In this document: piece after piece, positions 1 through 64,000 of the stretch
Position numbering within the stretch: position 1 is the first letter of the stretch
Layout of the letters: each line of letters opens with the position of its first letter
Assembly (NCBI GenBank): GCA_950097015.1
Contig: CATNEN010000031.1
Location: 248,001-312,000, forward strand
DNA: 64,000 nucleotides
Direction of reading: 5' to 3'
Origin: Macrostomum hystrix
Lineage: Eukaryota; Animalia; Platyhelminthes
Notes under the pieces: model-generated
What the model was told of the DNA's origin: nothing
The model's database searches: none
What the model saw: the letters and a program-made list of their open reading frames with translations, nothing else
Program-made: the position numbers and the translations under genes

Positions 1-1612
1 GCCTTTGGAACTGTGGCCGCTGCTGCTGCTGTGAGTGCCGCTGCCGCCTGAAGCTTGGCCGCCTCTTCGGTCGCCCGTTGGTGCTCGGCGGATGCGACTT
101 TGCAGGCCTTGCTAGTTGTGCGGTGGCGCTCGCAGCAGTTGGCGCACAGCGGGTCAGCAGTGTAGCTGGTGAAGGCATGCGGCCCAGCGCAAATGCGGCA
201 TTTCTGGACACTCTGGCAGCCCGATGATCGGTGACCAAACGCCTGGCAGCGCTGGCATTGTACTGCTCGCATCGGGCGGGCCGATTTGCTGTGCTCACAG
301 CTAAAGGACATGAAGTCCGTCCTGATGCCGTGCTGGACGCAGCTGTCGGCGTCTCCTGGTAAGGACAGAAGACACGCAGCATCTGTGTCGGCTTGCCGGT
401 AGTTTTGGCTACTATGCGGTGTGCGCTGGAGAGTTTCAGGTGCATGTCTTCCCGCATCACTCGGACGAACTCCGCCGGCTTGACATTAAGTGGCACGTCA
501 CGGACGACGAAGCTGGGCTCGTTACGGCGCTGCCCGGCTTGGGCTGGAGCTGCACTGGATGTCATCGGTTGCCTGGCTACTGCTAGACGCCGCGACACCT
601 GCTGTTCTAGGAGCAGCGGATTCCTGAGCACGCCCTGAAGGAATGTGTTAACGTCCCTCGGCGCCTCTGGGAATACGAGGTAGCTGTTATTTCCTGTTGA
701 GCGGACATTTACGGCCCTCGCGTTGCCCTGGAAATTTGATTGTAGCCAGGAGACAAAGAGCAGCTGGTCGTTCGCTGCCTTCGGCGCCACAGTGAACACC
801 ACAGGCGGAATTGCCGCTAGGGCCCACTGGCGGACTGGCTGATCGGTCGCCCACCTCGTCGCCAGGTAGGCGAACGACGGTGGCGCCTTCGGAACCGTTG
901 AGACCTCTGGTGCTGCCTCTACCACCGCCGCCGCCGCCGCCGCCGCTGCCGCGGTGGCTGAGGTGTCTGAGGTGTCAGACGTCGCTTCAGCCGTTGCCTT
1001 TGCTAGGGGACTCTTGACGCCGAGAGGCTCTTCTGCTTGGCGCTTACGGTTACGGTTGTCCTTTAGCTCCGCGGTGACACGGAATGTTAGCGACACTCGG
1101 GCTCCCTGCTGCGCATGCACCGCTGGCACGGCGTGTTGCATCTTGCGCTGGCAGGCTCCGGCCATGGTGATCAACGAGCCAGGCAGCGTGTCGAACTTAT
1201 AAATGACGTTATGGGTGCGCTTGTCCCGCAAGCAGAACGTCCTGGAGGCGCCGAACGACACCGTGGCGATGGTCGGATTTGTCCCTAGCTCCGGCTCATC
1301 TTCAGAGTGGTAAGGAATATTGTCATCAGCGTCTTGATAAAAGTTGACCAGACAGCTGTTGAATATTGGAAAGTCAATGCCCGACTCATCCACCAGGTAG
1401 TCGCGAATCGCTAGCAGCGTCGGGTGCCAGTCGTTGTTCGCAGCTAGAGCGACTCCTGAGTAGGAGTATGCGGGGCCAATCCAGTGGTCAAGCCTTCTCT
1501 CGCTAGGTCGGTGCCGGATGGCCTTGGGCAGTAGCTCAGCCATGAGCTGCTCGTAGACTATGTCTGCGCAGTTGGCCAGGGCAATTTCATCCGCGTTAAA
1601 ACTTATGTATTT
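1..1612 (-). mobile_element. Non-LTR retrotransposon ORF1 (gag-like, three zinc knuckles) with an N-terminal AlkB-like 2OG-Fe(II) dioxygenase domain; runs off the window edge; one frameshift
   Basis: Hand translation of the minus strand: NSCLVNFYQDADDNIPYHSEDEPELGTNPTIATVSFGASRTF...MQHAVP...RVSLTFR (AlkB, ~1580-1078), an Ala-rich linker, an ORF1-like core (FVVRDVPLNV...MLRVFCP), then after a 1-nt slip near 351 VQCQRCQAFGHRSSGC..CRICAGPH..CANCCERHRTTSKAC. It is absent from the ORF track, probably because it has no stop inside the window. Confidence 0.85.
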
Positions 1613-3747
1613 CTTGCTACAAAAAACGCATTTAAAAAACTTTTTACCGTATGTTTCTAGAAAAAAAGATCGCTGCTACATCATATATAATACAAAGCTT
1701 TCAGAATCTTACACAAGATCTTGAAATTTGTGCATTTGTGTAAATCTTGCACAAATCTTGTGTGACGAAGAACTTTGTCAAGGCTAATATACGAGTAGCT
1801 AAGCTAGTATTATACATTTCACTTGTCTTTCTGGACGGATAGAACACAACAAGGGAATGGGGGCGAAAAGGGGATAGTAACCTAATTAAAGATAGAAACT
1901 ATAGAATAAGCGACTTATACACTATACAAGGTTGTATTACGTCGAATTCTGCAGCTAATGCCAACTGCCCCCCCCCGACTTCCGACAGACACTTATGAAG
2001 CACCTTAAATTTAAGAGACGGGCTTGCTGGGGGCCTACCGAACCAATGGCGCTGTGTTAGACAGTATTGCCGAAAAGTAATGCTCTCCTGTCTGCCGCCT
2101 CAGCACATCTCCATCGCAAAGCCACTATATTCCGCCTCTAGTATGACTGGATGGTCCCCATTGGGACAGCTTTTTTGGGCGCAGGGTTGGGGCGATATGC
2201 GCCCACCCTACGCCCGGGGTGATATATATTATATACCAGGGTGATTTTCCTATACGCCTGCTGTACGACCAGGCGCCGCCCGGGCGTAGGGTTTTATTAA
2301 AATTACGTACTTTTGCTGTTTTTTTCGTGTAGTACACGTGACTTGTGATTGTAGAAAATTATAATTTCACCTTTAACATGTCTAATTGCTCTGAAATATG
2401 GCAATATTATTTTCAATATTTTCGAAATTCTCTACTAAATTTTCTTAATTTTTTTCGTTTGCGAAAATATTTGGAGGAAGATTAATTTGCTATGTGCTAC
2501 TATTAGTAGAATCGATATGATAGTGTTTCAGTCATATCCTATAGCTCATTCCTTCCGAAAGAAGGAATATATATATAGCTTAAATCCTCCCAATCCAAGA
2601 GGCCTGCATGGGAATGTACATGTGAAGTTACATGTAAAGAATGACACCTGTACATGTAGACTGCAACTATACGAGTCTGCATGACAACTTAGTGTAATAG
2701 CTAGCCAGTGTATAAAAATGGTTGCTTAATGTTCAATAATTAGTATATAACACCCAGCTGTACCAGGAGTTGTTGGGGTGAATGGGGGTCAGCATGGCGT
2801 AACTCAGTCCATGGACTGAACAGCTCTGCAGCCAGCAGCTTGACATTCGTATTCGATGTTTTGCACACGTGTTTTGCACGTGTCTGATCCCCAATCGTCA
2901 TGGAAACTGCCAAGGCAATGGAAGGAAAATGGAAAGGATAAAGAACGGACTGTGGCGGCTCACTTTCGCACGTCTTAAATCCTGCGTTTGGCACCGCCCA
3001 TTAACTATAGCGAATCTGTCGCTATGCAAAAATACCTATATGAAGTTTTGGTAACTATGGGCTTCAATCAAATGGGAGAGGGAGAGCAGTTGAGCGCGAG
3101 GGGTGCAGTAGAGTGAGAGGGAGATTAGTAGGGTGAGAGGGAGAGCAGTCAATAAGCTCAATGTACTTTTAGTTGCTTGCTCGTACGTGTGCATGTAAAA
3201 TCTAGGTGATGGAACAAACCTAAACTTGAAAGTATGAAAGTACAGTTTCAAACATCTATAATGGACTGATACGCCCGAAATACATCCTAGGCTGTTCAAA
3301 GTTGGTTTACTTTCCTTCCCCTATTAGGGCGTTATACAAAGGAGAGAGAGCGCACATCTCTGTCTACTTCTCTTATTTCAACAAGCGGAAAGGTTTTGAG
3401 TCCAGAGTTTCGGAAGTCGCATTGGCGTGCATTGTAATTTCTACCCCTCATGCTCATTTTCTTTCTATTCCACGAAAGGCCCACCCCATCGCGGGCTTCT
3501 TTCTATTCACCAGCCCCTCGCAGTTCGCAAGCTCTAAAACAAGCTAACCGTTGCTCTTGGAAACCAGTGTAGTTGTTCTCTCCCTAGCAGCGGCCGCTCC
3601 TTCCCTTCTGCCAGAGGTTTTGTGCATGGCAGAGTGAGCGATATTAGAGCAAAGAGAAACGAATTTGCTTCTTCACACTACTCTCCAAGCCAGCTCTTCT
3701 ACAAGGAAAGTTCATTAAGATTCAGTTATCCTTCACATTCATTTGTG

Positions 3748-4437
3748 ATGGATCGTCTGGCTGCACTAGAAAAAATTCAGGTGAAGCAGAAGGTGGAGCT
3801 CATTGAGGCGGTGACAGGCTTTGAGACGAATAATGAGTATGAAATCAAAGACGGCGCTGGAGTGACTTTCCTCAAGGCCAAAGAAGACACAGGCCTTTGC
3901 GGCCGCATGTGCTGTGGTCCGCACCGCGCCTTTACTATCAACATCACCGATTCCAATGGCCGGAATGTGATCCGCGTCGTGCGCGACTACAAGTGCTTTT
4001 TCATCGGACAGTGTTGCAGCTGCTGTAGCTGCTGTCGGGACAGTGTAACAGTGGAAGCGCCACAGGGCAACGTCGTCGGATACGTGCTTCAGCAGTGCAG
4101 CGCGTGCAACGCTAACTTTACTGTAAGAGACTCGCATGGCATGGTTGTACTGCACCTAAAGGGACCCTGCTATTGCGGTTGCCGTTGTCCAGGACAAAAG
4201 TATACCTTTCGTATGATGTCCGCTGATGAGACCCAAGAGGTCGGTCGGCTGCACAAGGAGTGGGCGGGCTTCGCAAAAGAGATTCTAACCGATGCTGACA
4301 CGTTTCTTCTCGAGGTACCACAGGACATGGCAGTGGAAACCAAGGCGACTTTGATTGCAGCTGTGCTGCTAATTGACTTCATGTTTTTTGAGGACAACAG
4401 TGGCAAGAACAAAGTCGCCAGCACGCATCATCATTAA
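3748..4437 (+). CDS. PLSCR: Phospholipid scramblase family protein, intronless
   Basis: MDRLAALEKIQVKQKVELIEAVTGFETNNEYEIK...AKEDTGLCGRMCCGPHRAF...Cys-rich cluster...KEWAGFAKEILTDADTFLLEVPQDMAVETKATLIAAVLLIDFMFFE matches the scramblase family pattern. First ATG at 3748; AATAAA at 4686. Confidence 0.93.
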   Translation: MDRLAALEKIQVKQKVELIEAVTGFETNNEYEIKDGAGVTFLKAKEDTGLCGRMCCGPHRAFTINITDSNGRNVIRVVRDYKCFFIGQCCSCCSCCRDSVTVEAPQGNVVGYVLQQCSACNANFTVRDSHGMVVLHLKGPCYCGCRCPGQKYTFRMMSADETQEVGRLHKEWAGFAKEILTDADTFLLEVPQDMAVETKATLIAAVLLIDFMFFEDNSGKNKVASTHHH

Positions 4438-4794
4438 GAGTGCTCTTCTGAGAACATTGGTCGATAAACTGTAAATGGGATTTTTACTCGACCGAAATAT
4501 TTATTATTGTGTCGATTTTTATAGCTTATGAACTGTCTGTTAAGAATAACATTCAGAATTGTTGTCCAATCTTGACTTGCAGCATAAATCACAACACAAC
4601 AAATATAGCTACCATTATTTTTAGGTTCTGCAAGTGACAGGAAAAAATCACTTTAACAAAGCTAGTTTTTCTACTAAGAATTTTCAATAAACAACATGTC
4701 TATTCACAGCCGCTCCATTAAACGAAGGCTCATATTGCATGACAATAGGCATTCAAACTTGCACTGACCTATCTCGTATATTCTTGCACTGACC

Positions 4795-6214
4795 CGCCTC
4801 ATCTGGGCCAGTGCCATGAGCATCCAGAAAAACCTGGAGGCGCTTTATAGGGTGCAGGGCAGAGCCTGTCGCATGACGCTGGGCGCCCCACCCTCCACTC
4901 CCTTTGAAGGCATGAACGCTTTCCTCAACGCTACACCCATTGACATTTTTGTTAAGGGGGAAGCGGCAAAGTCCACCCGTCGTCTCCTTGATGCGGGTGT
5001 ATCCTTCCAGAATTCGCGAGCCTTCTCGAAGCGCTCCCTTCTGCCCCACTCTGACCTCTGCCTGAAAACTCTGGGCGAGTGCGGAGGGCTCACCATCCTT
5101 TCGGACGGGGCCCCGGCCACTTTACTCCGGAGCCACAGGTACAAAGTCAGCATCTTCCCTCGTAATGAGGTAAAGGACTGCTGGGATGACCCCGCAGTCC
5201 ACTGTTACACTGACGGCTCCCTGATGAACGGTAAATCGGGATTCGGGGTGTGCGTCGCCTCGGGTGGCGAGGTCCTCTGGACCCACTCCCAACACTGTGG
5301 CAAGAGCTCAAGCGTTTTCCAAAACGAAATGCTCGCCATCAGCTTCTGTGCGGCTGAGCTGCGCCAGAGGCAGCTGGCTGGTCGGAGGATCTTTTTTCAC
5401 TCCGACAGTCAAGCAGCCCTCAAGGCCCTCAGTCGCTGCACCTCTCGCTCCAGAACCACCTTGGACTGCAACACCCAGTTAAACGGTTTGGCGCAGTCTA
5501 ACAAGGTGGAGCTGATGTGGATCCCTGGGCACGCCGGGCTCACAGGGAATGAGATGGCGGACGAGCTTGCAAAGGCTGGAGCAGCCAGCTCCCTGATGGG
5601 CCCGGGCCCGGAATCCCCGATCCCCGCCTCCGTTGTCAACTCCAGCATCAACCACTGGATGGAGACCCAGCACCGGAGGAGGTGGTCCAGCACCCTGAAC
5701 TGTCGCCAGTCCAGGGCTGCGGTGCCAACCCCCTCTAGTAACCTGCGTAAGGCCTTACTCAGGCTAAACCGCAGAGACCTGAGAGCAGTCACCATGGCCC
5801 TTTCGGGACATGGCTGCTTCACCAGACACCGCTACCTCCAAGGCCACGTGCCTGAGGAAACGTGTCCTCTCTGCTGCTCCGGCCGTGAAAACGCCGAGCA
5901 TTTCATTTGCCACTGCCCGGCCTTCACCCGGGCTAGGCTAAAACACCTCGGGCCGGCACCGACTCTTGCCGAAGCCTGCTCGCCCGAGAACATCCCTCAG
6001 CTCACCCACTTCCTCCGGGATACCGGCCGAGCTGATTTCTTCCCAGCCTATGGCGAGGAAGATCGCGCGGCGGAACCGACCGACGGACCACCCTGAGCGG
6101 CACCGCCTCGCTGGAGGCCGTCTGGCTGCCAGGGGTTAGCGATATGGGCGGCAACAGCCGCCTCCTCGCTGCGTCCGTCATGGAGGCCCCCTGCCGCTAA
6201 GTCAAGTAAGTCAA
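4795..6214 (+). mobile_element. 5'-truncated LINE (R1/Loa/I group) with RT thumb, RNase H, C-terminal CCHC finger and a (TAAGTCAAG)2 tail
   Basis: Uninterrupted ORF 4816-6096: [40 protein letters not shown] (RNase H) and [18 protein letters not shown]. The 3' UTR ends in taagtcaagtaagtcaag. Confidence 0.93.
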
Positions 6215-7098
6215 GCGGCCGCATGTGCTGTGGTCCGCACCGCGCCTTTACTATCAACATCACCGATTCCAATGGCCGGAATGTGATCCGCGTCGTGCGC
6301 GACTACAAGTGCTTTTTCATCGGACAGTGTTGCAGCTGCTGTAGCTGCTGTCGGGACAGTGTAACAGTGGAAGCGCCACAGGGCAACGTCGTCGGATACG
6401 TGCTTCAGCAGTGCAGCGCGTGCAACGCTAACTTTACTGTAAGAGACTCGCATGGCATGGTTGTACTGCACCTAAAGGGACCCTGCTATTGCGGTTGCCG
6501 TTGTCCAGGACAAAAGTATACCTTTCGTATGATGTCCGCTGATGAGACCCAAGAGGTCGGTCGGCTGCACAAGGAGTGGGCGGGCTTCGCAAAAGAGATT
6601 CTAACCGATGCTGACACGTTTCTTCTCGAGGTACCACAGGACATGGCAGTGGAAACCAAGGCGACTTTGATTGCAGCTGTGCTGCTAATTGACTTCATGT
6701 TTTTTGAGGACAACAGTGGCAAGAACAAAGTCGCCAGCACGCATCATCATTAAGAGTGCTCTTCTGAGAACATTGGTCGATAAACTGTAAATGGGATTTT
6801 TACTCGACCGAAATATTTATTATTGTGTCGATTTTTATAGCTTATGAACTGTCTGTTAAGAATAACATTCAGAATTGTTGTCCAATCTTGACTTGCAGCA
6901 TAAATCACAACACAACAAATATAGCTACCATTATTTTTAGGTTCTGCAAGTGACAGGAAAAAATCACTTTAACAAAGCTAGTTTTTCTACTAAGAATTTT
7001 CAATAAACAACATGTCTATTCACAGCCGCTCCATTAAACGAAGGCTCATATTGCATGACAATAGGCATTCAAACTTGCACTGACCTATCTCGTATATT
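6215..7098 (+). repeat. 884-bp direct duplication of 3899-4782 (3' part of the scramblase gene plus 3' UTR), flanking the LINE
   Basis: Both ends show a constant offset of 2316 bp (gcggccgcatg... to ...atctcgtatatt). No differences were seen by eye. Confidence 0.95.
6223..6753 (+). pseudogene. N-terminally truncated duplicate scramblase ORF (176 aa)
   Basis: Identical to the C-terminal 176 aa of the upstream scramblase and begins at an internal in-frame ATG. Confidence 0.85.
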
Positions 7099-7480
7099 GT
7101 TATCTTGGTGTAAAATCAAGGGCCAAACTATTTGGTTTTTGGCACTCTTTAATCTGTTTTGCTTCTGGTCAGCGGTGCACTCACTTCCTTTTGTTTATCA
7201 AGCTGATGCTATTTTGCCCTAATATACCTTAGGTATATACTTTCTAGCATCTACGCCTCAAATAGCACAGCTTCATGCCAGTTTATTTTAATACTAAAGC
7301 TCCGCTCCTTTTTGCATTGTTTTTGTTTTTCTAGTAGATTTATTTTCTTTTTTTCTCATCAAATCCGGTAGTTAGACTATGATATGTTGACTGCGATGGT
7401 GTATTTTCATGGGTGATTGTGCAAGTCTTAAGCATCACCAAAACCTTTAAGTACAAAGACATCAGCCCGAGAGTCTATGT

Positions 7481-7527
7481 GTGTGTGTGTGTGTGTTGGT
7501 TCGGATCCCTCGCTAGGCATACGGGGG
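7481..7527 (-). mobile_element. 47-bp extremely 5'-truncated retroposon insertion with a (CA)n tail and 12-bp TSD
   Basis: gagagtctatgt occurs at 7469-7480 and 7528-7539, enclosing a (GT)n run plus ~30 nt of unique sequence. Confidence 0.75.
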
Positions 7528-7800
7528 GAGAGTCTATGTCGAAGTGCCAGTTGAAACTGACCAAAAGACATTTGTGAGTTCTATAGAAAGGGGAAAGACA
7601 AATTATGTTTTGGACAGTCTGTTCTGGACGTCCTGCTGCTCACCTTGCAGGGTCCGCTAAGGCGGACATGGACTGCTTTTTTGCAACGCAAAGCGCCAGA
7701 CGAGGCAAACGGGCCGAACTTTGTCCGCTCGCTGGTAGACAAACGCGCACCATCTGCTGCTGCCCCCATATGACATTGGCGCTTGCATTGGTTTTGATTT

Positions 7801-10325
7801 TGTTGTGTGTGTGTATTCGGTAAGCGTATACAGCGTACAGCGTACCCACTCTAGGCCTTAGAAACTTCACGACCTTCTGCTCATCTGTCTGGCTCTCCGC
7901 TCCTTCGATGCCGTATTCCAGTCGCACCGCGTCCCACAGGCAGCACTCCAGCCAGTGGTCCTTGCTCTAGGCCGCTCCGCAGGCACCGCACTCCTTGACG
8001 GGGTCCAGTCCGACCTTCTGCCTCCAGTAGGCCGTCCATTTGCAGTGGCCGCTGCGGAGTTGGGCTAGCGTCACCTCCACTATCCGACTCTGCTAAAAAA
8101 CGCTCGATCCTCCTGCTATAAACTTTCGGAAGTCTGCCTTCGCTCATCGGTGCGCTAGGCAGTCTCAGAATGCGGCTCTTCGCCCGATCCCATTCCAGGG
8201 GCACCTGTACCTGATGCAGCCCCGTGGCCGTCTTAGCTTCCTGGTCCGCCAGCTCATTTCCCTCAATCCCCACGTGCCCGGGGGATCCATTGCAGTCTGA
8301 TCTTGCACCACTCTTGCACCACTTGCAAGACGATGTGGTAGAGGCAGGTCGACCGGTTTATAGCCTCACTGCGGAGTTTCATCAAACTCCGCAGTGAGGA
8401 CGACTTGCTATCCGTGAGGATTAGGGCGCTTTTCGGGCGGGTCTCTTCGATGACGTCCAACGCCAGCTCCAAAGCTCCGATCTCCGCTGACATCGAGCTA
8501 TACAGACTGCCTGAAGCAGCTCTGCGGACAATCCTGCTGCGATCTCCTTCGGCCACGCACGTCGTTCCGCCGTCCTTCTGGCCCTCGCCCACAGATCCAT
8601 CCGTGCATCTCGCATCTCGACTGGGTTCCTGGCTTCGATTGTGCGGGCGGCTTACTCCGCCAGTCCGTCGTCACCTTTCTTCCCGCCGTCGATTAGCTTG
8701 GTCGCGATCTTGACTCCATCCAGGGCTAGCCTTCTCCATGGTTGATGCCTCTTCTCGCTAAAGCTTTGTCGCGGGTGCTCCGATGTGTTGAGGCAGGCTT
8801 CGCGCTCTCTCAATCCCTTGTTCGCGGCCAGCCTGCGGTTTCCGTGGTGTTCACTACACTTCCTGAGGAGGTTCTCGTTGGTCGCGCACCGCCTTCTCTC
8901 AGGTAACCATGGCGCGTTTACGAGCCTGGATGCGAATCGGTTCAACGTCCGTTTCCAGGTACACTGCCTAGACCGGAGAGGAGCGCACGAGCCCAGCGAT
9001 GGTCCTTCAGGCATTCTGGTTGGACGCGCTCGATCTTCTCCAGTCCGGAGTTCGCTAACCATGGCAGCCAGGCGGATGCGCTGTACCATACACGCAGTAC
9101 CATGCGCAGTACCTTACAGCTCTCCACGATGCTCTTGTACACCATGAGGAGCTCTTCCGTTCGCCAGCCCCAGCTGATGTTGGCCAACGCACGAATGGCT
9201 CTCTGGCGCCTTCTCTGGCGCACGAATGGCTCATCTTCATCTTGGTGATAACCGTGTCCACATGCGCCGCAAGATCAGGCGTCCATGGATAAAGACTCAG
9301 AGATACTTTAGCTGTCGCACTGTAGCAATGGTCTTGCCGGCGATACTCAGGTCCGCATCCGCCGCATTGTCCGTAGGAGACCTACTAAGGATGCACGCCT
9401 CATATTTTTGGGTTAAATTATATTTTTAGTCCTTTCGCCCAGCGACCAATCTTGTCCAACCTCTCTGCATCTGCTCCGTGACTTCCAAATTCGACATCCG
9501 GTTCCTCCAGGTCGCTGCACCCGTTGGGGTAAAGCAGGAACAACGCCGGGGAGCTTACCGCCCCTGTGGGAGGCCTTCCTGGAGTCTGCGCCACTTGTTG
9601 ATTCCATCACCGGTTCTGACTCTAGCCTGCCGTCCTTCGAGAAAGCTGGCGAACCACGGAACGATCGGACTAGGGGTTCTCTCCTCCATCGGCCTGTCAA
9701 TGAGCTTCACTCTCCAGACCCTCTCGTAGGCCTTCGTGCAGGCGAGGGAGACGGCGATGAATTTCGAGGTTTTCGCTCCTCCCGTCCTGGATAAATTGCA
9801 ATAGCCGGATAACCTGCTCTTCGGTGCTACGGCAGTTCTCGTTAGCCCGCTACACGCTCCGTGGAAGTTTTTTTGGCACTCTTGGCAGCTGATCGAGGTG
9901 TATCCTGAGGTGATCTTTTTGTTACACTGGCCGCACGGACCAGGATTTTCCTCGACGTCCCCCGAGGTGAGCAACACGTCTTTAACGCGCCAGCAGTCCC
10001 GGTGGAGCTCGAGCGCGCTGTACTTCGCCATCCCTTCTCTCGTCTTCTCTCTTAGAAGGTCGTCCGTAGCTGTCCAGATTTTCGTCATTCCCACCCCTTT
10101 TTCTCCCAGGTGGAAGTCCAGCTGTCATGCAGGTCCGCCTCTGCCGTCAGCGCAGTACAGCTTGTTATACTGCGCAGGACCTGGCTCTGCACTGTCTGCA
10201 GGCGTGACCAGTGCAAGTCGTCCAGTTTCGGTGCCCACTCCGGGGCGGCATACTCTAGCACTGGCCCGAAAGCGATTTCGTGAACTTGCCCTCAAGCGCG
10301 CGATTTGACGCTCCCCCCAGGTATA
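7801..10325 (-). mobile_element. Decayed, internally deleted Ingi-like LINE: 2A peptide, partial PHD finger, RT remnants, RNase H, (CA)n tail
   Basis: LLTSGDVEENPGP (9974-9936) is followed by CGQC..CQECQKNFHGAC. RT pieces: AVSLACTKAYERVW, WFASFLEGRQARVR, GLPQG. Thumb: LANISWGWRTEELLMVYKS. RNase H: SAEIGALELAL, ILTDSKS, LQWIP/GHVGIEGNELADQEAK. Many frameshifts and stops. Confidence 0.85.
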
Positions 10326-13088
10326 ATATACACAGTACATGTCAGGAGCTAGTAGTTCTGTTTATTAGAGCTTCGGACTTCTCATCAAGAGGTCGGGAGT
10401 CTCAGCCCAATGCAAACGATTTGTCTTTGAGCAGGTCTTTGAGCATTTCATTATTATTATAACAGTTAAAAGGTAACCGAAATAGTTACACTATACCACT
10501 TAAATTACCAATTTCTTACCCACTGTTAATTATGTTCCCTATATCCCTATCCGATATCGTCATATGCTGATAGAGTCAGTTATGACCTCAAGCTTGCCAT
10601 GGACGCATCACTCTGATGGATGCTCACTAGCATTTTGATTGTGTCGCAGATAATCTCAAATAAGAGATGAATCATTTTAATGGCTTTAATGCCCAATAAT
10701 GAGTAATGGAACAGGGGACACAGATTGTTAAAACAGCTGGGAGCCTTTTACTAGTATTTAGAGACTAAACGACAAGAAGTGAGGCATCGCACAACAGTTA
10801 AGAATCTGAACCTGTTTATAAAAACCCGCGTAGATAAGAAGCGACAGCTCTTTGCTAACCATGGCTGGCAAATTCCGCTGAGTTTCACCGACCCATTATA
10901 CGATTATCAAAGCGAAGTTTACCCAAGTCCATGCATTTAACGGAAAAACATAAGACTAGGAATTTTTTCCTAGCCACCTGCTGTGTAGAAGAGTATTATT
11001 CGCAGTTTTGTAGACCACGATTACACAAAAATCTGTGTGATATTTACAGAGCCCTGTCTCAATTTTGTATTAACAAATTAATACAAAATGCTTTATTTGT
11101 AGCGCCAATTTGGCAATTGCGCTCAGTGTTAATTTTTAAGGTAGTATTTTAACTATGCGATTATTTTTCAGGTTATCAGCAAAGCAGGCCTGAGTAATAG
11201 TGACATCGGTAGAATAAACTACGGAATACCTAAAAGCGAAACTTATAGCATTGCGAGCAGGCTTTCTTACCCCAATTAGTACCCCAAAGGAGCAAATCTT
11301 CCGATGTGCAGCGCCAGCACATCCATTTGATCCTTCCCTATTCATTCCCTTTCAATCAAGTCCTTGGGTTCAATTACTTAAAACAACTTTGTACTCTACT
11401 GCATTTTTCCCTTTGCATTCGCTTAACGATAACTTTTGATTGAGCAATAATGAAAACAATATGAAAATGATTGACCAATTGTTAACATTTACTGTGCATC
11501 GCAAGACAGGAACAGGTGGATGACGGAGTACATGGCAACAAAAGCATTCAGTGATACAGTTACAATGGCAACCTACAAGAGGAAGGGAAGGGAATGGGGA
11601 GGAGGGGCTCAACGCATGGTTTAGGTGCAACGGGCGCCGGTGCATGACAGTAGTTTCATTCTAAACTCTGTAATAACATCATGTATCGTAACGTACACTT
11701 TTGTAATGAATTTTTTTCTATTGCACAACTGCCTCTAATAGAGATATGATCACTCAACGGATTTGACCGTTCGGGCTAGCTTTGCCACTGCATGTGCGTT
11801 GACAAACGCAGCTAAATATGCTGGCTACAAAAACATCCCTGTTGCACATTACACGTACATGTACATAAATAGCTGCGCAAGGGAAAAATGGGAAGGCCCC
11901 CTTCGCCAGGCGAAAAATTGCCAATCAACGTTGCCCGGCGACTGTTGCTCGATGACGCGGTGGTGTTTGCCCAGCTTGCAGTTTTTTTATACACGTACTT
12001 GACAAGGATCCTAGATAGAAAATAAAAAATATTCAAGCTTCTACTTTTCTTATCTTCGACTAGCACAGAAAGTCTTCTCTAGTGTCGAAATGAGGCTCGA
12101 AACCCATCCATCGTATCGTATAAGCTTCGGCCTTTTTGCACCCAGTATCGTGGATCACGCCTGTAGTGATCCTTATATATCACGATTCGTGCTGTTCGTA
12201 TATATTAACCATTATAAATCACTATGCACAAGACAATGTTAAAGACAGTGTTTTAAAACCCTAGTATAGGGCAGATAGGCTCTCATGAAACGTACTTTAA
12301 TTTCGTATTTGTCTCAAGGACCTTCGTCATGTCATATACAACGAGTAGAGGTACAGGACACGTACCGTTTCTGAGAATTGTAATAATTTGAAAATGTTCG
12401 CTTTAAAAGTTCCACTTCATATAATGATTTTTAATTCCTGTGCCACTCATGCTCAGCAAGGGATACTCAAGTAGTTTATTCAAAATCCTGTTTTTGTCTA
12501 TACGAATGAAATTCACACATCAATTGCCTACCTAGCGACTCGCCACACATAAAGAAGAAATAAAATAAGTGGCACATGCAGTACTAATAAGTACTCACTG
12601 ATGTTCCACATGTTTGTATTGCATTGCATTGCCCACTGCTCGTTCAACTACATGTGTTAAAACTTATGCCGTGCGTCTTTGCAAAAATAAAATGCTAAAT
12701 CTTATATGAAAAAACTTCAGACAATGCATTGTCTTGCATAGAAAGCTACACACAATTATCGTTAAAATGCTAGGCAATGAGCAGTTGAAGACTCATACAC
12801 GAAAACCAAAAAGAGAGCTACGCGCACAGAAGAGAGTAGACAGCGAAAACAAGCTGCTGTACGGTTTGAGTCCAATGCGAGCAGTTAAATAGAGAGAACC
12901 TTCTCAGCCTGGTATCCATGGCCCCACAGACACCCACCCCCCTCCGCGAAGTGCTTGCAGTAAAATGAGTATGCCTGAGCTTAGCCGTGCATAACAGAGT
13001 CCTTAGCAGCGAAGGAATCAGCAGCAACAGCAGAACATCTAGGTCAGCAGTGAAGCAGTACAGTCCAGAGACCCAGCTGGAACAGCCG

Positions 13089-15229
13089 ATGGCTGCTGAG
13101 TCGAGTCCCAGTCTGCGGGAGCGCGAGTTTGTCCCGCAGTTGCGCCACTTCCCTCCAACGTCCGGCTTCACGCCGCGGCCGGCGGAGCGGAAGGCGGACT
13201 TCCGCAAGCCGGTGACGTCACTCAGCTTGGAGTGCGAGCACCGGAAGAGGATCGAAGAAGACGTGCCCTACACCTACTTCCCCTCGGTGGCAGCCCGGCT
13301 GTGGACGGAGGCCAGCAAGTTCCCGCCGCCGTTTCCTGACCGTCCAGACGACAACTACAGCTTCAACGTGTGGCGCAACTTCAAGAACGCCTTCGGCCTG
13401 CAGCTGCCGCCAAATAGGCCGGAGCCGGAGCAGCATGAGCTGCTGGCAGCCTGCTATCCGGTCAACGTGCCCAAGCCGAGCCACATGAGTGAGCACACAT
13501 TCGCCAGGTGAGCAGTCATTGACTACGATTGATCTGACCGCTGACAGCAGCTTGCCATGGATGGGCACCGCATAGGCTTTCGAATGACTATTCAATAAGG
13601 CAAGCTGTCATGTTACTTTTCCGTACCGTTGACTTACATCGACAAAAACAACAACAAAGTGTAACGGGGCTTTTTATTAATAACTGATCTCACTGCTATT
13701 ATCACGATTTAGTAGATACGTTCCACACTGGCGTTCCTTAAATGGGCCGGTTAACTCTTCAATCTGGTAGCGTCTGTATTGCACGAGCGGTAGATTAGGC
13801 AACTGCATGCATTTCCAGTCAATTAGGCGTCCCCGAGATTAGAGTTTTGCAGCTCCCTCTTATAGTAATATTCTTGGTATAAATCTGAGTATAATTCTTA
13901 GTATAGTTCTTAGTATAATTCTTAGTATAGTTCTTAGTATAGTTCTTATTATAGTTCTTAGTATAGTTCTTAGTATAGTTCTTAGTATAGTTCTTAGTAT
14001 AGTTCTTAGTATAGTTCTTAGTATAGTTCTTAGTATAGTTCTTAGTATGGTTCTTAGTATAGTTCTTAGTATAGTTCTTAGTATGGTTCTTAGTATAGTT
14101 CTTAGTATAGTTCTTAGTATAGTTCTTAGTATAGTTCTTAGTATAGTTCTTAGTATAGTTCTTAGTATAGTTCTTAGTATAGTTCTTAGTATAGTTCTTA
14201 GTATAGTTCTTAGTATAGTTCTTAGTATAGTTCTTAGTATAGTTCTTAGTATAGTTCTTAGTATAGTTCTTAGTATAGTTCTTAGTATAGTTCTTAGTAT
14301 AGTTCTTAGTATAGTTCTTAGTATAGTTCTTAGTATAGTTCTTAGTATAGTTCTTAGTATAGTTCTTAGTATAGTTCTTAGTATAGTTCTTAGTATGGTT
14401 CTGAGTATATTTCTCAATATTCTCCTCTCTTATAAAATGAATAAGGCAATGAATAAATGAGGCACTCTATTATATCTTGAACACACTTCTGATTCTGACT
14501 CTGAAAGCACAGAATGCAAGCGCTTTCGTCGTAGACGAACCTGCTTTATTTTTCTCTCTACAAGTTGCGGCTATATATACACAGGCAAATTAGTGTTTGT
14601 TTAAATCATCAATTTTACAAAATAATATTCATACAGTATGCATTTAAAACAAAGAAATTACTACTACACTACTATTGGTACGGTGAAAATTAAAACAAAA
14701 ATATTGATTTTCGCGCATTTTTAACTTCTTAGATTTTATGAATATTTTTATAAAATTTATATACAAAAACGACAGGTACGTGGAGACCTCCAATCTATTT
14801 AAAGACGAGGCCAAGCGGCGCATTGTGATCCGGCAGTTGCGCGAGGAGGACAGGCAGCACAAGCGGCTGGCTCAGCTGGCCGCGGCTCGCGACCCGCCGC
14901 TTGACTCGCGCGGCTTCATCCTGCCGCCGGAGGGCTACAAGCGCTACGCTCCGCTGATGCTGACGCCTGGCCTGGCTGGCGAAGCCGCCGATCAGGACGC
15001 CGCCGCCGCCGCCGACGCAGGTCCGCTGGCCGGCTCCCTGGCCGACGACGTCCAAGTGGACATGTTCGGCAACATTGTTCGCCGGCGCCGCCGGCCGCGG
15101 CTGTGGAAGCTGAGCTACCGGAGCAGCAATCCAAAGTATCAGGAGGCAATGCGCTACTCAACCGCTGTGAGGGAGGGCCCTCAGCAGGAACGGTTTCCCA
15201 CGCTGATGCCGCCACCGGCGGCTCGATGA
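13089..15229 (+). CDS. TEX52: TEX52-like protein; exons 13089-13507 and 14776-15229
   Basis: Phase-2 intron (AG|gtgag ... acag|G) restores FAR-YVET. Motifs FPPPFPDRPDDNYSFNVWR, PKPSHMSEHTF and ARDPPLDSRGFILPPEGYKRY resemble my recollection of vertebrate TEX52 (FPTQPDRPYDSNVWR, PPPSWMGQNSF, ARAPPLDAQGNIQPP). Needs a database search. Confidence 0.7.
13872..14400. repeat. 12-bp minisatellite (TAGTTCTTAGTA)n inside the TEX52-like intron
   Basis: More than 40 near-perfect tandem copies. Confidence 0.97.
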
Positions 15230-16133
15230 GCGAGGATAAACAAGGTTAACTATGGACAATCGTAGATAACTGTGGATAATCGTGGATAACTAGGGATTAA
15301 TCGTGGATAACTTAGGGATAATCATGGATAGCTAGGGATAATTGTGGATAATCATTATTAACTTGGGGATAATTCTGAAAACAACTAGGTATGCTTCTGA
15401 ATAACTACGTTTAATCAAATATATATCTGTTTGTTATTTCAAGTGTGTATAGAATATAGTAGACAATGCTGAGGATGTAAGTTAGAGAACGCTGCATGTT
15501 TATCAGCTCTGTGCTCCAAATTTTTGTTACAAGTACGGTGACGAATAAATTTTGTTTTCAATCTGTCACTTTCCACTTTACGATAGGTTAGCAGAAATAG
15601 ACTCAATTGCTTAATAAAATTGTAAATAGACTACCAGAATCTTCACAAAAAAGATATTTTTTACGAAAATTTGTAAGACAAAATATTACTTGCGAACTTT
15701 CATTCCAGCTTTCGTTCATGCAGCATTACTTACTCGTAAAAATATAACGGTTTTAATACTTAAATATGACAATTCAAACTCAACTGTCTCTAAGATTTTC
15801 TTATTGTCACATCTCACTTGACTCGATAAGTGCTAGTTTTCGCTTTGCTTGTGAATTCTTTTGAATTAGTTGATTTCTCATCGGTATAGTGTTACAACAT
15901 AGAATGCCTTTTAATGGTTTATTATGTCATGTGAGGCCACATATAAAAAATATCGTACCCCTTTTTGTTATATAAATTCTTAATGAGACTTTGATTGTCT
16001 TCGTTACTACTGTTAGTAGGCCAAGTAAAAGCAAATAGTTTTCAAGATTTTTTTAAGACGAACTACAATCCGTAGGCCTACTAATGACTTTTCTGCCGTG
16101 ATTTACAAGATAAATCAGTAATCCGACATTCCT

Positions 16134-16772
16134 CAATCCACTAGATTGGTTAGCAATCCATTCTGATTACTCAATCCACCAGATAGATAGATTAGCAATC
16201 CATTCTGATTACTCAATCCACCAGATAGATAGATTAGCAATCCATTCTGATTACTCAATCCACCAGATAGATAGATTAGCAATCCATTCTGATTACTCAA
16301 TCCACCAGATAGATAGATTAGCAATCCATTCTGATTACTCAATCCACTAGATAGATTAGCAATCCATTCTGATTACTCAATCCACTAGATAGATTAGCAA
16401 TGGATTGCTAATCTATTACTATATTTCTATATATTTCTATATAATCTATTTCTGATTACTCAATCCACTAGATAGATTAGCAATCCATTCTGATTACTCA
16501 ATCCAACAGATAGATAGATTAGCAATCCATTCTGATTACTCAATCCACCAGATAGATAGATTAGCAATCCATTCTGATTACCCAATCCACCAGATAGATA
16601 GATTAGCAATCCATTCTGATTACCCAATCCACCAGATAGATAGATTAGCAATCCATTCTGATTACTCAATCCACCAGATAGATAGATTAGCAATCCATTC
16701 TGATTACTCAATCCACCAGATAGATTAGCAATCCATTCTGATTACTCAATCCACCAGATAGATTAGCAATCC
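16134..16772. repeat. ~42-bp minisatellite (GATTAGCAATCCATTCTGATTACTCAATCCACCAGATAGATA) with 38-bp variants
   Basis: Tandem copies, interrupted at 16400-16450. Confidence 0.95.
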
Positions 16773-17842
16773 AGTCCATTCCTCAGTCCGCTAGAATAGA
16801 CTAGCAATGCAAATATCAATTGCCCTACACAGAAAAGTCGATGTACTTTTAGCAAGCGTCACGGCTGCAAGAATGGCAGCAAGCTCAGCTCTGTTGGGAC
16901 AATGAAGCTTCACCTTGTGTAAGGTGAGAATTGCTGTCAGTAAATGCCTCCCAGCCCACTTCAGCGTCAAAGAAGATACACAACAGACGACACTGACAAG
17001 GGGAACATGATAGCACTGGCCTGGAAACCCGATAAGTAGGAGAGCACAGTTGTAGCCCTGAAGCTGGCTGCCGATTCTCACCTAAGCCGCAAGAAAATCT
17101 AAACTCAAGCTGTCAATCAACCCTGGCTTGTCAATGCCATTACTGCTGGTATAAGGCAACGCTTTCTACAGGCAAGTGTCGGAAAAATTGTCACCTGCTA
17201 CTCAAAGTGCTGGGAAAAACAAGCAACGGAAGCCACGAACATCTAGTGGGATTAATTCCTCCCCCCCAATGGGATCTTTATTCCTAAATCCAGATTTATC
17301 TATCTGCCCGATAACTATTGATTACTGACGGTATTGAGGAGCACAGAACCACTCTTGTCTGATTAGTGATTGCCTGGCAACCGCAGAGCATTGCGTGTTG
17401 TCACCTGGTCGCCTAGCCTACATAGGCAAGTATCGCTGTCACAATTTTGTCATAATTACAACGTAGATTACAAAACCTAGGTATCGAAGCAATCACCAAG
17501 AGGTCGAGAGTTCGAATCTGGGCCAAAACGGAAAACAATTAATTGCCCATTGCTTCAGTTTAGAACCAGTTATAAAATGGGTGTCAGAATTAACTTTGAA
17601 CAAAACATTGTGTGAGTGTCACGGCCCCACATAATGATTTGAAAGCGTTCCGCCACTCATAAATCACTTTTTCATTAGCCTGCAGAGGCGACAGCTTGGC
17701 GTGAAGCAGAATGGCATTGCTGATAATCGCCTTAATTTAAGCACAAATTCCGCGATTTGGCATTGGGGATTATATATTTAGCTCTCTTTAGAGCACTTTG
17801 AAACTTTATAGCTGCAACGGTTTGAGCTCCCCTCAACTAGCC

Positions 17843-18440
17843 TCCCTTCAGATCATGAAGGCAGCTCCCCTCAGGTCATGAAGGCAGCTCCCCTCAGGTC
17901 ATGAAGGCAGCTCCCCTCAGGTCATCAAGGCAGCTCCCCTCAGGTCATGAAGGCAGCTCCCCTCAGGTCATGAAGGCAGCTCCCCTCAGGTCACGAAGGC
18001 AGCTCCCCTCAGGTCATGAAGGCAGCTCTCCTCAGGTCATGAAGGCAGCTCCCCTCAGATCATGAAGACAGCTCCCCTCAGGTCATGAAGGCAGCTCCCC
18101 TCAGGTCATGAAGGCAGCTCCCCTCAGGTCAAGAAGGCAGCTCTCCTCAGGTCATGAAGGCAGCTCCCCTCAGGTCATGAAGGCAGCTCCCCTCAGGTCA
18201 TGAAGGCAGCTCCCTCAGGTCATGAAGGCAGCTCCCCTCAGGTCATGAAGGCAGCTCCCCTCAGGTCACGAAGGCAGCTCCCCTCAGGTCATGAAGGCAG
18301 CTCTCCTCAGGTCATGAAGGCAGCTCCCCTCAGATCATGAAGGCAGCTCCCCTCAGGTCATGAAGGCAGCTCCCCTCAGGTCAAGAAGGCAGCTCTCCTC
18401 AGGTCATGAAGGCAGCTCCCCTCACTCCCCTCAGGTCACG
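17843..18440. repeat. 23-bp minisatellite (TCCCCTCAGGTCATGAAGGCAGC)n
   Basis: About 25 tandem copies. Confidence 0.96.
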
Positions 18441-19511
18441 AAATCGAGCTAGCAGCTCATTGAAGCCAGCAATGCTCCACTTTCCGACAAAAGAGACTAC
18501 TGAGAAATGCATAGAGAGCAGTGAAGAATTCGCATTCCTCACGCAGAGTAGCAAGTACCAATGCTGCTATTCACTATAGTTGAGTGGCCAGTTAGTAAAT
18601 AATAGACTCCAATAAGTCTCAAGCGGGTACCGACAAGCAGAGTTGCAGGATCTCGGCACAACTCGCAATATCCTTGCCGAGAGGAATTCTCGAGAGCCTA
18701 GAGCCTATTTGTCAAATCGACTTGAGAACAATGCTCTGTGCTGTATATACTCAAATTCAAACTCAAGTAATGCTAAATTGAAATTCTGCATTCACTTCCA
18801 ATTTATACTTGTAGTAGTATATATTTTCATCTCGCAATATGCGGCACCTGAGGTCTAACAGCTTGAAAGTTTCACTACGTCAATCAAACAGTGGGCTGTT
18901 TGCTGGAACTAATTAATGCCAAATGACAGACACGTGTTAGTCTGACAGTGCGACAGGTGACAGAAAGTTTATCTAAGTAAGATTTCCTAATTAAAGAATA
19001 ACATTGGCCCACATGATTGAGTGGCATTGCCTTCAGCCTAACAACAAGCAGAAACATATTAGACAGAAATTCAATCAATATTTTATTGAATATTGGAATT
19101 AATTTTTATCAAATTCGGGTGAAATCCTCAGGCTAACGGCTTTCTTGACAAACCGGACCCTGTCCTCATTTCTCAATGCGACAGAAACAAGAGGCCGTTG
19201 CTGGCTAATGATTGTGCTCAGACATTTCAGACATGCCGCCGGGTTCCATAGGATAAGGGATGAAATTACGGGTCCAACAAGGCTGGCCAGACGTCAACGC
19301 ATGAGAGATGAGCCGGGACAAGCCAAGTAGGAAATTTTCCCCAATCGGCTGTCGTGTTTCTCATTTTTTCGTCGGCTAATAATATCCCAGCCTCACGAGG
19401 ACGCAACGTGGGAGGATATACTTAGCTGGATGGGATCACTAAAGGCGATGTTGTATCGAATTGGCGCCATAGCAATATCGATACTTAGAATATCCAACTG
19501 CCAAACTAACG

Positions 19512-20455
19512 GCTCCCCTCAGGTCATGAAGGTAGCTTTCCTCAGATCATCAAGGCAGCTCTCCTCAGGTCATGAAGGCAGCTTTCCTCAGATCATCAAG
19601 GCAGCTCTCCTCAGGTCATGAAGGCAGCTTTCCTCAGATCATCAAGGCAGCTCTCCTCAGGTCATGAAGGTAGCTTTCCTCAGGTCATGAAGGTAGCTTT
19701 CCTCAGGTCATGAAGGTAGCTCTCCTCAGGTCATGAAGGTAGCTCTCCTCAGGTCATGAAGGCAGCTCTCCTCAGGTCATGAAGGCAGCTCTCCTCAGGT
19801 CATGAAGGCAGCTCTCCTCAGGTCATGAAGGCAGCTCTCCTCAGGTCATGAAGGCAGCTTTCCTCAGGTCATGAAGGTAGCTCTCCTCAGGTCATGAAGG
19901 TAGCTCTCCTCAGGTCATGAAGGTAGCTCTCCTCAGGTCATGAAGGCAGCTCTCCTCAGGTCATGAAGGCAGCTCTCCTCAGGTCATGAAGGTAGCTCTC
20001 CTCAGGTCATGAAGGTAGCTTTCCTCAGATCATCAAGGCAGCTCTCCTCAGGTCATGAAGGTAGCTTTCCTCAGGTCATGAAGCTAGCTCTCCTCAGGTC
20101 ATGAAGGTAGCTTTCCTCAGATCATCAAGGCAGCTCTCCTCAGGTCATGAAGGTAGCTTTCCTCATATCATGAACACAGGTCCCTCATATCATGAACACA
20201 GGTCCCCCAAATCATGAACACAGGTCCCTCAGATCATGAAGACAAGTCCCTCAAGTCATGAAGACAGGTCCCTCAGATCATGAACACAGGTCCCCCAAAT
20301 CATGAACACAGGTCCCTCAGATCATGAAGACAAGTCCCTCAAGTCATGAAGACAGGTCCCTCAAGTCATGAAGACAGGTCCCTCAAGTCCTGAAGACAGG
20401 TCCCTCAAGTCATGAAGACAGGTCCCTCAAGTCATAAAGACAGGTCCCTCAGGTC
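19512..20455. repeat. Second array of the 23-bp minisatellite, grading into a 22-bp variant (CCCTCAAGTCATGAAGACAGGT)
   Basis: Tandem copies; the unit changes at ~20165. Confidence 0.95.
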
Positions 20456-21875
20456 CATCGAGCATATCTGAAGCGTGCCTACAATAAGATGGTGCGCGCA
20501 GAAAGCTTCTATCATATGATAGCATTGATGCGTTGAAATTTCACGCCGCTGCCCCTGCTAATTCCCCTAACTCCCTATCCCAGCCACACTTCGAAGATGA
20601 CGAAGGACCAGTTTATAAGCAAACCTCCAGACCAGGTAAAATTCCTTAAAGTTGATAGAGATGAGAGCAGCGAAGAGGCGGGTATAGGCCCAGTTGATGT
20701 TAGTCAGGTTTCAGCTAGGTGTTTGGGTTAGGGATTATTTCAGCGTCAGATTCAAAAGCGTGATTGATAACTGCAGCACCTGTGAGTTGGCTGAGCCAGA
20801 CAGTCAGATGGTCATTTGTTCGCTCATTATTCATGACGATGCAGCATCCCTTTGACCAGAGACAGGTGTGACGAACAGGTAGCCAGAAATAGATTAAGAT
20901 TAAGAGATAAGAAAATTAACTCGCAATAGATTGACTTTCGGAGGTGGAATGAAGGTGAAGAGACTGTCGAGCTAGTTAGCCCAGGTCTAATGAATGAATC
21001 CTTAGCTATTACCAGAATTAATTATCAGGGCTTAGAAGTTAGAATAAGTTACTAAAGTATTAGAAAATCATTTTTCGTCGGGAAAATTTGAACAGCCCCA
21101 TTGATTTTAGACCAAAGTTACTTTTCGTCGTTACTTTTCGTTACTTTGCAAAGTTACAAACACTAGAATTCATCGTCTGCTTTTGTCAAGATTGCCTTTT
21201 TTGTCAAGATTTCGTTTGCTACAAAATTATGTTTCTCTGAATGCAGCCAACTTCGATCTTTAGTGTCAACAGGCTTTTGATATTCCCATTCCAGCCAAAT
21301 GTATCGTTGTGAGCAGTTCTCAATCGATTTGGCCCATGACTGACGCCCGGCCAACTTGAATCCTCGAAGTCTTTGCGGAGGGAAGGCAGTGCTGCTACAT
21401 GCTTCTAAGTGTCGAGCAACGAGCCCCCTAGTAACAAGAGAGATTGCGCAGAGCAAAGCAAAGCAAACACCTGATAATGTTCCTAAGCAAATCAAGGACG
21501 GCCTTCAAAGCACGCTGCATTAGCGTAAATAAGCCAGTATTTCAAGCCCAACTCTCGGACCAATAAGAGATCATCTAGGCTGCAGCTGGGGCGCGATTGG
21601 TCCACACTCCCTGTAGTAAGAAGGCTTTTAGTGTGTTCGCAAGGACTCTGACGGCAGAAATCGCTGCTTCAACTTCTCCTCCGAGCTGTGTTGACAAATC
21701 GGCCAGCTAGAGGAGGGCGGTAAGGCGCGGCTATATAGATAGAGAGAGACGCGAAGGAGAAAGGAGAAGCAGTGCTTATTCCAAGACAGCTGAAGGGCTG
21801 CGGGGTAAACAGTGCAAACACGGCAGCTTCACTCGAGCCGATCGAGCCGAACCACCGAACTAGTTGCCGCTAGTC

Positions 21876-23147
21876 ATGTTAGCGGTCGACAATGCCACAG
21901 CGTGCTCTGTAGCCATCACAGCCAGGTACAACGGAAGCTACTCGGCCATGCTAATTAGCCTGGTGCCGTATGCAGTGTACACTAGCCGAACCCTGATCCC
22001 GCTGTGGATAATCATTGGCGTGCCTGGAGCAATCTTTAGCCTGCTGATTTGGAGCAGCAAGCGCATGCGCTCCTCATCCAGCGTGTACCTGTGCGCCTTA
22101 GCCATACTGGACTGCATCTTCCTGCTGCTGGTGCAGCTTCCTTACTACCTGTACTTGCACTACGATGTGAAGCTGAGGCCCGGCGCTTGTCACGCTCTGC
22201 CATCCGTCAACATGTGGCTGCAGTACCTGTCACCGCTGCTGACTCTCGGCTTCACTATTGAGCGCTACATCAGCATCTGCCATCCGTTCCAGCGAGACCG
22301 GCTGTGCACTGTTCGGCGAGCTGTCATCGTCGTCGGCTGCATGACCGCCAGCTGCCTGGCCATGGGGCTGGTGCAGGTGAAATTCTACCAGTACGGAGAG
22401 GAGGGCTGCTCTGAGGATCCAAGCATCTTCGATTCTGACTCGCTGCTGAGCCGCGTGTACAACGGCTGGACAAAGACCACCGAAGTCTTGTTCTTCGCAT
22501 TGGCTCCTCTGTCAATCCTGCTGTTCAACACACTGGTCCTGGTGCAGGCCCGCCGGGTGATGAAGAAACAGGTTGGCGGCAGCCGCCAGAGCAAAGGCAA
22601 ATCCGCCGCCACCACGGTGACGCTGCTGACCGTGTCCTTCTATCAGATCGGTGCGGTGCTGCCCGTGACCATCCTACTATTCGTAGGCATTCATGTCTAC
22701 AGCAGCAACTTTGATGTTCCCTGCGCCATGCCGTTGGACCAGGTGACTCAGCTGCCTAACATCCGCCTGTTCATGGCCTACCAGGCCGTCAATAAGATCG
22801 TTGAAAGCCTTTCGGTGAGCCACTACGCCATGAAGTTCTTCATCTACCTCCTGACTGGTGGCATGTTCAGGAGGCAGTTCCAGGTACTGCTCAGTTCCTG
22901 CATGCCCTGCCTCAGCATCGCTGGTGGAGGCAGCGGAGGCGGCGGCGGCGGTGTCGGCGGCGGTGGGGACGTCCAGCTGCCGGTTCATCGCACTTCCGAG
23001 GAGCGGCGTCGATGGCGCAGAAGGCAGAACGGCAACGACAACGTTGGCAACGGAGAAGACGACGAAGAGTCCTCCAGCCAGCTGGCACTGATGGCAAGCC
23101 CAACGCAGGCAACCGGCATTCGCAATGGCCAAGCGGTGCGAGCTTAA
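21876..23147 (+). CDS. Rhodopsin-class (class A) peptide GPCR, FMRFamide/sex-peptide-receptor-like, intronless
   Basis: Seven hydrophobic segments, SSVYLCALAILD (TM2), GFTIERYISICHPF (TM3 ERY), HYAMKFFIYLLTG (TM7). First ATG at 21876. Confidence 0.9.
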   Translation: MLAVDNATACSVAITARYNGSYSAMLISLVPYAVYTSRTLIPLWIIIGVPGAIFSLLIWSSKRMRSSSSVYLCALAILDCIFLLLVQLPYYLYLHYDVKLRPGACHALPSVNMWLQYLSPLLTLGFTIERYISICHPFQRDRLCTVRRAVIVVGCMTASCLAMGLVQVKFYQYGEEGCSEDPSIFDSDSLLSRVYNGWTKTTEVLFFALAPLSILLFNTLVLVQARRVMKKQVGGSRQSKGKSAATTVTLLTVSFYQIGAVLPVTILLFVGIHVYSSNFDVPCAMPLDQVTQLPNIRLFMAYQAVNKIVESLSVSHYAMKFFIYLLTGGMFRRQFQVLLSSCMPCLSIAGGGSGGGGGGVGGGGDVQLPVHRTSEERRRWRRRQNGNDNVGNGEDDEESSSQLALMASPTQATGIRNGQAVRA

Positions 23148-23799
23148 ACACCGTTAATCTGGGCAACGCACTTAACATGACGTCATTGAAGTGAGGCAAA
23201 TGGACAGTTTGCGATGTAAAATTCAAGAACAGATTTCACACTTTCATTATGAGTAACAAAAATTGACAAAAACCTTCGGACAACTCGTGAGGGTAAATTC
23301 ACTAAAATCTAAATTGTGTACAGTTGATGCGTAGCAAATTAAGCTAACCTAGCTTTTGTTTAGCTGAGTGGAGTTAGCTGTGGCCAATGCAGCCTAGATT
23401 CTGCATCTGGGGCATTATTTACGGAATATTCGGTAATTCTATCAGAGCTGGCATCTATTCTATTTCCTGTAAAATTGAAATAGAAAGAAATGTCACGAAT
23501 ATTATTTTAAGTAAGAACACAGCACCACAGCACACAGAATCATGATGATGCACTTTGATCAGCTATTTGTTTAGCTAACTTTAATCTGCCACCGTCTGTT
23601 ATATTCAAACCAGTTGTGAATTCAGACAGTCACTGAAATATAAGGAATAATTAATCTTTCTCAATATTTTCTGGCCGTAGTCCATTAATAGGATTGCACT
23701 GAAGCAACGTTTAAGAATCTATGAATCGAAAATCATTAAAACAATAAAAATAACCGATTGCACCTGCCCCAATTGAGTCAGATGCGAAGTCGACAGCAC

Positions 23800-24035
23800 A
23801 GCCCAGCTTTTGTGCGTTGGATTTGAAGGCTGCGTACGGCTGTTCAGTCCATGGACTGCGGGGACGCCGCACCTCAATTATCCCAGCTTATATCGGCACT
23901 CATTAAACAGCTGTGTGAACTGAAGCAATACAGAACTTATTGTCTTGTAAAAGTACAAAAATTGTTCCAGTGAAGTCGGGAATCGAACCCCCGACCTGTG
24001 AGTTGCGAGTCCCACACCTTAACAACTAGGCAACC
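23800..24035 (-). mobile_element. tRNA-derived SINE-like element (A/B-box head)
   Basis: Minus strand: TTGCCTAGTTGTTAAGG (A box-like) and GGTTCGATTCCC (B box). The anticodon and T stems are imperfect. The tail motif CAGTCCATGGACTGAACAG is shared with 2805-2823 and 32611-32628. Confidence 0.55.
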
Positions 24036-24414
24036 TCTTTAAAGCAATATATATTATGCCCTATGTCCCAATGTCCGATCAATTCAGGCTCTCTAAAGTG
24101 CCCTTCATGCCGAGAACAATAGGGGTGACAGATCATCGTCTCTTGTTTACTGACTTGCATCTTTGAGAATTTGAGAGCCACAGAATTTTCCCAGCCAGAA
24201 AGATTATAAATCTAGGCTTAAGAATCTATGGTGGCGGGGTTCCCTGCAATATCCCTTCGCATTGCGCGTTGACTAATTTTACTATGAGCAGTGCTCCGCC
24301 CTGCCGTGAAGGCGTCAACCCGAACCAATAATTTATGGGGCCTTTGCTGCTACTCAGAGGAGTAGCCAAAAACTACATTTCACAGCTCAATCGTGAGACC
24401 AGCTCAAGCTCACA

Positions 24415-24870
24415 GCTCAAGCCGAGCTGTCCTGACATCTCCGAGTCTGTCAGCCTCATCTCCAAGTCGAGCTGTACTGACACCTCCAAGTCTATCAGCC
24501 CCATTTCCAAGCCGAGCTGTCCTGACACCTCCGAGTCTATCAGCCTCATTTCCAAGACGAGCTGTCCTGACACCTCCGAGTCTATCAGACTCATCTCCAA
24601 GTCGAGCTGTCCTGACACCGCCGAGTCTGTCAGCCTCATTTCCAAGCCGAGCTGTCCTGACACCTCCGAGTCTATCAGCCCCATCTCTAAGTCGAGCTGT
24701 CCGGACACCTCCGAGTCTATCAGACCCATCTCCAAGTCGAGCTGTCCTGACACCTCCGAGTCTATCAGCCCCATCTTCAAGCCGAGCTGTCCTGACACCT
24801 CCGAGTCTATCAGCCCCATCTTCAAGCCGAGCTGTCCTGACACCTCCGAGTCTGCCAGTCTGTCCTGACA
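24415..24870. repeat. 45-bp minisatellite (CCGAGCTGTCCTGACACCTCCGAGTCTATCAGCCCCATCTTCAAG)
   Basis: About 10 diverged tandem copies. Confidence 0.93.
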
Positions 24871-25694
24871 CTTCCGAGTCTCTGAGAAGTGTTGGAAAAT
24901 TCAATATTTTTCGCCCAATTGACCTACGAGTACTAACTGAAACGGTCAAAAGATGAAAACAAGCCAGCACTTTTGCCAGATATTTTGATATTTTCCACAT
25001 TCCGCTCGTCTCGCTTCGTCGCACAAACAGCTGCAGCAGCCGGGCAGTGGATTAAGAGAGGCCCGCTAAATCCCCTGGGCGGGGAGTCTGGTCTGTGCTT
25101 GAGCTCGGTGGAATAATCCGCCCAGCAACTCCGTGTCTGGTGTCACATTTCAGCCAGTAGATAAAGGTCTCAGCTTCGAAGCTGTCATAAAATCCGTTTG
25201 CCGATCCTTTACGCGCCTCTCACGTGAAGCGTCACGTGTCACGTGATGCATTAAAACTAACAAAGCGTATGTGTGTCTTTAAACTTTTAAAAACCTTAAA
25301 CTGTGAATTTCTAATTTAGAATGTTATAAAACAAAGCTTTAAACTGAGCTATCACCCTATTTAAACTTCGAAAATTGCTGTTATAAATATCGAACTCACA
25401 AAGCAGCTACTGTAGCAAACAGACCTGAGATGCATGGGATGGGATGTGAATTTGATCTAGAATATTCTTTCCATTGCTTGGGATTGCACCAGACTGCCCG
25501 ATCTTATTATCTCCGTGCCCTCCAAATTCGATCCCAGTTTGAGCCAGTTTGAGCGCTTCCATAAAGCATCATGAACTAAATACAGTGTGTGCCAGCCGCC
25601 ACCGGCTCTTTGATGTGGCCCGAGGAGAAGCCTCATTAACCAATGCTCCCTCATGGCAGCAAGCTCATCAATTCGCTTGAACTAACTGCCTATT

Positions 25695-27756
25695 TAGTGC
25701 AACTGCTGTCTAATATGCTATCATCATCATCCAATTAGTGCAACTGCTGTCTAATATGCTATCATCATTATCCAATTAGTGCAACTGCTGTCTAATATGC
25801 TATTATCATTATCCAATTAGTGCAACTGCTGTCTAATATGCTATCATCATCATCCAATTAGTGCAACTGCTGTCTAATATGCTATCATCATCATCCAATT
25901 AGTGCAACTGCTGTCTAATATGCTATCATCATTATCCAATTAGTGCAACTGCTGTCTAATATGCTATCATCATTATCCAATTAGTGCAACTGCTGTCTAA
26001 TATGCTATCATCATCATCCAATTAGTGCAACTGCTGTCTAATATGCTATCATCATCATCCAACTAGTGCAACTGCTGTCTAATATGCTATCATCATCATC
26101 CAATTAGTGCAACTGCTGTCTAATATGCTATCATCATTATCCAATTAGTGCAACTGCTGTCTAATATGCTATCATCATTATCCAATTAGTGCAACTGCTG
26201 TCTAATATGCTATCATCATCATCCAATTAGTGCAACTGCTGTCTAATATGCTATCATCATTATCCAATTAGTGCAACTGCTGTCTAATATGCTATTATCA
26301 TTATCCAATTAGTGCAACTGCTGTCTAATATGCTATCATCATTATCCAATTAGTGCAACTGCTGTCTAATATGCTATCATCATTATCCAATTAGTGCAAC
26401 TGCTGTCTAATATGCTATCATCATCATCCAACTAGTGCAACTGCTGTCTAATATGCTATCATCATCATCCAACTAGTGCAACTGCTGTCTAATATGCTAT
26501 CATCATCATCCAACTAGTGCAACTGCTGTCTAATATGCTATCATCATCATCCAACTAGTGCAACTGCTGTCTAATATGCTATCATCATCATCCAACTAGT
26601 GCAACTGCTGTCTAATATGCTATCATCATCATCCAACTAGTGCAACTGCTGTCTAATATGCTATCATCATCATCCAATTAGTGCAACTGCTGTCTAATAT
26701 GCTATCATCATTATCCAATTAGTGCAACTGCTGTCTAATATGCTATCATCATTATCCAATTAGTGCAACTGCTGTCTAATATGCTATCATCATCATCCAA
26801 TTAGTGCAACTGCTGTCTAATATGCTATCATCATCCAATTAGTGCAACTGCTGTCTAATATGCTATCATCATCATCCAATTAGTGCAACTGCTGTCTAAT
26901 ATGCTATCATCATTATCCAATTAGTGCAACTGCTGTCTAATATGCTATTATCATTATCCAATTAGTGCAACTGCTGTCTAATATGCTATCATCATTATCC
27001 AATTAGTGCAACTGCTGTCTAATATGCTATCATCATTATCCAATTAGTGCAACTGCTGTCTAATATGCTATCATCATTATCCAATTAGTGCAACTGCTGT
27101 CTAATATGCTATCATCATCATCCAATTAGTGCAACTGCTGTCTAATATGCTATCATCATTATCCAATTAGTGCAACTGCTGTCTAATATGCTATCATCAT
27201 CATCCAATTAGTGCAACTGCTGTCTAATATGCTATCATCATTATCCAATTAGTGCAACTGCTGTCTAATATGCTATTATCATTATCCAATTAGTGCAACT
27301 GCTGTCTAATATGCTATTATCATTATCCAATAAGTGCAACTGTTGTCTAATATGCTATTATCATTATCCAATTAGTGCAACTGCTGTCTAATATGCTATT
27401 ATCATTATCCAATTAGTGCAACTGCTGTCTAATATGCTATTATCATTATCCAATTAGTGCAACTGCTGTCTAATATGCTATCATCATCATCCAACTAGTG
27501 CAACTGCTGTCTAATATGCTATCATCATCATCCAACTAGTGCAACTGCTGTCTAATATGCTATCATCATCATCCAACTAGTGCAACTGCTGTCTAATATG
27601 CTATCATCATTATCCAATTAGTGCAACTGCTGTCTAATATGCTATCATCATCATCCAACTAGTGCAACTGCTGTCTAATATGCTATCATCATCATCCAAC
27701 TAGTGCAACTGCTGTCTAATATGCTATCATCATCATCCAACTAGTGCAACTGCTGT
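25695..27756. repeat. 41-bp satellite (TAGTGCAACTGCTGTCTAATATGCTATCATCATCATCCAAT)n
   Basis: About 50 near-identical tandem copies with no spacers. Confidence 0.98.
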
Positions 27757-28205
27757 ATAACAGCTGATTCCCATTTGTCTAAGTAGTGCAACTGTTGTTT
27801 TAAAGTGCCTTGGATCTCAAATCTGTGAGACGGATATGTGATTACGAACTGAAACACTCCAGGTGCTTTCTGAGTCCCCTCAAGCAGGCATTCTCGCACC
27901 GCTTACCCCGAGGGGATCATTTTCCCCAATGCATGCTTACACAAGATCAGGAATTTATTGATTAAAGGGACTGAATTTCATTTATATATTTGAGATCGTG
28001 CTTGGCTTTCCTTAGAAAAATCAATAATGTTATCTATTAGAGTTTAAGCGTGTGGCCTTTTTCTTTATAGCTTGTCTCTATGGCTTTAAATTGTGGGAGA
28101 AAAATCCACTTTTCTGGGTCCAAGGTCCAGGGTTCGAATCAGATATCCATTGCAGGTAGATAATTATAAAACGCCGGAAACTTGTCAGCATTTAAAACAC
28201 ATTAA

Positions 28206-28815
28206 CAGTAGGACTACCAAGCCATTTTGCCGCCCGTTTTTATACCAAGGGGGGAATTCCCCCCCCTGACATTTTTTTTCGCAGTGCCTGAATGCTAACA
28301 GCATACGGTGGTGACTGATTGACAGATTAGACGATGGTGTACTGTGGTCGAGCTGCGCCTAATATTTAGGCTTGATCAGTGAAATTGTAGATATTCGCGT
28401 CAGGTGTCCATAGTTGGCCTATTTCGACCTGTTGTAGTTCTTGAAGGTCCAGCAAATCCGTCTAGATAAAGGTAGGTGACCACCGAAGTCGGAGATAATG
28501 CAGGCACATTCGGGTGAGATGCTGATAAATTTTGAAGGCCTGGCAAGGCCGCACTGAGGCGCAGTGCTAATTCGTGTATAGGGGTGTATGAAATACACAA
28601 GCTCTTATGGGAAAAATCGGATCTTCGGCCAGAAACATTGAATATCTCGACGGTCTGAAGAGCTGGCGACTTGTTTCTTGTTTCAGAAGATGCGCAAGAA
28701 GTTTCAGAAGACGTTGGCCCGTGTTCTTGAGTTTCGTGTGCTTGCATTGTTCTGTTCGGGTGCAGCAAAAAAAATTGTCAGGGGGGGATTTCGCCCCCCC
28801 TTGGTAGTTCTACTG
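28206..28815 (+). mobile_element. TTAA-flanked MITE (piggyBac-like target), copy 1
   Basis: TTAA|CAGTAGGACTACCAA ... TTGGTAGTTCTACTG|TTAA, with subterminal inverted G/C-run motifs. Confidence 0.85.
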
Positions 28816-30047
28816 TTAATACGAGCTATAATGTCTGCTAAAAAGCAGACCCAGTAAGGCATGCTTTCACTCGTTGAATTCCCCCACCCACTCAAGAGGT
28901 TCTCCCAGCGGGACCAGAAGCAACTGGCAGTTCTCACTTCTCAGCAAGCAGAAGGAAAAGCGCACATTGAGCATACATTTGATGGAGAAGGGAGACTGTC
29001 TGTCATTCCATTTGTCATTCCTCAGCGTCGATATGCCGTGTAGGAGAATCAATTGGTCGAAAAAAAGTAAATAAAGAAGTCAGATGCCAGCCCGGGTGAA
29101 TTGCAGATTGCGGCGGGTGCTGGAATGCTGTGATTGAATTTCTTCAGCCGTGGAGGGCGTCGCGCAATTCAAGCGGCCGAATTGGAAGAGAAAACAAGCC
29201 GCACAAGGGAAGCGATGAAGTGGCTCCGGCCGGGCGAGAAAATTTTTTCTTCTTCTTGTGAAAGAGAACGCGACGAAAGGAAATGAAGGGCCGGTGGCTT
29301 GACAAGCCACTCGGAAGATTCCGAAGTCAATTGCGATTCGCGCGGCCCCAGAACAGGCTTTGAGTCGGCTGTATGCAATAGTGGTGTATGCTAACGCACT
29401 GAACGAAAATGAAAATGAAAGCAATATTGGAATTCGTTGGTGGCTGTTGACGGCTGGGCTCAGTCAGGCCGTCTCGAGTGCCCCCGGGGCAGGCTAGCGT
29501 ACAGATGGCCCTGCTTGAAAGCTGCATCATTACTCAGCCCAGGAGGCCTCTCTGGAAGTGTTGGCAAACACTCGTGTCACAATACCCCACCCCAAGCAGC
29601 ATCTGTTGATTTACCATCTTACTTTGTCTGTCAACTTTTTTTGCCCAGCAAACGATGCCACATCTGCTCAGGCACACCTGTAGGAACCATGTGCTGCAGG
29701 AAGCAGTTGTGTAGAAACACTGAGCTAGGGAGGAGTGATATGCACACCGAGCGGCTAATTTGGGTAAGAACAGAATTCCGGCGCGCACCACCGTTGAGAG
29801 AGAAAAGTCGGGCATAGACAAATGGCTCATTGTCAGAGGCAATTCTTGGCTGAATTATCTGGCTTGCCTAGAATAAAAGACGGGCCGGGAATTCTCCAAG
29901 AAGACAAAAAAAACTGAAAAATACCACTGTATTTGCACAGCGCCTTATGGTTGCAGAAAAATAACGGGGCATATCCAAGCGAGAATTGTACGATGGGGGG
30001 CCTTGAGAACGGCTCCCGTATTTTCCATGACGCAGTTCGGCTGTTGA

Positions 30048-30049
<2 letters not shown>

Positions 30050-30095
<46 letters not shown>
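30050..30095. repeat. (CTG)n microsatellite
   Basis: About 15 perfect CTG units. Confidence 0.95.
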
Positions 30096-30097
<2 letters not shown>

Positions 30098-33035
30098 GCA
30101 ACAGTTCCCACCATTTTCTCCCCAAGGACGCGGGAGGCTGTTTAGAAATCATTTGAGGACACCCAGCTTGCTGATGAATGCTCGTAGGCATATTTCAAGA
30201 GAATGATACCTTATTAGGCTTGAAGTCTACGGATGCTTTTAGATCGTCTACCAATCAGCATCTGCAAGCAAAAGCCTTCTAAACTTAATGGGCGCCACGA
30301 AAAGGCTAATCTTATAACAAGGATTAGAATGGAAAGCCAGGCCAAGTGCTTTCTCGTAATTGACTTTCCTTGTGCACTTGGTCATAATAGTGACCCAACC
30401 AGTGCTACAAACTCGATATGGGCGCATTCGCAGAGATACTGCTAAATGGATGGAAATGTTAAACAATGAAGCCACAGGCTTCGGATTAAGCAACTAAGGT
30501 TAAATGGAGAATGGCGTCAGGGATCAGAGCTGAGCCTATTTCTGGTCGCTCTCTCAGATTATTGCCCGGTGGAGTCAAGACTGAGGCGGTTTGGGAGATA
30601 AATCTCTGCTAGCTGCTGCAAGCTGAGATGCCAAACTCAAGCAGTTCCCAGTCAGCTTGATTTATGCGATTGCTCAAATGCTGCTTCCGAGTGCCTTCCA
30701 GGTCGCATAAATCAGACCCACTCCACGCAGGCAATCATGGTGTGGTGTCTGTGTGACACCTCGCTGGCGTCAAGCAACTGACAACTGCTAGCTAGCTAAC
30801 TGTGCCATAAAGCTGGCTTAAATGGACTTGGCTTAATTATCCGTAAACTGTTTGCCTTAGCCAGAGAAACGCCTGTCTGGCTAGAAGATACCACTATGCT
30901 GAAGGACCAGTGCAGGTAGAAAATACCTCAATGCTGAAGGACCAGTGAAGGTAGAAGATACCTCTATACTGAAGGACCAGTGCGGGTAGAAGATACCTCT
31001 TACTGCAGGAAATACTGCAGGTAGAAAATGTACAGAGGGACTGGGCTGAGACAAATACTAATGTTTAATTTTTTAGCCTTATAATTGCTCCTCCGTACGT
31101 TCAATATTATCTGCACCTGTCGATAACTTCTTAAATGGTCACTAAGTGGATAGCTAAGCTAACCGCTTGTCTGACTAGGCTAGCACAGCTCAGGCTACCT
31201 TATTAATTAATGAATCTGTGGGATACTGGAGACTAATTACAGGAAACGTCCACTTTTTGCCTTGTGGGAAAACGGGTTGGCCATTTGCAAGGACGTGGGC
31301 TTCTATGAAGCAGTCGGTGCGACCACCAGCTTTGGCTGCGGGTCAAATGCGGCCAAACACCGCAGTACTGTACTCGTAGTTGGGCTGCGATTGTATTGCC
31401 GAAATTGTGAACGCCATACGCTTAAAGCCTGGCGAAAAAAATAGATTTCAACGCTTATCTGCCACAGCGACTGCAATCGAAACGGATTGAAAGGGAACTG
31501 CAGCAGAAAGTGCAAGCCACGACTGGAAAGAGGAAAGTGGAATGGATGAATTGGGCTTCAAGCCGAGACATGTCTTAAAGGCAGGCAGCAGCTATAGTCC
31601 TACTGCATGGCTGTTTATGCATATGGGAATCCTGGCCGATCGGAACAGCCCTTCTCGCTGTTCTACGCCTAGAATAATACGCCAGCCATCTGCCTTCCTT
31701 TTCCTCCCACCGCGGCTACTTGGGGCTGCTGGTCCAATGGCAATAGCAAAAAAAGAGACGCCGAAAGACACTCGCCGCGTGCCTGCCGACCCCCGAATCG
31801 GCCCTCCGCCCCGTGTGTCTCACGTTGACAAATTGGCGGATAATGGAGAGGTATCGGACCTCATCTGGTGCACAGCACACCTGCAGGAACAGTGATTTAG
31901 AATTTAAGATCGACTTGACCCATCTACACAATAAGTCCGTCCGAGATTACTCTTTAATGGTAGACGTCGACGCGATACCCACCAAGCGAAAACGAGGAGT
32001 TCAGTGACGGAGCAGTTACGCGCCCGCAAAGTACCCAAGCTCGAATCTACTAATTCCTTAAAACCATAGTCGACTGGCAGAAATAACGATTCGCAGAGTT
32101 CAGAAATGAAATTCCACATTAGATCCAGTGAGATGGAATCGGCAGCTGATTAAGATTCAAGTCCTGAGATAACGCCAGCCAAGTAAATTCTCTTCAGCGA
32201 CCCCTAGAATTCAGCCGTTACCCGAAGCGCTTTCGCATAGCTCTGGGACATGGATAGGATAAGGACAGAGGCCCGTGCTGTAGCATAATTCACATTTAAC
32301 ATTCAACTCCTCAACATCGAATGATTCTGGATAGAACCCTGCGTTTTGACCTCGACTGGACTGCTTTCCCAGAAAAGCTGGCTTGAGGCGGATTGCCAGA
32401 CACCAAGGCTTACAGCCGCCTCCTGGCGAAGCTGCAGATTGAATTAGACGCTCTGTGCCCATACAGCGCAAGCGAACTAGCCAGCGGATAAGTTTTGGAA
32501 GCTTCAAAACAGCTTGCACGAACTGCTGCTTCAGGCATAATAATGCTATATAATCAGGCCAAATTCGAACGGAACATTCTTAGGAGGCTTGAGAAATACG
32601 CACTTTTATACTGTTCAGTCCGTGGACTAGGGAGCGGGGGCCGCTACGACCGCCAAAGTTAATGCCAACGCAAGACAACTGCAAGGTGACTTTTTCAAAG
32701 ACATCATGCGAAGTTCGCAAATCCTTATAGGACATGGCGAAGTTCGTTTTATAATTATGTAGTAACTGAAGTCTTAGTATCTTAAAGTTTATAAAAAAAC
32801 ATGCATCGTGACAAAGTATCTATTAATGAGGCACGCCTGTTATTGGTATGAAAAGGGCCGTAGCATGCGAAGTAGGGTTGAAAGTAAAATGTAAAAAAGT
32901 GCCGTTTTGACATATAAGAAGGTTAAAGGTGCAAAAAATAACAAAAAACGGTCGTTAATTTTTGGTTTCCCTACTGTAGATGGTCATGGGATATGTGTGA
33001 CATATGCCAACACATTTTAAAGTATTACTTTAGAA

Positions 33036-33277
33036 CAGGGGTAGGCAAACTTATTTGCTGGCGGGCCAAAGAGAGAACCTAAAAGACGACAGCGGGCCGC
33101 ATTGACTGTATAAATATGAGATGGGGGAGAGATGAGACACGGGAGAGATTAGACACGCGAGAGATTAGACCGAGAGTGATGAAACAGGACACTGTAGATG
33201 TCAGAAGGGGCAACGGGCCGGATTTGGGAGCTTCGAGGGCCGCATCTGGCCCGCGGGCCGGAGTTTGCCGACCCCTG
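33036..33277 (+). mobile_element. hAT (Charlie-like) MITE, short copy
   Basis: TIRs CAGGGGTAGGCAAAC / GTTTGCCGACCCCTG; perfect 8-bp TSD CTTTAGAA. Confidence 0.93.
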
Positions 33278-33378
33278 CTTTAGAATGTTTACTTCTTGCC
33301 ACAGCGCGACATCAATGTACCATTTTTCCGACAGCGGGACCTTAACAACAATGTTTTCCAAATAGAGCGCTTCATTAA

Positions 33379-33952
33379 CAGTAGAACTACCATGGGGGGG
33401 GAGGAATTTCCCTTGACAATTTTTGTGCTGCAACCGAACGGAACAACGCAAGCACACGAAACTCAAGAACACGGGTCAACTTTTTGTTGCGCATCATCTG
33501 AAACAATAATCAAGGTACCAGCTTTTTAGACCGTCGAGATATTCAATGTTACTGGCCGATTGCCATATTTTTCCCATAAGCGCTATTGTATTTCATACAC
33601 CCCTATACACGAATTAGCACTGCGCCTCAGTGCGGCCTTGCCAGGCCTTCAAAATTTATCAGCACGTCGCACGAATGTGCCTGCATCATCTCCGACTTCG
33701 GTGGTCACCTAACTTTATGTAGACGGATTTGCTGGACCTTCAAGAGCTACAACAGGTGGATATAGGCCACTATGGACACCTGACGCAAATGTCTACAATT
33801 TGACATTTTGACAGCTCAACCACAGTACACCATCGTCTAATCTGTCAATCAGTCACCACCGTATGCTGTTAGCATTCAGGCACTGCGAAAAAAAATCTCA
33901 GGGGGCCCATTGGTATAAAAACAGGCAGTAAAATGGCTTGGTAGTCCTACAG
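33379..33952 (-). mobile_element. TTAA-flanked MITE, copy 2, inverted relative to copy 1
   Basis: TTAA|CAGTAGAACTACCA ... GGTAGTCCTACAG|TTAA. The interior is the diverged reverse complement of 28206-28815. Confidence 0.85.
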
Positions 33953-35271
33953 TTAACCAAATATTGAAGCTCGTGCTTTAAAACTTTAACTGTGTTGCGC
34001 TTTTACGGCAGAGCTAACACAGAACAAATTGCTCTGCCTAATTATTGTCAACTTCACAGGCCATAACTTTAAAGCAACTCGGAAACCTACTTTACTTAGA
34101 GTCAAATATCAATTCCTACTCATGCAACTGAAAGGCCTCGATGTTCTCGAGGCATAGATCCCATTGATGTCCCGTATCCTCATTTAAATCTTGCGTCCCA
34201 AGCGGACTCATTAAGTGCCAATGCACTTCGATTCGCTATGAAAAACTACAAAATTCATAGCTTTCAGCAGCAGGCAAACGAAAAGTCACAAAAAACTGAA
34301 TAAAAAATGAACAAGCCAAATAACCGGCCGTACGTGTGCCACTTTTGTGAGTCAACTACAGCTAGCGATAGTAAACACTTTCATTTTGCTGCTGCTGCTG
34401 CTGCTGCTTTCGCCGCTGTGTTTATTTGCGGATCAAAAATGCAACTCGTTATTTTTATTTTTAGCGGGGTATATTTTTGATAACGGCCTAATAGATTGGC
34501 CAGGGTGATTGAGAGCTGTGACTAACTAAATGAATGAAAGAATGGTAATAAAAAATAATCAATTTCAGCACACAGGTAAATTGGCGTTCAATTTAAATTG
34601 CGGGGCTTATAAAGTTTAACAAGTTCATAATAGTCACAGTGTGAGACTAATAATAATGCTGCATAGGAAATAGCACAACAGAAATGCATCATAAGCTGTT
34701 TGAATATTACATTTGATTACCTGCTGACAGACAGCCACTTAGAGATTGAGAGTAAAAAATAAAATATACTAATTGAGCTAGTGAACAATTTAGCATGAGG
34801 CAGGGGTATAGGTGCAGAAATTGCAGACTGTGGCATGAAAACTGAGTCAGATTAGCACCAGGTCAATAAATCATCAGTTTGATGGACTTAGTAGTGCGAT
34901 ATTATTATAACAAAGATCCCGACAAAAGTAAATGGCTAAAAAATAGAGCGCTTTCAAGTAATTGCTAGCCGGACAATGAGTTAAAAAAGAATGTGAGAGA
35001 ATTAGAGGCAGGGCGGTACAAAAGTAAGAAAGCAGAGTGTAGACCCGACCACAACAGGACAATTTAAATCTGCTGCTGTTATTAGTCGAATGCTTAGGGA
35101 CAATACTGATGTTAAGTTCTAAACAACATTGCTAATCCTTTAAACAAATGTAGTTCGTGTCTTAGTTCCATTTAAAAGCTGTAAGATTATTTACACTGAT
35201 ATTAATATTCCAAGCCGACTAGTCCCAGATTAGAAGTTCGCAAGCATACTACTACTAGTAGCGCTATCAGG

Positions 35272-37582
35272 TCAGTGCTGCTGACTGGACACAATTCTGC
35301 GCAGAGAGGCGCCAGGCGGTGTGTTCCAGACGGCGCTGCTGCTTCTAGGAGCCTTCTCGTTGCCAGTAGGAAACACCTGTTTTAAGGTGGCCGCCAGGTC
35401 GAAGGTCTCAACCGGTTTAAACACGGACCACCAGTGCGGGCCACGCAGGTGCTGCTTTGCAAAGAATCGATGCTTCTGTTTGCCAAGCACCCAGCTGGGC
35501 AGAGCATGACGCGGCGTGTCTTCGTTATCTGTCTCAGCGTCTGAGTTCAGATCGTCCAGCGGATAAGTCTGCGGCGACTGGCGCGGCGGCGGGATCAGCT
35601 TCTTCTCGTAGGCGGTGGTGGGCACAAACTGCTGCGATCCTTTCAAAGCATCGGACTGCTTCTGCCATGCACGCTGAGCAGCTTCCGCCTCCTTCCGCTT
35701 CCGCTCCGCTTCTTCCGCTTCCCTTTGCTTCCGTTGGGCCTCTTCGGCGGCGGATTTTCTCTGCTGCTCCGCCTCTTCTTCAGCGGCCTTCCGCTTGCGC
35801 TCGGCCTCCTCCGCTGATTTCCGCTTTCGCTCCTCTTCCTCTGCGGCCCTCTTCGCCTGGGCCGCGGCTTCCTCAGCCAATTTGCGCTTCTGTTCGGCTT
35901 CCTGCTTCTCGGCCGCTAGACGTTTTCGCTCCGCCTCTTCGGCCGCTTTCCTCTCCTGGGTCTGGCGCCTCTCCTCCTCCAGCTTTTTGCGCTCGTCCTC
36001 AACTCGGCGCTTCTCCTCAGCTTTGCGCTGCTCTTCTTCCGCCGCCCTCCTTTTGTCATCATCCGCTTTCCGCTGCTTCCTCTCTGTCTCTTCGCGCCGC
36101 TTGGCTTCCACCTGCAGCACCTGGGCAACCCGGCCAGTCAGCTCGGCGGTCATCAGTTTCTGAGCTGACCTGGCCTGCGCCTCCTGCTGACGCTTCTGGG
36201 CATTCTCCAGCACCCGCTTGCGCTTCTCCTCCTTGTCGCGAGCCTTCTGAGCCCGCAGCTCTTCCGCCTTTTCGCGTCGCTTGCGCAGGCGCTCCTCTTC
36301 GGCGCGCTCCTTCTCTTCTAGGAGGCGGCGTCTTTGCTGCTCTTCGGCAGCATCGTCGGAGGCGCGGGAAACTGCGCCGCCTCCGCCACCTGCGTCGTGA
36401 TGCGGCACACGAGCTCGAGTCTTACCTCCCAGAACCTTGCTAGTTGACGCGGTGCCGTAGCGACTAGATGTCGAGGACGGAACTCCGCTGCCGCCGTAGG
36501 TCGCCACCGGTGTTCGCCCGACACCGCCGCCAGTTGCAGAGCCAATGTAGCCCCCATCATCAACCGACATAAGTGAGACATTGCCATCCACCATCTGGCA
36601 GCTTGCGTCATCTGTCATATAAGAAACGGCATCGCCCACACCAGCCGGTGTTGACAACGGTGCTTTTCGCGGCGACGAAGCGGCCTGAGCGGCGATATCA
36701 ACAGCGAGGGCGGCGGAGGTATGAGATTTGCTGGCGGCGCCGACAAACTGTGGAGCAGCCAGTGGCGCGTGGAACTGGCGAGACACGGCTGCGGCAGCCG
36801 GAGTCATGCAGGCCGGTGCCCGGTAGGGTGCGCCAGCCGCAGTTTTCTGCTTCTTTTTCTCGGCCTCTGCTGTGCCGACGATGCCGCGAGTAAATGGCGA
36901 TGCGGCTACGGGAGATCGGAGACGCTTTTTCGACGACTCGGCAACTGGGCGAGAAAGAAGGATGTATGACTTAAATGACATTCTGTGCAATTAGACATAA
37001 AAAGTGTGTTAAACAAGTAAATGCAATGCTAAACTTACCAAGTCTGCTAGCAGCCGCTGGCCTGCCCCTGTTAGTTGCCGAAGCTGCATTACTAGTACTA
37101 GCAGCCGCTCCTCGTCCAGTTGTTTTGCTGGCAGCTGCCGCAGCGGCCCGGGTACAGCGAGTCGCTGAAGCGCTGGCTGTCGCGGCAACAGCGCGAGTTC
37201 TGATTGGCCGGGATGCGGCAGTGTTAGAGTTATTGATTGGACTGCGAGATCGCCGAGTGCCGGGCCCAGCTAGCAGCATGTCTAAGCTGATGGGACCGTC
37301 GTCGAAGACCGCAGCAGTGGCCGTCGCTGTGGAAAGTACAGACGACTCGTGCTGCTGCTGATTGCGGCTTGTCGCGGCGCCAACCCGCTTGGCCTTTTTC
37401 TTAGGCTTTGGCGTTTTAGTTGGCAAGGGATTCAAATTTCGGCCCTCAACTAGGCCGGGAATACGCTCAAAGGCCTGCTCCAGCAAGGCCAGCTGATCAC
37501 TGTACAGCTTCTCGGTGGCCTCCTCCGCTTTTTGACGTAGGCGCAGAAGCCCGAGACCGGGAAAGGTTTGACAGCTGGCCAT
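35272..37582 (-). CDS. INCENP: Inner centromere protein; exons 37582-37039 and 36944-35272
   Basis: N-terminal helix ending LPTKTPKPKKK, a long E/R/K-rich helix, and a C-terminal IN-box (LDDLNSDAETDNEDTPRHALPSW...RSSSAVWNTPP). The 94-bp phase-1 intron G|gtaagt...cccag|TT keeps the frame. Confidence 0.92.
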
Positions 37583-38504
37583 GGCTGTTAGCTAGCAGCG
37601 AGCTGAAATGAATTCAGTGCAACTCCTAAATTAACAGTAGCAGTGTACTAAATAAATAATTTCATTACAGAAAGCTAGAATACTTTGTTCATTTTCAAAT
37701 AATGTAAGGCCTGTGAATAGACTAAGAATTGGATGTACAATCTCATTTGTATTATCTTTTAATTTATCTTTTTATAATTCTCTTTGAAGAGAGAGCACAC
37801 TTAAATAAGAAAATAAGACAAGTGTCTGTATCCTGACATATGTCAAGATGTGTATGACATTTTGCCAGATAGATTAAGTACAAGGTAACAGCACCCAAAT
37901 ATTACCATTCGGTAAACTTAACAAAAGTTAAGCAAATAAGCAAATAAAGCTAACTTTAAATGAGAATAAAGTATGTTAAACTATGTGACTCATTGTCAAT
38001 ACCCACTGAATAAAATATGATGAAGCATCTCTACTATATTTTATTTAGGGAGATTAGGGAGGCTAAGTTGGGCTAAGAAAAAGAAAACTGTACTTTGTCA
38101 ATTTGTTATAGTCTAGAAAGAATATATGCTATACATGGACGAACTATACATGTATGATTTGATTAGTTCATCAAAAAGTTGGCAATGAGCAAACCAAATG
38201 ACAATTAAGCAAAAGCAACCTGAATGCTTATGTCAAAGTATGGCATGGAATTTTCCATCATTTTCCATCGTTTTCCATGGCCATAACTGGCTTGGCAGCA
38301 TCTGAAGAGCAGAAAAAATCGCAGCAACATTTCTAACCTTCACTAGTGACTTCAATCAGACAATATTTCCTAGCTTCCAACTGAGAATGGCTAGACAGCA
38401 ACCTAGACCTCCATGGATTGTGCCTCCCAACGAAATTCTGCCAGCTCAAGCACTGACAAAGCTCAACCTCAACTAAAGGGACCTAATGTCAGTAACACAA
38501 AATG

Positions 38505-38870
38505 TGGATGAGAGTTTGCATTGGCTTGCGTGGCATGGACTGCTCAGCAATCAGTGGACATACCCATGTGCTATGTGTAAGCAGAAGAATCTACAGCACA
38601 AGGGCGACGAATGGTATATTGACAGCTATGCCAGGGACTGCAAAATTTGTTCCCACCAGGAGAGTATACACAAGGGCTCTTTCTTTGAGGCCAGCCACCT
38701 TGATCTGCAACAGCTGATCACCCTACTGCTCTGCTGGGCCAAGAATGAGTCAATGTCAGCAGTTATGTATGAGTGCCACATTAGCAGCCACAGTGCCATC
38801 AACTGGCTCAAACTTGTTCAAGATATCTGCTGCGAGTATTTTGTGGACTATCAGATGCAGTTGGGCGGCC
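38505..38870 (+). pseudogene. Merlin (IS1016/ISXO2-like) transposase N-terminal remnant
   Basis: WLAWHGLL..CAMC..C..C..SIHKGSFFEASHLDL..WLKLVQDIC..QLGGP, truncated before the first catalytic Asp (VEIDE region). Confidence 0.72.
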
Positions 38871-39757
38871 CTGCACTGTTTGCCTGCTGTTTTGTTCTGT
38901 TTACATGCATTTAGCACAATTTTTAATTAAAAAAAGAATTTTGCAAACAGAATATACATGAGCAACACCTGGCCGAGTGAAACGAGGGCCAAGCAAGGTA
39001 AAGTCACAAAAACCAATTGACCAAGCACAAAAAAATCAGAGGGGGGACCAAGCATACATGTGCAACCTCCCAAATCTTAGCCGGCCGTGCGACTTTGTTC
39101 ATTTCATTGCTCTATTTATGACTTAGTTTGCTCTCATTTGCTCCATTTTTCTCTCCCCTTTTTCCTTTTCTTCACACCTTTTTTGCGCTTAGTTGATTGG
39201 TTTCTGCAACTTACCTTGCTGGCCCTTGTTTCACCTGGCTGGTTCGGCCGGGTGTTGCACATGTATGGGACCAAGGGACAAAAAAGGAAAGCGTGAAGAA
39301 AAGGAAAAAGTGTAGAGAAAAAGAGAGCAAATGAGAGCAAACTAAGTCGTAAATAGAGCAATGAAACAAACTAAGTCGCAAATGAGAGCAAACTAAGTCA
39401 TAAATAGAGCAAAAAAAATTTAATTTTTAAATTTAAATTAAAATTTTTTAATTTAAATTGATTTGATTTGACATTGTACAATATATACTACCTACTGTCA
39501 TGGTACTATATACAACCATTGTCACCTTCAACAATAGGCAGAGTACAACTTTTGCAATGCCAATTCTACTTGTTATTTTAAGTGCTCCACTTAGAGACTA
39601 GGCCAAAAAATTTGTCACCAAAATTCTTGGTATTTTTATCAAAATGTTAAATGTGTAGCTATCAATAAAATATAATTACCTGCATCCATTCCTAATGGCC
39701 TCTGCCATAGCCTAACAAAGAGAAATGTTTATGTTTATGTACACATGGAGTATAGTC

Positions 39758-40241
39758 GGCAATGTTCTACTTCCATTCATTATATTATTTTTTCATTTGT
39801 ATTCGTGCCACACGTGGATTCTGAGTTTGAAAAAGTTGTGCTGATGTGGCTTTGCCGTGACTTGACACTTGGATCTATGTCTATGGCAAAATCTGGCAAA
39901 TATGGGGGAACAGGAAGCTAAAGCACAGAAATTCTGCAGCTGAAGATTTTGCGAAGGCCAAGCTGCGTCAAATGCATGGCACAAGTTCTGCTCTATTCAA
40001 AAGCCACCTCAAAGAATTCTTATGGCGCCGTCTATACCCCAAGAATAGCTTCAGTGCCCTCCTCTACTGGATTAGGCACTATTATACCCAGTTTGAAAGA
40101 AGAAAGACTGACCAAGACTTTTCAGAACTGTGTGACCAAACTACTGACTTTTTGTTACCATTAAACTTGTTTTTTGTCATTATCTGACATTTGCAAACAA
40201 AAAAATAATATAGGCCTAACAAACGGAAGTAGAACATTGCC
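39758..40241 (+). mobile_element. Non-autonomous Merlin element carrying the transposase C-terminus
   Basis: Perfect 17-bp TIRs GGCAATGTTCTACTTCC / GGAAGTAGAACATTGCC; 8-bp TSD gtatagtc/atatagtc (7 of 8 match); internal HGTSSALFKSHLKEFLWRRLY..FSALLYWIRHYY. Confidence 0.85.
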
Positions 40242-43200
40242 ATATAGTCATATAGACTCAGCTATATTTGAGCCTAGTATTAGGCCTAATGCCTTAAAAA
40301 GCACAATGGCAATGTACCTGATTCTATACCCACATGACTAGGTCTATCTAAATGTAAATGAGCAAGGTCTACAAATCTACAAATATTTATTATAGGGCCT
40401 AATTTATAGGGGTCTAGCTACTACCAATAGCAAAATATTCAGACATGTTTAGACATTCACCTGAAGCTCATATACAAATTTTGAATACTATTGAAGGCGC
40501 TGATGGCCAGACAACAAACTTAGGCATAGGCCTAGCTTATTAGCAACTCCTAGGGATGTGGTAGGCCCTAGTATGGAACAAATTCGTGAACATTCGTGAA
40601 CAAGCCACAAATGGCATTAGGCCTAACAACTTGTTGTAACTTGATTAAGGAAAGACTTAACTTAGGGACCTAGCTACTATTTATTTCAACTTGATTACAA
40701 ATACTTTGGCCCCGAATACTTTTCGTAAGGACTACGGGCCCTAAGGGCCATCGAACAATTGAATATTGTCTTAACTCTTAACCAAACATTTTTCTCTATT
40801 TAAGAAGAAACTGCTTTCGAAAAGTGACGCTAGCGACGCATATTTTTTACTATACTAGGCCTAGTTGAAGATGACGAAACTAAACGACTAGGTAATGCAC
40901 ATATAAGCTTCCGAGTCACTTATTAGTCCTGCAATACGTCTAAGAATGCTCTAGTGGCGGCCATAATTAAAATAATACTTTTAAATTTTAAAATAAACAA
41001 ATCAGTAAAAGTACTTAATAAAACCCGAAAGCGTTGATTTTTATTTACTCTTTGCATTTCTAATTGTAATTGGCTTTTCATTAGGCCAATCTTGCTTAAA
41101 CTTTGTTTCTTTCACGTTAACATGCCTTGCACAGCGTGATAAGAGTAACGTCGGATCTTTGCCATGAGAGGACCACAAGGGCCACTACAGTAAAAACTAA
41201 AACTGGTCCTTGCAATGAAGTACGACTGCTATATTGTAGTATCATTTTGCATGTATCACTAGGAATAGGAGCTAAGGATGACTCGAGCACATACATGTGT
41301 TTACTTCGTACGTAATCCCTATATGTCTCATATATGGTATGTCACTTGTCACTTTCCTGTTATTGCAGCGGTTTACGATCCTTATAACCTGTATCTATTG
41401 TTGGGGCCTGGTGACTACGAATAATTTCTAATTTCTTAGAGAAGTGCGTACATAGGCTGTCTCTTTTTGGACACTCATCGACCTTGGAACGTCTAATTTG
41501 AATTGTGCTGCATCCCTTTAGGAATCCCCTATGCATGCAAATGTCCTCTTTCTTGCTGAAGCATCTATACTCCCTGAGAATACCGGCCTTATACTACCAG
41601 AGTCAGTAGCTTCGGCCACTGACCTTGGAGAGTTGAGTAAATCCTCTTTCAAGAGCTAGCGGAAGCCTTGTTTTGTCACAGTCCATTGAATTGTGCTGTC
41701 CCGGAGGTGGCTGCCGCATGGTGGCAGCCCTGTTAGCAGGTTCTACCTTTCCACAACCCTGGCCTGTTCCACTTGGCCCCAATAAGATTTTGGCTACTCA
41801 GTCATGCACACCAAAATGCTACTCTAATATCCATGAGCGGTAGATTGTAAAGGATCAGATGAGGCCCGGTTCTCCCCTTGTTTGCTCCCTGGGAGTCGTT
41901 ATCGCCTGCAGGAGCGTAAGGCTTTAGAAGGCGACATCATACTGCACTGCACATGCAGGCTGCCTGGCGATCGATCTCTCGAGCGGTATACTGACTCTGC
42001 TACTGAGATCGGAGAAATTATAGCTGTCTTACTGAGCAAAAGTTACTAATAAATTGTTTTCGACATTTTGCTTGCCACAGAATGGAAAGGATCTTCCAGA
42101 ATATGGGAAGAATGATGCGTGCAAAATGGATGATATGATAATGGGTTTTTAATAAGTATATTTGTAAAAGAAAATAAAAGTCTTTTGTATTTAGTTTCAA
42201 AATAAAGAATCATTAAACTTCTGTATTCTGTAAGCAGGAAAAAACTGAAGGAGCATGAGCTAAGCATGTTGTAAACAAGGACTCCTCTTCTTCTTGGTCC
42301 TTGCTTGTTATGATATGAACCTTACATCTGATCAGGTAACTACACGCTATCTCGAAATGCCTCGATGATCTTAACAAATTGGATACTTATTTTTACTTTT
42401 TTGTAATGAACAGTTGTTTTTGTCGATAGATATAAATTTTATTGATTGCATACTTCTAGTTATAAATTAATACAAGATGTTAACTGTTTAAGCTGTAAAT
42501 TATTATTTGTCGATTCATCTCTTACATTTAAAAAGTTATTTAAAAAACGAGTCGACATTTTACTTTGTTGTAAATCACTCACATTGCGTGCATATCCCTA
42601 AATTGCGGAGGCAATGGAGACAAAAACAGTTGATAGCTATTGCTCGTACAGTGTGTGCAGGTCTAATAAACTTCATGATATTTAAGGACTTCTGTTTTTC
42701 TGTTTGATTGTTTTACGAAATTAAAAATTTGTTGTGATGCAACAAATCAACAATAACGAAAACCGCAATTACTGAATAACAGTCAATTGACAATTGTTTT
42801 TTAATTTTTAACTAAAAAATAAACTAAATTTGAGTCAATTAAAATTAACTTCTATGAATTTGGTGTCAATAAAAATGCTCCCAGATAAGTCCTAGGTCCT
42901 TTCTGTTTCTGTTTGCTGCTGTTTATCTTTAGGGCCTATCAAATTTTTCTCTTTTTGGTAAATTTTATTCAATAATGGAGGTCAATATATTACTTAATGC
43001 ATGCCAATCACCCAATCAGTAGCTATTGTTAATACTAAATCATACCACATCTAGCTTTATTAAATTTAGGTATTTAGTAATTATGAAATTATGACCAAAT
43101 TCCAAATTGTTTAGATGAAATTAGGGAAGTAGTCACAAAAAGCAACAGACCAGAGGCAAAAAATATCAAAGGGGTGCCAAGATACAAAGAGGGAAAGAAA

Positions 43201-45972
43201 GGACAAAGAAGCAAGAGAAAAACAGAAAAAAAATAAGAGAGGAAGAGAAGAACAGAGAAGACAAGGTTATGAAATTTGGGGTAAAGAAGCATAAATAAAG
43301 CAAAGAAACAAAGTTAGCTGTTGTCAAGAGAAAACTAAGTCTGAGGAGGGAAAACTAAATTGCAGATAAGGAAAAACAAAACTGCAGTTAAGAAGGTGAG
43401 GAAAAATGAAGTCATAGACAAGAGAAAACTAACTGGCAATTAGGGAAAAAATAAGTCACAGATCAGAGAAAACTAAGTCTCAGTCCAGGGAAAACTAAGT
43501 TGCAGATGATGGAAAATGTAGTCGCTGTTAAGGGTGTGAGAGTGCACTAATGTGCAGTTGTCGACAAGGAGATAATGGAAAACAATGTCATAGACAAGAG
43601 AAAACTTAGTCACAGATAAGGGAAAATAAGTAACAGATATAAGAATTATCTGTGCTCCTTAAAGGAGGGCAAAACAAACTGCAATTATGTTTTCTCTTTC
43701 TACAACTTTGTTCACTTTTGTTTTTTACATCTTAATTTTAATGATTTTTTAATCAAACTAATCTGCCACAATATATGTTGCATTTTTTGGTTCAAAACTA
43801 ACTTGCATAGCTGGCTGAGATTCTGGAGGTTGCCTATTTGTGTAACAAATGGTTGGACCCAATTCATTCTCTTATTTCCATAGGGATATTGTGAAGAGGA
43901 TTCAAAGTGACATTCAAGTATATATATAGTCTAGTAGGCCCTACTTCAAATTAAAATGCTATGCTACTTAATAATTGAGGGGTCAGTAGCAGTGCATTTG
44001 CCTTTTGCACAAAGGTCACTAAGCTTGATTAAGTGCTATATTCATTTGGGGTACAACCATTCAAAAGGAATTGAATTTCTAGGTAATGCACATATTTCCT
44101 AGAAATATGTTTCGTTTCGAGGCTTTTTGCCACATACACATTTGGTGGCAAATCTGCAAAGTAAAATAAAGTGTACAGTGCCTGACAAAAAAGTCAGGGC
44201 ATATGTAGACACCTGTGTGAGGCATGAGCATGTGCTTGTGTCGTAGGGTTTAGGTGTATAGGTCTATATATCTTTTCCTACAATGATTAGTTTCTTAATA
44301 ATTTTAATCTACTTATTCTTTTATTTGCTGGCAAAAATATGAGTTTCTAACTCTTAATGGTAGCACATTGAATTGGATTGATTGAATTGGTAGCAGTTTT
44401 TATATTATGACCAAGTTGAGTTATTCCACTTATAACAAAATGATAATTATTTATTCTTATTAATTTAGTTAGGCTGCTCTGTTTATAGTCTTATAGTTAG
44501 CTTATTAGGTGTTTCTAATGATCTAAGTATTATAGCTTTCTTCCTAGGCCTTTAATATTTTACAGAAATGACTAACACAATAATCCTCTTATATAATTTT
44601 TTATATAGTAAAACACACCAAGTTTGTATTAATAGACTTGAATAGTTGTCAAGCTAGAGCAGTTTGCTTTTTCCATTCTCTTTTCTCATGTATTTATACT
44701 AAAATTCAAGTCATCACTCATATCAGATAAACAAAATTGTTGGGCAGATTATAACTCAATATTTGGGTGCAGTTAAACAAAATATATAGTACAGAAAATT
44801 GAAACAAAATTATTTTAGTTTCTAGGAAATCATGTTTTTTGGTTTTAAATTGAAACAAAAAGGATATTTTTGTGCCCTGAACACTTGCATACAGTATCTA
44901 TGTGCTCACTACGGTCTACAGTCTATGGTCACCAAATGATCTGCCATTGTCCATGTCCTCCTGTATTATTTTTATGCTTATTAATAAACATATGAAGTTG
45001 TTGAAAAGAACAGGACTTTCTTAATTATATATTTTATACTTTTCATATATAATTCATATATAATAGCCTAGTGAGTTAACAGTGACACCCCTAGTTCATT
45101 GGAAAGTTCTGCCAATTCCATGTGCTAAGAAATAATTAATATAGAAAAGCTTGGCAATACTGATGCTTTTGAAATTTTGTGATGTGTTAATGTGTGGATA
45201 GCTGGTAATTGGCAGATTAATATATTCTTATTCACTTATCACAGTTATAGTTGGAAACAACTAGCATGGTGAAATAGTTTGTGGGGTAGGTGAGGCATAC
45301 TTAAGGTATGTAGTGTAGTATAACTAAGGGTGGGACTAGCTGGCAGAGTTATCAATAAATGATTAGGGTGGGTTAGGTTAGAAGGGAGAATGCAAAGGCC
45401 TACAAGACAGAAAATAAAGAGATACTTATACTATAATAAACTTTTTCACATTATGAACTACTTAATAAACTTGCTGCACTTCTCTAAAATAGTTTTGTTG
45501 TTGGCTTCAAATATTATATATTTAGGCCATTCATTTATTGTCTAAACCTCAGAGTGAACAAAGCCTTTTAGCAAATGCCGAGTTATCTCAGTACCAGGTA
45601 TAATAGTTCCAGCCCAACATCAGACTTGTTGCTGTGGAGAACAGTGGCCTGCACAGTGGCACTGTAGGCATTGGCCTTACCCAGATTGATAGATTTGTTG
45701 AACTTGTTAGTGTTCTAATGGGGTAAACAAAGGCATTTGTGTGGCAGTTAAGGTGTAAATAAGGCATAAGTAGGAGCAAAGATGCAAATGTTAATAATTA
45801 AAAATTATTTAATTATTACTAAATAATTAATAATAATTAATAATAATAATTAAATAAGTAACTTTATTTGCAAGATGACTGAAATTTCAGAAACAGGAAA
45901 AGTTGCAAGGGGCTAGGTCAGGCAATTATTGTGAATGGGAGACCAGTTTTACTCTATTTTGCTCAGTGATGC

Positions 45973-46872
45973 AGTGTGAGTGCTGGCATTGTCCAATTGC
46001 AGCTAGAATCCTTGGGTTCCTGTGTTTGTTCACCTCTAACACCTCTGGCACCAAGGGCTAATGACTTGAGGAAGGCAGTAGCTGGTGTACTGTGCTGCAG
46101 TTACATTATAATTGTCCTCAATGGGCATCGACATCAGATAGCCAGTGATGGGGGCCACCATCTTCTTTCTGAAACTGCAACCAATCTCTGCAACTTGGTC
46201 AGATTGTCATCACTGTAAAAGCACCAGACTGTAGACTGACACTTTGTCTCTGGGTCATACTAGTACACCCAAGTCTCATCACCAAGTCTCAATGACAAAA
46301 ATCTTTCTTGATGCTCCTCCATGTACAAAAGCATGTATTTAAGAGAAAAAGCAACACAATTGCAACAACCAACAGGCAACATGTGCACAATGTGCCTTAG
46401 AAGTGTCATTCAGTAAGCCTCACATCCAAGCTCTTCTTTAATTTTTTAATGAACTAAAATTGGCTTGCATCTCATTGACTACTAAAGAACTCCACTCATT
46501 TTTTAAATTACCTACTATGCAATGAGCAACAAAAATTTATCAATAAAGAATGGGACTGATAAAAAGTTAATGCTAAAGTGATAATTTAACACTTTATTCA
46601 CTTAGCTCTAAGTTAGTACAAAACAGACTAAAACTACTTAAAAATTTTATTAAAGATACGCCTTACAATACACTAAAGCATGCTCTCTAATACTTTTTGG
46701 CCAGGACTATTAGTGGCTACAGATACTTATAATCTATATACGTGCGGTCTATAAAGCCAGTCACAGAACAAACGCAATATATGATTGTTCTTAAACAAAA
46801 ATATTGTTGCTTTTCAAAGTTTATTTAAAAGTTATGGGCCAGTTGCCAAAACTTTTTGCGCATCCCTTGTAT
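45973..46872 (-). mobile_element. Decayed mariner (Tc1/mariner) transposon
   Basis: Minus-strand remnants GDETWVY*YDPETKCQS, VTAAQYTSYCLPQV and LQLDNASTHTA. Candidate 5' end TACAAGGGATGCGC at ~46871. The other TIR was not found. Confidence 0.8.
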
Positions 46873-47292
46873 GATCAGAGCTCTATTAGATTATGTTTTG
46901 GCGGCAGCTTTTCTTAATAAAATCGAAAAATTAAAATAAGGCTTGCTAGCTTAATAGAATTGTTTCAATTTAGAGTTAAGCTTTAGCATAAGTCTGCTAC
47001 TCTGCTACTTACAGTAGTCTGGAAGAATTTATTATACTTTTCATCGACGCAAGGGTATTCTGCTTAGCTAGTTTTGATTGGCTGGCATTATTTTTATTGA
47101 CTTCGCGTCACTGCTTTCTAGGTCCTTTAAAAGGTCTATCCCAAAGTGGGCTCTTTATTTGGGATAAAATAATCATTGACAGACCTTGTTTGACGAAGCA
47201 TTCACTGTGCAATGAAGAGTCGCACGAAGGCGCTTGCAACTGCAGCATCGTGACAAGTTCTTGACTGTGTACTGGTTAAGAACGCAGGCAAA

Positions 47293-48666
47293 ATGTACTT
47301 TATTCGCACATACGACCACGAGGACCATCGATCTCGGACAGACTATCGTGGCCAAACTGTGGTGCCAAGTTTCACAATTGAAAGCCAGGAGCACAGCTGC
47401 TACTTGGAAGGCTGCCAGAGGGTGGTAATCAATGTGTCAGGCGAAGTGTTTGAAACGCAGCTCAAAACGCTCAATCGTTATCCTAATACTCTCCTCGGCA
47501 ATCAGTCCAAGCGTCTAGCCTTTTGGGATCGCGCTCGGTGTCATTATTTCTTTGATCGGCATCGGCCATCATTCCCAGCGATTCTAAACTTCTATCAAAC
47601 TGGAGGCAAGTTACGCAGGCCGCATGATGTGCCAGAAGATATTTTCTACGACGAATTAAAATTCTTTGAAATTGAAGAGAGTGTAATCCGAGATTTTTTG
47701 TTAACCGAGGGCTACACCATGCAAACCGTGCGCAAGATTGTACGCCCAACGTGGCGCACCAGGCTTTTCTCTGCATTCGAATATCCCGATTCGTCATTGA
47801 CCGCTAGAACACTAGCCATGTTCAACGTTGCCGTCATTGCGTTAAGTATTGCGCTATTTTGCCTGGAGACTTTGCCAACCAAAGCAGAAGCAAAGTGTCC
47901 CAGCTACGGGTCTTATAGACAGTTACGCTCTTATCAGCCGCTGACTGCGCCAGTGCCAACCACTTTACCTTCCTTGCTTGCTCAGAATCCAAAGAATTTC
48001 GGATTTACTTGGTTCTTCGTGCTAGAGACTTTATGTGTACTATGGTTTAGCGTGGAGTTTGCCATCCGACTACTGACTTATCCTTTTTCTCGACGGGCAT
48101 TTATGCTCTCACTGACCAACTGGCTAGACTTGGCTAGCATTGTACCGTTTATCGCCTCTGCTATTATCCTACATTTCGCTGTAGACTGCTACGACCAGTG
48201 CCAGAAAGATTCCATTTATCTTAACTTGCTTCGCTTTCTGAGAGTATTTAGAGTATTCAAGTTTTATAAATACGTGACTGGAATGCAAATCCTTGCCCGC
48301 ACTCTTCGCATGAGTTTTCGGGAGTTGACAATGTTTCTATTCTTTCTTACCATCTGCATCGTCTTGTTCGCCACAGCTATCTACTTTGCCGAGACTGGCA
48401 ACGATCGCCTGCAGTTCAACAGCATACCGGACTCGTTCTGGTGGGCAGTAATAAGCTTGTGCACAGTTGGCTATGGCGATTATGTGCCACGGAGTCTGCC
48501 TGGAAAGCTGGTTGGCGGAATCTGCGTAGTGGCGGGAGTCATGACTATCGCACTGCCTGTACCCGTTATTGTCACAAATTTCAATACTGTCTATCGCCAG
48601 GCATTACAGAAACGCTTTCGACCGGAGTTGACTAAGGAGAAATTGATACCAGAGCATAACAGCTAG
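47293..48666 (+). CDS. Voltage-gated K+ channel, Shaker/Kv1-like, intronless
   Basis: T1 domain (RVVINVSGEVFETQLKTLNRYPNTLLG, YFFDRHRPSFPAILNFYQTGGKLRRP), S4 LRFLRVFRVFKFYK, pore SIPDSFWWAVISLCTVGYGD, S6 IALPVPVIV. Confidence 0.96.
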   Translation: MYFIRTYDHEDHRSRTDYRGQTVVPSFTIESQEHSCYLEGCQRVVINVSGEVFETQLKTLNRYPNTLLGNQSKRLAFWDRARCHYFFDRHRPSFPAILNFYQTGGKLRRPHDVPEDIFYDELKFFEIEESVIRDFLLTEGYTMQTVRKIVRPTWRTRLFSAFEYPDSSLTARTLAMFNVAVIALSIALFCLETLPTKAEAKCPSYGSYRQLRSYQPLTAPVPTTLPSLLAQNPKNFGFTWFFVLETLCVLWFSVEFAIRLLTYPFSRRAFMLSLTNWLDLASIVPFIASAIILHFAVDCYDQCQKDSIYLNLLRFLRVFRVFKFYKYVTGMQILARTLRMSFRELTMFLFFLTICIVLFATAIYFAETGNDRLQFNSIPDSFWWAVISLCTVGYGDYVPRSLPGKLVGGICVVAGVMTIALPVPVIVTNFNTVYRQALQKRFRPELTKEKLIPEHNS

Positions 48667-48878
48667 AAACTTAACCTCGTTGCTTAAATAATTGATTCTA
48701 GTCGGATATAAAAAATAAAAAAACGCAAAATTTTTGTTTTTACATATCCAGAAACATAAATTTACGACTGAACCCAAGACACCTATGAAATCTGTTTCAG
48801 CTCTTGTGGCTGTTAACTTCTTCGTGAATTAGCAGATTTGATTGACTAAGAAAAGCATCAGTTTAATAATTGTACACA

Positions 48879-50587
48879 ATGGTTTCCGTTATCGACAAGA
48901 GTGCAGCTCAGGAGAGCGCGCCCATAAAGATCGATAAATGGGACGGTAATGCATTGAAGAACGCACTGGACGATGCCGCTAAAAAGGTAAGTGCTACTGT
49001 AGTGTTTCTTGTTTGTGCTCGCAGATTAAATGACATGACCTTTAGAGTTCTGGGCACTGTGAATGTCAACTATTGCTAATTATCTCTATTTCATTTCACT
49101 TTGTATTGTCGAGCTCGGTGATTATTAGTCAGTCCATCAAAACTATATTTGAACTGTCCCTCTAACTCAAAGCGAAGTCTATTTGAAAATTCTCTTTTGA
49201 CTGGCAGCCTTGTTTACACAATTTTGCTATTTATTTTCGCCTATTCCACGCATGTCCGAATAGTTTTAAGTGCACACGGTACACTTGTATTATCGACACA
49301 CTGTATCACTGCCGCAGTTGGTTGACTGCGCGCAAATATTTAGTAGAGCTGACTATTTCCTCAGTCAAAGGGTGCTCAGTAGTTCACGCAATGGCGTAGT
49401 GCGCTTTGATAAGACTTCAGTTCCATCTGATTAGGCATCGTCAGCACCGCTGCTGCGCTGCATCTAGTTCTGTTTGCGAATCGCAGTTTGCCAAAGTTGA
49501 TTATGCATACCTTATTTTGCAATAAGTCTCTTTAGTATTGGCAAGTAATGGCTATTAGAATGCAAAACATCACTGATACAATACTGATTTGCTTAAGTGT
49601 GGTTTCGGTTCTCGCCCATTGGCTCGTGAAATTGCATTGATTTGACTTTACCAAAACATTGTAGATGGGATTTCCCTTTATAGCTAGTACCAAAACGGCT
49701 GGGTCTTCGCACCGATAATACGCCAGTATTTTCATATTTTTTGCCATCATTCTGTATTAGTTAAACAATTTCACGGGCCTATGTTTTTACTATTTTTATT
49801 TTTTAAGATAGCTCTGTTCAGAGTTTTTTGACCACATTATGAGGCATTATGACCATAAGGTATGGTCATGAGCACACTAGGACAAGGTGTTATGAGCACA
49901 CTGGGACAATGTGTTATGAGCACACTAGTACAAGACGTTATGGATAATCCCATGTGACCAAACCCTAATCGTAATCATTGAGTACAAATGCTGAACCTCC
50001 TGCATAACAAATCTCAACAGATTATGAATGAAAGCTATGGTTTTGTTGAAAGCTTCAAGCTCATAGACGGCCGCCTGGCCCTGTGCTCACTGGCTGTCAG
50101 CTGCTCGCTGTTCGCCCTGCTCTGGGACTACCTGTACCCTTTTCCGGCCTCTAAGACAGTTCTAATCGTCTGCGTGGCCCTGTATTTCATCCTAACTGGC
50201 GTTATTTCTGTCTACTTGCTCTACATTGAGGGCGGCGTGTTCTATGTCGGTCTGGAAAAGGACAAGGCCGGCATTGACCCAGACGATCGGTGGACTCTGC
50301 AGTCGTCGCTTAAAAAGTGAGTCTGATGAATGAATGAATCTACCACTACTTTGTCCAATCAGCACGCATTATCACCGGCAAATATTTTGTATAATGCCAG
50401 GTATGACGACAAGTACTCCTTGAAGATCGCTTACACTGGCGGCCTATCAAAACAGACTCGCAGTGTTGAAAAAGTCGCCTCCGTGACAGAATTCTTCGAC
50501 GAAGAGGGCACCCTGTGCTACGATCTGTACGAGACAATGGTCAAGCGGCTTAAAGATAGTCTAAGTGCCGACAAGAAGACCAAGTAG
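48879..50587 (+). CDS. SPCS2: Signal peptidase complex subunit 2; exons 48879-48986, 50021-50316, 50401-50587
   Basis: KIDKWDGNALKNALDDAAKK|IMNESYGFVESFKLIDGRLALC...YPFPASK...SSLKK|YDDKYSL...FFDEEG. GT-AG junctions in phases 0 and 2 keep the frame. Confidence 0.95.
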
Positions 50588-50709
50588 TCACACTTTGGCT
50601 TTTTTGCTGGGTTATCCTGTACCCTGGTCATCTTCATCAAAACTGTACGGACTAGTTAAATATTAGTGCGTTATAAATCATGCACACAATGGATATAAAG
50701 TTAAATCAG

Positions 50710-51065
50710 ACCTGCCATCCCAGATTGATCTGCCATCCTAGATCCCAGATTGATCTGCCATCCTAGATCCCAGATTGATCTGCCATCTTAGATCCCAGAT
50801 TGATCTGCCATCCTAGATCCCAGATTGATCTGCCATCTTAGATCCCAGATTGATCTGCCATCCTAGATCCCAGATTGATCTGCCATCCTAGATCCCAGAT
50901 TGATCTGCCATCCTAGATCCCAGATTGATCTGCCATCCTAGATCCCAGATTGATCTGCCATCCTAGATCCCAGATTGATCTGCCATCCTAGATCCCAGAT
51001 TGATCTGCCATCCTAGATCCCAGATTGATCTGCCATCCTAGATCCCAGATTGATCTGCCATCCTT
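50710..51065. repeat. 25-bp minisatellite (GATCCCAGATTGATCTGCCATCCTA)n
   Basis: About 14 tandem copies. Confidence 0.96.
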
Positions 51066-51829
51066 GATCCCAAGATCCTACCCAAGGTCTCCGCTCCAGC
51101 TCCGCCCTCATGCAGATGTCGTCAGTGTGTCCTTGATTCAAGACAGCTTGCGTTTCTTTAATTTTTTTTCATTTCCGCTGTTTCTCAATATTATACCCAC
51201 CCTGATGTTATTGTTGTTGCTTCTAACTGTTTTTTGCTTTGGCAACTAGCAATCCAGTGACTGTTATTAGTAATTTTCAAGCAAACGTAGGCTTTTAGGG
51301 TTTTGGACTCGTGCTGCCCAACAATGGCCAATGTGTGTTTTTTCAAATTCGTTTTGAGGATTAAGTAGCAAGAGATTAAACGCTTTTTTGCTATTAATTT
51401 ACTGAGCTGCTAAGAAAATTCACAACGTATTTTAAAGGTATCAGAAACCTATAACCATCAGTGACTAAATTAAAAGCGAAATATTACAATCAATACTGTC
51501 TTTACATTCGATCTTATTTCTAGTTACATATGTTCAACATCTTGATTGCATTGTTCAATAACCAGACCTGTAACCCAAACAAAGAAGTATTCTTTTCGTG
51601 TTTTCGTCCTCTTTTCTTCCTCGGTGACAAGTGCTTCACATTGCGATTCCTCTGTAAGTCAACTGCTTTATTAGCTAACCGATTGTCCGTGTCTGTCTGA
51701 TGCGAGTATCTCATCGTTTGCTGTTTGCTGTGCTAGTTGAACTTTGATTAACTTGCGCTGGACTTAATGTTAACCTGCCCTGTCTTGCACACTGTATCAT
51801 TCGACATAATCAGGTGGGTTAGACAGTTA

Positions 51830-52340
51830 GTCAGTCAGTTAGACACTCCCAGATCCTCAGGTTAGTCAGCCACACTCCCAGATCCTCAGGTTAGTCAGCC
51901 ACACTCCCAGATCCTCAGTTTATAGTCAGCCACACTCCCAGATCCTCAGGTTAGTCAGCCACACTCCCAGATCCTCAGGTTAGTCCGCCACACTCCCAGA
52001 TCCTCAGGTTAGTCAGCTACACTCCCAGATCCCAAGATTACTCAGCCACACTCCCAGATCCTCAGGTTAGTCAGCAACACTCCTAGATCCTCAGGTTAGT
52101 CAGCCACACTCCCAGATCCCAAGATTACTCAGCCACACTCCCAGATCCTCAGGTTAGTCAGCAACACTCCTAGATCCCCAGGATTCTCAGTCACACTCCC
52201 AGATCCACAGGTTACTCAGCCACACTCCCAGATCCCCAGGATTCTCAGCCACACTCCCAGATTCCCAGGTTACTCAGCCACACTCCCAGATTCTCAGGTT
52301 ACTCAGCCACACTCCCAGATCCCCAGGTTACTCAGCCAAC
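51830..52340. repeat. 29-bp minisatellite (GTTAGTCAGCCACACTCCCAGATCCTCAG)n, array 1
   Basis: About 17 tandem copies, diverging toward the 3' end. Confidence 0.95.
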
Positions 52341-53030
52341 TCCCTATCCCCAAGTTTCGTATAATCGTAACCAAGTGGTGTAGTTTTTGCCGGCTGTTTG
52401 TTATCGCATTGTCGAACCCCATCTGCAGAATCTGCAACTGTGCAAGTGTGTACTAGTCTATTTGAGGGCATGAATGCATAGGTTACATTTTCGGTTGAGT
52501 CTGTAATAATAGGATTAAGCCTCGCTATTACCTGTTGTGTTTGACCTCCAGCCTATCCACTGTTACTTTAATTTTTTTTCTTCTACCTGCGCCTCTCTTG
52601 AGCGTTGGCCCATTATTCTGGCTTCAGTCAGTGTTGTTTGCTGCTCCTGGTACTCGGAAAAATTAAAACCACATTCAGATACACACACATACACGCCACT
52701 GGCCCACTCTGAGGTAACTGGTCTGTCATTGTGGCCGCAATTTGTTATTTGTTTTGTTTTCATATTTCGCATTTGCTAGATCTAGCTAGTAGGGCATCTA
52801 GCTTGATTGGTTGGATTTTAATTATAAAATATTTCTTTTATATAGTCCCTTAACGAGGCCCCACTTTTTGGAAATAGCTTTGCTGTATTTTTAATTAGTG
52901 AATTTATAGAGGGGATATTTTATGCAGAGCTATCCGCTGACTATCAGAACCCTATGGCGCTTGCGGCATTATACGGTGCTGCGTGCTCACGAACCCAAGT
53001 TGGACCCGGCCAAAGTCTATTGATTTAAAC

Positions 53031-53641
53031 CAGGGGTAGGCTAACTTATTTGCTGGCGGGCCAAAGAGAGAACATAAAAGACGACAGCGGGCCGCATTGA
53101 CTGTATAAATATGAGATTGGGGAGAGATGAGACACGGGAGAAGATGAGACACGGGAGAGATTAGGCACGGGAGAGATGAGACACAGAAAGATGATACACG
53201 AGAGAGATGAGACACGGGAGAGATAAGACACAGGAGAGATTAGACACGGGAGAGATGAGACACGAGAGCGATGAGACACAGGAGAGATTAGACACAGGAG
53301 AGATTAGACACGGGAGAGATAAGACAGGGGAGTGATTAGACAGGGGAGAGTTTAGACACGGGAGAGATGAGACACAGGAGAGATTAGACACGGGAGAGAT
53401 AAGACAGGGGAGAGATTAGACAGGGGAGAGATTAGACAAGGGAGAGTTTAGACACGGGAGAGATTAGACACAGGAGAGATTAGACACGGGAGAGATAAGA
53501 CAGGGGAGAGATTAGACAGGGGAGAGATTAGACAAGGGAGAGATGAAACAGGACACTGTAGATGTCAGAAGGGGCAACGGGCCGGATTTGGGAGCTTCGA
53601 GGGCCGCATCTGGCCCGCGGGCCGGAGTTTGCCGACCCCTG
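53031..53641 (+). mobile_element. hAT (Charlie-like) MITE, long copy with an expanded internal ~18-bp minisatellite
   Basis: Same ends and flanking interior as 33036-33277; perfect 8-bp TSD ATTTAAAC. Confidence 0.93.
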
Positions 53642-54644
53642 ATTTAAACGGATTAGTGCGGCCAGATTATTCATCATATTCATAGGAAAGCATGAAGTTT
53701 AAGCAGACATTGTATACTGTTAGCTCATTTGTAGCATTAATTGCATCTAATACTGTGTACTGTACGACTGAATACTGAGTATGTACTTGCCGAATTGGTT
53801 GCAGATCGCTGTGCTAGCTTTTTGTTGCCTGTACTAGATTAGCGCTGGTCCAGTAGGCTTATAATTCTGTTTTTCCTACCACCCAGTCGCATTTCATATT
53901 CTGCTGGGCCTTGGCCTGTAATTTCCAGTGCATTACCCGCCACCATCCTCTCTCACACACTGGCTTCTGGCTGCTCACTGCAGTGGGGTGGTGGGGCTAG
54001 GTAAAAATTTGTCATGCATTTTCGGCTCTCAATCCCCTCATCTCGGCCTCATCTGGTCCCCCTTGACTCCGCACTGCCGCTGCAGTCTCTGCCTCTCTTC
54101 TGCTCGCCTCATCTGTTCAACCGGTTCTGCCCCTGCTTTTGCTAGAACAATGCAGCCAGTGGCATCGTAAATTCTCTCTATTTTCCCTATAGTTCTAGAG
54201 AAGTGATAGCGGAGCGATTTCTGCTGCGGCATTTTTAGATGCCTATTAAGCGAGCTAATTTGTTTGCCTCATCGAGTCACGTGACAGCTTCGTTTCCATC
54301 TATTTTACCATCCGGGGCATTGTTGCAGTCTCAGCTGATGAATCAAGCTCTAATCCTATGATTGCCTAGCATTTTGTATACTGTTATTTGATTTGCTATT
54401 TCTATTCTGACCTGAGCAAATGCTCGGCTGACAGCTGATTTCTTAAGCTTTTATCTGAAGCCGTAAATGCACTTGTATAATAATCTAGCCCAGCTAACGC
54501 CTCTGCAATTCCCAGCTTCCAATGCGGTCGAAATTTAATATTGTTATCGCCTCAATTATCCACAGCATCTAGCCCTGCTCACCGCAATCCTGAAGATACA
54601 TTTTTTTCGATAGATACATCGGGTGGCAAGGGTTCGATTCTAGG

Positions 54645-55630
54645 TCCATCCTAGATCCCAGATTGATCTGCCATCCTAGATCCCAGATTGATCTGCCATC
54701 CTAGATCCCAGATTGATCTGACATCCTATGTCTCCCATCTCCCATCCTAGATTCTGTCCTTAAGTCCCAATCTGCCATCCTAGATTCTGTCCCCAAGTCC
54801 CAATCTGCCATCCTAGATTCTGTCCCCAAGTCCCAATCTGCCATCCTAGATTCTGCCCTTAAGTCCCAATCTGCCATCCTAGGTCCTATTACCCATCCTA
54901 GATTTTGTTCTTAAGTCCTAATCTGCCATCCTTGGTCTCCCATGTCTCATCCGAGATTCTGTCCTTAAGTCCTAATCTGCCATCCTTGGTCTCCCATGCC
55001 TCATCCGAGATTCTGTCCTTAAATCCTAATCTGCCATCCTTGGTCTCCCATGCCTCATCCGAGATTCTGTCCTTAAATCCTAATCTGCCATCCTTGGTCT
55101 CCCATGCCTCATCCGAGATTCTGTCCTTAAGTCCTAATCTGCCATCCTTGGTCTCCCATGCCTCATCCGAGATTCTGTCCTTAAGTCCTAATCTGCCATC
55201 CTTGGTCTCCCATGTCTCATCCGAGATTCTGTCCTTAAGTCCTAATCTGCCATCCTTGGTCTCCCATGTCTCATCCGAGATTCTGTCCTTAAGTCCTAAT
55301 CTGCCATCCTTGGTCTCCCATGCCTCATCCGAGATTCTGTCCTTAAATCCTAATCTGCCATCCTTGGTCTCCCATGTCTCATCCGAGATTCTGTCCTTAA
55401 GTCCTAATCTGCCATCCTTGGTCTCCCATGTCTCATCCGAGATTCTGTCCTTAAGTCCTAATCTGCCATCCTTGGTCTCCCATGCCTCATCCGAGATTCT
55501 GTCCTTAAATCCTAATCTGCCATCCTTGGTCTCCCATGCCTCATCCGAGATTCTGTCCTTAAATCCTAATCTGCCATCCTTGGTCTCCCATGCCTCATCC
55601 GAGATTCTGTCCTTAAGTCCTAATCTGCCA
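54645..55630. repeat. Composite minisatellite with 25-bp, then 33-bp, then 54-bp units
   Basis: 25-mer x3; 33-mer x4 (starts at 54746, 54779, 54812, 54845); 54-mer x~13. Confidence 0.94.
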
Positions 55631-55729
55631 TTCTAGATTCCTTGCTCCCAACATGCCATCATTGATGCCCAGGTTCCAATCTTTCATCGTGTATTCCAAG
55701 ATTCTGTATTGTTTTCAGTCCAGCTCGCC

Positions 55730-56626
55730 ATGACGCGTCACTCGCGCAACAACACGTCGCACAGCGTGTACACTTATCACGAGAAGCGGCGCGACGCCCA
55801 GGCATCCGAGTACGGCACCAGAGAGATTCGCGTCGGTCGGGACAGTGTGAAAAAGTTCGACTGCTGCTGCCTAACTAATCAGCCGTGCCGCGACCCTGTG
55901 GTCACTCCACAGGGCCATCTGTACGATCGGGAGGCCATCCTGCAGTACATGCTTGAGCAGAAGCAGGAGCTGGCCAGGCAGGCCAAGGCTCGCGAGCGGC
56001 AGCTGGCGACGGAGGCGGCCAGGCTGGAGCGGGAGAAGGCCGAGCGTGAGCGCGAAGCCGAGGTCAGCAAATATCTCAGCGCCAACTGCGTGGCCGCCAA
56101 GGTGCCTGGCACAGATAAGAAGGCCGACGCCGAGCAGCCGCCAGCTGCCTCCAACTTCTGGATCCCTTCGGCAACGCCTTCATCTGCCTCGTCCAGTTCT
56201 GCTGCTGCCGCTTCTTTAATTTCTTCAACGTCGGCGGCCTCGGCGACGTCTAAGAAATCGTCAACCACGCCGTCAAATCAACCGGTCGAGCAAGTCCGCT
56301 GTCCAATGTCCAAGAAGCCGCTAAGATTGAAGGATCTTATTGCGGTGCGATTCAAACCGGCTCCCGGTGGTGGTGGTTACGTTTGCGCCCTCACCGGCGA
56401 CGCGTTGAACGACTCGACGCCGCTCTGTGTCATCCGACCATCTGGCTGCGTTGTCACCAAGGAGGCCGTTGATCGGCTAATTCGGCGAGAAATGCGCGAT
56501 CCGGTCAGCGGGCGCGAGCTTGTGCAGTCGGACATTGTGCCGCTTCAGCGTGGAGCCAGCGGCTTCGCTGGGAGCGGCCACAATCTATTGTCTAAGGATA
56601 CGGGTGTTGTGATGCACGTTGCTTAA
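55730..56626 (+). CDS. NOSIP: Nitric oxide synthase-interacting protein, intronless
   Basis: MTRHSRNNTSHSVYTYHEKRRD..YGT..RVGRDSVKKFDCCCL..QPCRDPVVTPQGHLYDREAILQY..CPMSKKPLRLKDLIAVRF..LQRGASGFAG. AATAAA at 56975. Confidence 0.96.
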   Translation: MTRHSRNNTSHSVYTYHEKRRDAQASEYGTREIRVGRDSVKKFDCCCLTNQPCRDPVVTPQGHLYDREAILQYMLEQKQELARQAKARERQLATEAARLEREKAEREREAEVSKYLSANCVAAKVPGTDKKADAEQPPAASNFWIPSATPSSASSSSAAAASLISSTSAASATSKKSSTTPSNQPVEQVRCPMSKKPLRLKDLIAVRFKPAPGGGGYVCALTGDALNDSTPLCVIRPSGCVVTKEAVDRLIRREMRDPVSGRELVQSDIVPLQRGASGFAGSGHNLLSKDTGVVMHVA

Positions 56627-56992
56627 CTCAAATGCATCTGTGATGCAACTGTGTGCAAATGGGTTGATCGAAGTGCATTTCACAGTTGGGTCTAGTTAGT
56701 GGCTAATTTGTCTAATTTGTTCTGCTCTACGGAAATCACTCTGTCTAACTCAGAATCTTTTGTATCGTGCGGTCTGTATAAATGACGCTCGTATGTGCTA
56801 ATGTACTGACTTGCATATTGCGTTCAATGTTATGTATTGCTTGCACAGCCTCCTCTGAATGCTGCTTTGTATTTGCTTGTTCAAGTCTTTAACTAAACTA
56901 AAATAGACTGAACTGCATTTGTATTCGTGTTCACTGCATCAGTAATTGTAAATGCGTACTCCTTTTATTCGAAAAATAAATCGGAAACAGTG

Positions 56993-57812
56993 AGCCACAC
57001 TCCCAGATCCTCAGGTTAGTCAGCCACACTCCCAGATCCTCAGGTTAGTCAGCCACACTGCCAGATCCTCAGGTTAGTCAGCCACACTCCCAGATCCTCA
57101 GGTTAGTCAGCCACACTGCCAGATCCTCAGGTTAGTCAGCCACACTCCCAGATCCTCAGGTTAGTCAGCCACACTGCCAGATCCTCAGGTTAGTCAGCCA
57201 CACTCCCAGATCCCCAGGTTAGTCAGCCACACTCCCAGATCCTCAGGTTAGTCAGTCACACTCCCAGATCCTCAGGTTAGTCAGCCACACTCCCAGATCC
57301 TCAGGTTAGTCAGCCACACTCCCAGATCCCCAGGTTAGTCAGCCACACTGCCAGATCCTCAGGTTAGTCAGCCACACTCCCAGATCCTCAGGTTAGTCAG
57401 TCACACTCCCAGATCCTCAGGTTAGTCAGCCACACTCCCAGATCCTCAGGTTAGTCAGCCACACTCCCAGATCCCCAGGTTAGTCAGCCACACTGCCAGA
57501 TCCCCAGGTTAGTCAGCCACACTCCCAGATCCCCAGGATTCTCAGCCACACTCCCAGATTCCCAGGTTACTCAGCCACACTCCCAGATTCTCAGGTTACT
57601 CAGCCACACTCCCAGATCCTCAGGTTAGTCAGCCACACTCCCAGATCCTCAGGTTAGTCAGTCACACTCCCAGATCCTCAGGTTAGTCAGCCATACTCCC
57701 AGATCCTCAGGTTAGTCAGCCACACTCCCAGATCCCCAGGTTACTCAGCCACACTCCCAGATCCCCAGGTTACTCAGTCACACTCCCAGATCCCAAGGTT
57801 ACTCAGCCACAC
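56993..57812. repeat. 29-bp minisatellite, array 2, filling the NOSIP-PIGU spacer
   Basis: About 28 tandem copies of the same unit as 51830-52340. Confidence 0.96.
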
Positions 57813-57860
57813 CCTCTATCCCCAAGTTTAGTATCATTGTGTACAATACCACCGCAGCTT

Positions 57861-57885
57861 TAACTAATCGCCACGCAACTTGCAG
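57861..57885 (+). promoter_or_regulatory. Candidate branch point plus 3' splice acceptor (putative SL trans-splice site) at the head of PIGU
   Basis: taACTAATcgccacgcaacttgcAG; the AG ends exactly at a codon boundary of the PIGU frame. Confidence 0.6.
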
Positions 57886-59211
57886 GCACTGACAATATTC
57901 GGCCTGACCGCTGTTGAGCTGGCACTCTGTCTAGCCGGCTGCCTCAGTCGTCTAGCCCTTCGAAGCTGGCTCACTCCACAGTCAGTGCGCGCCTGGTCCA
58001 GCTCACCTGTTGAGACCTGGACTGCGGTGCGCGAATACCTGGCCCTTCGTCGGGCTGGCGTTGACCCCTACGATGGCAGCGTGCTGCACCTGCCGCCGCT
58101 GTCTCTGCGCCTGATGCTGGCCGCCGACAGTCTGCTGGGCGGTGGCAACGGAGAGCGCGCCTGGCCAGTCCTGCTAGCTTTGGAACTGGCGGGCTGCCTG
58201 GCGCTGAAGCGGCTTCTGCGCGAGTTCGGCGCCTACTCCCTGCGGCGACAGGCGGACAACGTCGCCGATTACAGCTCAGCCAGCACCTCCATGCTGCTGT
58301 CTAGCGATAGTCTTCGCCGACTCCGGCTGCCAGTGCTGGCCGTCTACTGGCTCAATCCCTACGGCCTGGCGGATTCAGTTGCCGAGTCGACTGCGCCGCT
58401 TAGCAACCTGCTTATTCTGCTCTGCCTGGCCGAACTCTGCCGCGGCCGGGTCGCCTTCGCCGGAGCACTCTGCGCCGGCGCAGCCTACCACAGCCTGTAC
58501 CCGGCCTGTCTCATTGTGCCAGTCTGCCTGGCTGGCCCGGTTCGTCCGGCCCTTCTGGCGTTCTGTGGCACCCTGGCCAGCCTATTAGCGGCCTCCTTCA
58601 CCCTGTCTGGCGGCAGCTGGGCATTCCTGCACTCAGTGTACGCATTCCACGCTTTGGCGCCGGACCACACGCCCGCCTTCAGCCTGTCCTGGTATCTGTT
58701 CTGCGAAGCTTTCGACCATTTTCGCGGCCTATTTCAGGCGTTGTTCCAAATGAATCTTCTGTGCGCGGTGGCACCGCTGGCCATCAGATTCCGCACTGAT
58801 CCCTGCTTCCTGGCTGTAATTTTCTGGGCCTACACCGCCTCATTCAAGCCCTACTGCTGCGTGTCGGAGCAGGCTGCTGTTGCCTGTCTGTTTGTCATGT
58901 ACGGCCAGCTGCACTCCCACATGCGCCGAGCTCTGGTGGCCATCATCCTCCTGATTGTGGCCTTCGTGCTGGCTCCCATCATGCACCACCTGTGGCTGTA
59001 TCCGGGCAGTGCCAATTCCAATTTCTACTTTGCCATCTCGCTGCTGCATTGCACTGCAATGGCCCTGCTGCTCTACATGTTCTGCATCGCCTATCTGAAG
59101 CGGGAATTCCTGCTGCGCCACGGAGCCGAGCCTCTGAAATTTAGCGACGGAACTGAGGCTAAAATTTTGCTGCAGGCGCCGACAGCAAAGCTGCTGTTCA
59201 TTGGAAAATGA
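57886..59211 (+). CDS. PIGU: GPI transamidase component PIG-U (CDC91/GAB1 family), no internal introns, no genomic ATG for the N-terminus
   Basis: SSPVETWTAVRE..L...GVDPYDGSVLHLPPL, YWLNPY, DHTPAFSLSWYLFCEAFDHFRGLF, HHLWLYPGSANSNFYFAISL, LKREFLLRHG..DGTEAKILL. Confidence 0.93.
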   Translation, partial: ALTIFGLTAVELALCLAGCLSRLALRSWLTPQSVRAWSSSPVETWTAVREYLALRRAGVDPYDGSVLHLPPLSLRLMLAADSLLGGGNGERAWPVLLALELAGCLALKRLLREFGAYSLRRQADNVADYSSASTSMLLSSDSLRRLRLPVLAVYWLNPYGLADSVAESTAPLSNLLILLCLAELCRGRVAFAGALCAGAAYHSLYPACLIVPVCLAGPVRPALLAFCGTLASLLAASFTLSGGSWAFLHSVYAFHALAPDHTPAFSLSWYLFCEAFDHFRGLFQALFQMNLLCAVAPLAIRFRTDPCFLAVIFWAYTASFKPYCCVSEQAAVACLFVMYGQLHSHMRRALVAIILLIVAFVLAPIMHHLWLYPGSANSNFYFAISLLHCTAMALLLYMFCIAYLKREFLLRHGAEPLKFSDGTEAKILLQAPTAKLLFIGK

Positions 59212-59212
59212 T

Positions 59213-62175
59213 TGCTGAGGAAATAATGAATTGGGATTCCTGAACAATTGGTGGGGATCTGAGAAGATTATGGACCAGGGATTACTAAACAATTCTTGTG
59301 GATCTCAGGAAATGATGGACTAGGGATTACTAAACAATTCTTGTGGATCTCAGGAAATGATTGGCTAGGGATTCCTGAACAATTGGTGGGGATCTGAGGA
59401 AATGATGGGCTAGGGATTCCTGAACAATTGGTGGGGATCTGAGGAAATGATGGGCTAGGGATTCCTGAACAATTGGTGGGGATCTGAGGAAATGATGGGC
59501 TAGGGATTCCTGAACGATTGGTGGGGATCTGAGGAAATGATGCACTAGGGATTCCTGAACAATTGGTGGGGATCTGAGGAAATGATGGGCTAGGGATTCC
59601 TGAACAATTGGTGGGGATCTGAGGAAATGATGGGCTAGGGATTCCTGAACAATTGGTGGGGATCTGAGGAAATGATGGGCTAGGGATTCCTGAACAATTG
59701 GTGGGGATCTGAGGAAATGATGGGCTAGGGATTCCTGAACAATTGGTGGGGATCTGAGGAAATGATGGGCTAGGGATTCCTGAACAATTGGTGGGGATCT
59801 GAGGAAATGATGGACTAGGGATTCCTGAACAATTGGTGGGGATCTGAGGAAATGATGGACTAGGGATTCCTGAACAATTGGTGGGGATCTGAGGAAATGA
59901 TGGGCTAGGGATTCCTGAACAATTGGTGGGGATCTGAGGAAATGATGGACTAGGGATTCCTGAACAATTGGTGGGGATCTGAGGAAATGATGGACTAGGG
60001 ATTCCTGAACAATTGGTGGGGATCTGAGGAAATGATGGGCTAGGGATTCCTGAACAATTGGTGGGGATCTGAGGAAATGATGGACTAGGGATTCCTGAAC
60101 AATTGGTGGGGATCTGAGGAAATGATGGACTAGGGATTCCTGAACAATTGGTGGGGATCTGAGGAAATGATGGGCTAGGGATTCCTGAACAATTGGTGGG
60201 GATCTGAGGAAATGATTGGCTAGGGATTCCTGAACAATTGGTGGGGATCTGAGGAAATGATGGACTAGGGATTCCTGAACAATTGGTGGGGATCTGAGGA
60301 AATGATGGACTAGGGATTCCTGAACAATTGGTGGGGATCTGAGGAAATGATGGACTAGGGATTCCTGAACAATTGGTGGGGATCTGAGGAAATAATGAAT
60401 TGGGATTCCTGAACAATTGGTGGGGATCTGAGAAGATTATGGACCAGGGATTCCTGAACAATTGGTGGGGATCTGAGAAGATTATGGACCAGGGATTCCT
60501 GAACAATTGGTGGGGATCTGAGGAAATGATGGACTAGGGATTCCTGAACAATTGGTGGGGATCTGAGGAAATAATGAATTGGGATTCCTGAACAATTGGT
60601 GGGGATCTGAGGAAATAATGAATTGGGATTCCTGAACAATTGGTGGGGATCTGAGAAGATTATGGACCAGGGATTCCTGAACAATTGGTGGGGATCTGAG
60701 GAAATGATGGACTAGGGATTCCTGAACAATTGGTGGGGATCTGAGGAAATGATGGACTAGGGATTCCTGAACAATTGGTGGGGATCTGAGGAAATGATGG
60801 ACTAGGGATTCCTGAACAATTGGTGGGGATCTGAGGAAATGATGGGCTAGGGATTCCTGAACAATTGGTGGGGATCTGAGGAAATGATGGACTAGGGATT
60901 CCTGAACAATTGGTGGGGATCTGAGGAAATGATGGACTAGGGATTCCTGAACAATTGGTGGGGATCTGAGGAAATGATGGACTAGGGATTCCTGAACAAT
61001 TGGTGGGGATCTGAGGAAATGATGGACTAGGGATTCCTGAACAATTGGTGGGGATCTGAGGAAATGATGGACTAGGGATTCCTGAACAATTGGTGGGGAT
61101 CTGAGGAAATGATGGACTAGGGATTCCTGAACAATTGGTGGGGATCTGAGGAAATGATGGACTAGGGATTCCTGAACAATTGGTGGGGATCTGAGGAAAT
61201 GATGGACTAGGGATTCCTGAACAATTGGTGGGGATCTGAGGAAATGATGGACTAGGGATTCCTGAACAATTGGTGGGGATCTGAGGAAATGATGGACTAG
61301 GGATTCCTGAACAATTGGTGGGGATCTGAGGAAATGATGGACTAGGGATTCCTGAACAATTGGTGGGGATCTGAGGAAATGATGGACTAGGGATTCCTGA
61401 ACAATTGGTGGGGATCTGAGGAAATGATGGGCTAGGGATTCCTGAACAATTGGTGGGGATCTGAGGAAATGATGGACTAGGGATTCCTGAACAATTGGTG
61501 GGGATCTGAGGAAATGATGGGCTAGGGATTCCTGAACAATTGGTGGGGATCTGAGGAAATGATGGGCTAGGGATTCCTGAACAATTGGTGGGGATCTGAG
61601 GAAATGATGGGCTAGGGATTCCTGAACGATTGGTGGGGATCTGAGGAAATGATGCACTAGGGATTCCTGAACAATTGGTGGGGATCTGAGGAAATGATGG
61701 GCTAGGGATTCCTGAACAATTGGTGGGGATCTGAGGAAATGATGGGCTAGGGATTCCTGAACAATTGGTGGGGATCTGAGGAAATGATGGGCTAGGGATT
61801 CCTGAACAATTGGTGGGGATCTGAGGAAATGATGGGCTAGGGATTCCTGAACAATTGGTGGGGATCTGAGGAAATGATGGGCTAGGGATTCCTGAACAAT
61901 TGGTGGGGATCTGAGGAAATGATGGACTAGGGATTCCTGAACAATTGGTGGGGATCTGAGGAAATGATGGACTAGGGATTCCTGAACAATTGGTGGGGAT
62001 CTGAGGAAATGATGGGCTAGGGATTCCTGAACAATTGGTGGGGATCTGAGGAAATGATGGACTAGGGATTCCTGAACAATTGGTGGGGATCTGAGGAAAT
62101 GATGGACTAGGGATTCCTGAACAATTGGTGGGGATCTGAGGAAATGATGGACTAGGGATTCCTGAACAATTGGTT
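59213..62175. repeat. 45-bp satellite (GGATTCCTGAACAATTGGTGGGGATCTGAGGAAATGATGGACTAG)n
   Basis: About 65 tandem copies with no spacers. Confidence 0.98.
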
Positions 62176-62699
62176 TGAGCTATTAATTGTTTGTTTTTTT
62201 CCATGTTAGCTAACTAGAAGTTTTTTTCTTTAGTTTTCTGTACATTTTATTTAGCAATCTTATTTGCATACTGTTTAGATATTTTCTACTTTCATTTTTA
62301 CTCACAGCCTTTCGCCTTGATTAGGCTAGGCCTCTCATTCTATGGCCAACAATTGTTGCTATCCTTCATGCCAGCAAATTATGTCTGTTGTTTTTCTTCT
62401 ATTAGCTCGTATTTCAGTTTCTTTTTACTTCTAAAAGCAGCAAAGTCAACCGTTGGCCTTTTGAAAAAATATATGCTTTAAGTTCAAGTTCATTCAGAAG
62501 ACGCTTGCGAGTGTGAGCTTTTGCTGTTGCAACAGACTAATTTTTTCAATTGTTCCTGTTTTACTTCATCCTTAGTGGCAGGGCGGCTGTACTTAGGCTA
62601 GACAAGTAAGTAGATTTTCATAAGTCTACTTCTGCCAGTACCTGTGCATCTGTATTCTGTGTGGTTCTGTTTGCATTTGTTTCTCCGCTTTATTCTATA

Positions 62700-63445
62700 T
62701 TACCTGTCTCTTTGTCTGCCCGTATCTTTACCTGTCACTTTGTCTGCCCGTATCTTTACCTGTCACTTTGTCTGCCCGTATCTTTACCTGTCTCTTTGTC
62801 TGCCCGTATCTTTACCTGTCACTTTGTCTGCCCGTATCTTTACCTGTCTCATTGTCTGCCCGTATCTTTACCTGTCTCTTTGTCTGCCCGTATCTTTACC
62901 TGTCTCTTTGTCTGCCCGTATCTTTACCTGTCTCTTTGTCTGCCCGTATCTTTACCTGTCTCATTGTCTGCCCGTATCTTTACCTGTCTCTTTGTCTGCC
63001 CGTATCTTTACCTGTCTCTTTGTCTGCCCGTATCTTTACCTGTCTCTTTGTCTGCCCGTATCTTTACCTGTCTCTTTGTCTGCCCGTATCTTTACCTGTC
63101 ACTTTGTCTGCCCGTATCTTTACCTGTCACTTTGTCTGCCCGTATCTTTACCTGTCACTTTGTCTGCCCGTATCTTTACCTGTCTCTTTGTCTGCCCGTA
63201 TCTTTACCTGTCTCTTTGTCTGCCCGTATCTTTACCTGTCTCATTGTCTGCCCGTATCTTTACCTGTCTCTTTGTCTGCCCGTATCTTTACCTGTCTCTT
63301 TGTCTGCCCGTATCTTTACCTGTCTCTTTGTCTGCCCGTATCTTTACCTGTCACTTTGTCTGCCCGTATCTTTACCTGTCTCTTTGTCTGCCCGGATCTT
63401 TACCTGTCTCTTTGTCTGCCCGTATCTTTACCTGTCACTTTGTCT
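62700..63445. repeat. 28-bp minisatellite (TGTCTGCCCGTATCTTTACCTGTCTCTT)n
   Basis: About 26 tandem copies. Confidence 0.96.
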
Positions 63446-63469
63446 CAGTTTCAAGTCATCCTTCCGTCT

Positions 63470-64000
63470 GTCTCCTACCTGTCTGTCCGTCTCCCAACTG
63501 TCCGTATCTTACCTGTCCGTCTCCTACCTGTCCGTCTCCTACAAGTCCGTCTCCTACCTGTCCGTCTCCTACCTGTCCGTCTCCTACCTGTCCGTCTCCT
63601 AGCTGTCCGTCTCCTAGCTGTCCATCTCCTAGCTATCCGTCTCCTACCTGTATGCCTCCTAGCTGTCCGTCTCCTACCTGTCTGTCTCCTAGCTGTCTGT
63701 CTCCTACCTGTATGCCTCCGAGCTGTCCGTCTCCTACCTGTATGCCTCCTAGCTGTCCGTCTCCTACCTGTCCGTATCTTACCTGTCCGTCTCCTACCTG
63801 TATGCCTCCTAGCTGTCCGTCTCCTACCTGTCCGTATCTTACCTGTCCGTCTCCTACCTGTATGCCTCCTAGCTGTCCGTCTCCTACCTGTCCGTATCTT
63901 ACCTGTCCGTCTCCTACCTGTCCGCATCTAACCTGTCCGTCTCCTACCTGTCCGTCTCCTACCTGCCCATCTCCTGCCAGTCCTTATCTTACCTGTCCGC
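63470..64000. repeat. 15-bp minisatellite (CTGTCCGTCTCCTAC)n, continuing to the window edge
   Basis: Tandem copies with a few variant units. Confidence 0.95.

Follow-up and report, generated by a model that had tools for sequence, protein, structure and literature searches.

How did a truncated LINE in the flatworm Macrostomum hystrix come to lie between two identical copies of nearly a kilobase of host DNA, copies that include most of a protein-coding gene? The locus lies in a stretch of 64,000 nucleotides from a single contig, which was analyzed as a whole and is referred to here as the window; all positions without a contig name count from its first base. An earlier note on this DNA, made from the sequence alone, attributed the arrangement to one retrotransposition event that left a giant target-site duplication (TSD). 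We examined that reading through the repeats themselves, the family to which the LINE belongs, the two junctions of the insert, and the gene into which it went.

An 884-bp direct repeat on both sides of a LINE

Base-by-base comparison confirmed that positions 3899-4782 and 6215-7098, described previously as identical repeats around the LINE, agree over their full length (884 bp, 0 mismatches, 100% identity), and that identity drops at once beyond either end of the repeat. The two copies directly flank a 5'-truncated LINE on both sides, and both edges of the 884-bp segment are T/G sites, where the slash, here and below, marks a boundary between bases.

3899 to 4782, forward strand: copy A of the duplication, identical to 6215-7098; begins in codon 51 of a scramblase gene
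6215 to 7098, forward strand: copy B of the duplication, identical to 3899-4782; followed by native downstream sequence

A search of the whole 220-Mb assembly found the 884-bp unit in only two exact places, both of them at this locus. Beyond these it matches just one sequence, a paralogue with 72% identity on a different contig, and the same search with the 884-bp unit returned no second haplotype or leftover haplotig of the locus. The repeat is real, and chance is excluded as an explanation for it. Within the 64-kb window, self-BLAST gave no further long exact non-tandem repeat. Tandem arrays are numerous in the same self-comparison, and in a whole-window repeat scan a 45-bp satellite dominates the repeat content.

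The inserted LINE and its family

The insert consists of the following parts.

4796 to 6214, forward strand: 5'-truncated LINE, the 3'-terminal 1419 nt, shared at 99.7-99.9% identity by at least 39 copies elsewhere in the genome
About 5194 to 5583 (RNase H) and 6094 to 6096 (stop codon), forward strand: parts of the LINE, which also comprise a post-RT linker, a C-terminal CCHC region, and a 118-nt 3' UTR
6198 to 6215, forward strand: LINE 3' tail, (TAAGTCAAG)x2; its last G, at 6215, doubles as the start of copy B

A genome query with the 1432 bases between the repeats (4783 to 6214) yielded at least 658 first-look candidates, 40 of which were scored. At least 39 other copies match over exactly the segment from 4796 to the tail, at the identity listed above. 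Together with an RNase H domain in the window LINE (Pfam RNase_H, PF00075, E 1.6e-14), these matches bear out the previous description of the insert as a 5'-truncated LINE. Its ORF had also been called intact, and the reading frame is indeed open from 4796 to the stop codon at 6094-6096.

Truncation of the window LINE took place downstream of the RT: in one family copy (L006), an RVT_1 domain (E 1.4e-28) lies upstream of the part that is kept in the window. In 24 of 29 family copies, no stop interrupts the frame up to the limit of the compared DNA. In three copies (C1:3500868, C1:8722542, and C2:578938), the apurinic-type endonuclease domain PF03372 lies 1.76-2.37 kb upstream of the position equivalent to 4796, a placement made by match coordinates only, with the matches inside a 1238-aa open frame. 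By its domains, the family is an APE-RT-RNase H-CCHC LINE. The RT, the endonuclease, and the common 3' end of its copies, together with their variable 5' truncation and short TSDs, mark it as an APE-type non-LTR retrotransposon that is inserted by TPRT.

Family copies differ from one another by about 1.9 bases in 1419 (about 0.14%), and the window LINE carries two private substitutions, at 5869 and 6004. Family density is about one copy per 0.3 Mb. The family is abundant and very young.

The 3' junction at 6214/6215 is canonical, because the tail (TAAGTCAAG)x2 is present in all 29 compared family copies and the first flank base after it is G in 25 of these 29. The 1 nt of overlap noticed earlier, the G at 6215, has its counterpart in these G-starting flanks. 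The LINE joins the target at 3898/3899 (...CCTTT/GCGG...) exactly as other family members do.

Target-site duplication lengths across the family

A survey of TSD lengths in the family had been proposed as a check on the giant-TSD reading. Four of the 29 compared copies are truncated and readable (L015, L021, L019, and L008); L014 was left out, as it lies in satellite. Clean 12-bp TSDs were found in L015 and L021, the former with 3 additional bases at its 5' joint. The TSD of L019 measures 6 bp or less, and none is visible around L008. For six further copies, a genome search revealed no second nearby copy of the 3' flank, so these have no TSD of about 60 bp or more. The survey thus gives 12 bp for L015 and L021 and a long TSD (at least 60 bp) in 0 of 10 other family copies.

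There is no 12-bp TSD around the window LINE. The 884 bp found there are an outlier within a LINE family whose usual TSD is about 12 bp. In L015, L021, and the window alike, the TSD starts with G and is preceded by T.

The 5' junction and its 13-nt filler

At its 5' end the insert required a correction. The LINE had been taken to start at 4783, but LINE homology begins only at 4796, and all other copies match only from there. The 13 bases in between have a source in the target.

4758 to 4769, forward strand: target 12-mer CTTGCACTGACC, the source of the filler; copy A continues for another 13 nt beyond it
4783 to 4795, forward strand: filler of 13 nt, a second direct copy of the 12-mer CTTGCACTGACC followed by one C

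Where the window has the filler, other copies carry ...CTTACGCTG; the junction therefore reads ...GTCGCTTACGCTG/GCCTCATC in the other copies versus CTTGCACTGACCC/GCCTCATC in the window. The window contains the 12-mer at three positions only, 4758, 4783, and 7074 (in copy B, the counterpart of 4758), and the 2.9-kb 3' portions of 29 other LINE copies lack it. Its presence in the target and in none of these LINE portions shows that the target was its template. The alternative that the filler is LINE sequence was rejected, as its bases are present in no other copy.

The LINE 5' end is thus linked to target base 4782 via the filler, 12 nt of which are templated by 4758-4769, inside the terminal 25 nt of the duplication. 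Copied in direct orientation from no more than 25 nt away from the break, the filler is consistent with either template switching or alternative end joining on the exposed top strand. Microhomology that might explain the priming of the filler was sought at the junction, and none was convincing.

How the duplication arose

The repeat abuts both ends of the insert (the 5' end via the filler), and its left edge lies at the T/G position of the family, the presumed nick site. With the family-type 3' junction, the T/G left edge, the filler copied from the target, and the identity of the two copies, the single-event interpretation of the earlier note gains support: it is likely that one TPRT event, by a young APE-type LINE, made the 884-bp TSD.

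In such an event, the endonuclease would nick the bottom strand at 3898/3899, and reverse transcription would copy the final 1419 nt of the LINE RNA. The top strand would be broken after 4782, that is, 884 nt downstream as opposed to the usual distance of about 12 nt; this second break may have been a nick, some 0.9 kb away from the first. The 3' end of the cDNA would then copy 12 nt just inside the top-strand end before re-landing on the very end, and the two single-stranded stretches of 884 nt would be filled in. Candidates for the source of the distant break include the nuclease of the element itself, a stray nick, a repair or replication intermediate, and displacement in a transcribed gene.

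Between the repeats there are 0 differences, against 2 private changes in the LINE. If both private changes arose after insertion, about 2.5 differences between the repeats would be expected, and P(0) would be about 0.08. A value of this size is in keeping with a single origin, all the more if the source element already carried the changes or reverse transcription introduced them. Perfect identity would equally follow from an assembly or polishing artefact or from gene conversion. The finding of 0 of 10 long TSDs elsewhere in the family counts against the single-event reading to the extent that it makes the window case an exception. Transduction of 3' or 5' sequence was also considered as a source of the second copy and rejected: copy B ends where copy A ends and passes directly into unique flank, where neither a tail nor a second TSD is present.

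A variant of the single event replaces the distant nick with replication. Break-induced or fork-restart replication would repair the break primed by the LINE, and the LINE cDNA would become trapped at the junction. Such a route resembles a short tandem-duplication pathway and has been proposed for L1 (bioRxiv 10.1101/2024.12.14.628481). It would account for the templated 12-nt filler, which is typical of polymerase dissociation and re-priming, and unaided melting of 884 bp of duplex is hard to envisage. The end sequence, however, is equal under both routes, with nothing in the window that discriminates between them, and the canonical 3' junction shows that ordinary TPRT started the event; we consider repair by replication unlikely.

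The duplication might also have been created during assembly. If two haplotypes carried LINEs of this family in the same orientation, one at 3898/3899 and the other after the equivalent of 4782, an assembler that switched haplotypes inside the LINE would produce the observed structure; alternatively, the duplication might simply be false. The assembly was made with canu from long PacBio reads of a line with an inbreeding coefficient of about 0.998, separately assembled haplotypes needed purging, and the DNA came from pooled worms (PMC10468722). The abundance of the family (the at least 658 first-look candidates) would also favor an artefact, as would the T/G bases at both edges of the segment and the 100% identity of the repeats. 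However, the structure measures 3.2 kb in all, well inside single PacBio reads, and so highly inbred a line speaks against divergent haplotypes. At about one copy per 0.3 Mb, two insertions of the same family and orientation less than 0.9 kb apart on opposite haplotypes are improbable. The postulated downstream insertion would also be without a 12-bp TSD, there being no GTTATCTTGGTG before 4796, and the assembly holds no leftover haplotig of the locus. On balance, an assembly artefact seems quite unlikely.

Two separate events, namely an older tandem 884-bp duplication with a LINE inserted later exactly at its joint, or endonuclease-free capture of LINE cDNA at the breakpoint, are highly improbable: the joint of the tandem duplication (...TATATT/GCGGCC...) would itself be a T/G site, but the insertion would have to strike one exact position and leave no TSD, the repeats show no divergence even though the duplication must predate a LINE with 2 private changes, and the 3' junction is that of canonical TPRT and not a random cDNA end.

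The scramblase gene and its partial copy

Under the favored reading of a single TPRT event, the first nick fell inside a coding exon, whose gene is nevertheless found complete upstream of the LINE.

3748 to 4437, forward strand: phospholipid scramblase CDS, 229 codons plus stop, single exon, intact, upstream of the LINE
4686 to 4691 (AATAAA) and 4717 to 4722 (ATTAAA), forward strand: candidate poly(A) signals, located by pattern, upstream of the LINE; function presumed

The predicted protein contains a scramblase domain (Pfam PF03803, E 7.7e-62) that covers profile positions 14-221 in an uninterrupted frame. It aligns with Macrostomum lignano BOX15_Mlig026026g3 over 229 of 229 aa, at 96% identity and with no gaps.

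Of the 229 codons, numbers 51-229 are duplicated along with the stop and 345 nt of the 3' flank, in agreement with the previous statement that most of a gene had been duplicated. The duplication starts in codon 51 and extends beyond the stop and both candidate poly(A) signals. The scramblase gene upstream of the LINE is therefore intact, and on the single-event reading an insertion with its first nick in codon 51 left it undisrupted. Copy B retains a residual open frame (6223-6753, 176 aa) that is identical to the scramblase C-terminus. Copy B is a promoterless 3' fragment of the scramblase gene and remains as a partial duplicate. The earlier note had further expected a homeologous locus. No such locus applies here, because the polyploid species is M. 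lignano and this DNA is from M. hystrix.

Implications

LINE insertion with a near-kilobase target duplication is a rare type of event that has already been documented, and M. hystrix adds an example. Most known cases come from assays in human cell culture, from tumours, or from a single algal LINE. What distinguishes the present case is that it is a natural insertion in an animal, made by a family with 12-bp TSDs that has no second endonuclease, and that the gene it entered was visibly spared. A promoterless partial gene copy arose in a single step, and the templated 12-nt filler provides a small record of a cDNA end searching the broken top strand.

It is doubtful, though conceivable, that kilobase-scale target duplications recur upon LINE insertion in the M. 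hystrix germline rather than being represented by this one case. If they do recur, LINEs could enter coding exons and spare the gene while seeding partial gene duplicates, and the species would offer an in vivo counterpart of repair-deficient human cells or of Chlamydomonas Dualen. Should events of this kind be frequent in M. hystrix, exons and gene fragments would be duplicated through them, and they would also offer a handle on the positioning of second-strand cleavage. Second-strand cleavage is the least understood step of LINE integration.

Comparison with known large duplications

For human L1 in culture, 5'-truncated insertions have been linked with "extremely long TSDs" (PMC2912911), and recorded L1 TSD sizes range from 1 to 29,902 bp (PMC5717806). 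TSDs of more than 100 bp make up fewer than 10% of L1 events in HeLa cells, versus 57-91% in NER-deficient cells (PMC5223499). Large L1 TSDs in cultured cells are also attributed to Gilbert 2002/2005 and Symer 2002, as cited in PMC5223499, PMC2912911, and PMC5717806. The M. hystrix locus resembles these L1 cases in its 5'-truncated LINE, in a duplication of hundreds of bases to kilobases, and in the combination of an ordinary 3' junction with an irregular 5' junction. However, the human cases involve a marked element in a cell line, whereas the present one is a natural insertion in an animal assembly. The M. hystrix element, moreover, bears an RNase H and ends in a (TAAGTCAAG)n tail, in contrast to the poly(A) of L1, and unlike the repair-deficient human cells, M. 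hystrix has no known repair defect.

Bdelloid rotifer R9 elements, which are rDNA-specific LINEs, have a 126-bp TSD (Gladyshev and Arkhipova 2009, as cited in PMC9977147). They share with the present LINE a target duplication far above 20 bp. The R9 duplication is fixed at 126 bp and tied to one rDNA site, whereas the M. hystrix event is a one-off at a non-specific site and seven times longer.

In Chlamydomonas mutation-accumulation lines, natural de novo insertions of Dualen-4b_cRei show a median duplication of 900 bp (PMC9977147), and the M. hystrix case is likewise a natural LINE insertion with a duplication in the same size class. Long duplications accompany more than half of Dualen insertions, and the two endonucleases of the element have been proposed as the cause (PMC9977147). 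The M. hystrix family, in contrast, normally makes TSDs of about 12 bp and is without a restriction-like endonuclease domain after RNase H: RNase_H is the only Pfam domain found within the C-terminal 437 residues, of which about 65 follow the CCHC motif. A Dualen-type element was rejected on these grounds, namely no second endonuclease domain and a TSD of at least 60 bp in 0 of 10 other copies.

Finally, tandem duplications of 1-10 kb with L1 at the junction have been described in cancer genomes and L1-expressing clones, and are seen there as large TSDs (bioRxiv 10.1101/2024.12.14.628481). The locus studied here has the same architecture, a tandem duplication with a LINE at the junction. Those duplications are somatic, whereas the one in M. 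hystrix is found in an inbred laboratory line, is probably germline, and has left the gene preserved.

Repeats and Frames Around the Duplicated Segment

Copy B, the second of the two 884-bp direct repeats, is followed directly downstream by open frames that carry an RNase H-like motif ('...IEGNELADQEAK...'). These frames are part of another LINE, more decayed than the inserted element and on the opposite strand from it, so the scramblase gene lies in a transposon-rich stretch. The 64-kb window is also unusually rich in tandem arrays, whose periods range from roughly 12 to 45 bp; they include a 45-bp satellite of at least 60 units and a 41-bp array that is ~2.1 kb long.

Features of the window
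7581-8715, minus strand: open frames with the RNase H-like motif
13863-14414, 16128-16808, 17838-20455, 24413-24858, 25694-27798: tandem arrays
50717-51076, 51830-52356/56989-57832, 54716-55631, 59138-62000, 62700-63999: tandem arrays

Surroundings of Other Copies of the LINE Family

In two other genomic copies of the same LINE family, L007 (1-1499) and L020 (2921-3320), a multi-copy element starts at base 1 past the tail. The element in L007 measures ~90 nt and has dozens of copies; that in L020 measures ~160 nt and has 2922 first-look candidates. These elements may reflect LINE insertion beside or into SINE-like repeats, or head-to-tail composite insertions. Two further copies of the same LINE, L010 (8,808,362) and L011 (8,864,218), lie 56 kb apart on contig 25, and their satellite-like 3' flanks are almost alike, which suggests that the LINE was carried within a segmental duplication or array. 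The host DNA of L014, in which the LINE is truncated ~1.3 kb upstream, is a tandem array with a ~42-bp period; its 5' and 3' flanks have a 194-nt stretch in common, but offset, so the target-site duplication is unreadable. Near L006, a receptor frame lies ~0.5 kb downstream of the LINE 3' end.

Feature near L006
L006:17-1015, minus strand: rhodopsin-family 7TM receptor frame, 332 aa (PF00001)

Scramblase Paralogue

The M. hystrix assembly (G000) also contains a paralogous scramblase sequence, with 70-72% DNA identity to the duplicated 884-bp segment.

Paralogous locus
Contig 7, 5,803,225-5,803,713: paralogous scramblase sequence

Its counterpart is probably the second of the M. lignano-type scramblases (P0002, 59% protein identity).

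What the first reader, a model, noticed from the sequence alone, without database searches (positions are those of the whole stretch)
57861..58120. PIGU appears to borrow its start codon from a spliced leader
Seen: an in-frame TAA lies at 57865 and the first in-frame ATG is ~75 codons in, yet PIG-U similarity (N-terminal hydrophobic segment and the SPVETW motif) lies upstream of that ATG. A branch-like ACTAAT and TTGCAG end at 57885, exactly on a codon boundary. Established: flatworm spliced leaders end in AUG, which can serve as the initiator. Inference: SL-AUG + GCA CTG ACA gives MALTIFGL..., a full-length PIG-U, so translation of this GPI-transamidase subunit would depend on trans-splicing.
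Basis: partly seen in the sequence, partly recalled or inferred. Interest (0 to 1): 0.8.

Follow-up and report, generated by a model that had tools for sequence, protein, structure and literature searches.

The report
Spliced leader supplies PIG-U start codon
In this Macrostomum-type flatworm the gene for the PIG-U subunit of the GPI-anchor-attaching enzyme has no usable start codon of its own, and assembled transcripts show the trans-spliced leader, which ends in AUG, joined exactly in frame in front of it; this is a new example of a mechanism already known in flatworms.

Summary

- **The gene.** An intronless PIG-U reading frame runs 57886-59211 (Pfam PF06728, E 7e-76). It has an in-frame TAA at 57865 and no in-frame ATG before codon 77 (58114). 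PIG-U homology starts at residues 14-19.
- **The junction.** Contigs from two public runs of one study begin with TGCGAAGACTCAATTTATTGCAT and then match the window from 57885. That is the 3' end of the published 35-nt Macrostomum lignano spliced leader (SL), which ends in ATG. It is joined at 57885|57886 and gives ATG GCA CTG ACA, MALTIFGL.
- **The homologue.** The M. lignano homologue (85% identical, labelled "partial" at NCBI) has the same layout: NOSIP upstream, an AG acceptor directly before GCG CTA ACG, and its first in-frame ATG at codon 77.
- **Selection.** Codons 1-76 are under strong purifying selection (dN/dS 0.046 at dS 0.97).
- **Rivals.** The TTG at 57880 lies in the removed outron. 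The CTG at codon 2 is CTA in the homologue. No ATG in any frame lies within 933 nt upstream.

Initiation at the SL AUG itself is inferred, not shown. The mechanism has been known since Cheng et al. 2006, and this scan has already noted and twice confirmed it on other DNA of this genome. This is a new member of a known kind, of modest interest.

The parts
57886..59211 (+). Single-exon PIG-U coding sequence without its own initiator (441 codons plus stop at 59209-59211). It is the first exon of the trans-spliced mRNA.
   Evidence: ORF. Pfam PF06728 at E 7.4e-76. Human PIGU chains 8imx_U and 7wld_U at E 2e-50, aligned over residues 14-440. Covered end to end by the SL-bearing contigs.
57880..57885 (+). 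Trans-splice acceptor TTGCAG. The SL is joined between 57885 and 57886.
   Evidence: Loose-end and piece tables: the contigs fit from 57885, whose G is shared by the acceptor AG and the SL ATG. The hexamer fits the [T/C]TNCAG motif that is most enriched at M. lignano SL acceptors (PMC8629364).
57865..57867 (+). In-frame TAA that closes the frame 6 codons upstream of the acceptor. It lies in the outron.
57863..57868 (+). ACTAAT, a candidate branch point with its A 18 nt before the AG.
   Evidence: Sequence only. It is a consensus match that chance could give, it is not conserved in L001, and it was not tested.
58114..58116 (+). First genomic in-frame ATG (codon 77). Starting here would delete the N-terminal hydrophobic segment and eight conserved PIG-U positions.
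   Evidence: The hydropathy maximum of 1.92 falls on residues 1-19.
56989..57812 (+). Tandem array of a 29-bp unit (28 copies) filling most of the NOSIP-to-PIG-U spacer (the outron). It contains no ATG.
   Evidence: No ATG in any frame lies between 56953 and 57885.
55730..56626 (+). Upstream same-strand gene NOSIP, which has its own ATG, with an AATAAA at 56976-56981. It is the likely upstream partner of an operon-like unit.
   Evidence: Pfam zf-NOSIP at E 3.8e-33. Sequence. The NOSIP-then-PIG-U order is conserved in M. lignano locus L001.

Best explanation
PIG-U in this Macrostomum-type flatworm is an intronless gene whose coding sequence begins directly at a trans-splice acceptor (TTGCAG|GCA, 57885|57886). 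The pre-mRNA probably reads through from or behind the upstream NOSIP gene. It loses its outron, and the 35-nt spliced leader, whose last three bases are AUG, is joined there. That AUG is in frame and is the only AUG that can give a full-length, 442-residue PIG-U (MALTIFGL...). Synthesis of a functional GPI-transamidase PIG-U subunit therefore depends on SL trans-splicing.

Shown: the SL-exon junction, the frame, the lack of a genomic start codon, and conservation and selection on the region before the first ATG.

Inferred: ribosomes initiate at the SL AUG, and the gene is a downstream member of an operon.
For: 1; contigs of runs X4 and X6 (k-mer depth 21.5 and 24.9) carry TGCGAAGACTCAATTTATTGCAT before 57885 and match the window through 59240. 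No contig covers 57835-57884, so only the SL-joined form is present in those runs.
2; the published M. lignano SL ends ...TGCGAAGACTCAATTTATTGCATG and is followed by a GTAAG donor in the SL RNA gene.
3. ATG plus GCA CTG ACA is in frame. There is a TAA 6 codons upstream and the first genomic in-frame ATG is at codon 77.
4. PIG-U homology starts at residues 14-19. The N-terminus with the SL Met is collinear with human PIGU to within about 1 residue.
5; the M. lignano homologue P0001 (85% identical, annotated 'partial') has CCGCAG|GCG CTA ACG, no in-frame ATG between the stop 36 codons upstream and codon 77, and NOSIP upstream. Nucleotide identity falls from 81% in the first 228 coding nt to about 60-65% upstream of the AG.
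6; dN/dS for codons 1-76 is 0.046 (dS 0.97), against 0.131 for the rest.
7. SL-AUG initiation was demonstrated in Schistosoma (Cheng et al. 2006, as cited in PMC9851317 and PMC12582326). PMC10468722 notes that Macrostomum SLs end in an ATG that is probably a start codon.
Against: - No protein-level or ribosome-profiling evidence shows that the SL AUG is the initiator.
- The AUG context is weak at -3 (U), although +4 is G.
- The junction rests on assembled Logan contigs from two runs of a single study, and those runs' library type is not on record. That they are RNA is inferred from the SL-joined form and the absence of the genomic upstream sequence. Contigs drop rare isoforms, so a minor cis-spliced or unspliced form cannot be excluded.
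- A CTG at codon 7 is conserved in both loci and could in principle serve as a near-cognate start.
Confidence: 0.85

Rival explanations
1. A small cis-spliced upstream exon carries the real ATG and is joined to the same acceptor at 57885. The SL form is then an alternative or minor product.
For: Parasitic flatworms share 3' acceptors extensively between cis- and trans-splicing (PMC12582326). In another case in this genome, a follow-up found a tiny upstream ATG exon (note s1-316733). Contigs cannot show rare isoforms.
Against: Both contigs that reach the acceptor carry the SL, not another exon. There is no ATG in any frame for 933 nt upstream, 56953-57885. That stretch is mostly a 29-bp tandem array and the NOSIP 3' end with AATAAA. 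The upstream sequence is not conserved with L001.
Confidence: 0.05
2. Translation starts at a non-AUG codon: TTG at 57880, CTG at codon 2, or CTG at codon 7. The SL AUG is skipped.
For: Near-cognate codons exist at these places. CTG at codon 7 is present in both loci. The SL AUG has U at -3.
Against: TTG 57880 is part of the acceptor hexamer and is removed with the outron; it is CCG in L001. Codon 2 is CTG here but CTA in L001. A scanning ribosome meets the in-frame SL AUG first, and its use has been demonstrated in schistosomes (Cheng 2006). Codons 1-6 are conserved: ALTIFG here, ALTVFG in L001.
Confidence: 0.05
3. The protein starts at the first genomic ATG (codon 77, at 58114). The upstream 76 codons are then an untranslated leader or a decaying remnant, that is, a truncated or pseudogenised PIG-U.
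For: It is the first in-frame ATG in the genomic sequence, in both the window and L001.
Against: Codons 1-76 show dN/dS 0.046 at dS 0.97 and 92% amino-acid identity, which is tighter than the rest of the gene. They hold the N-terminal hydrophobic segment and eight positions invariant among 9 PIG-U homologues, and they align to human PIGU. The whole ORF is intact and is present in the SL-joined contigs.
Confidence: 0.03

Closest known systems
SL-AUG-initiated mRNAs of Schistosoma mansoni (Cheng, Cohen, Ndegwa & Davis, J Biol Chem 2006; as cited in PMC9851317 and PMC12582326)
   Same: The flatworm SL ends in AUG and is joined in frame to an ORF that lacks its own initiator, so the SL supplies the initiator methionine. 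PMC9851317 reports that more than 40 schistosome cDNAs need the SL AUG.
   Different: The lineage differs (free-living Macrostomorpha, not Neodermata), the SL sequence differs, and the gene differs (PIG-U). Here translation from the SL AUG was not tested experimentally.
Macrostomum lignano SL trans-splicing and operons (Ustyantsev & Berezikov 2021, PMC8629364; Wiberg et al. 2023, PMC10468722)
   Same: The last 24 nt of the SL are identical. The acceptor fits [T/C]TNCAG. The repeat-adjusted distance to the upstream same-strand gene is under 1 kb, as in the operons those authors defined. PMC10468722 states that the SL probably includes the final ATG as a start codon.
   Different: As far as I read them, those papers do not list genes that depend on the SL AUG. 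PIG-U is not named in any paper found. The window is 15% diverged in protein from the M. lignano copy, so it is another species or a divergent paralogous region.
Human PIGU / yeast Gab1, subunit of GPI transamidase (PDB 7wld, 7w72, 8imx; 9ub7)
   Same: It belongs to the same Pfam family, with a full-length alignment (E 2e-50), and the N-terminus is collinear once the SL Met is added.
   Different: The human gene carries its own ATG (my own knowledge, not tested here). The flatworm gene is a single exon here and has none.
Other ATG-less genes noted by this scan in the same genome (CHMP6, s1-408126; tyrosyl-tRNA synthetase and peptidase, s1-316733)
   Same: The pattern is the same: an in-frame N-terminus starting exactly at an acceptor. 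In those follow-ups the SL-AUG junction was reported from RNA data.
   Different: The genes and the DNA differ. Those notes were not re-tested here and are not counted as evidence.

Membership tests
SL-AUG-dependent (slORF) flatworm mRNAs | The organism's spliced leader ends in AUG. | tested here: met
   The loose end ...TTATTGCAT plus the G at 57885 equals the 3' end of the published SL ending in ATG.
SL-AUG-dependent (slORF) flatworm mRNAs | The SL is joined to this mRNA at a canonical AG acceptor. | tested here: met
   Contigs of X4 and X6 show the SL followed by the window from 57885 to 59240. The acceptor is TTGCAG.
SL-AUG-dependent (slORF) flatworm mRNAs | The SL AUG is in frame with the conserved ORF, with no stop between. 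| tested here: met
   57886 is a codon boundary, and the frame is open over 57886-59208.
SL-AUG-dependent (slORF) flatworm mRNAs | No genomic AUG can give the full-length protein. | tested here: met
   The first in-frame ATG is at codon 77, downstream of conserved PIG-U residues. There is an upstream in-frame TAA and no ATG in any frame for 933 nt.
SL-AUG-dependent (slORF) flatworm mRNAs | Ribosomes actually initiate at the SL AUG. | not testable with these tools
   This needs Ribo-seq, N-terminal proteomics or a reporter. It is inferred from selection on codons 1-76 and from the schistosome precedent.
PIG-U / Gab1 (Pfam PF06728) | Full-length match above the family's gathering score. | tested here: met
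   256.1 bits against a cut-off of 24.5, profile positions 4-377 of 378. Human PIGU at E 2e-50 and yeast Gab1 at E 1.5e-30.
PIG-U / Gab1 (Pfam PF06728) | It acts as a subunit of the GPI transamidase complex. | not tested
   Assumed from homology only.
Macrostomum operon, downstream gene | The gene is SL trans-spliced, with a same-strand upstream gene at a repeat-adjusted distance under 1 kb (criterion of PMC8629364). | tested here: met
   From the NOSIP stop (56626) to the acceptor (57885) is 1259 nt. Subtracting the 824-nt tandem array leaves 435 nt.
Macrostomum operon, downstream gene | A polycistronic precursor RNA spans both genes. | not tested
   The single read-laying run covered only 57790-59240, and contigs cannot show a precursor.

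The most novel reading that the evidence does not exclude
The loss of a genomic start codon in PIG-U is old and fixed. It is shared by two Macrostomum lineages separated by dS of about 0.8-1, together with the NOSIP-then-PIG-U gene order. It may be one of a large class of essential housekeeping genes in this genus, many of them flagged by the scan, whose translation is obligatorily coupled to trans-splicing. SL supply would then act as a global gate on production of GPI-anchoring and other core machinery.
Probability: 0.3. Interest if true: 0.45.

Novelty: new member of a known kind. Interest (0 to 1): 0.3.

Why it matters
- **Annotation.** The NCBI model of the M. lignano homologue is labelled "partial" because no start codon is found. 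Gene finders will truncate such genes to an internal Met or drop them. Knowing that the SL supplies the AUG gives the correct 442-residue protein.
- **Biology.** An essential ER enzyme subunit cannot be made from this locus without trans-splicing. The arrangement is kept under strong purifying selection in two diverged Macrostomum loci, so it is stable and not a transient accident.
- **Limits.** It adds a free-living flatworm example, with comparative evidence, to a mechanism demonstrated in schistosomes. It does not change the understanding of that mechanism.

Tried and rejected
- I searched the window for the SL sequence, to find an SL RNA gene or a retro-copied SL. There were 0 matches at up to 2 mismatches, so the leader letters in the contigs do not come from this DNA.
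- I looked for a cis exon. There is no ATG in any frame for 933 nt upstream, and the contigs show no joint inside the laid stretch.
- TTG 57880 and CTG at codon 2 were rejected as starts. The first is in the outron and the second is not conserved.
- The Met77 start and the pseudogene reading were rejected by dN/dS and by conserved residues.
- Cheng et al. 2006 could not be read. It is cited only through papers that describe it.
- Runs X1 and X2, from another study, hold pieces of the gene at 99% identity or more, but none reaches the junction. They give no independent support for the SL joint.
- The species was not identified. Run organisms are coded, and the window's own protein is not in the protein collection. 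The nearest is M. lignano at 85% identity.
- I made no search with a joined SL-plus-exon sequence. The exon was searched by reference only. The SL Met was prefixed only inside a hydropathy script.
- The large representative-protein search and structure prediction were not used, because the family assignment was not in doubt.

Full report
**1. The observation**

- TAA lies at 57865-57867 and ACTAAT at 57863-57868.
- TTGCAG lies at 57880-57885. GCA CTG ACA ATA TTC GGC then starts at 57886, in the frame of the TAA.
- That frame stays open for 441 codons, to the stop at 59209-59211.
- A script found no in-frame ATG between the TAA and 58114, which is codon 77 counted from 57886.

The product is PIG-U.
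- Pfam PF06728 scores 256 bits (E 7.4e-76) over residues 19-387, profile positions 4-377 of 378.
- Human PIGU chains from solved GPI-transamidase structures (8imx_U, 7wld_U, 7w72_U) align over residues 14-440 at E 2e-50. Query residue 14 sits opposite chain residue 15.
- The flatworm frame therefore begins within about one residue of where human PIGU begins, and only the methionine is missing.
- In an alignment of nine PIG-U homologues, eight invariant columns (R35, P41, E50, P61, Y62, G64, H68, P71) lie before codon 77.
- The most hydrophobic 19-residue window of the N-terminal 100 residues is residues 1-19.

**2. What the RNA data show**

A search for public runs holding 57813-59211 returned seven runs from two studies. 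I laid four of them on 57790-59240, a stretch short enough to avoid the flanking tandem arrays.

- In X4 and X6 (one study, two samples), a 1401-nt contig starts with 23 letters that do not fit the window, TGCGAAGACTCAATTTATTGCAT. It then fits from 57885 to 59240 with 1 to 4 differences.
- The G at 57885 is shared between the genomic AG and the leader's final G.
- The 24 nt TGCGAAGACTCAATTTATTGCATG are identical to the 3' end of the published 35-nt M. lignano spliced leader, CGGTCTCTTACTGCGAAGACTCAATTTATTGCATG. In the SL RNA gene that leader is followed by a GTAAG donor (PMC8629364).
- With a canonical AG acceptor the joint is 57885|57886. The mRNA reads ...UUAUUGCAUG GCA CUG ACA..., that is, M-A-L-T-I-F-G-L.
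- No contig in those runs covers 57835-57884, so they hold the gene only in the SL-joined form.
- The runs' library type is not on record. That they are RNA is my inference, from the SL-joined form and from their small total size (42-47 million letters of contigs).
- Runs X1 and X2, from a second study, hold pieces of the ORF at 99% identity or more, but none reaches the joint. The junction therefore rests on one study.
- The leader sequence does not occur in the window (0 matches at up to 2 mismatches), so it comes from elsewhere, as a trans-spliced leader must.

**3. Comparative evidence**

The word-based protein search gave one close relative, P0001. It is [quoted passage not shown], 85% identical over the full length. 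Its contig (locus L001, GCA_002269645.1) has NOSIP directly upstream on the same strand, as in the window.

- The sequence there reads ...aaccaaaCCGCAG|GCG CTA ACG GTA TTC GGT: an AG acceptor at the same codon boundary.
- There is no in-frame ATG between the upstream stop, 36 codons back, and codon 77. Codon 77 is again the first in-frame ATG.
- Nucleotide identity is 81% over the first 228 coding nt. It falls to about 60-65% in global alignments of the 30-100 nt before the AG, so conservation begins at the acceptor.
- Nei-Gojobori counts give dN/dS 0.046 (dS 0.97) for codons 1-76, against 0.131 (dS 0.75) for codons 77 to the end. Amino-acid identity is 92% against 83%.
- The region before the first ATG is thus the most constrained part of the protein. 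It must be translated, in two loci that both lack a genomic start codon.

**4. Rivals**

- **A cis-spliced ATG exon.** The contigs carry the SL, not another exon. The nearest ATG in any frame is at 56952, which is 933 nt upstream. The ground between is the NOSIP 3' end, with AATAAA at 56976-56981, and a 29-bp tandem array at 56989-57812. A rare isoform cannot be excluded from contigs.
- **Non-AUG starts.** TTG 57880 is part of the acceptor hexamer and is removed; it is CCG in L001. CTG at codon 2 is CTA in L001. CTG at codon 7 is conserved, but it lies downstream of an in-frame AUG that scanning ribosomes meet first.
- **Start at Met77, or a pseudogene.** Both are contradicted by selection and by the conserved residues in codons 1-76.

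**5. Mechanism**

Shown:
- SL addition at 57885|57886.
- The frame, the absence of a genomic initiator, and purifying selection on codons 1-76.

Inferred:
- The SL AUG is the initiator.
- PIG-U is a downstream gene of an operon-like unit with NOSIP. From the NOSIP stop to the acceptor is 1259 nt, of which 824 nt are tandem repeat, leaving 435 nt. This is below the 1-kb repeat-adjusted threshold that Ustyantsev and Berezikov used to call M. lignano operons.
- From the AATAAA to the acceptor, the non-repeat spacer is only about 80 nt, near their main mode of about 100 bp.
- TTGCAG fits their top trans-acceptor motif, [T/C]TNCAG.
- The AUG context is U at -3 and G at +4.
- ACTAAT is a possible branch site, but only a consensus match.

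**6. Comparison with what is known**

- All reported flatworm SLs end in AUG. Cheng et al. 2006 showed that it can serve as the initiator, and more than 40 schistosome cDNAs need it (as described in PMC12582326 and PMC9851317). The 2006 paper itself is not held.
- For Macrostomum, Wiberg et al. [quoted passage not shown]
- No paper found links PIG-U or GPI transamidase with a spliced leader.
- This scan has already flagged many ATG-less genes on other DNA of this genome. Follow-up notes report RNA-supported SL-AUG junctions for CHMP6, and for a tyrosyl-tRNA synthetase and a peptidase. I did not re-test those and do not count them as evidence, but they show the pattern is recurrent here.

**7. 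Verdict**

PIG-U is a well-documented new member of a known class, SL-AUG-dependent flatworm mRNAs, with the added point that the arrangement is conserved and selected across two diverged Macrostomum loci. Interest is 0.3.

Noticed in passing
window 55712-55735: NOSIP has an acceptor-like TTTTCAG ending at 55718, 11 nt before its own ATG at 55730. If the SL is joined there, the SL AUG opens a 5-codon upstream ORF (MSSSP*) whose TGA overlaps the NOSIP ATG (ATGA). That layout would allow termination-reinitiation. No read evidence was obtained.
   Followed up: partly
window 58256: All four runs, from both studies, read C where the window has A. This changes codon 124 from GAC (Asp) to GCC (Ala). 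Ala is also the residue in the M. lignano homologue, so the window's A is a rare allele or an assembly error. 59166 T>C is a synonymous polymorphism seen in two runs.
   Followed up: partly
window 54646-55631, 56989-57812, 59215-62174, 62700-63999: The genes sit between long minisatellite arrays with units of 25, 33, 54, 29, 45, 28 and 15 bp. The 45-bp array has 66 copies over 3 kb and starts 4 nt after the PIG-U stop. The arrays create long spurious ORFs on both strands. The PIG-U contigs run into the 45-bp array, so it is part of the 3' UTR.
   Followed up: partly
window 55730-56626 and 57886-59211; L001 1610-4323: NOSIP and PIG-U are each a single uninterrupted ORF (intronless) and adjacent on the same strand, both in the window and in M. 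lignano. From my own knowledge, PIGU has many exons in vertebrates. An amidase gene follows in L001.
   Followed up: no
window 57790-57834: Short contigs of X4 and X6 (449-480 nt, depth 38-61, minus strand, 4 differences and a gap) touch the last copies of the 29-bp array and then run on into unrelated sequence. They are probably transcripts from another copy of this repeat family elsewhere in the genome.
   Followed up: no
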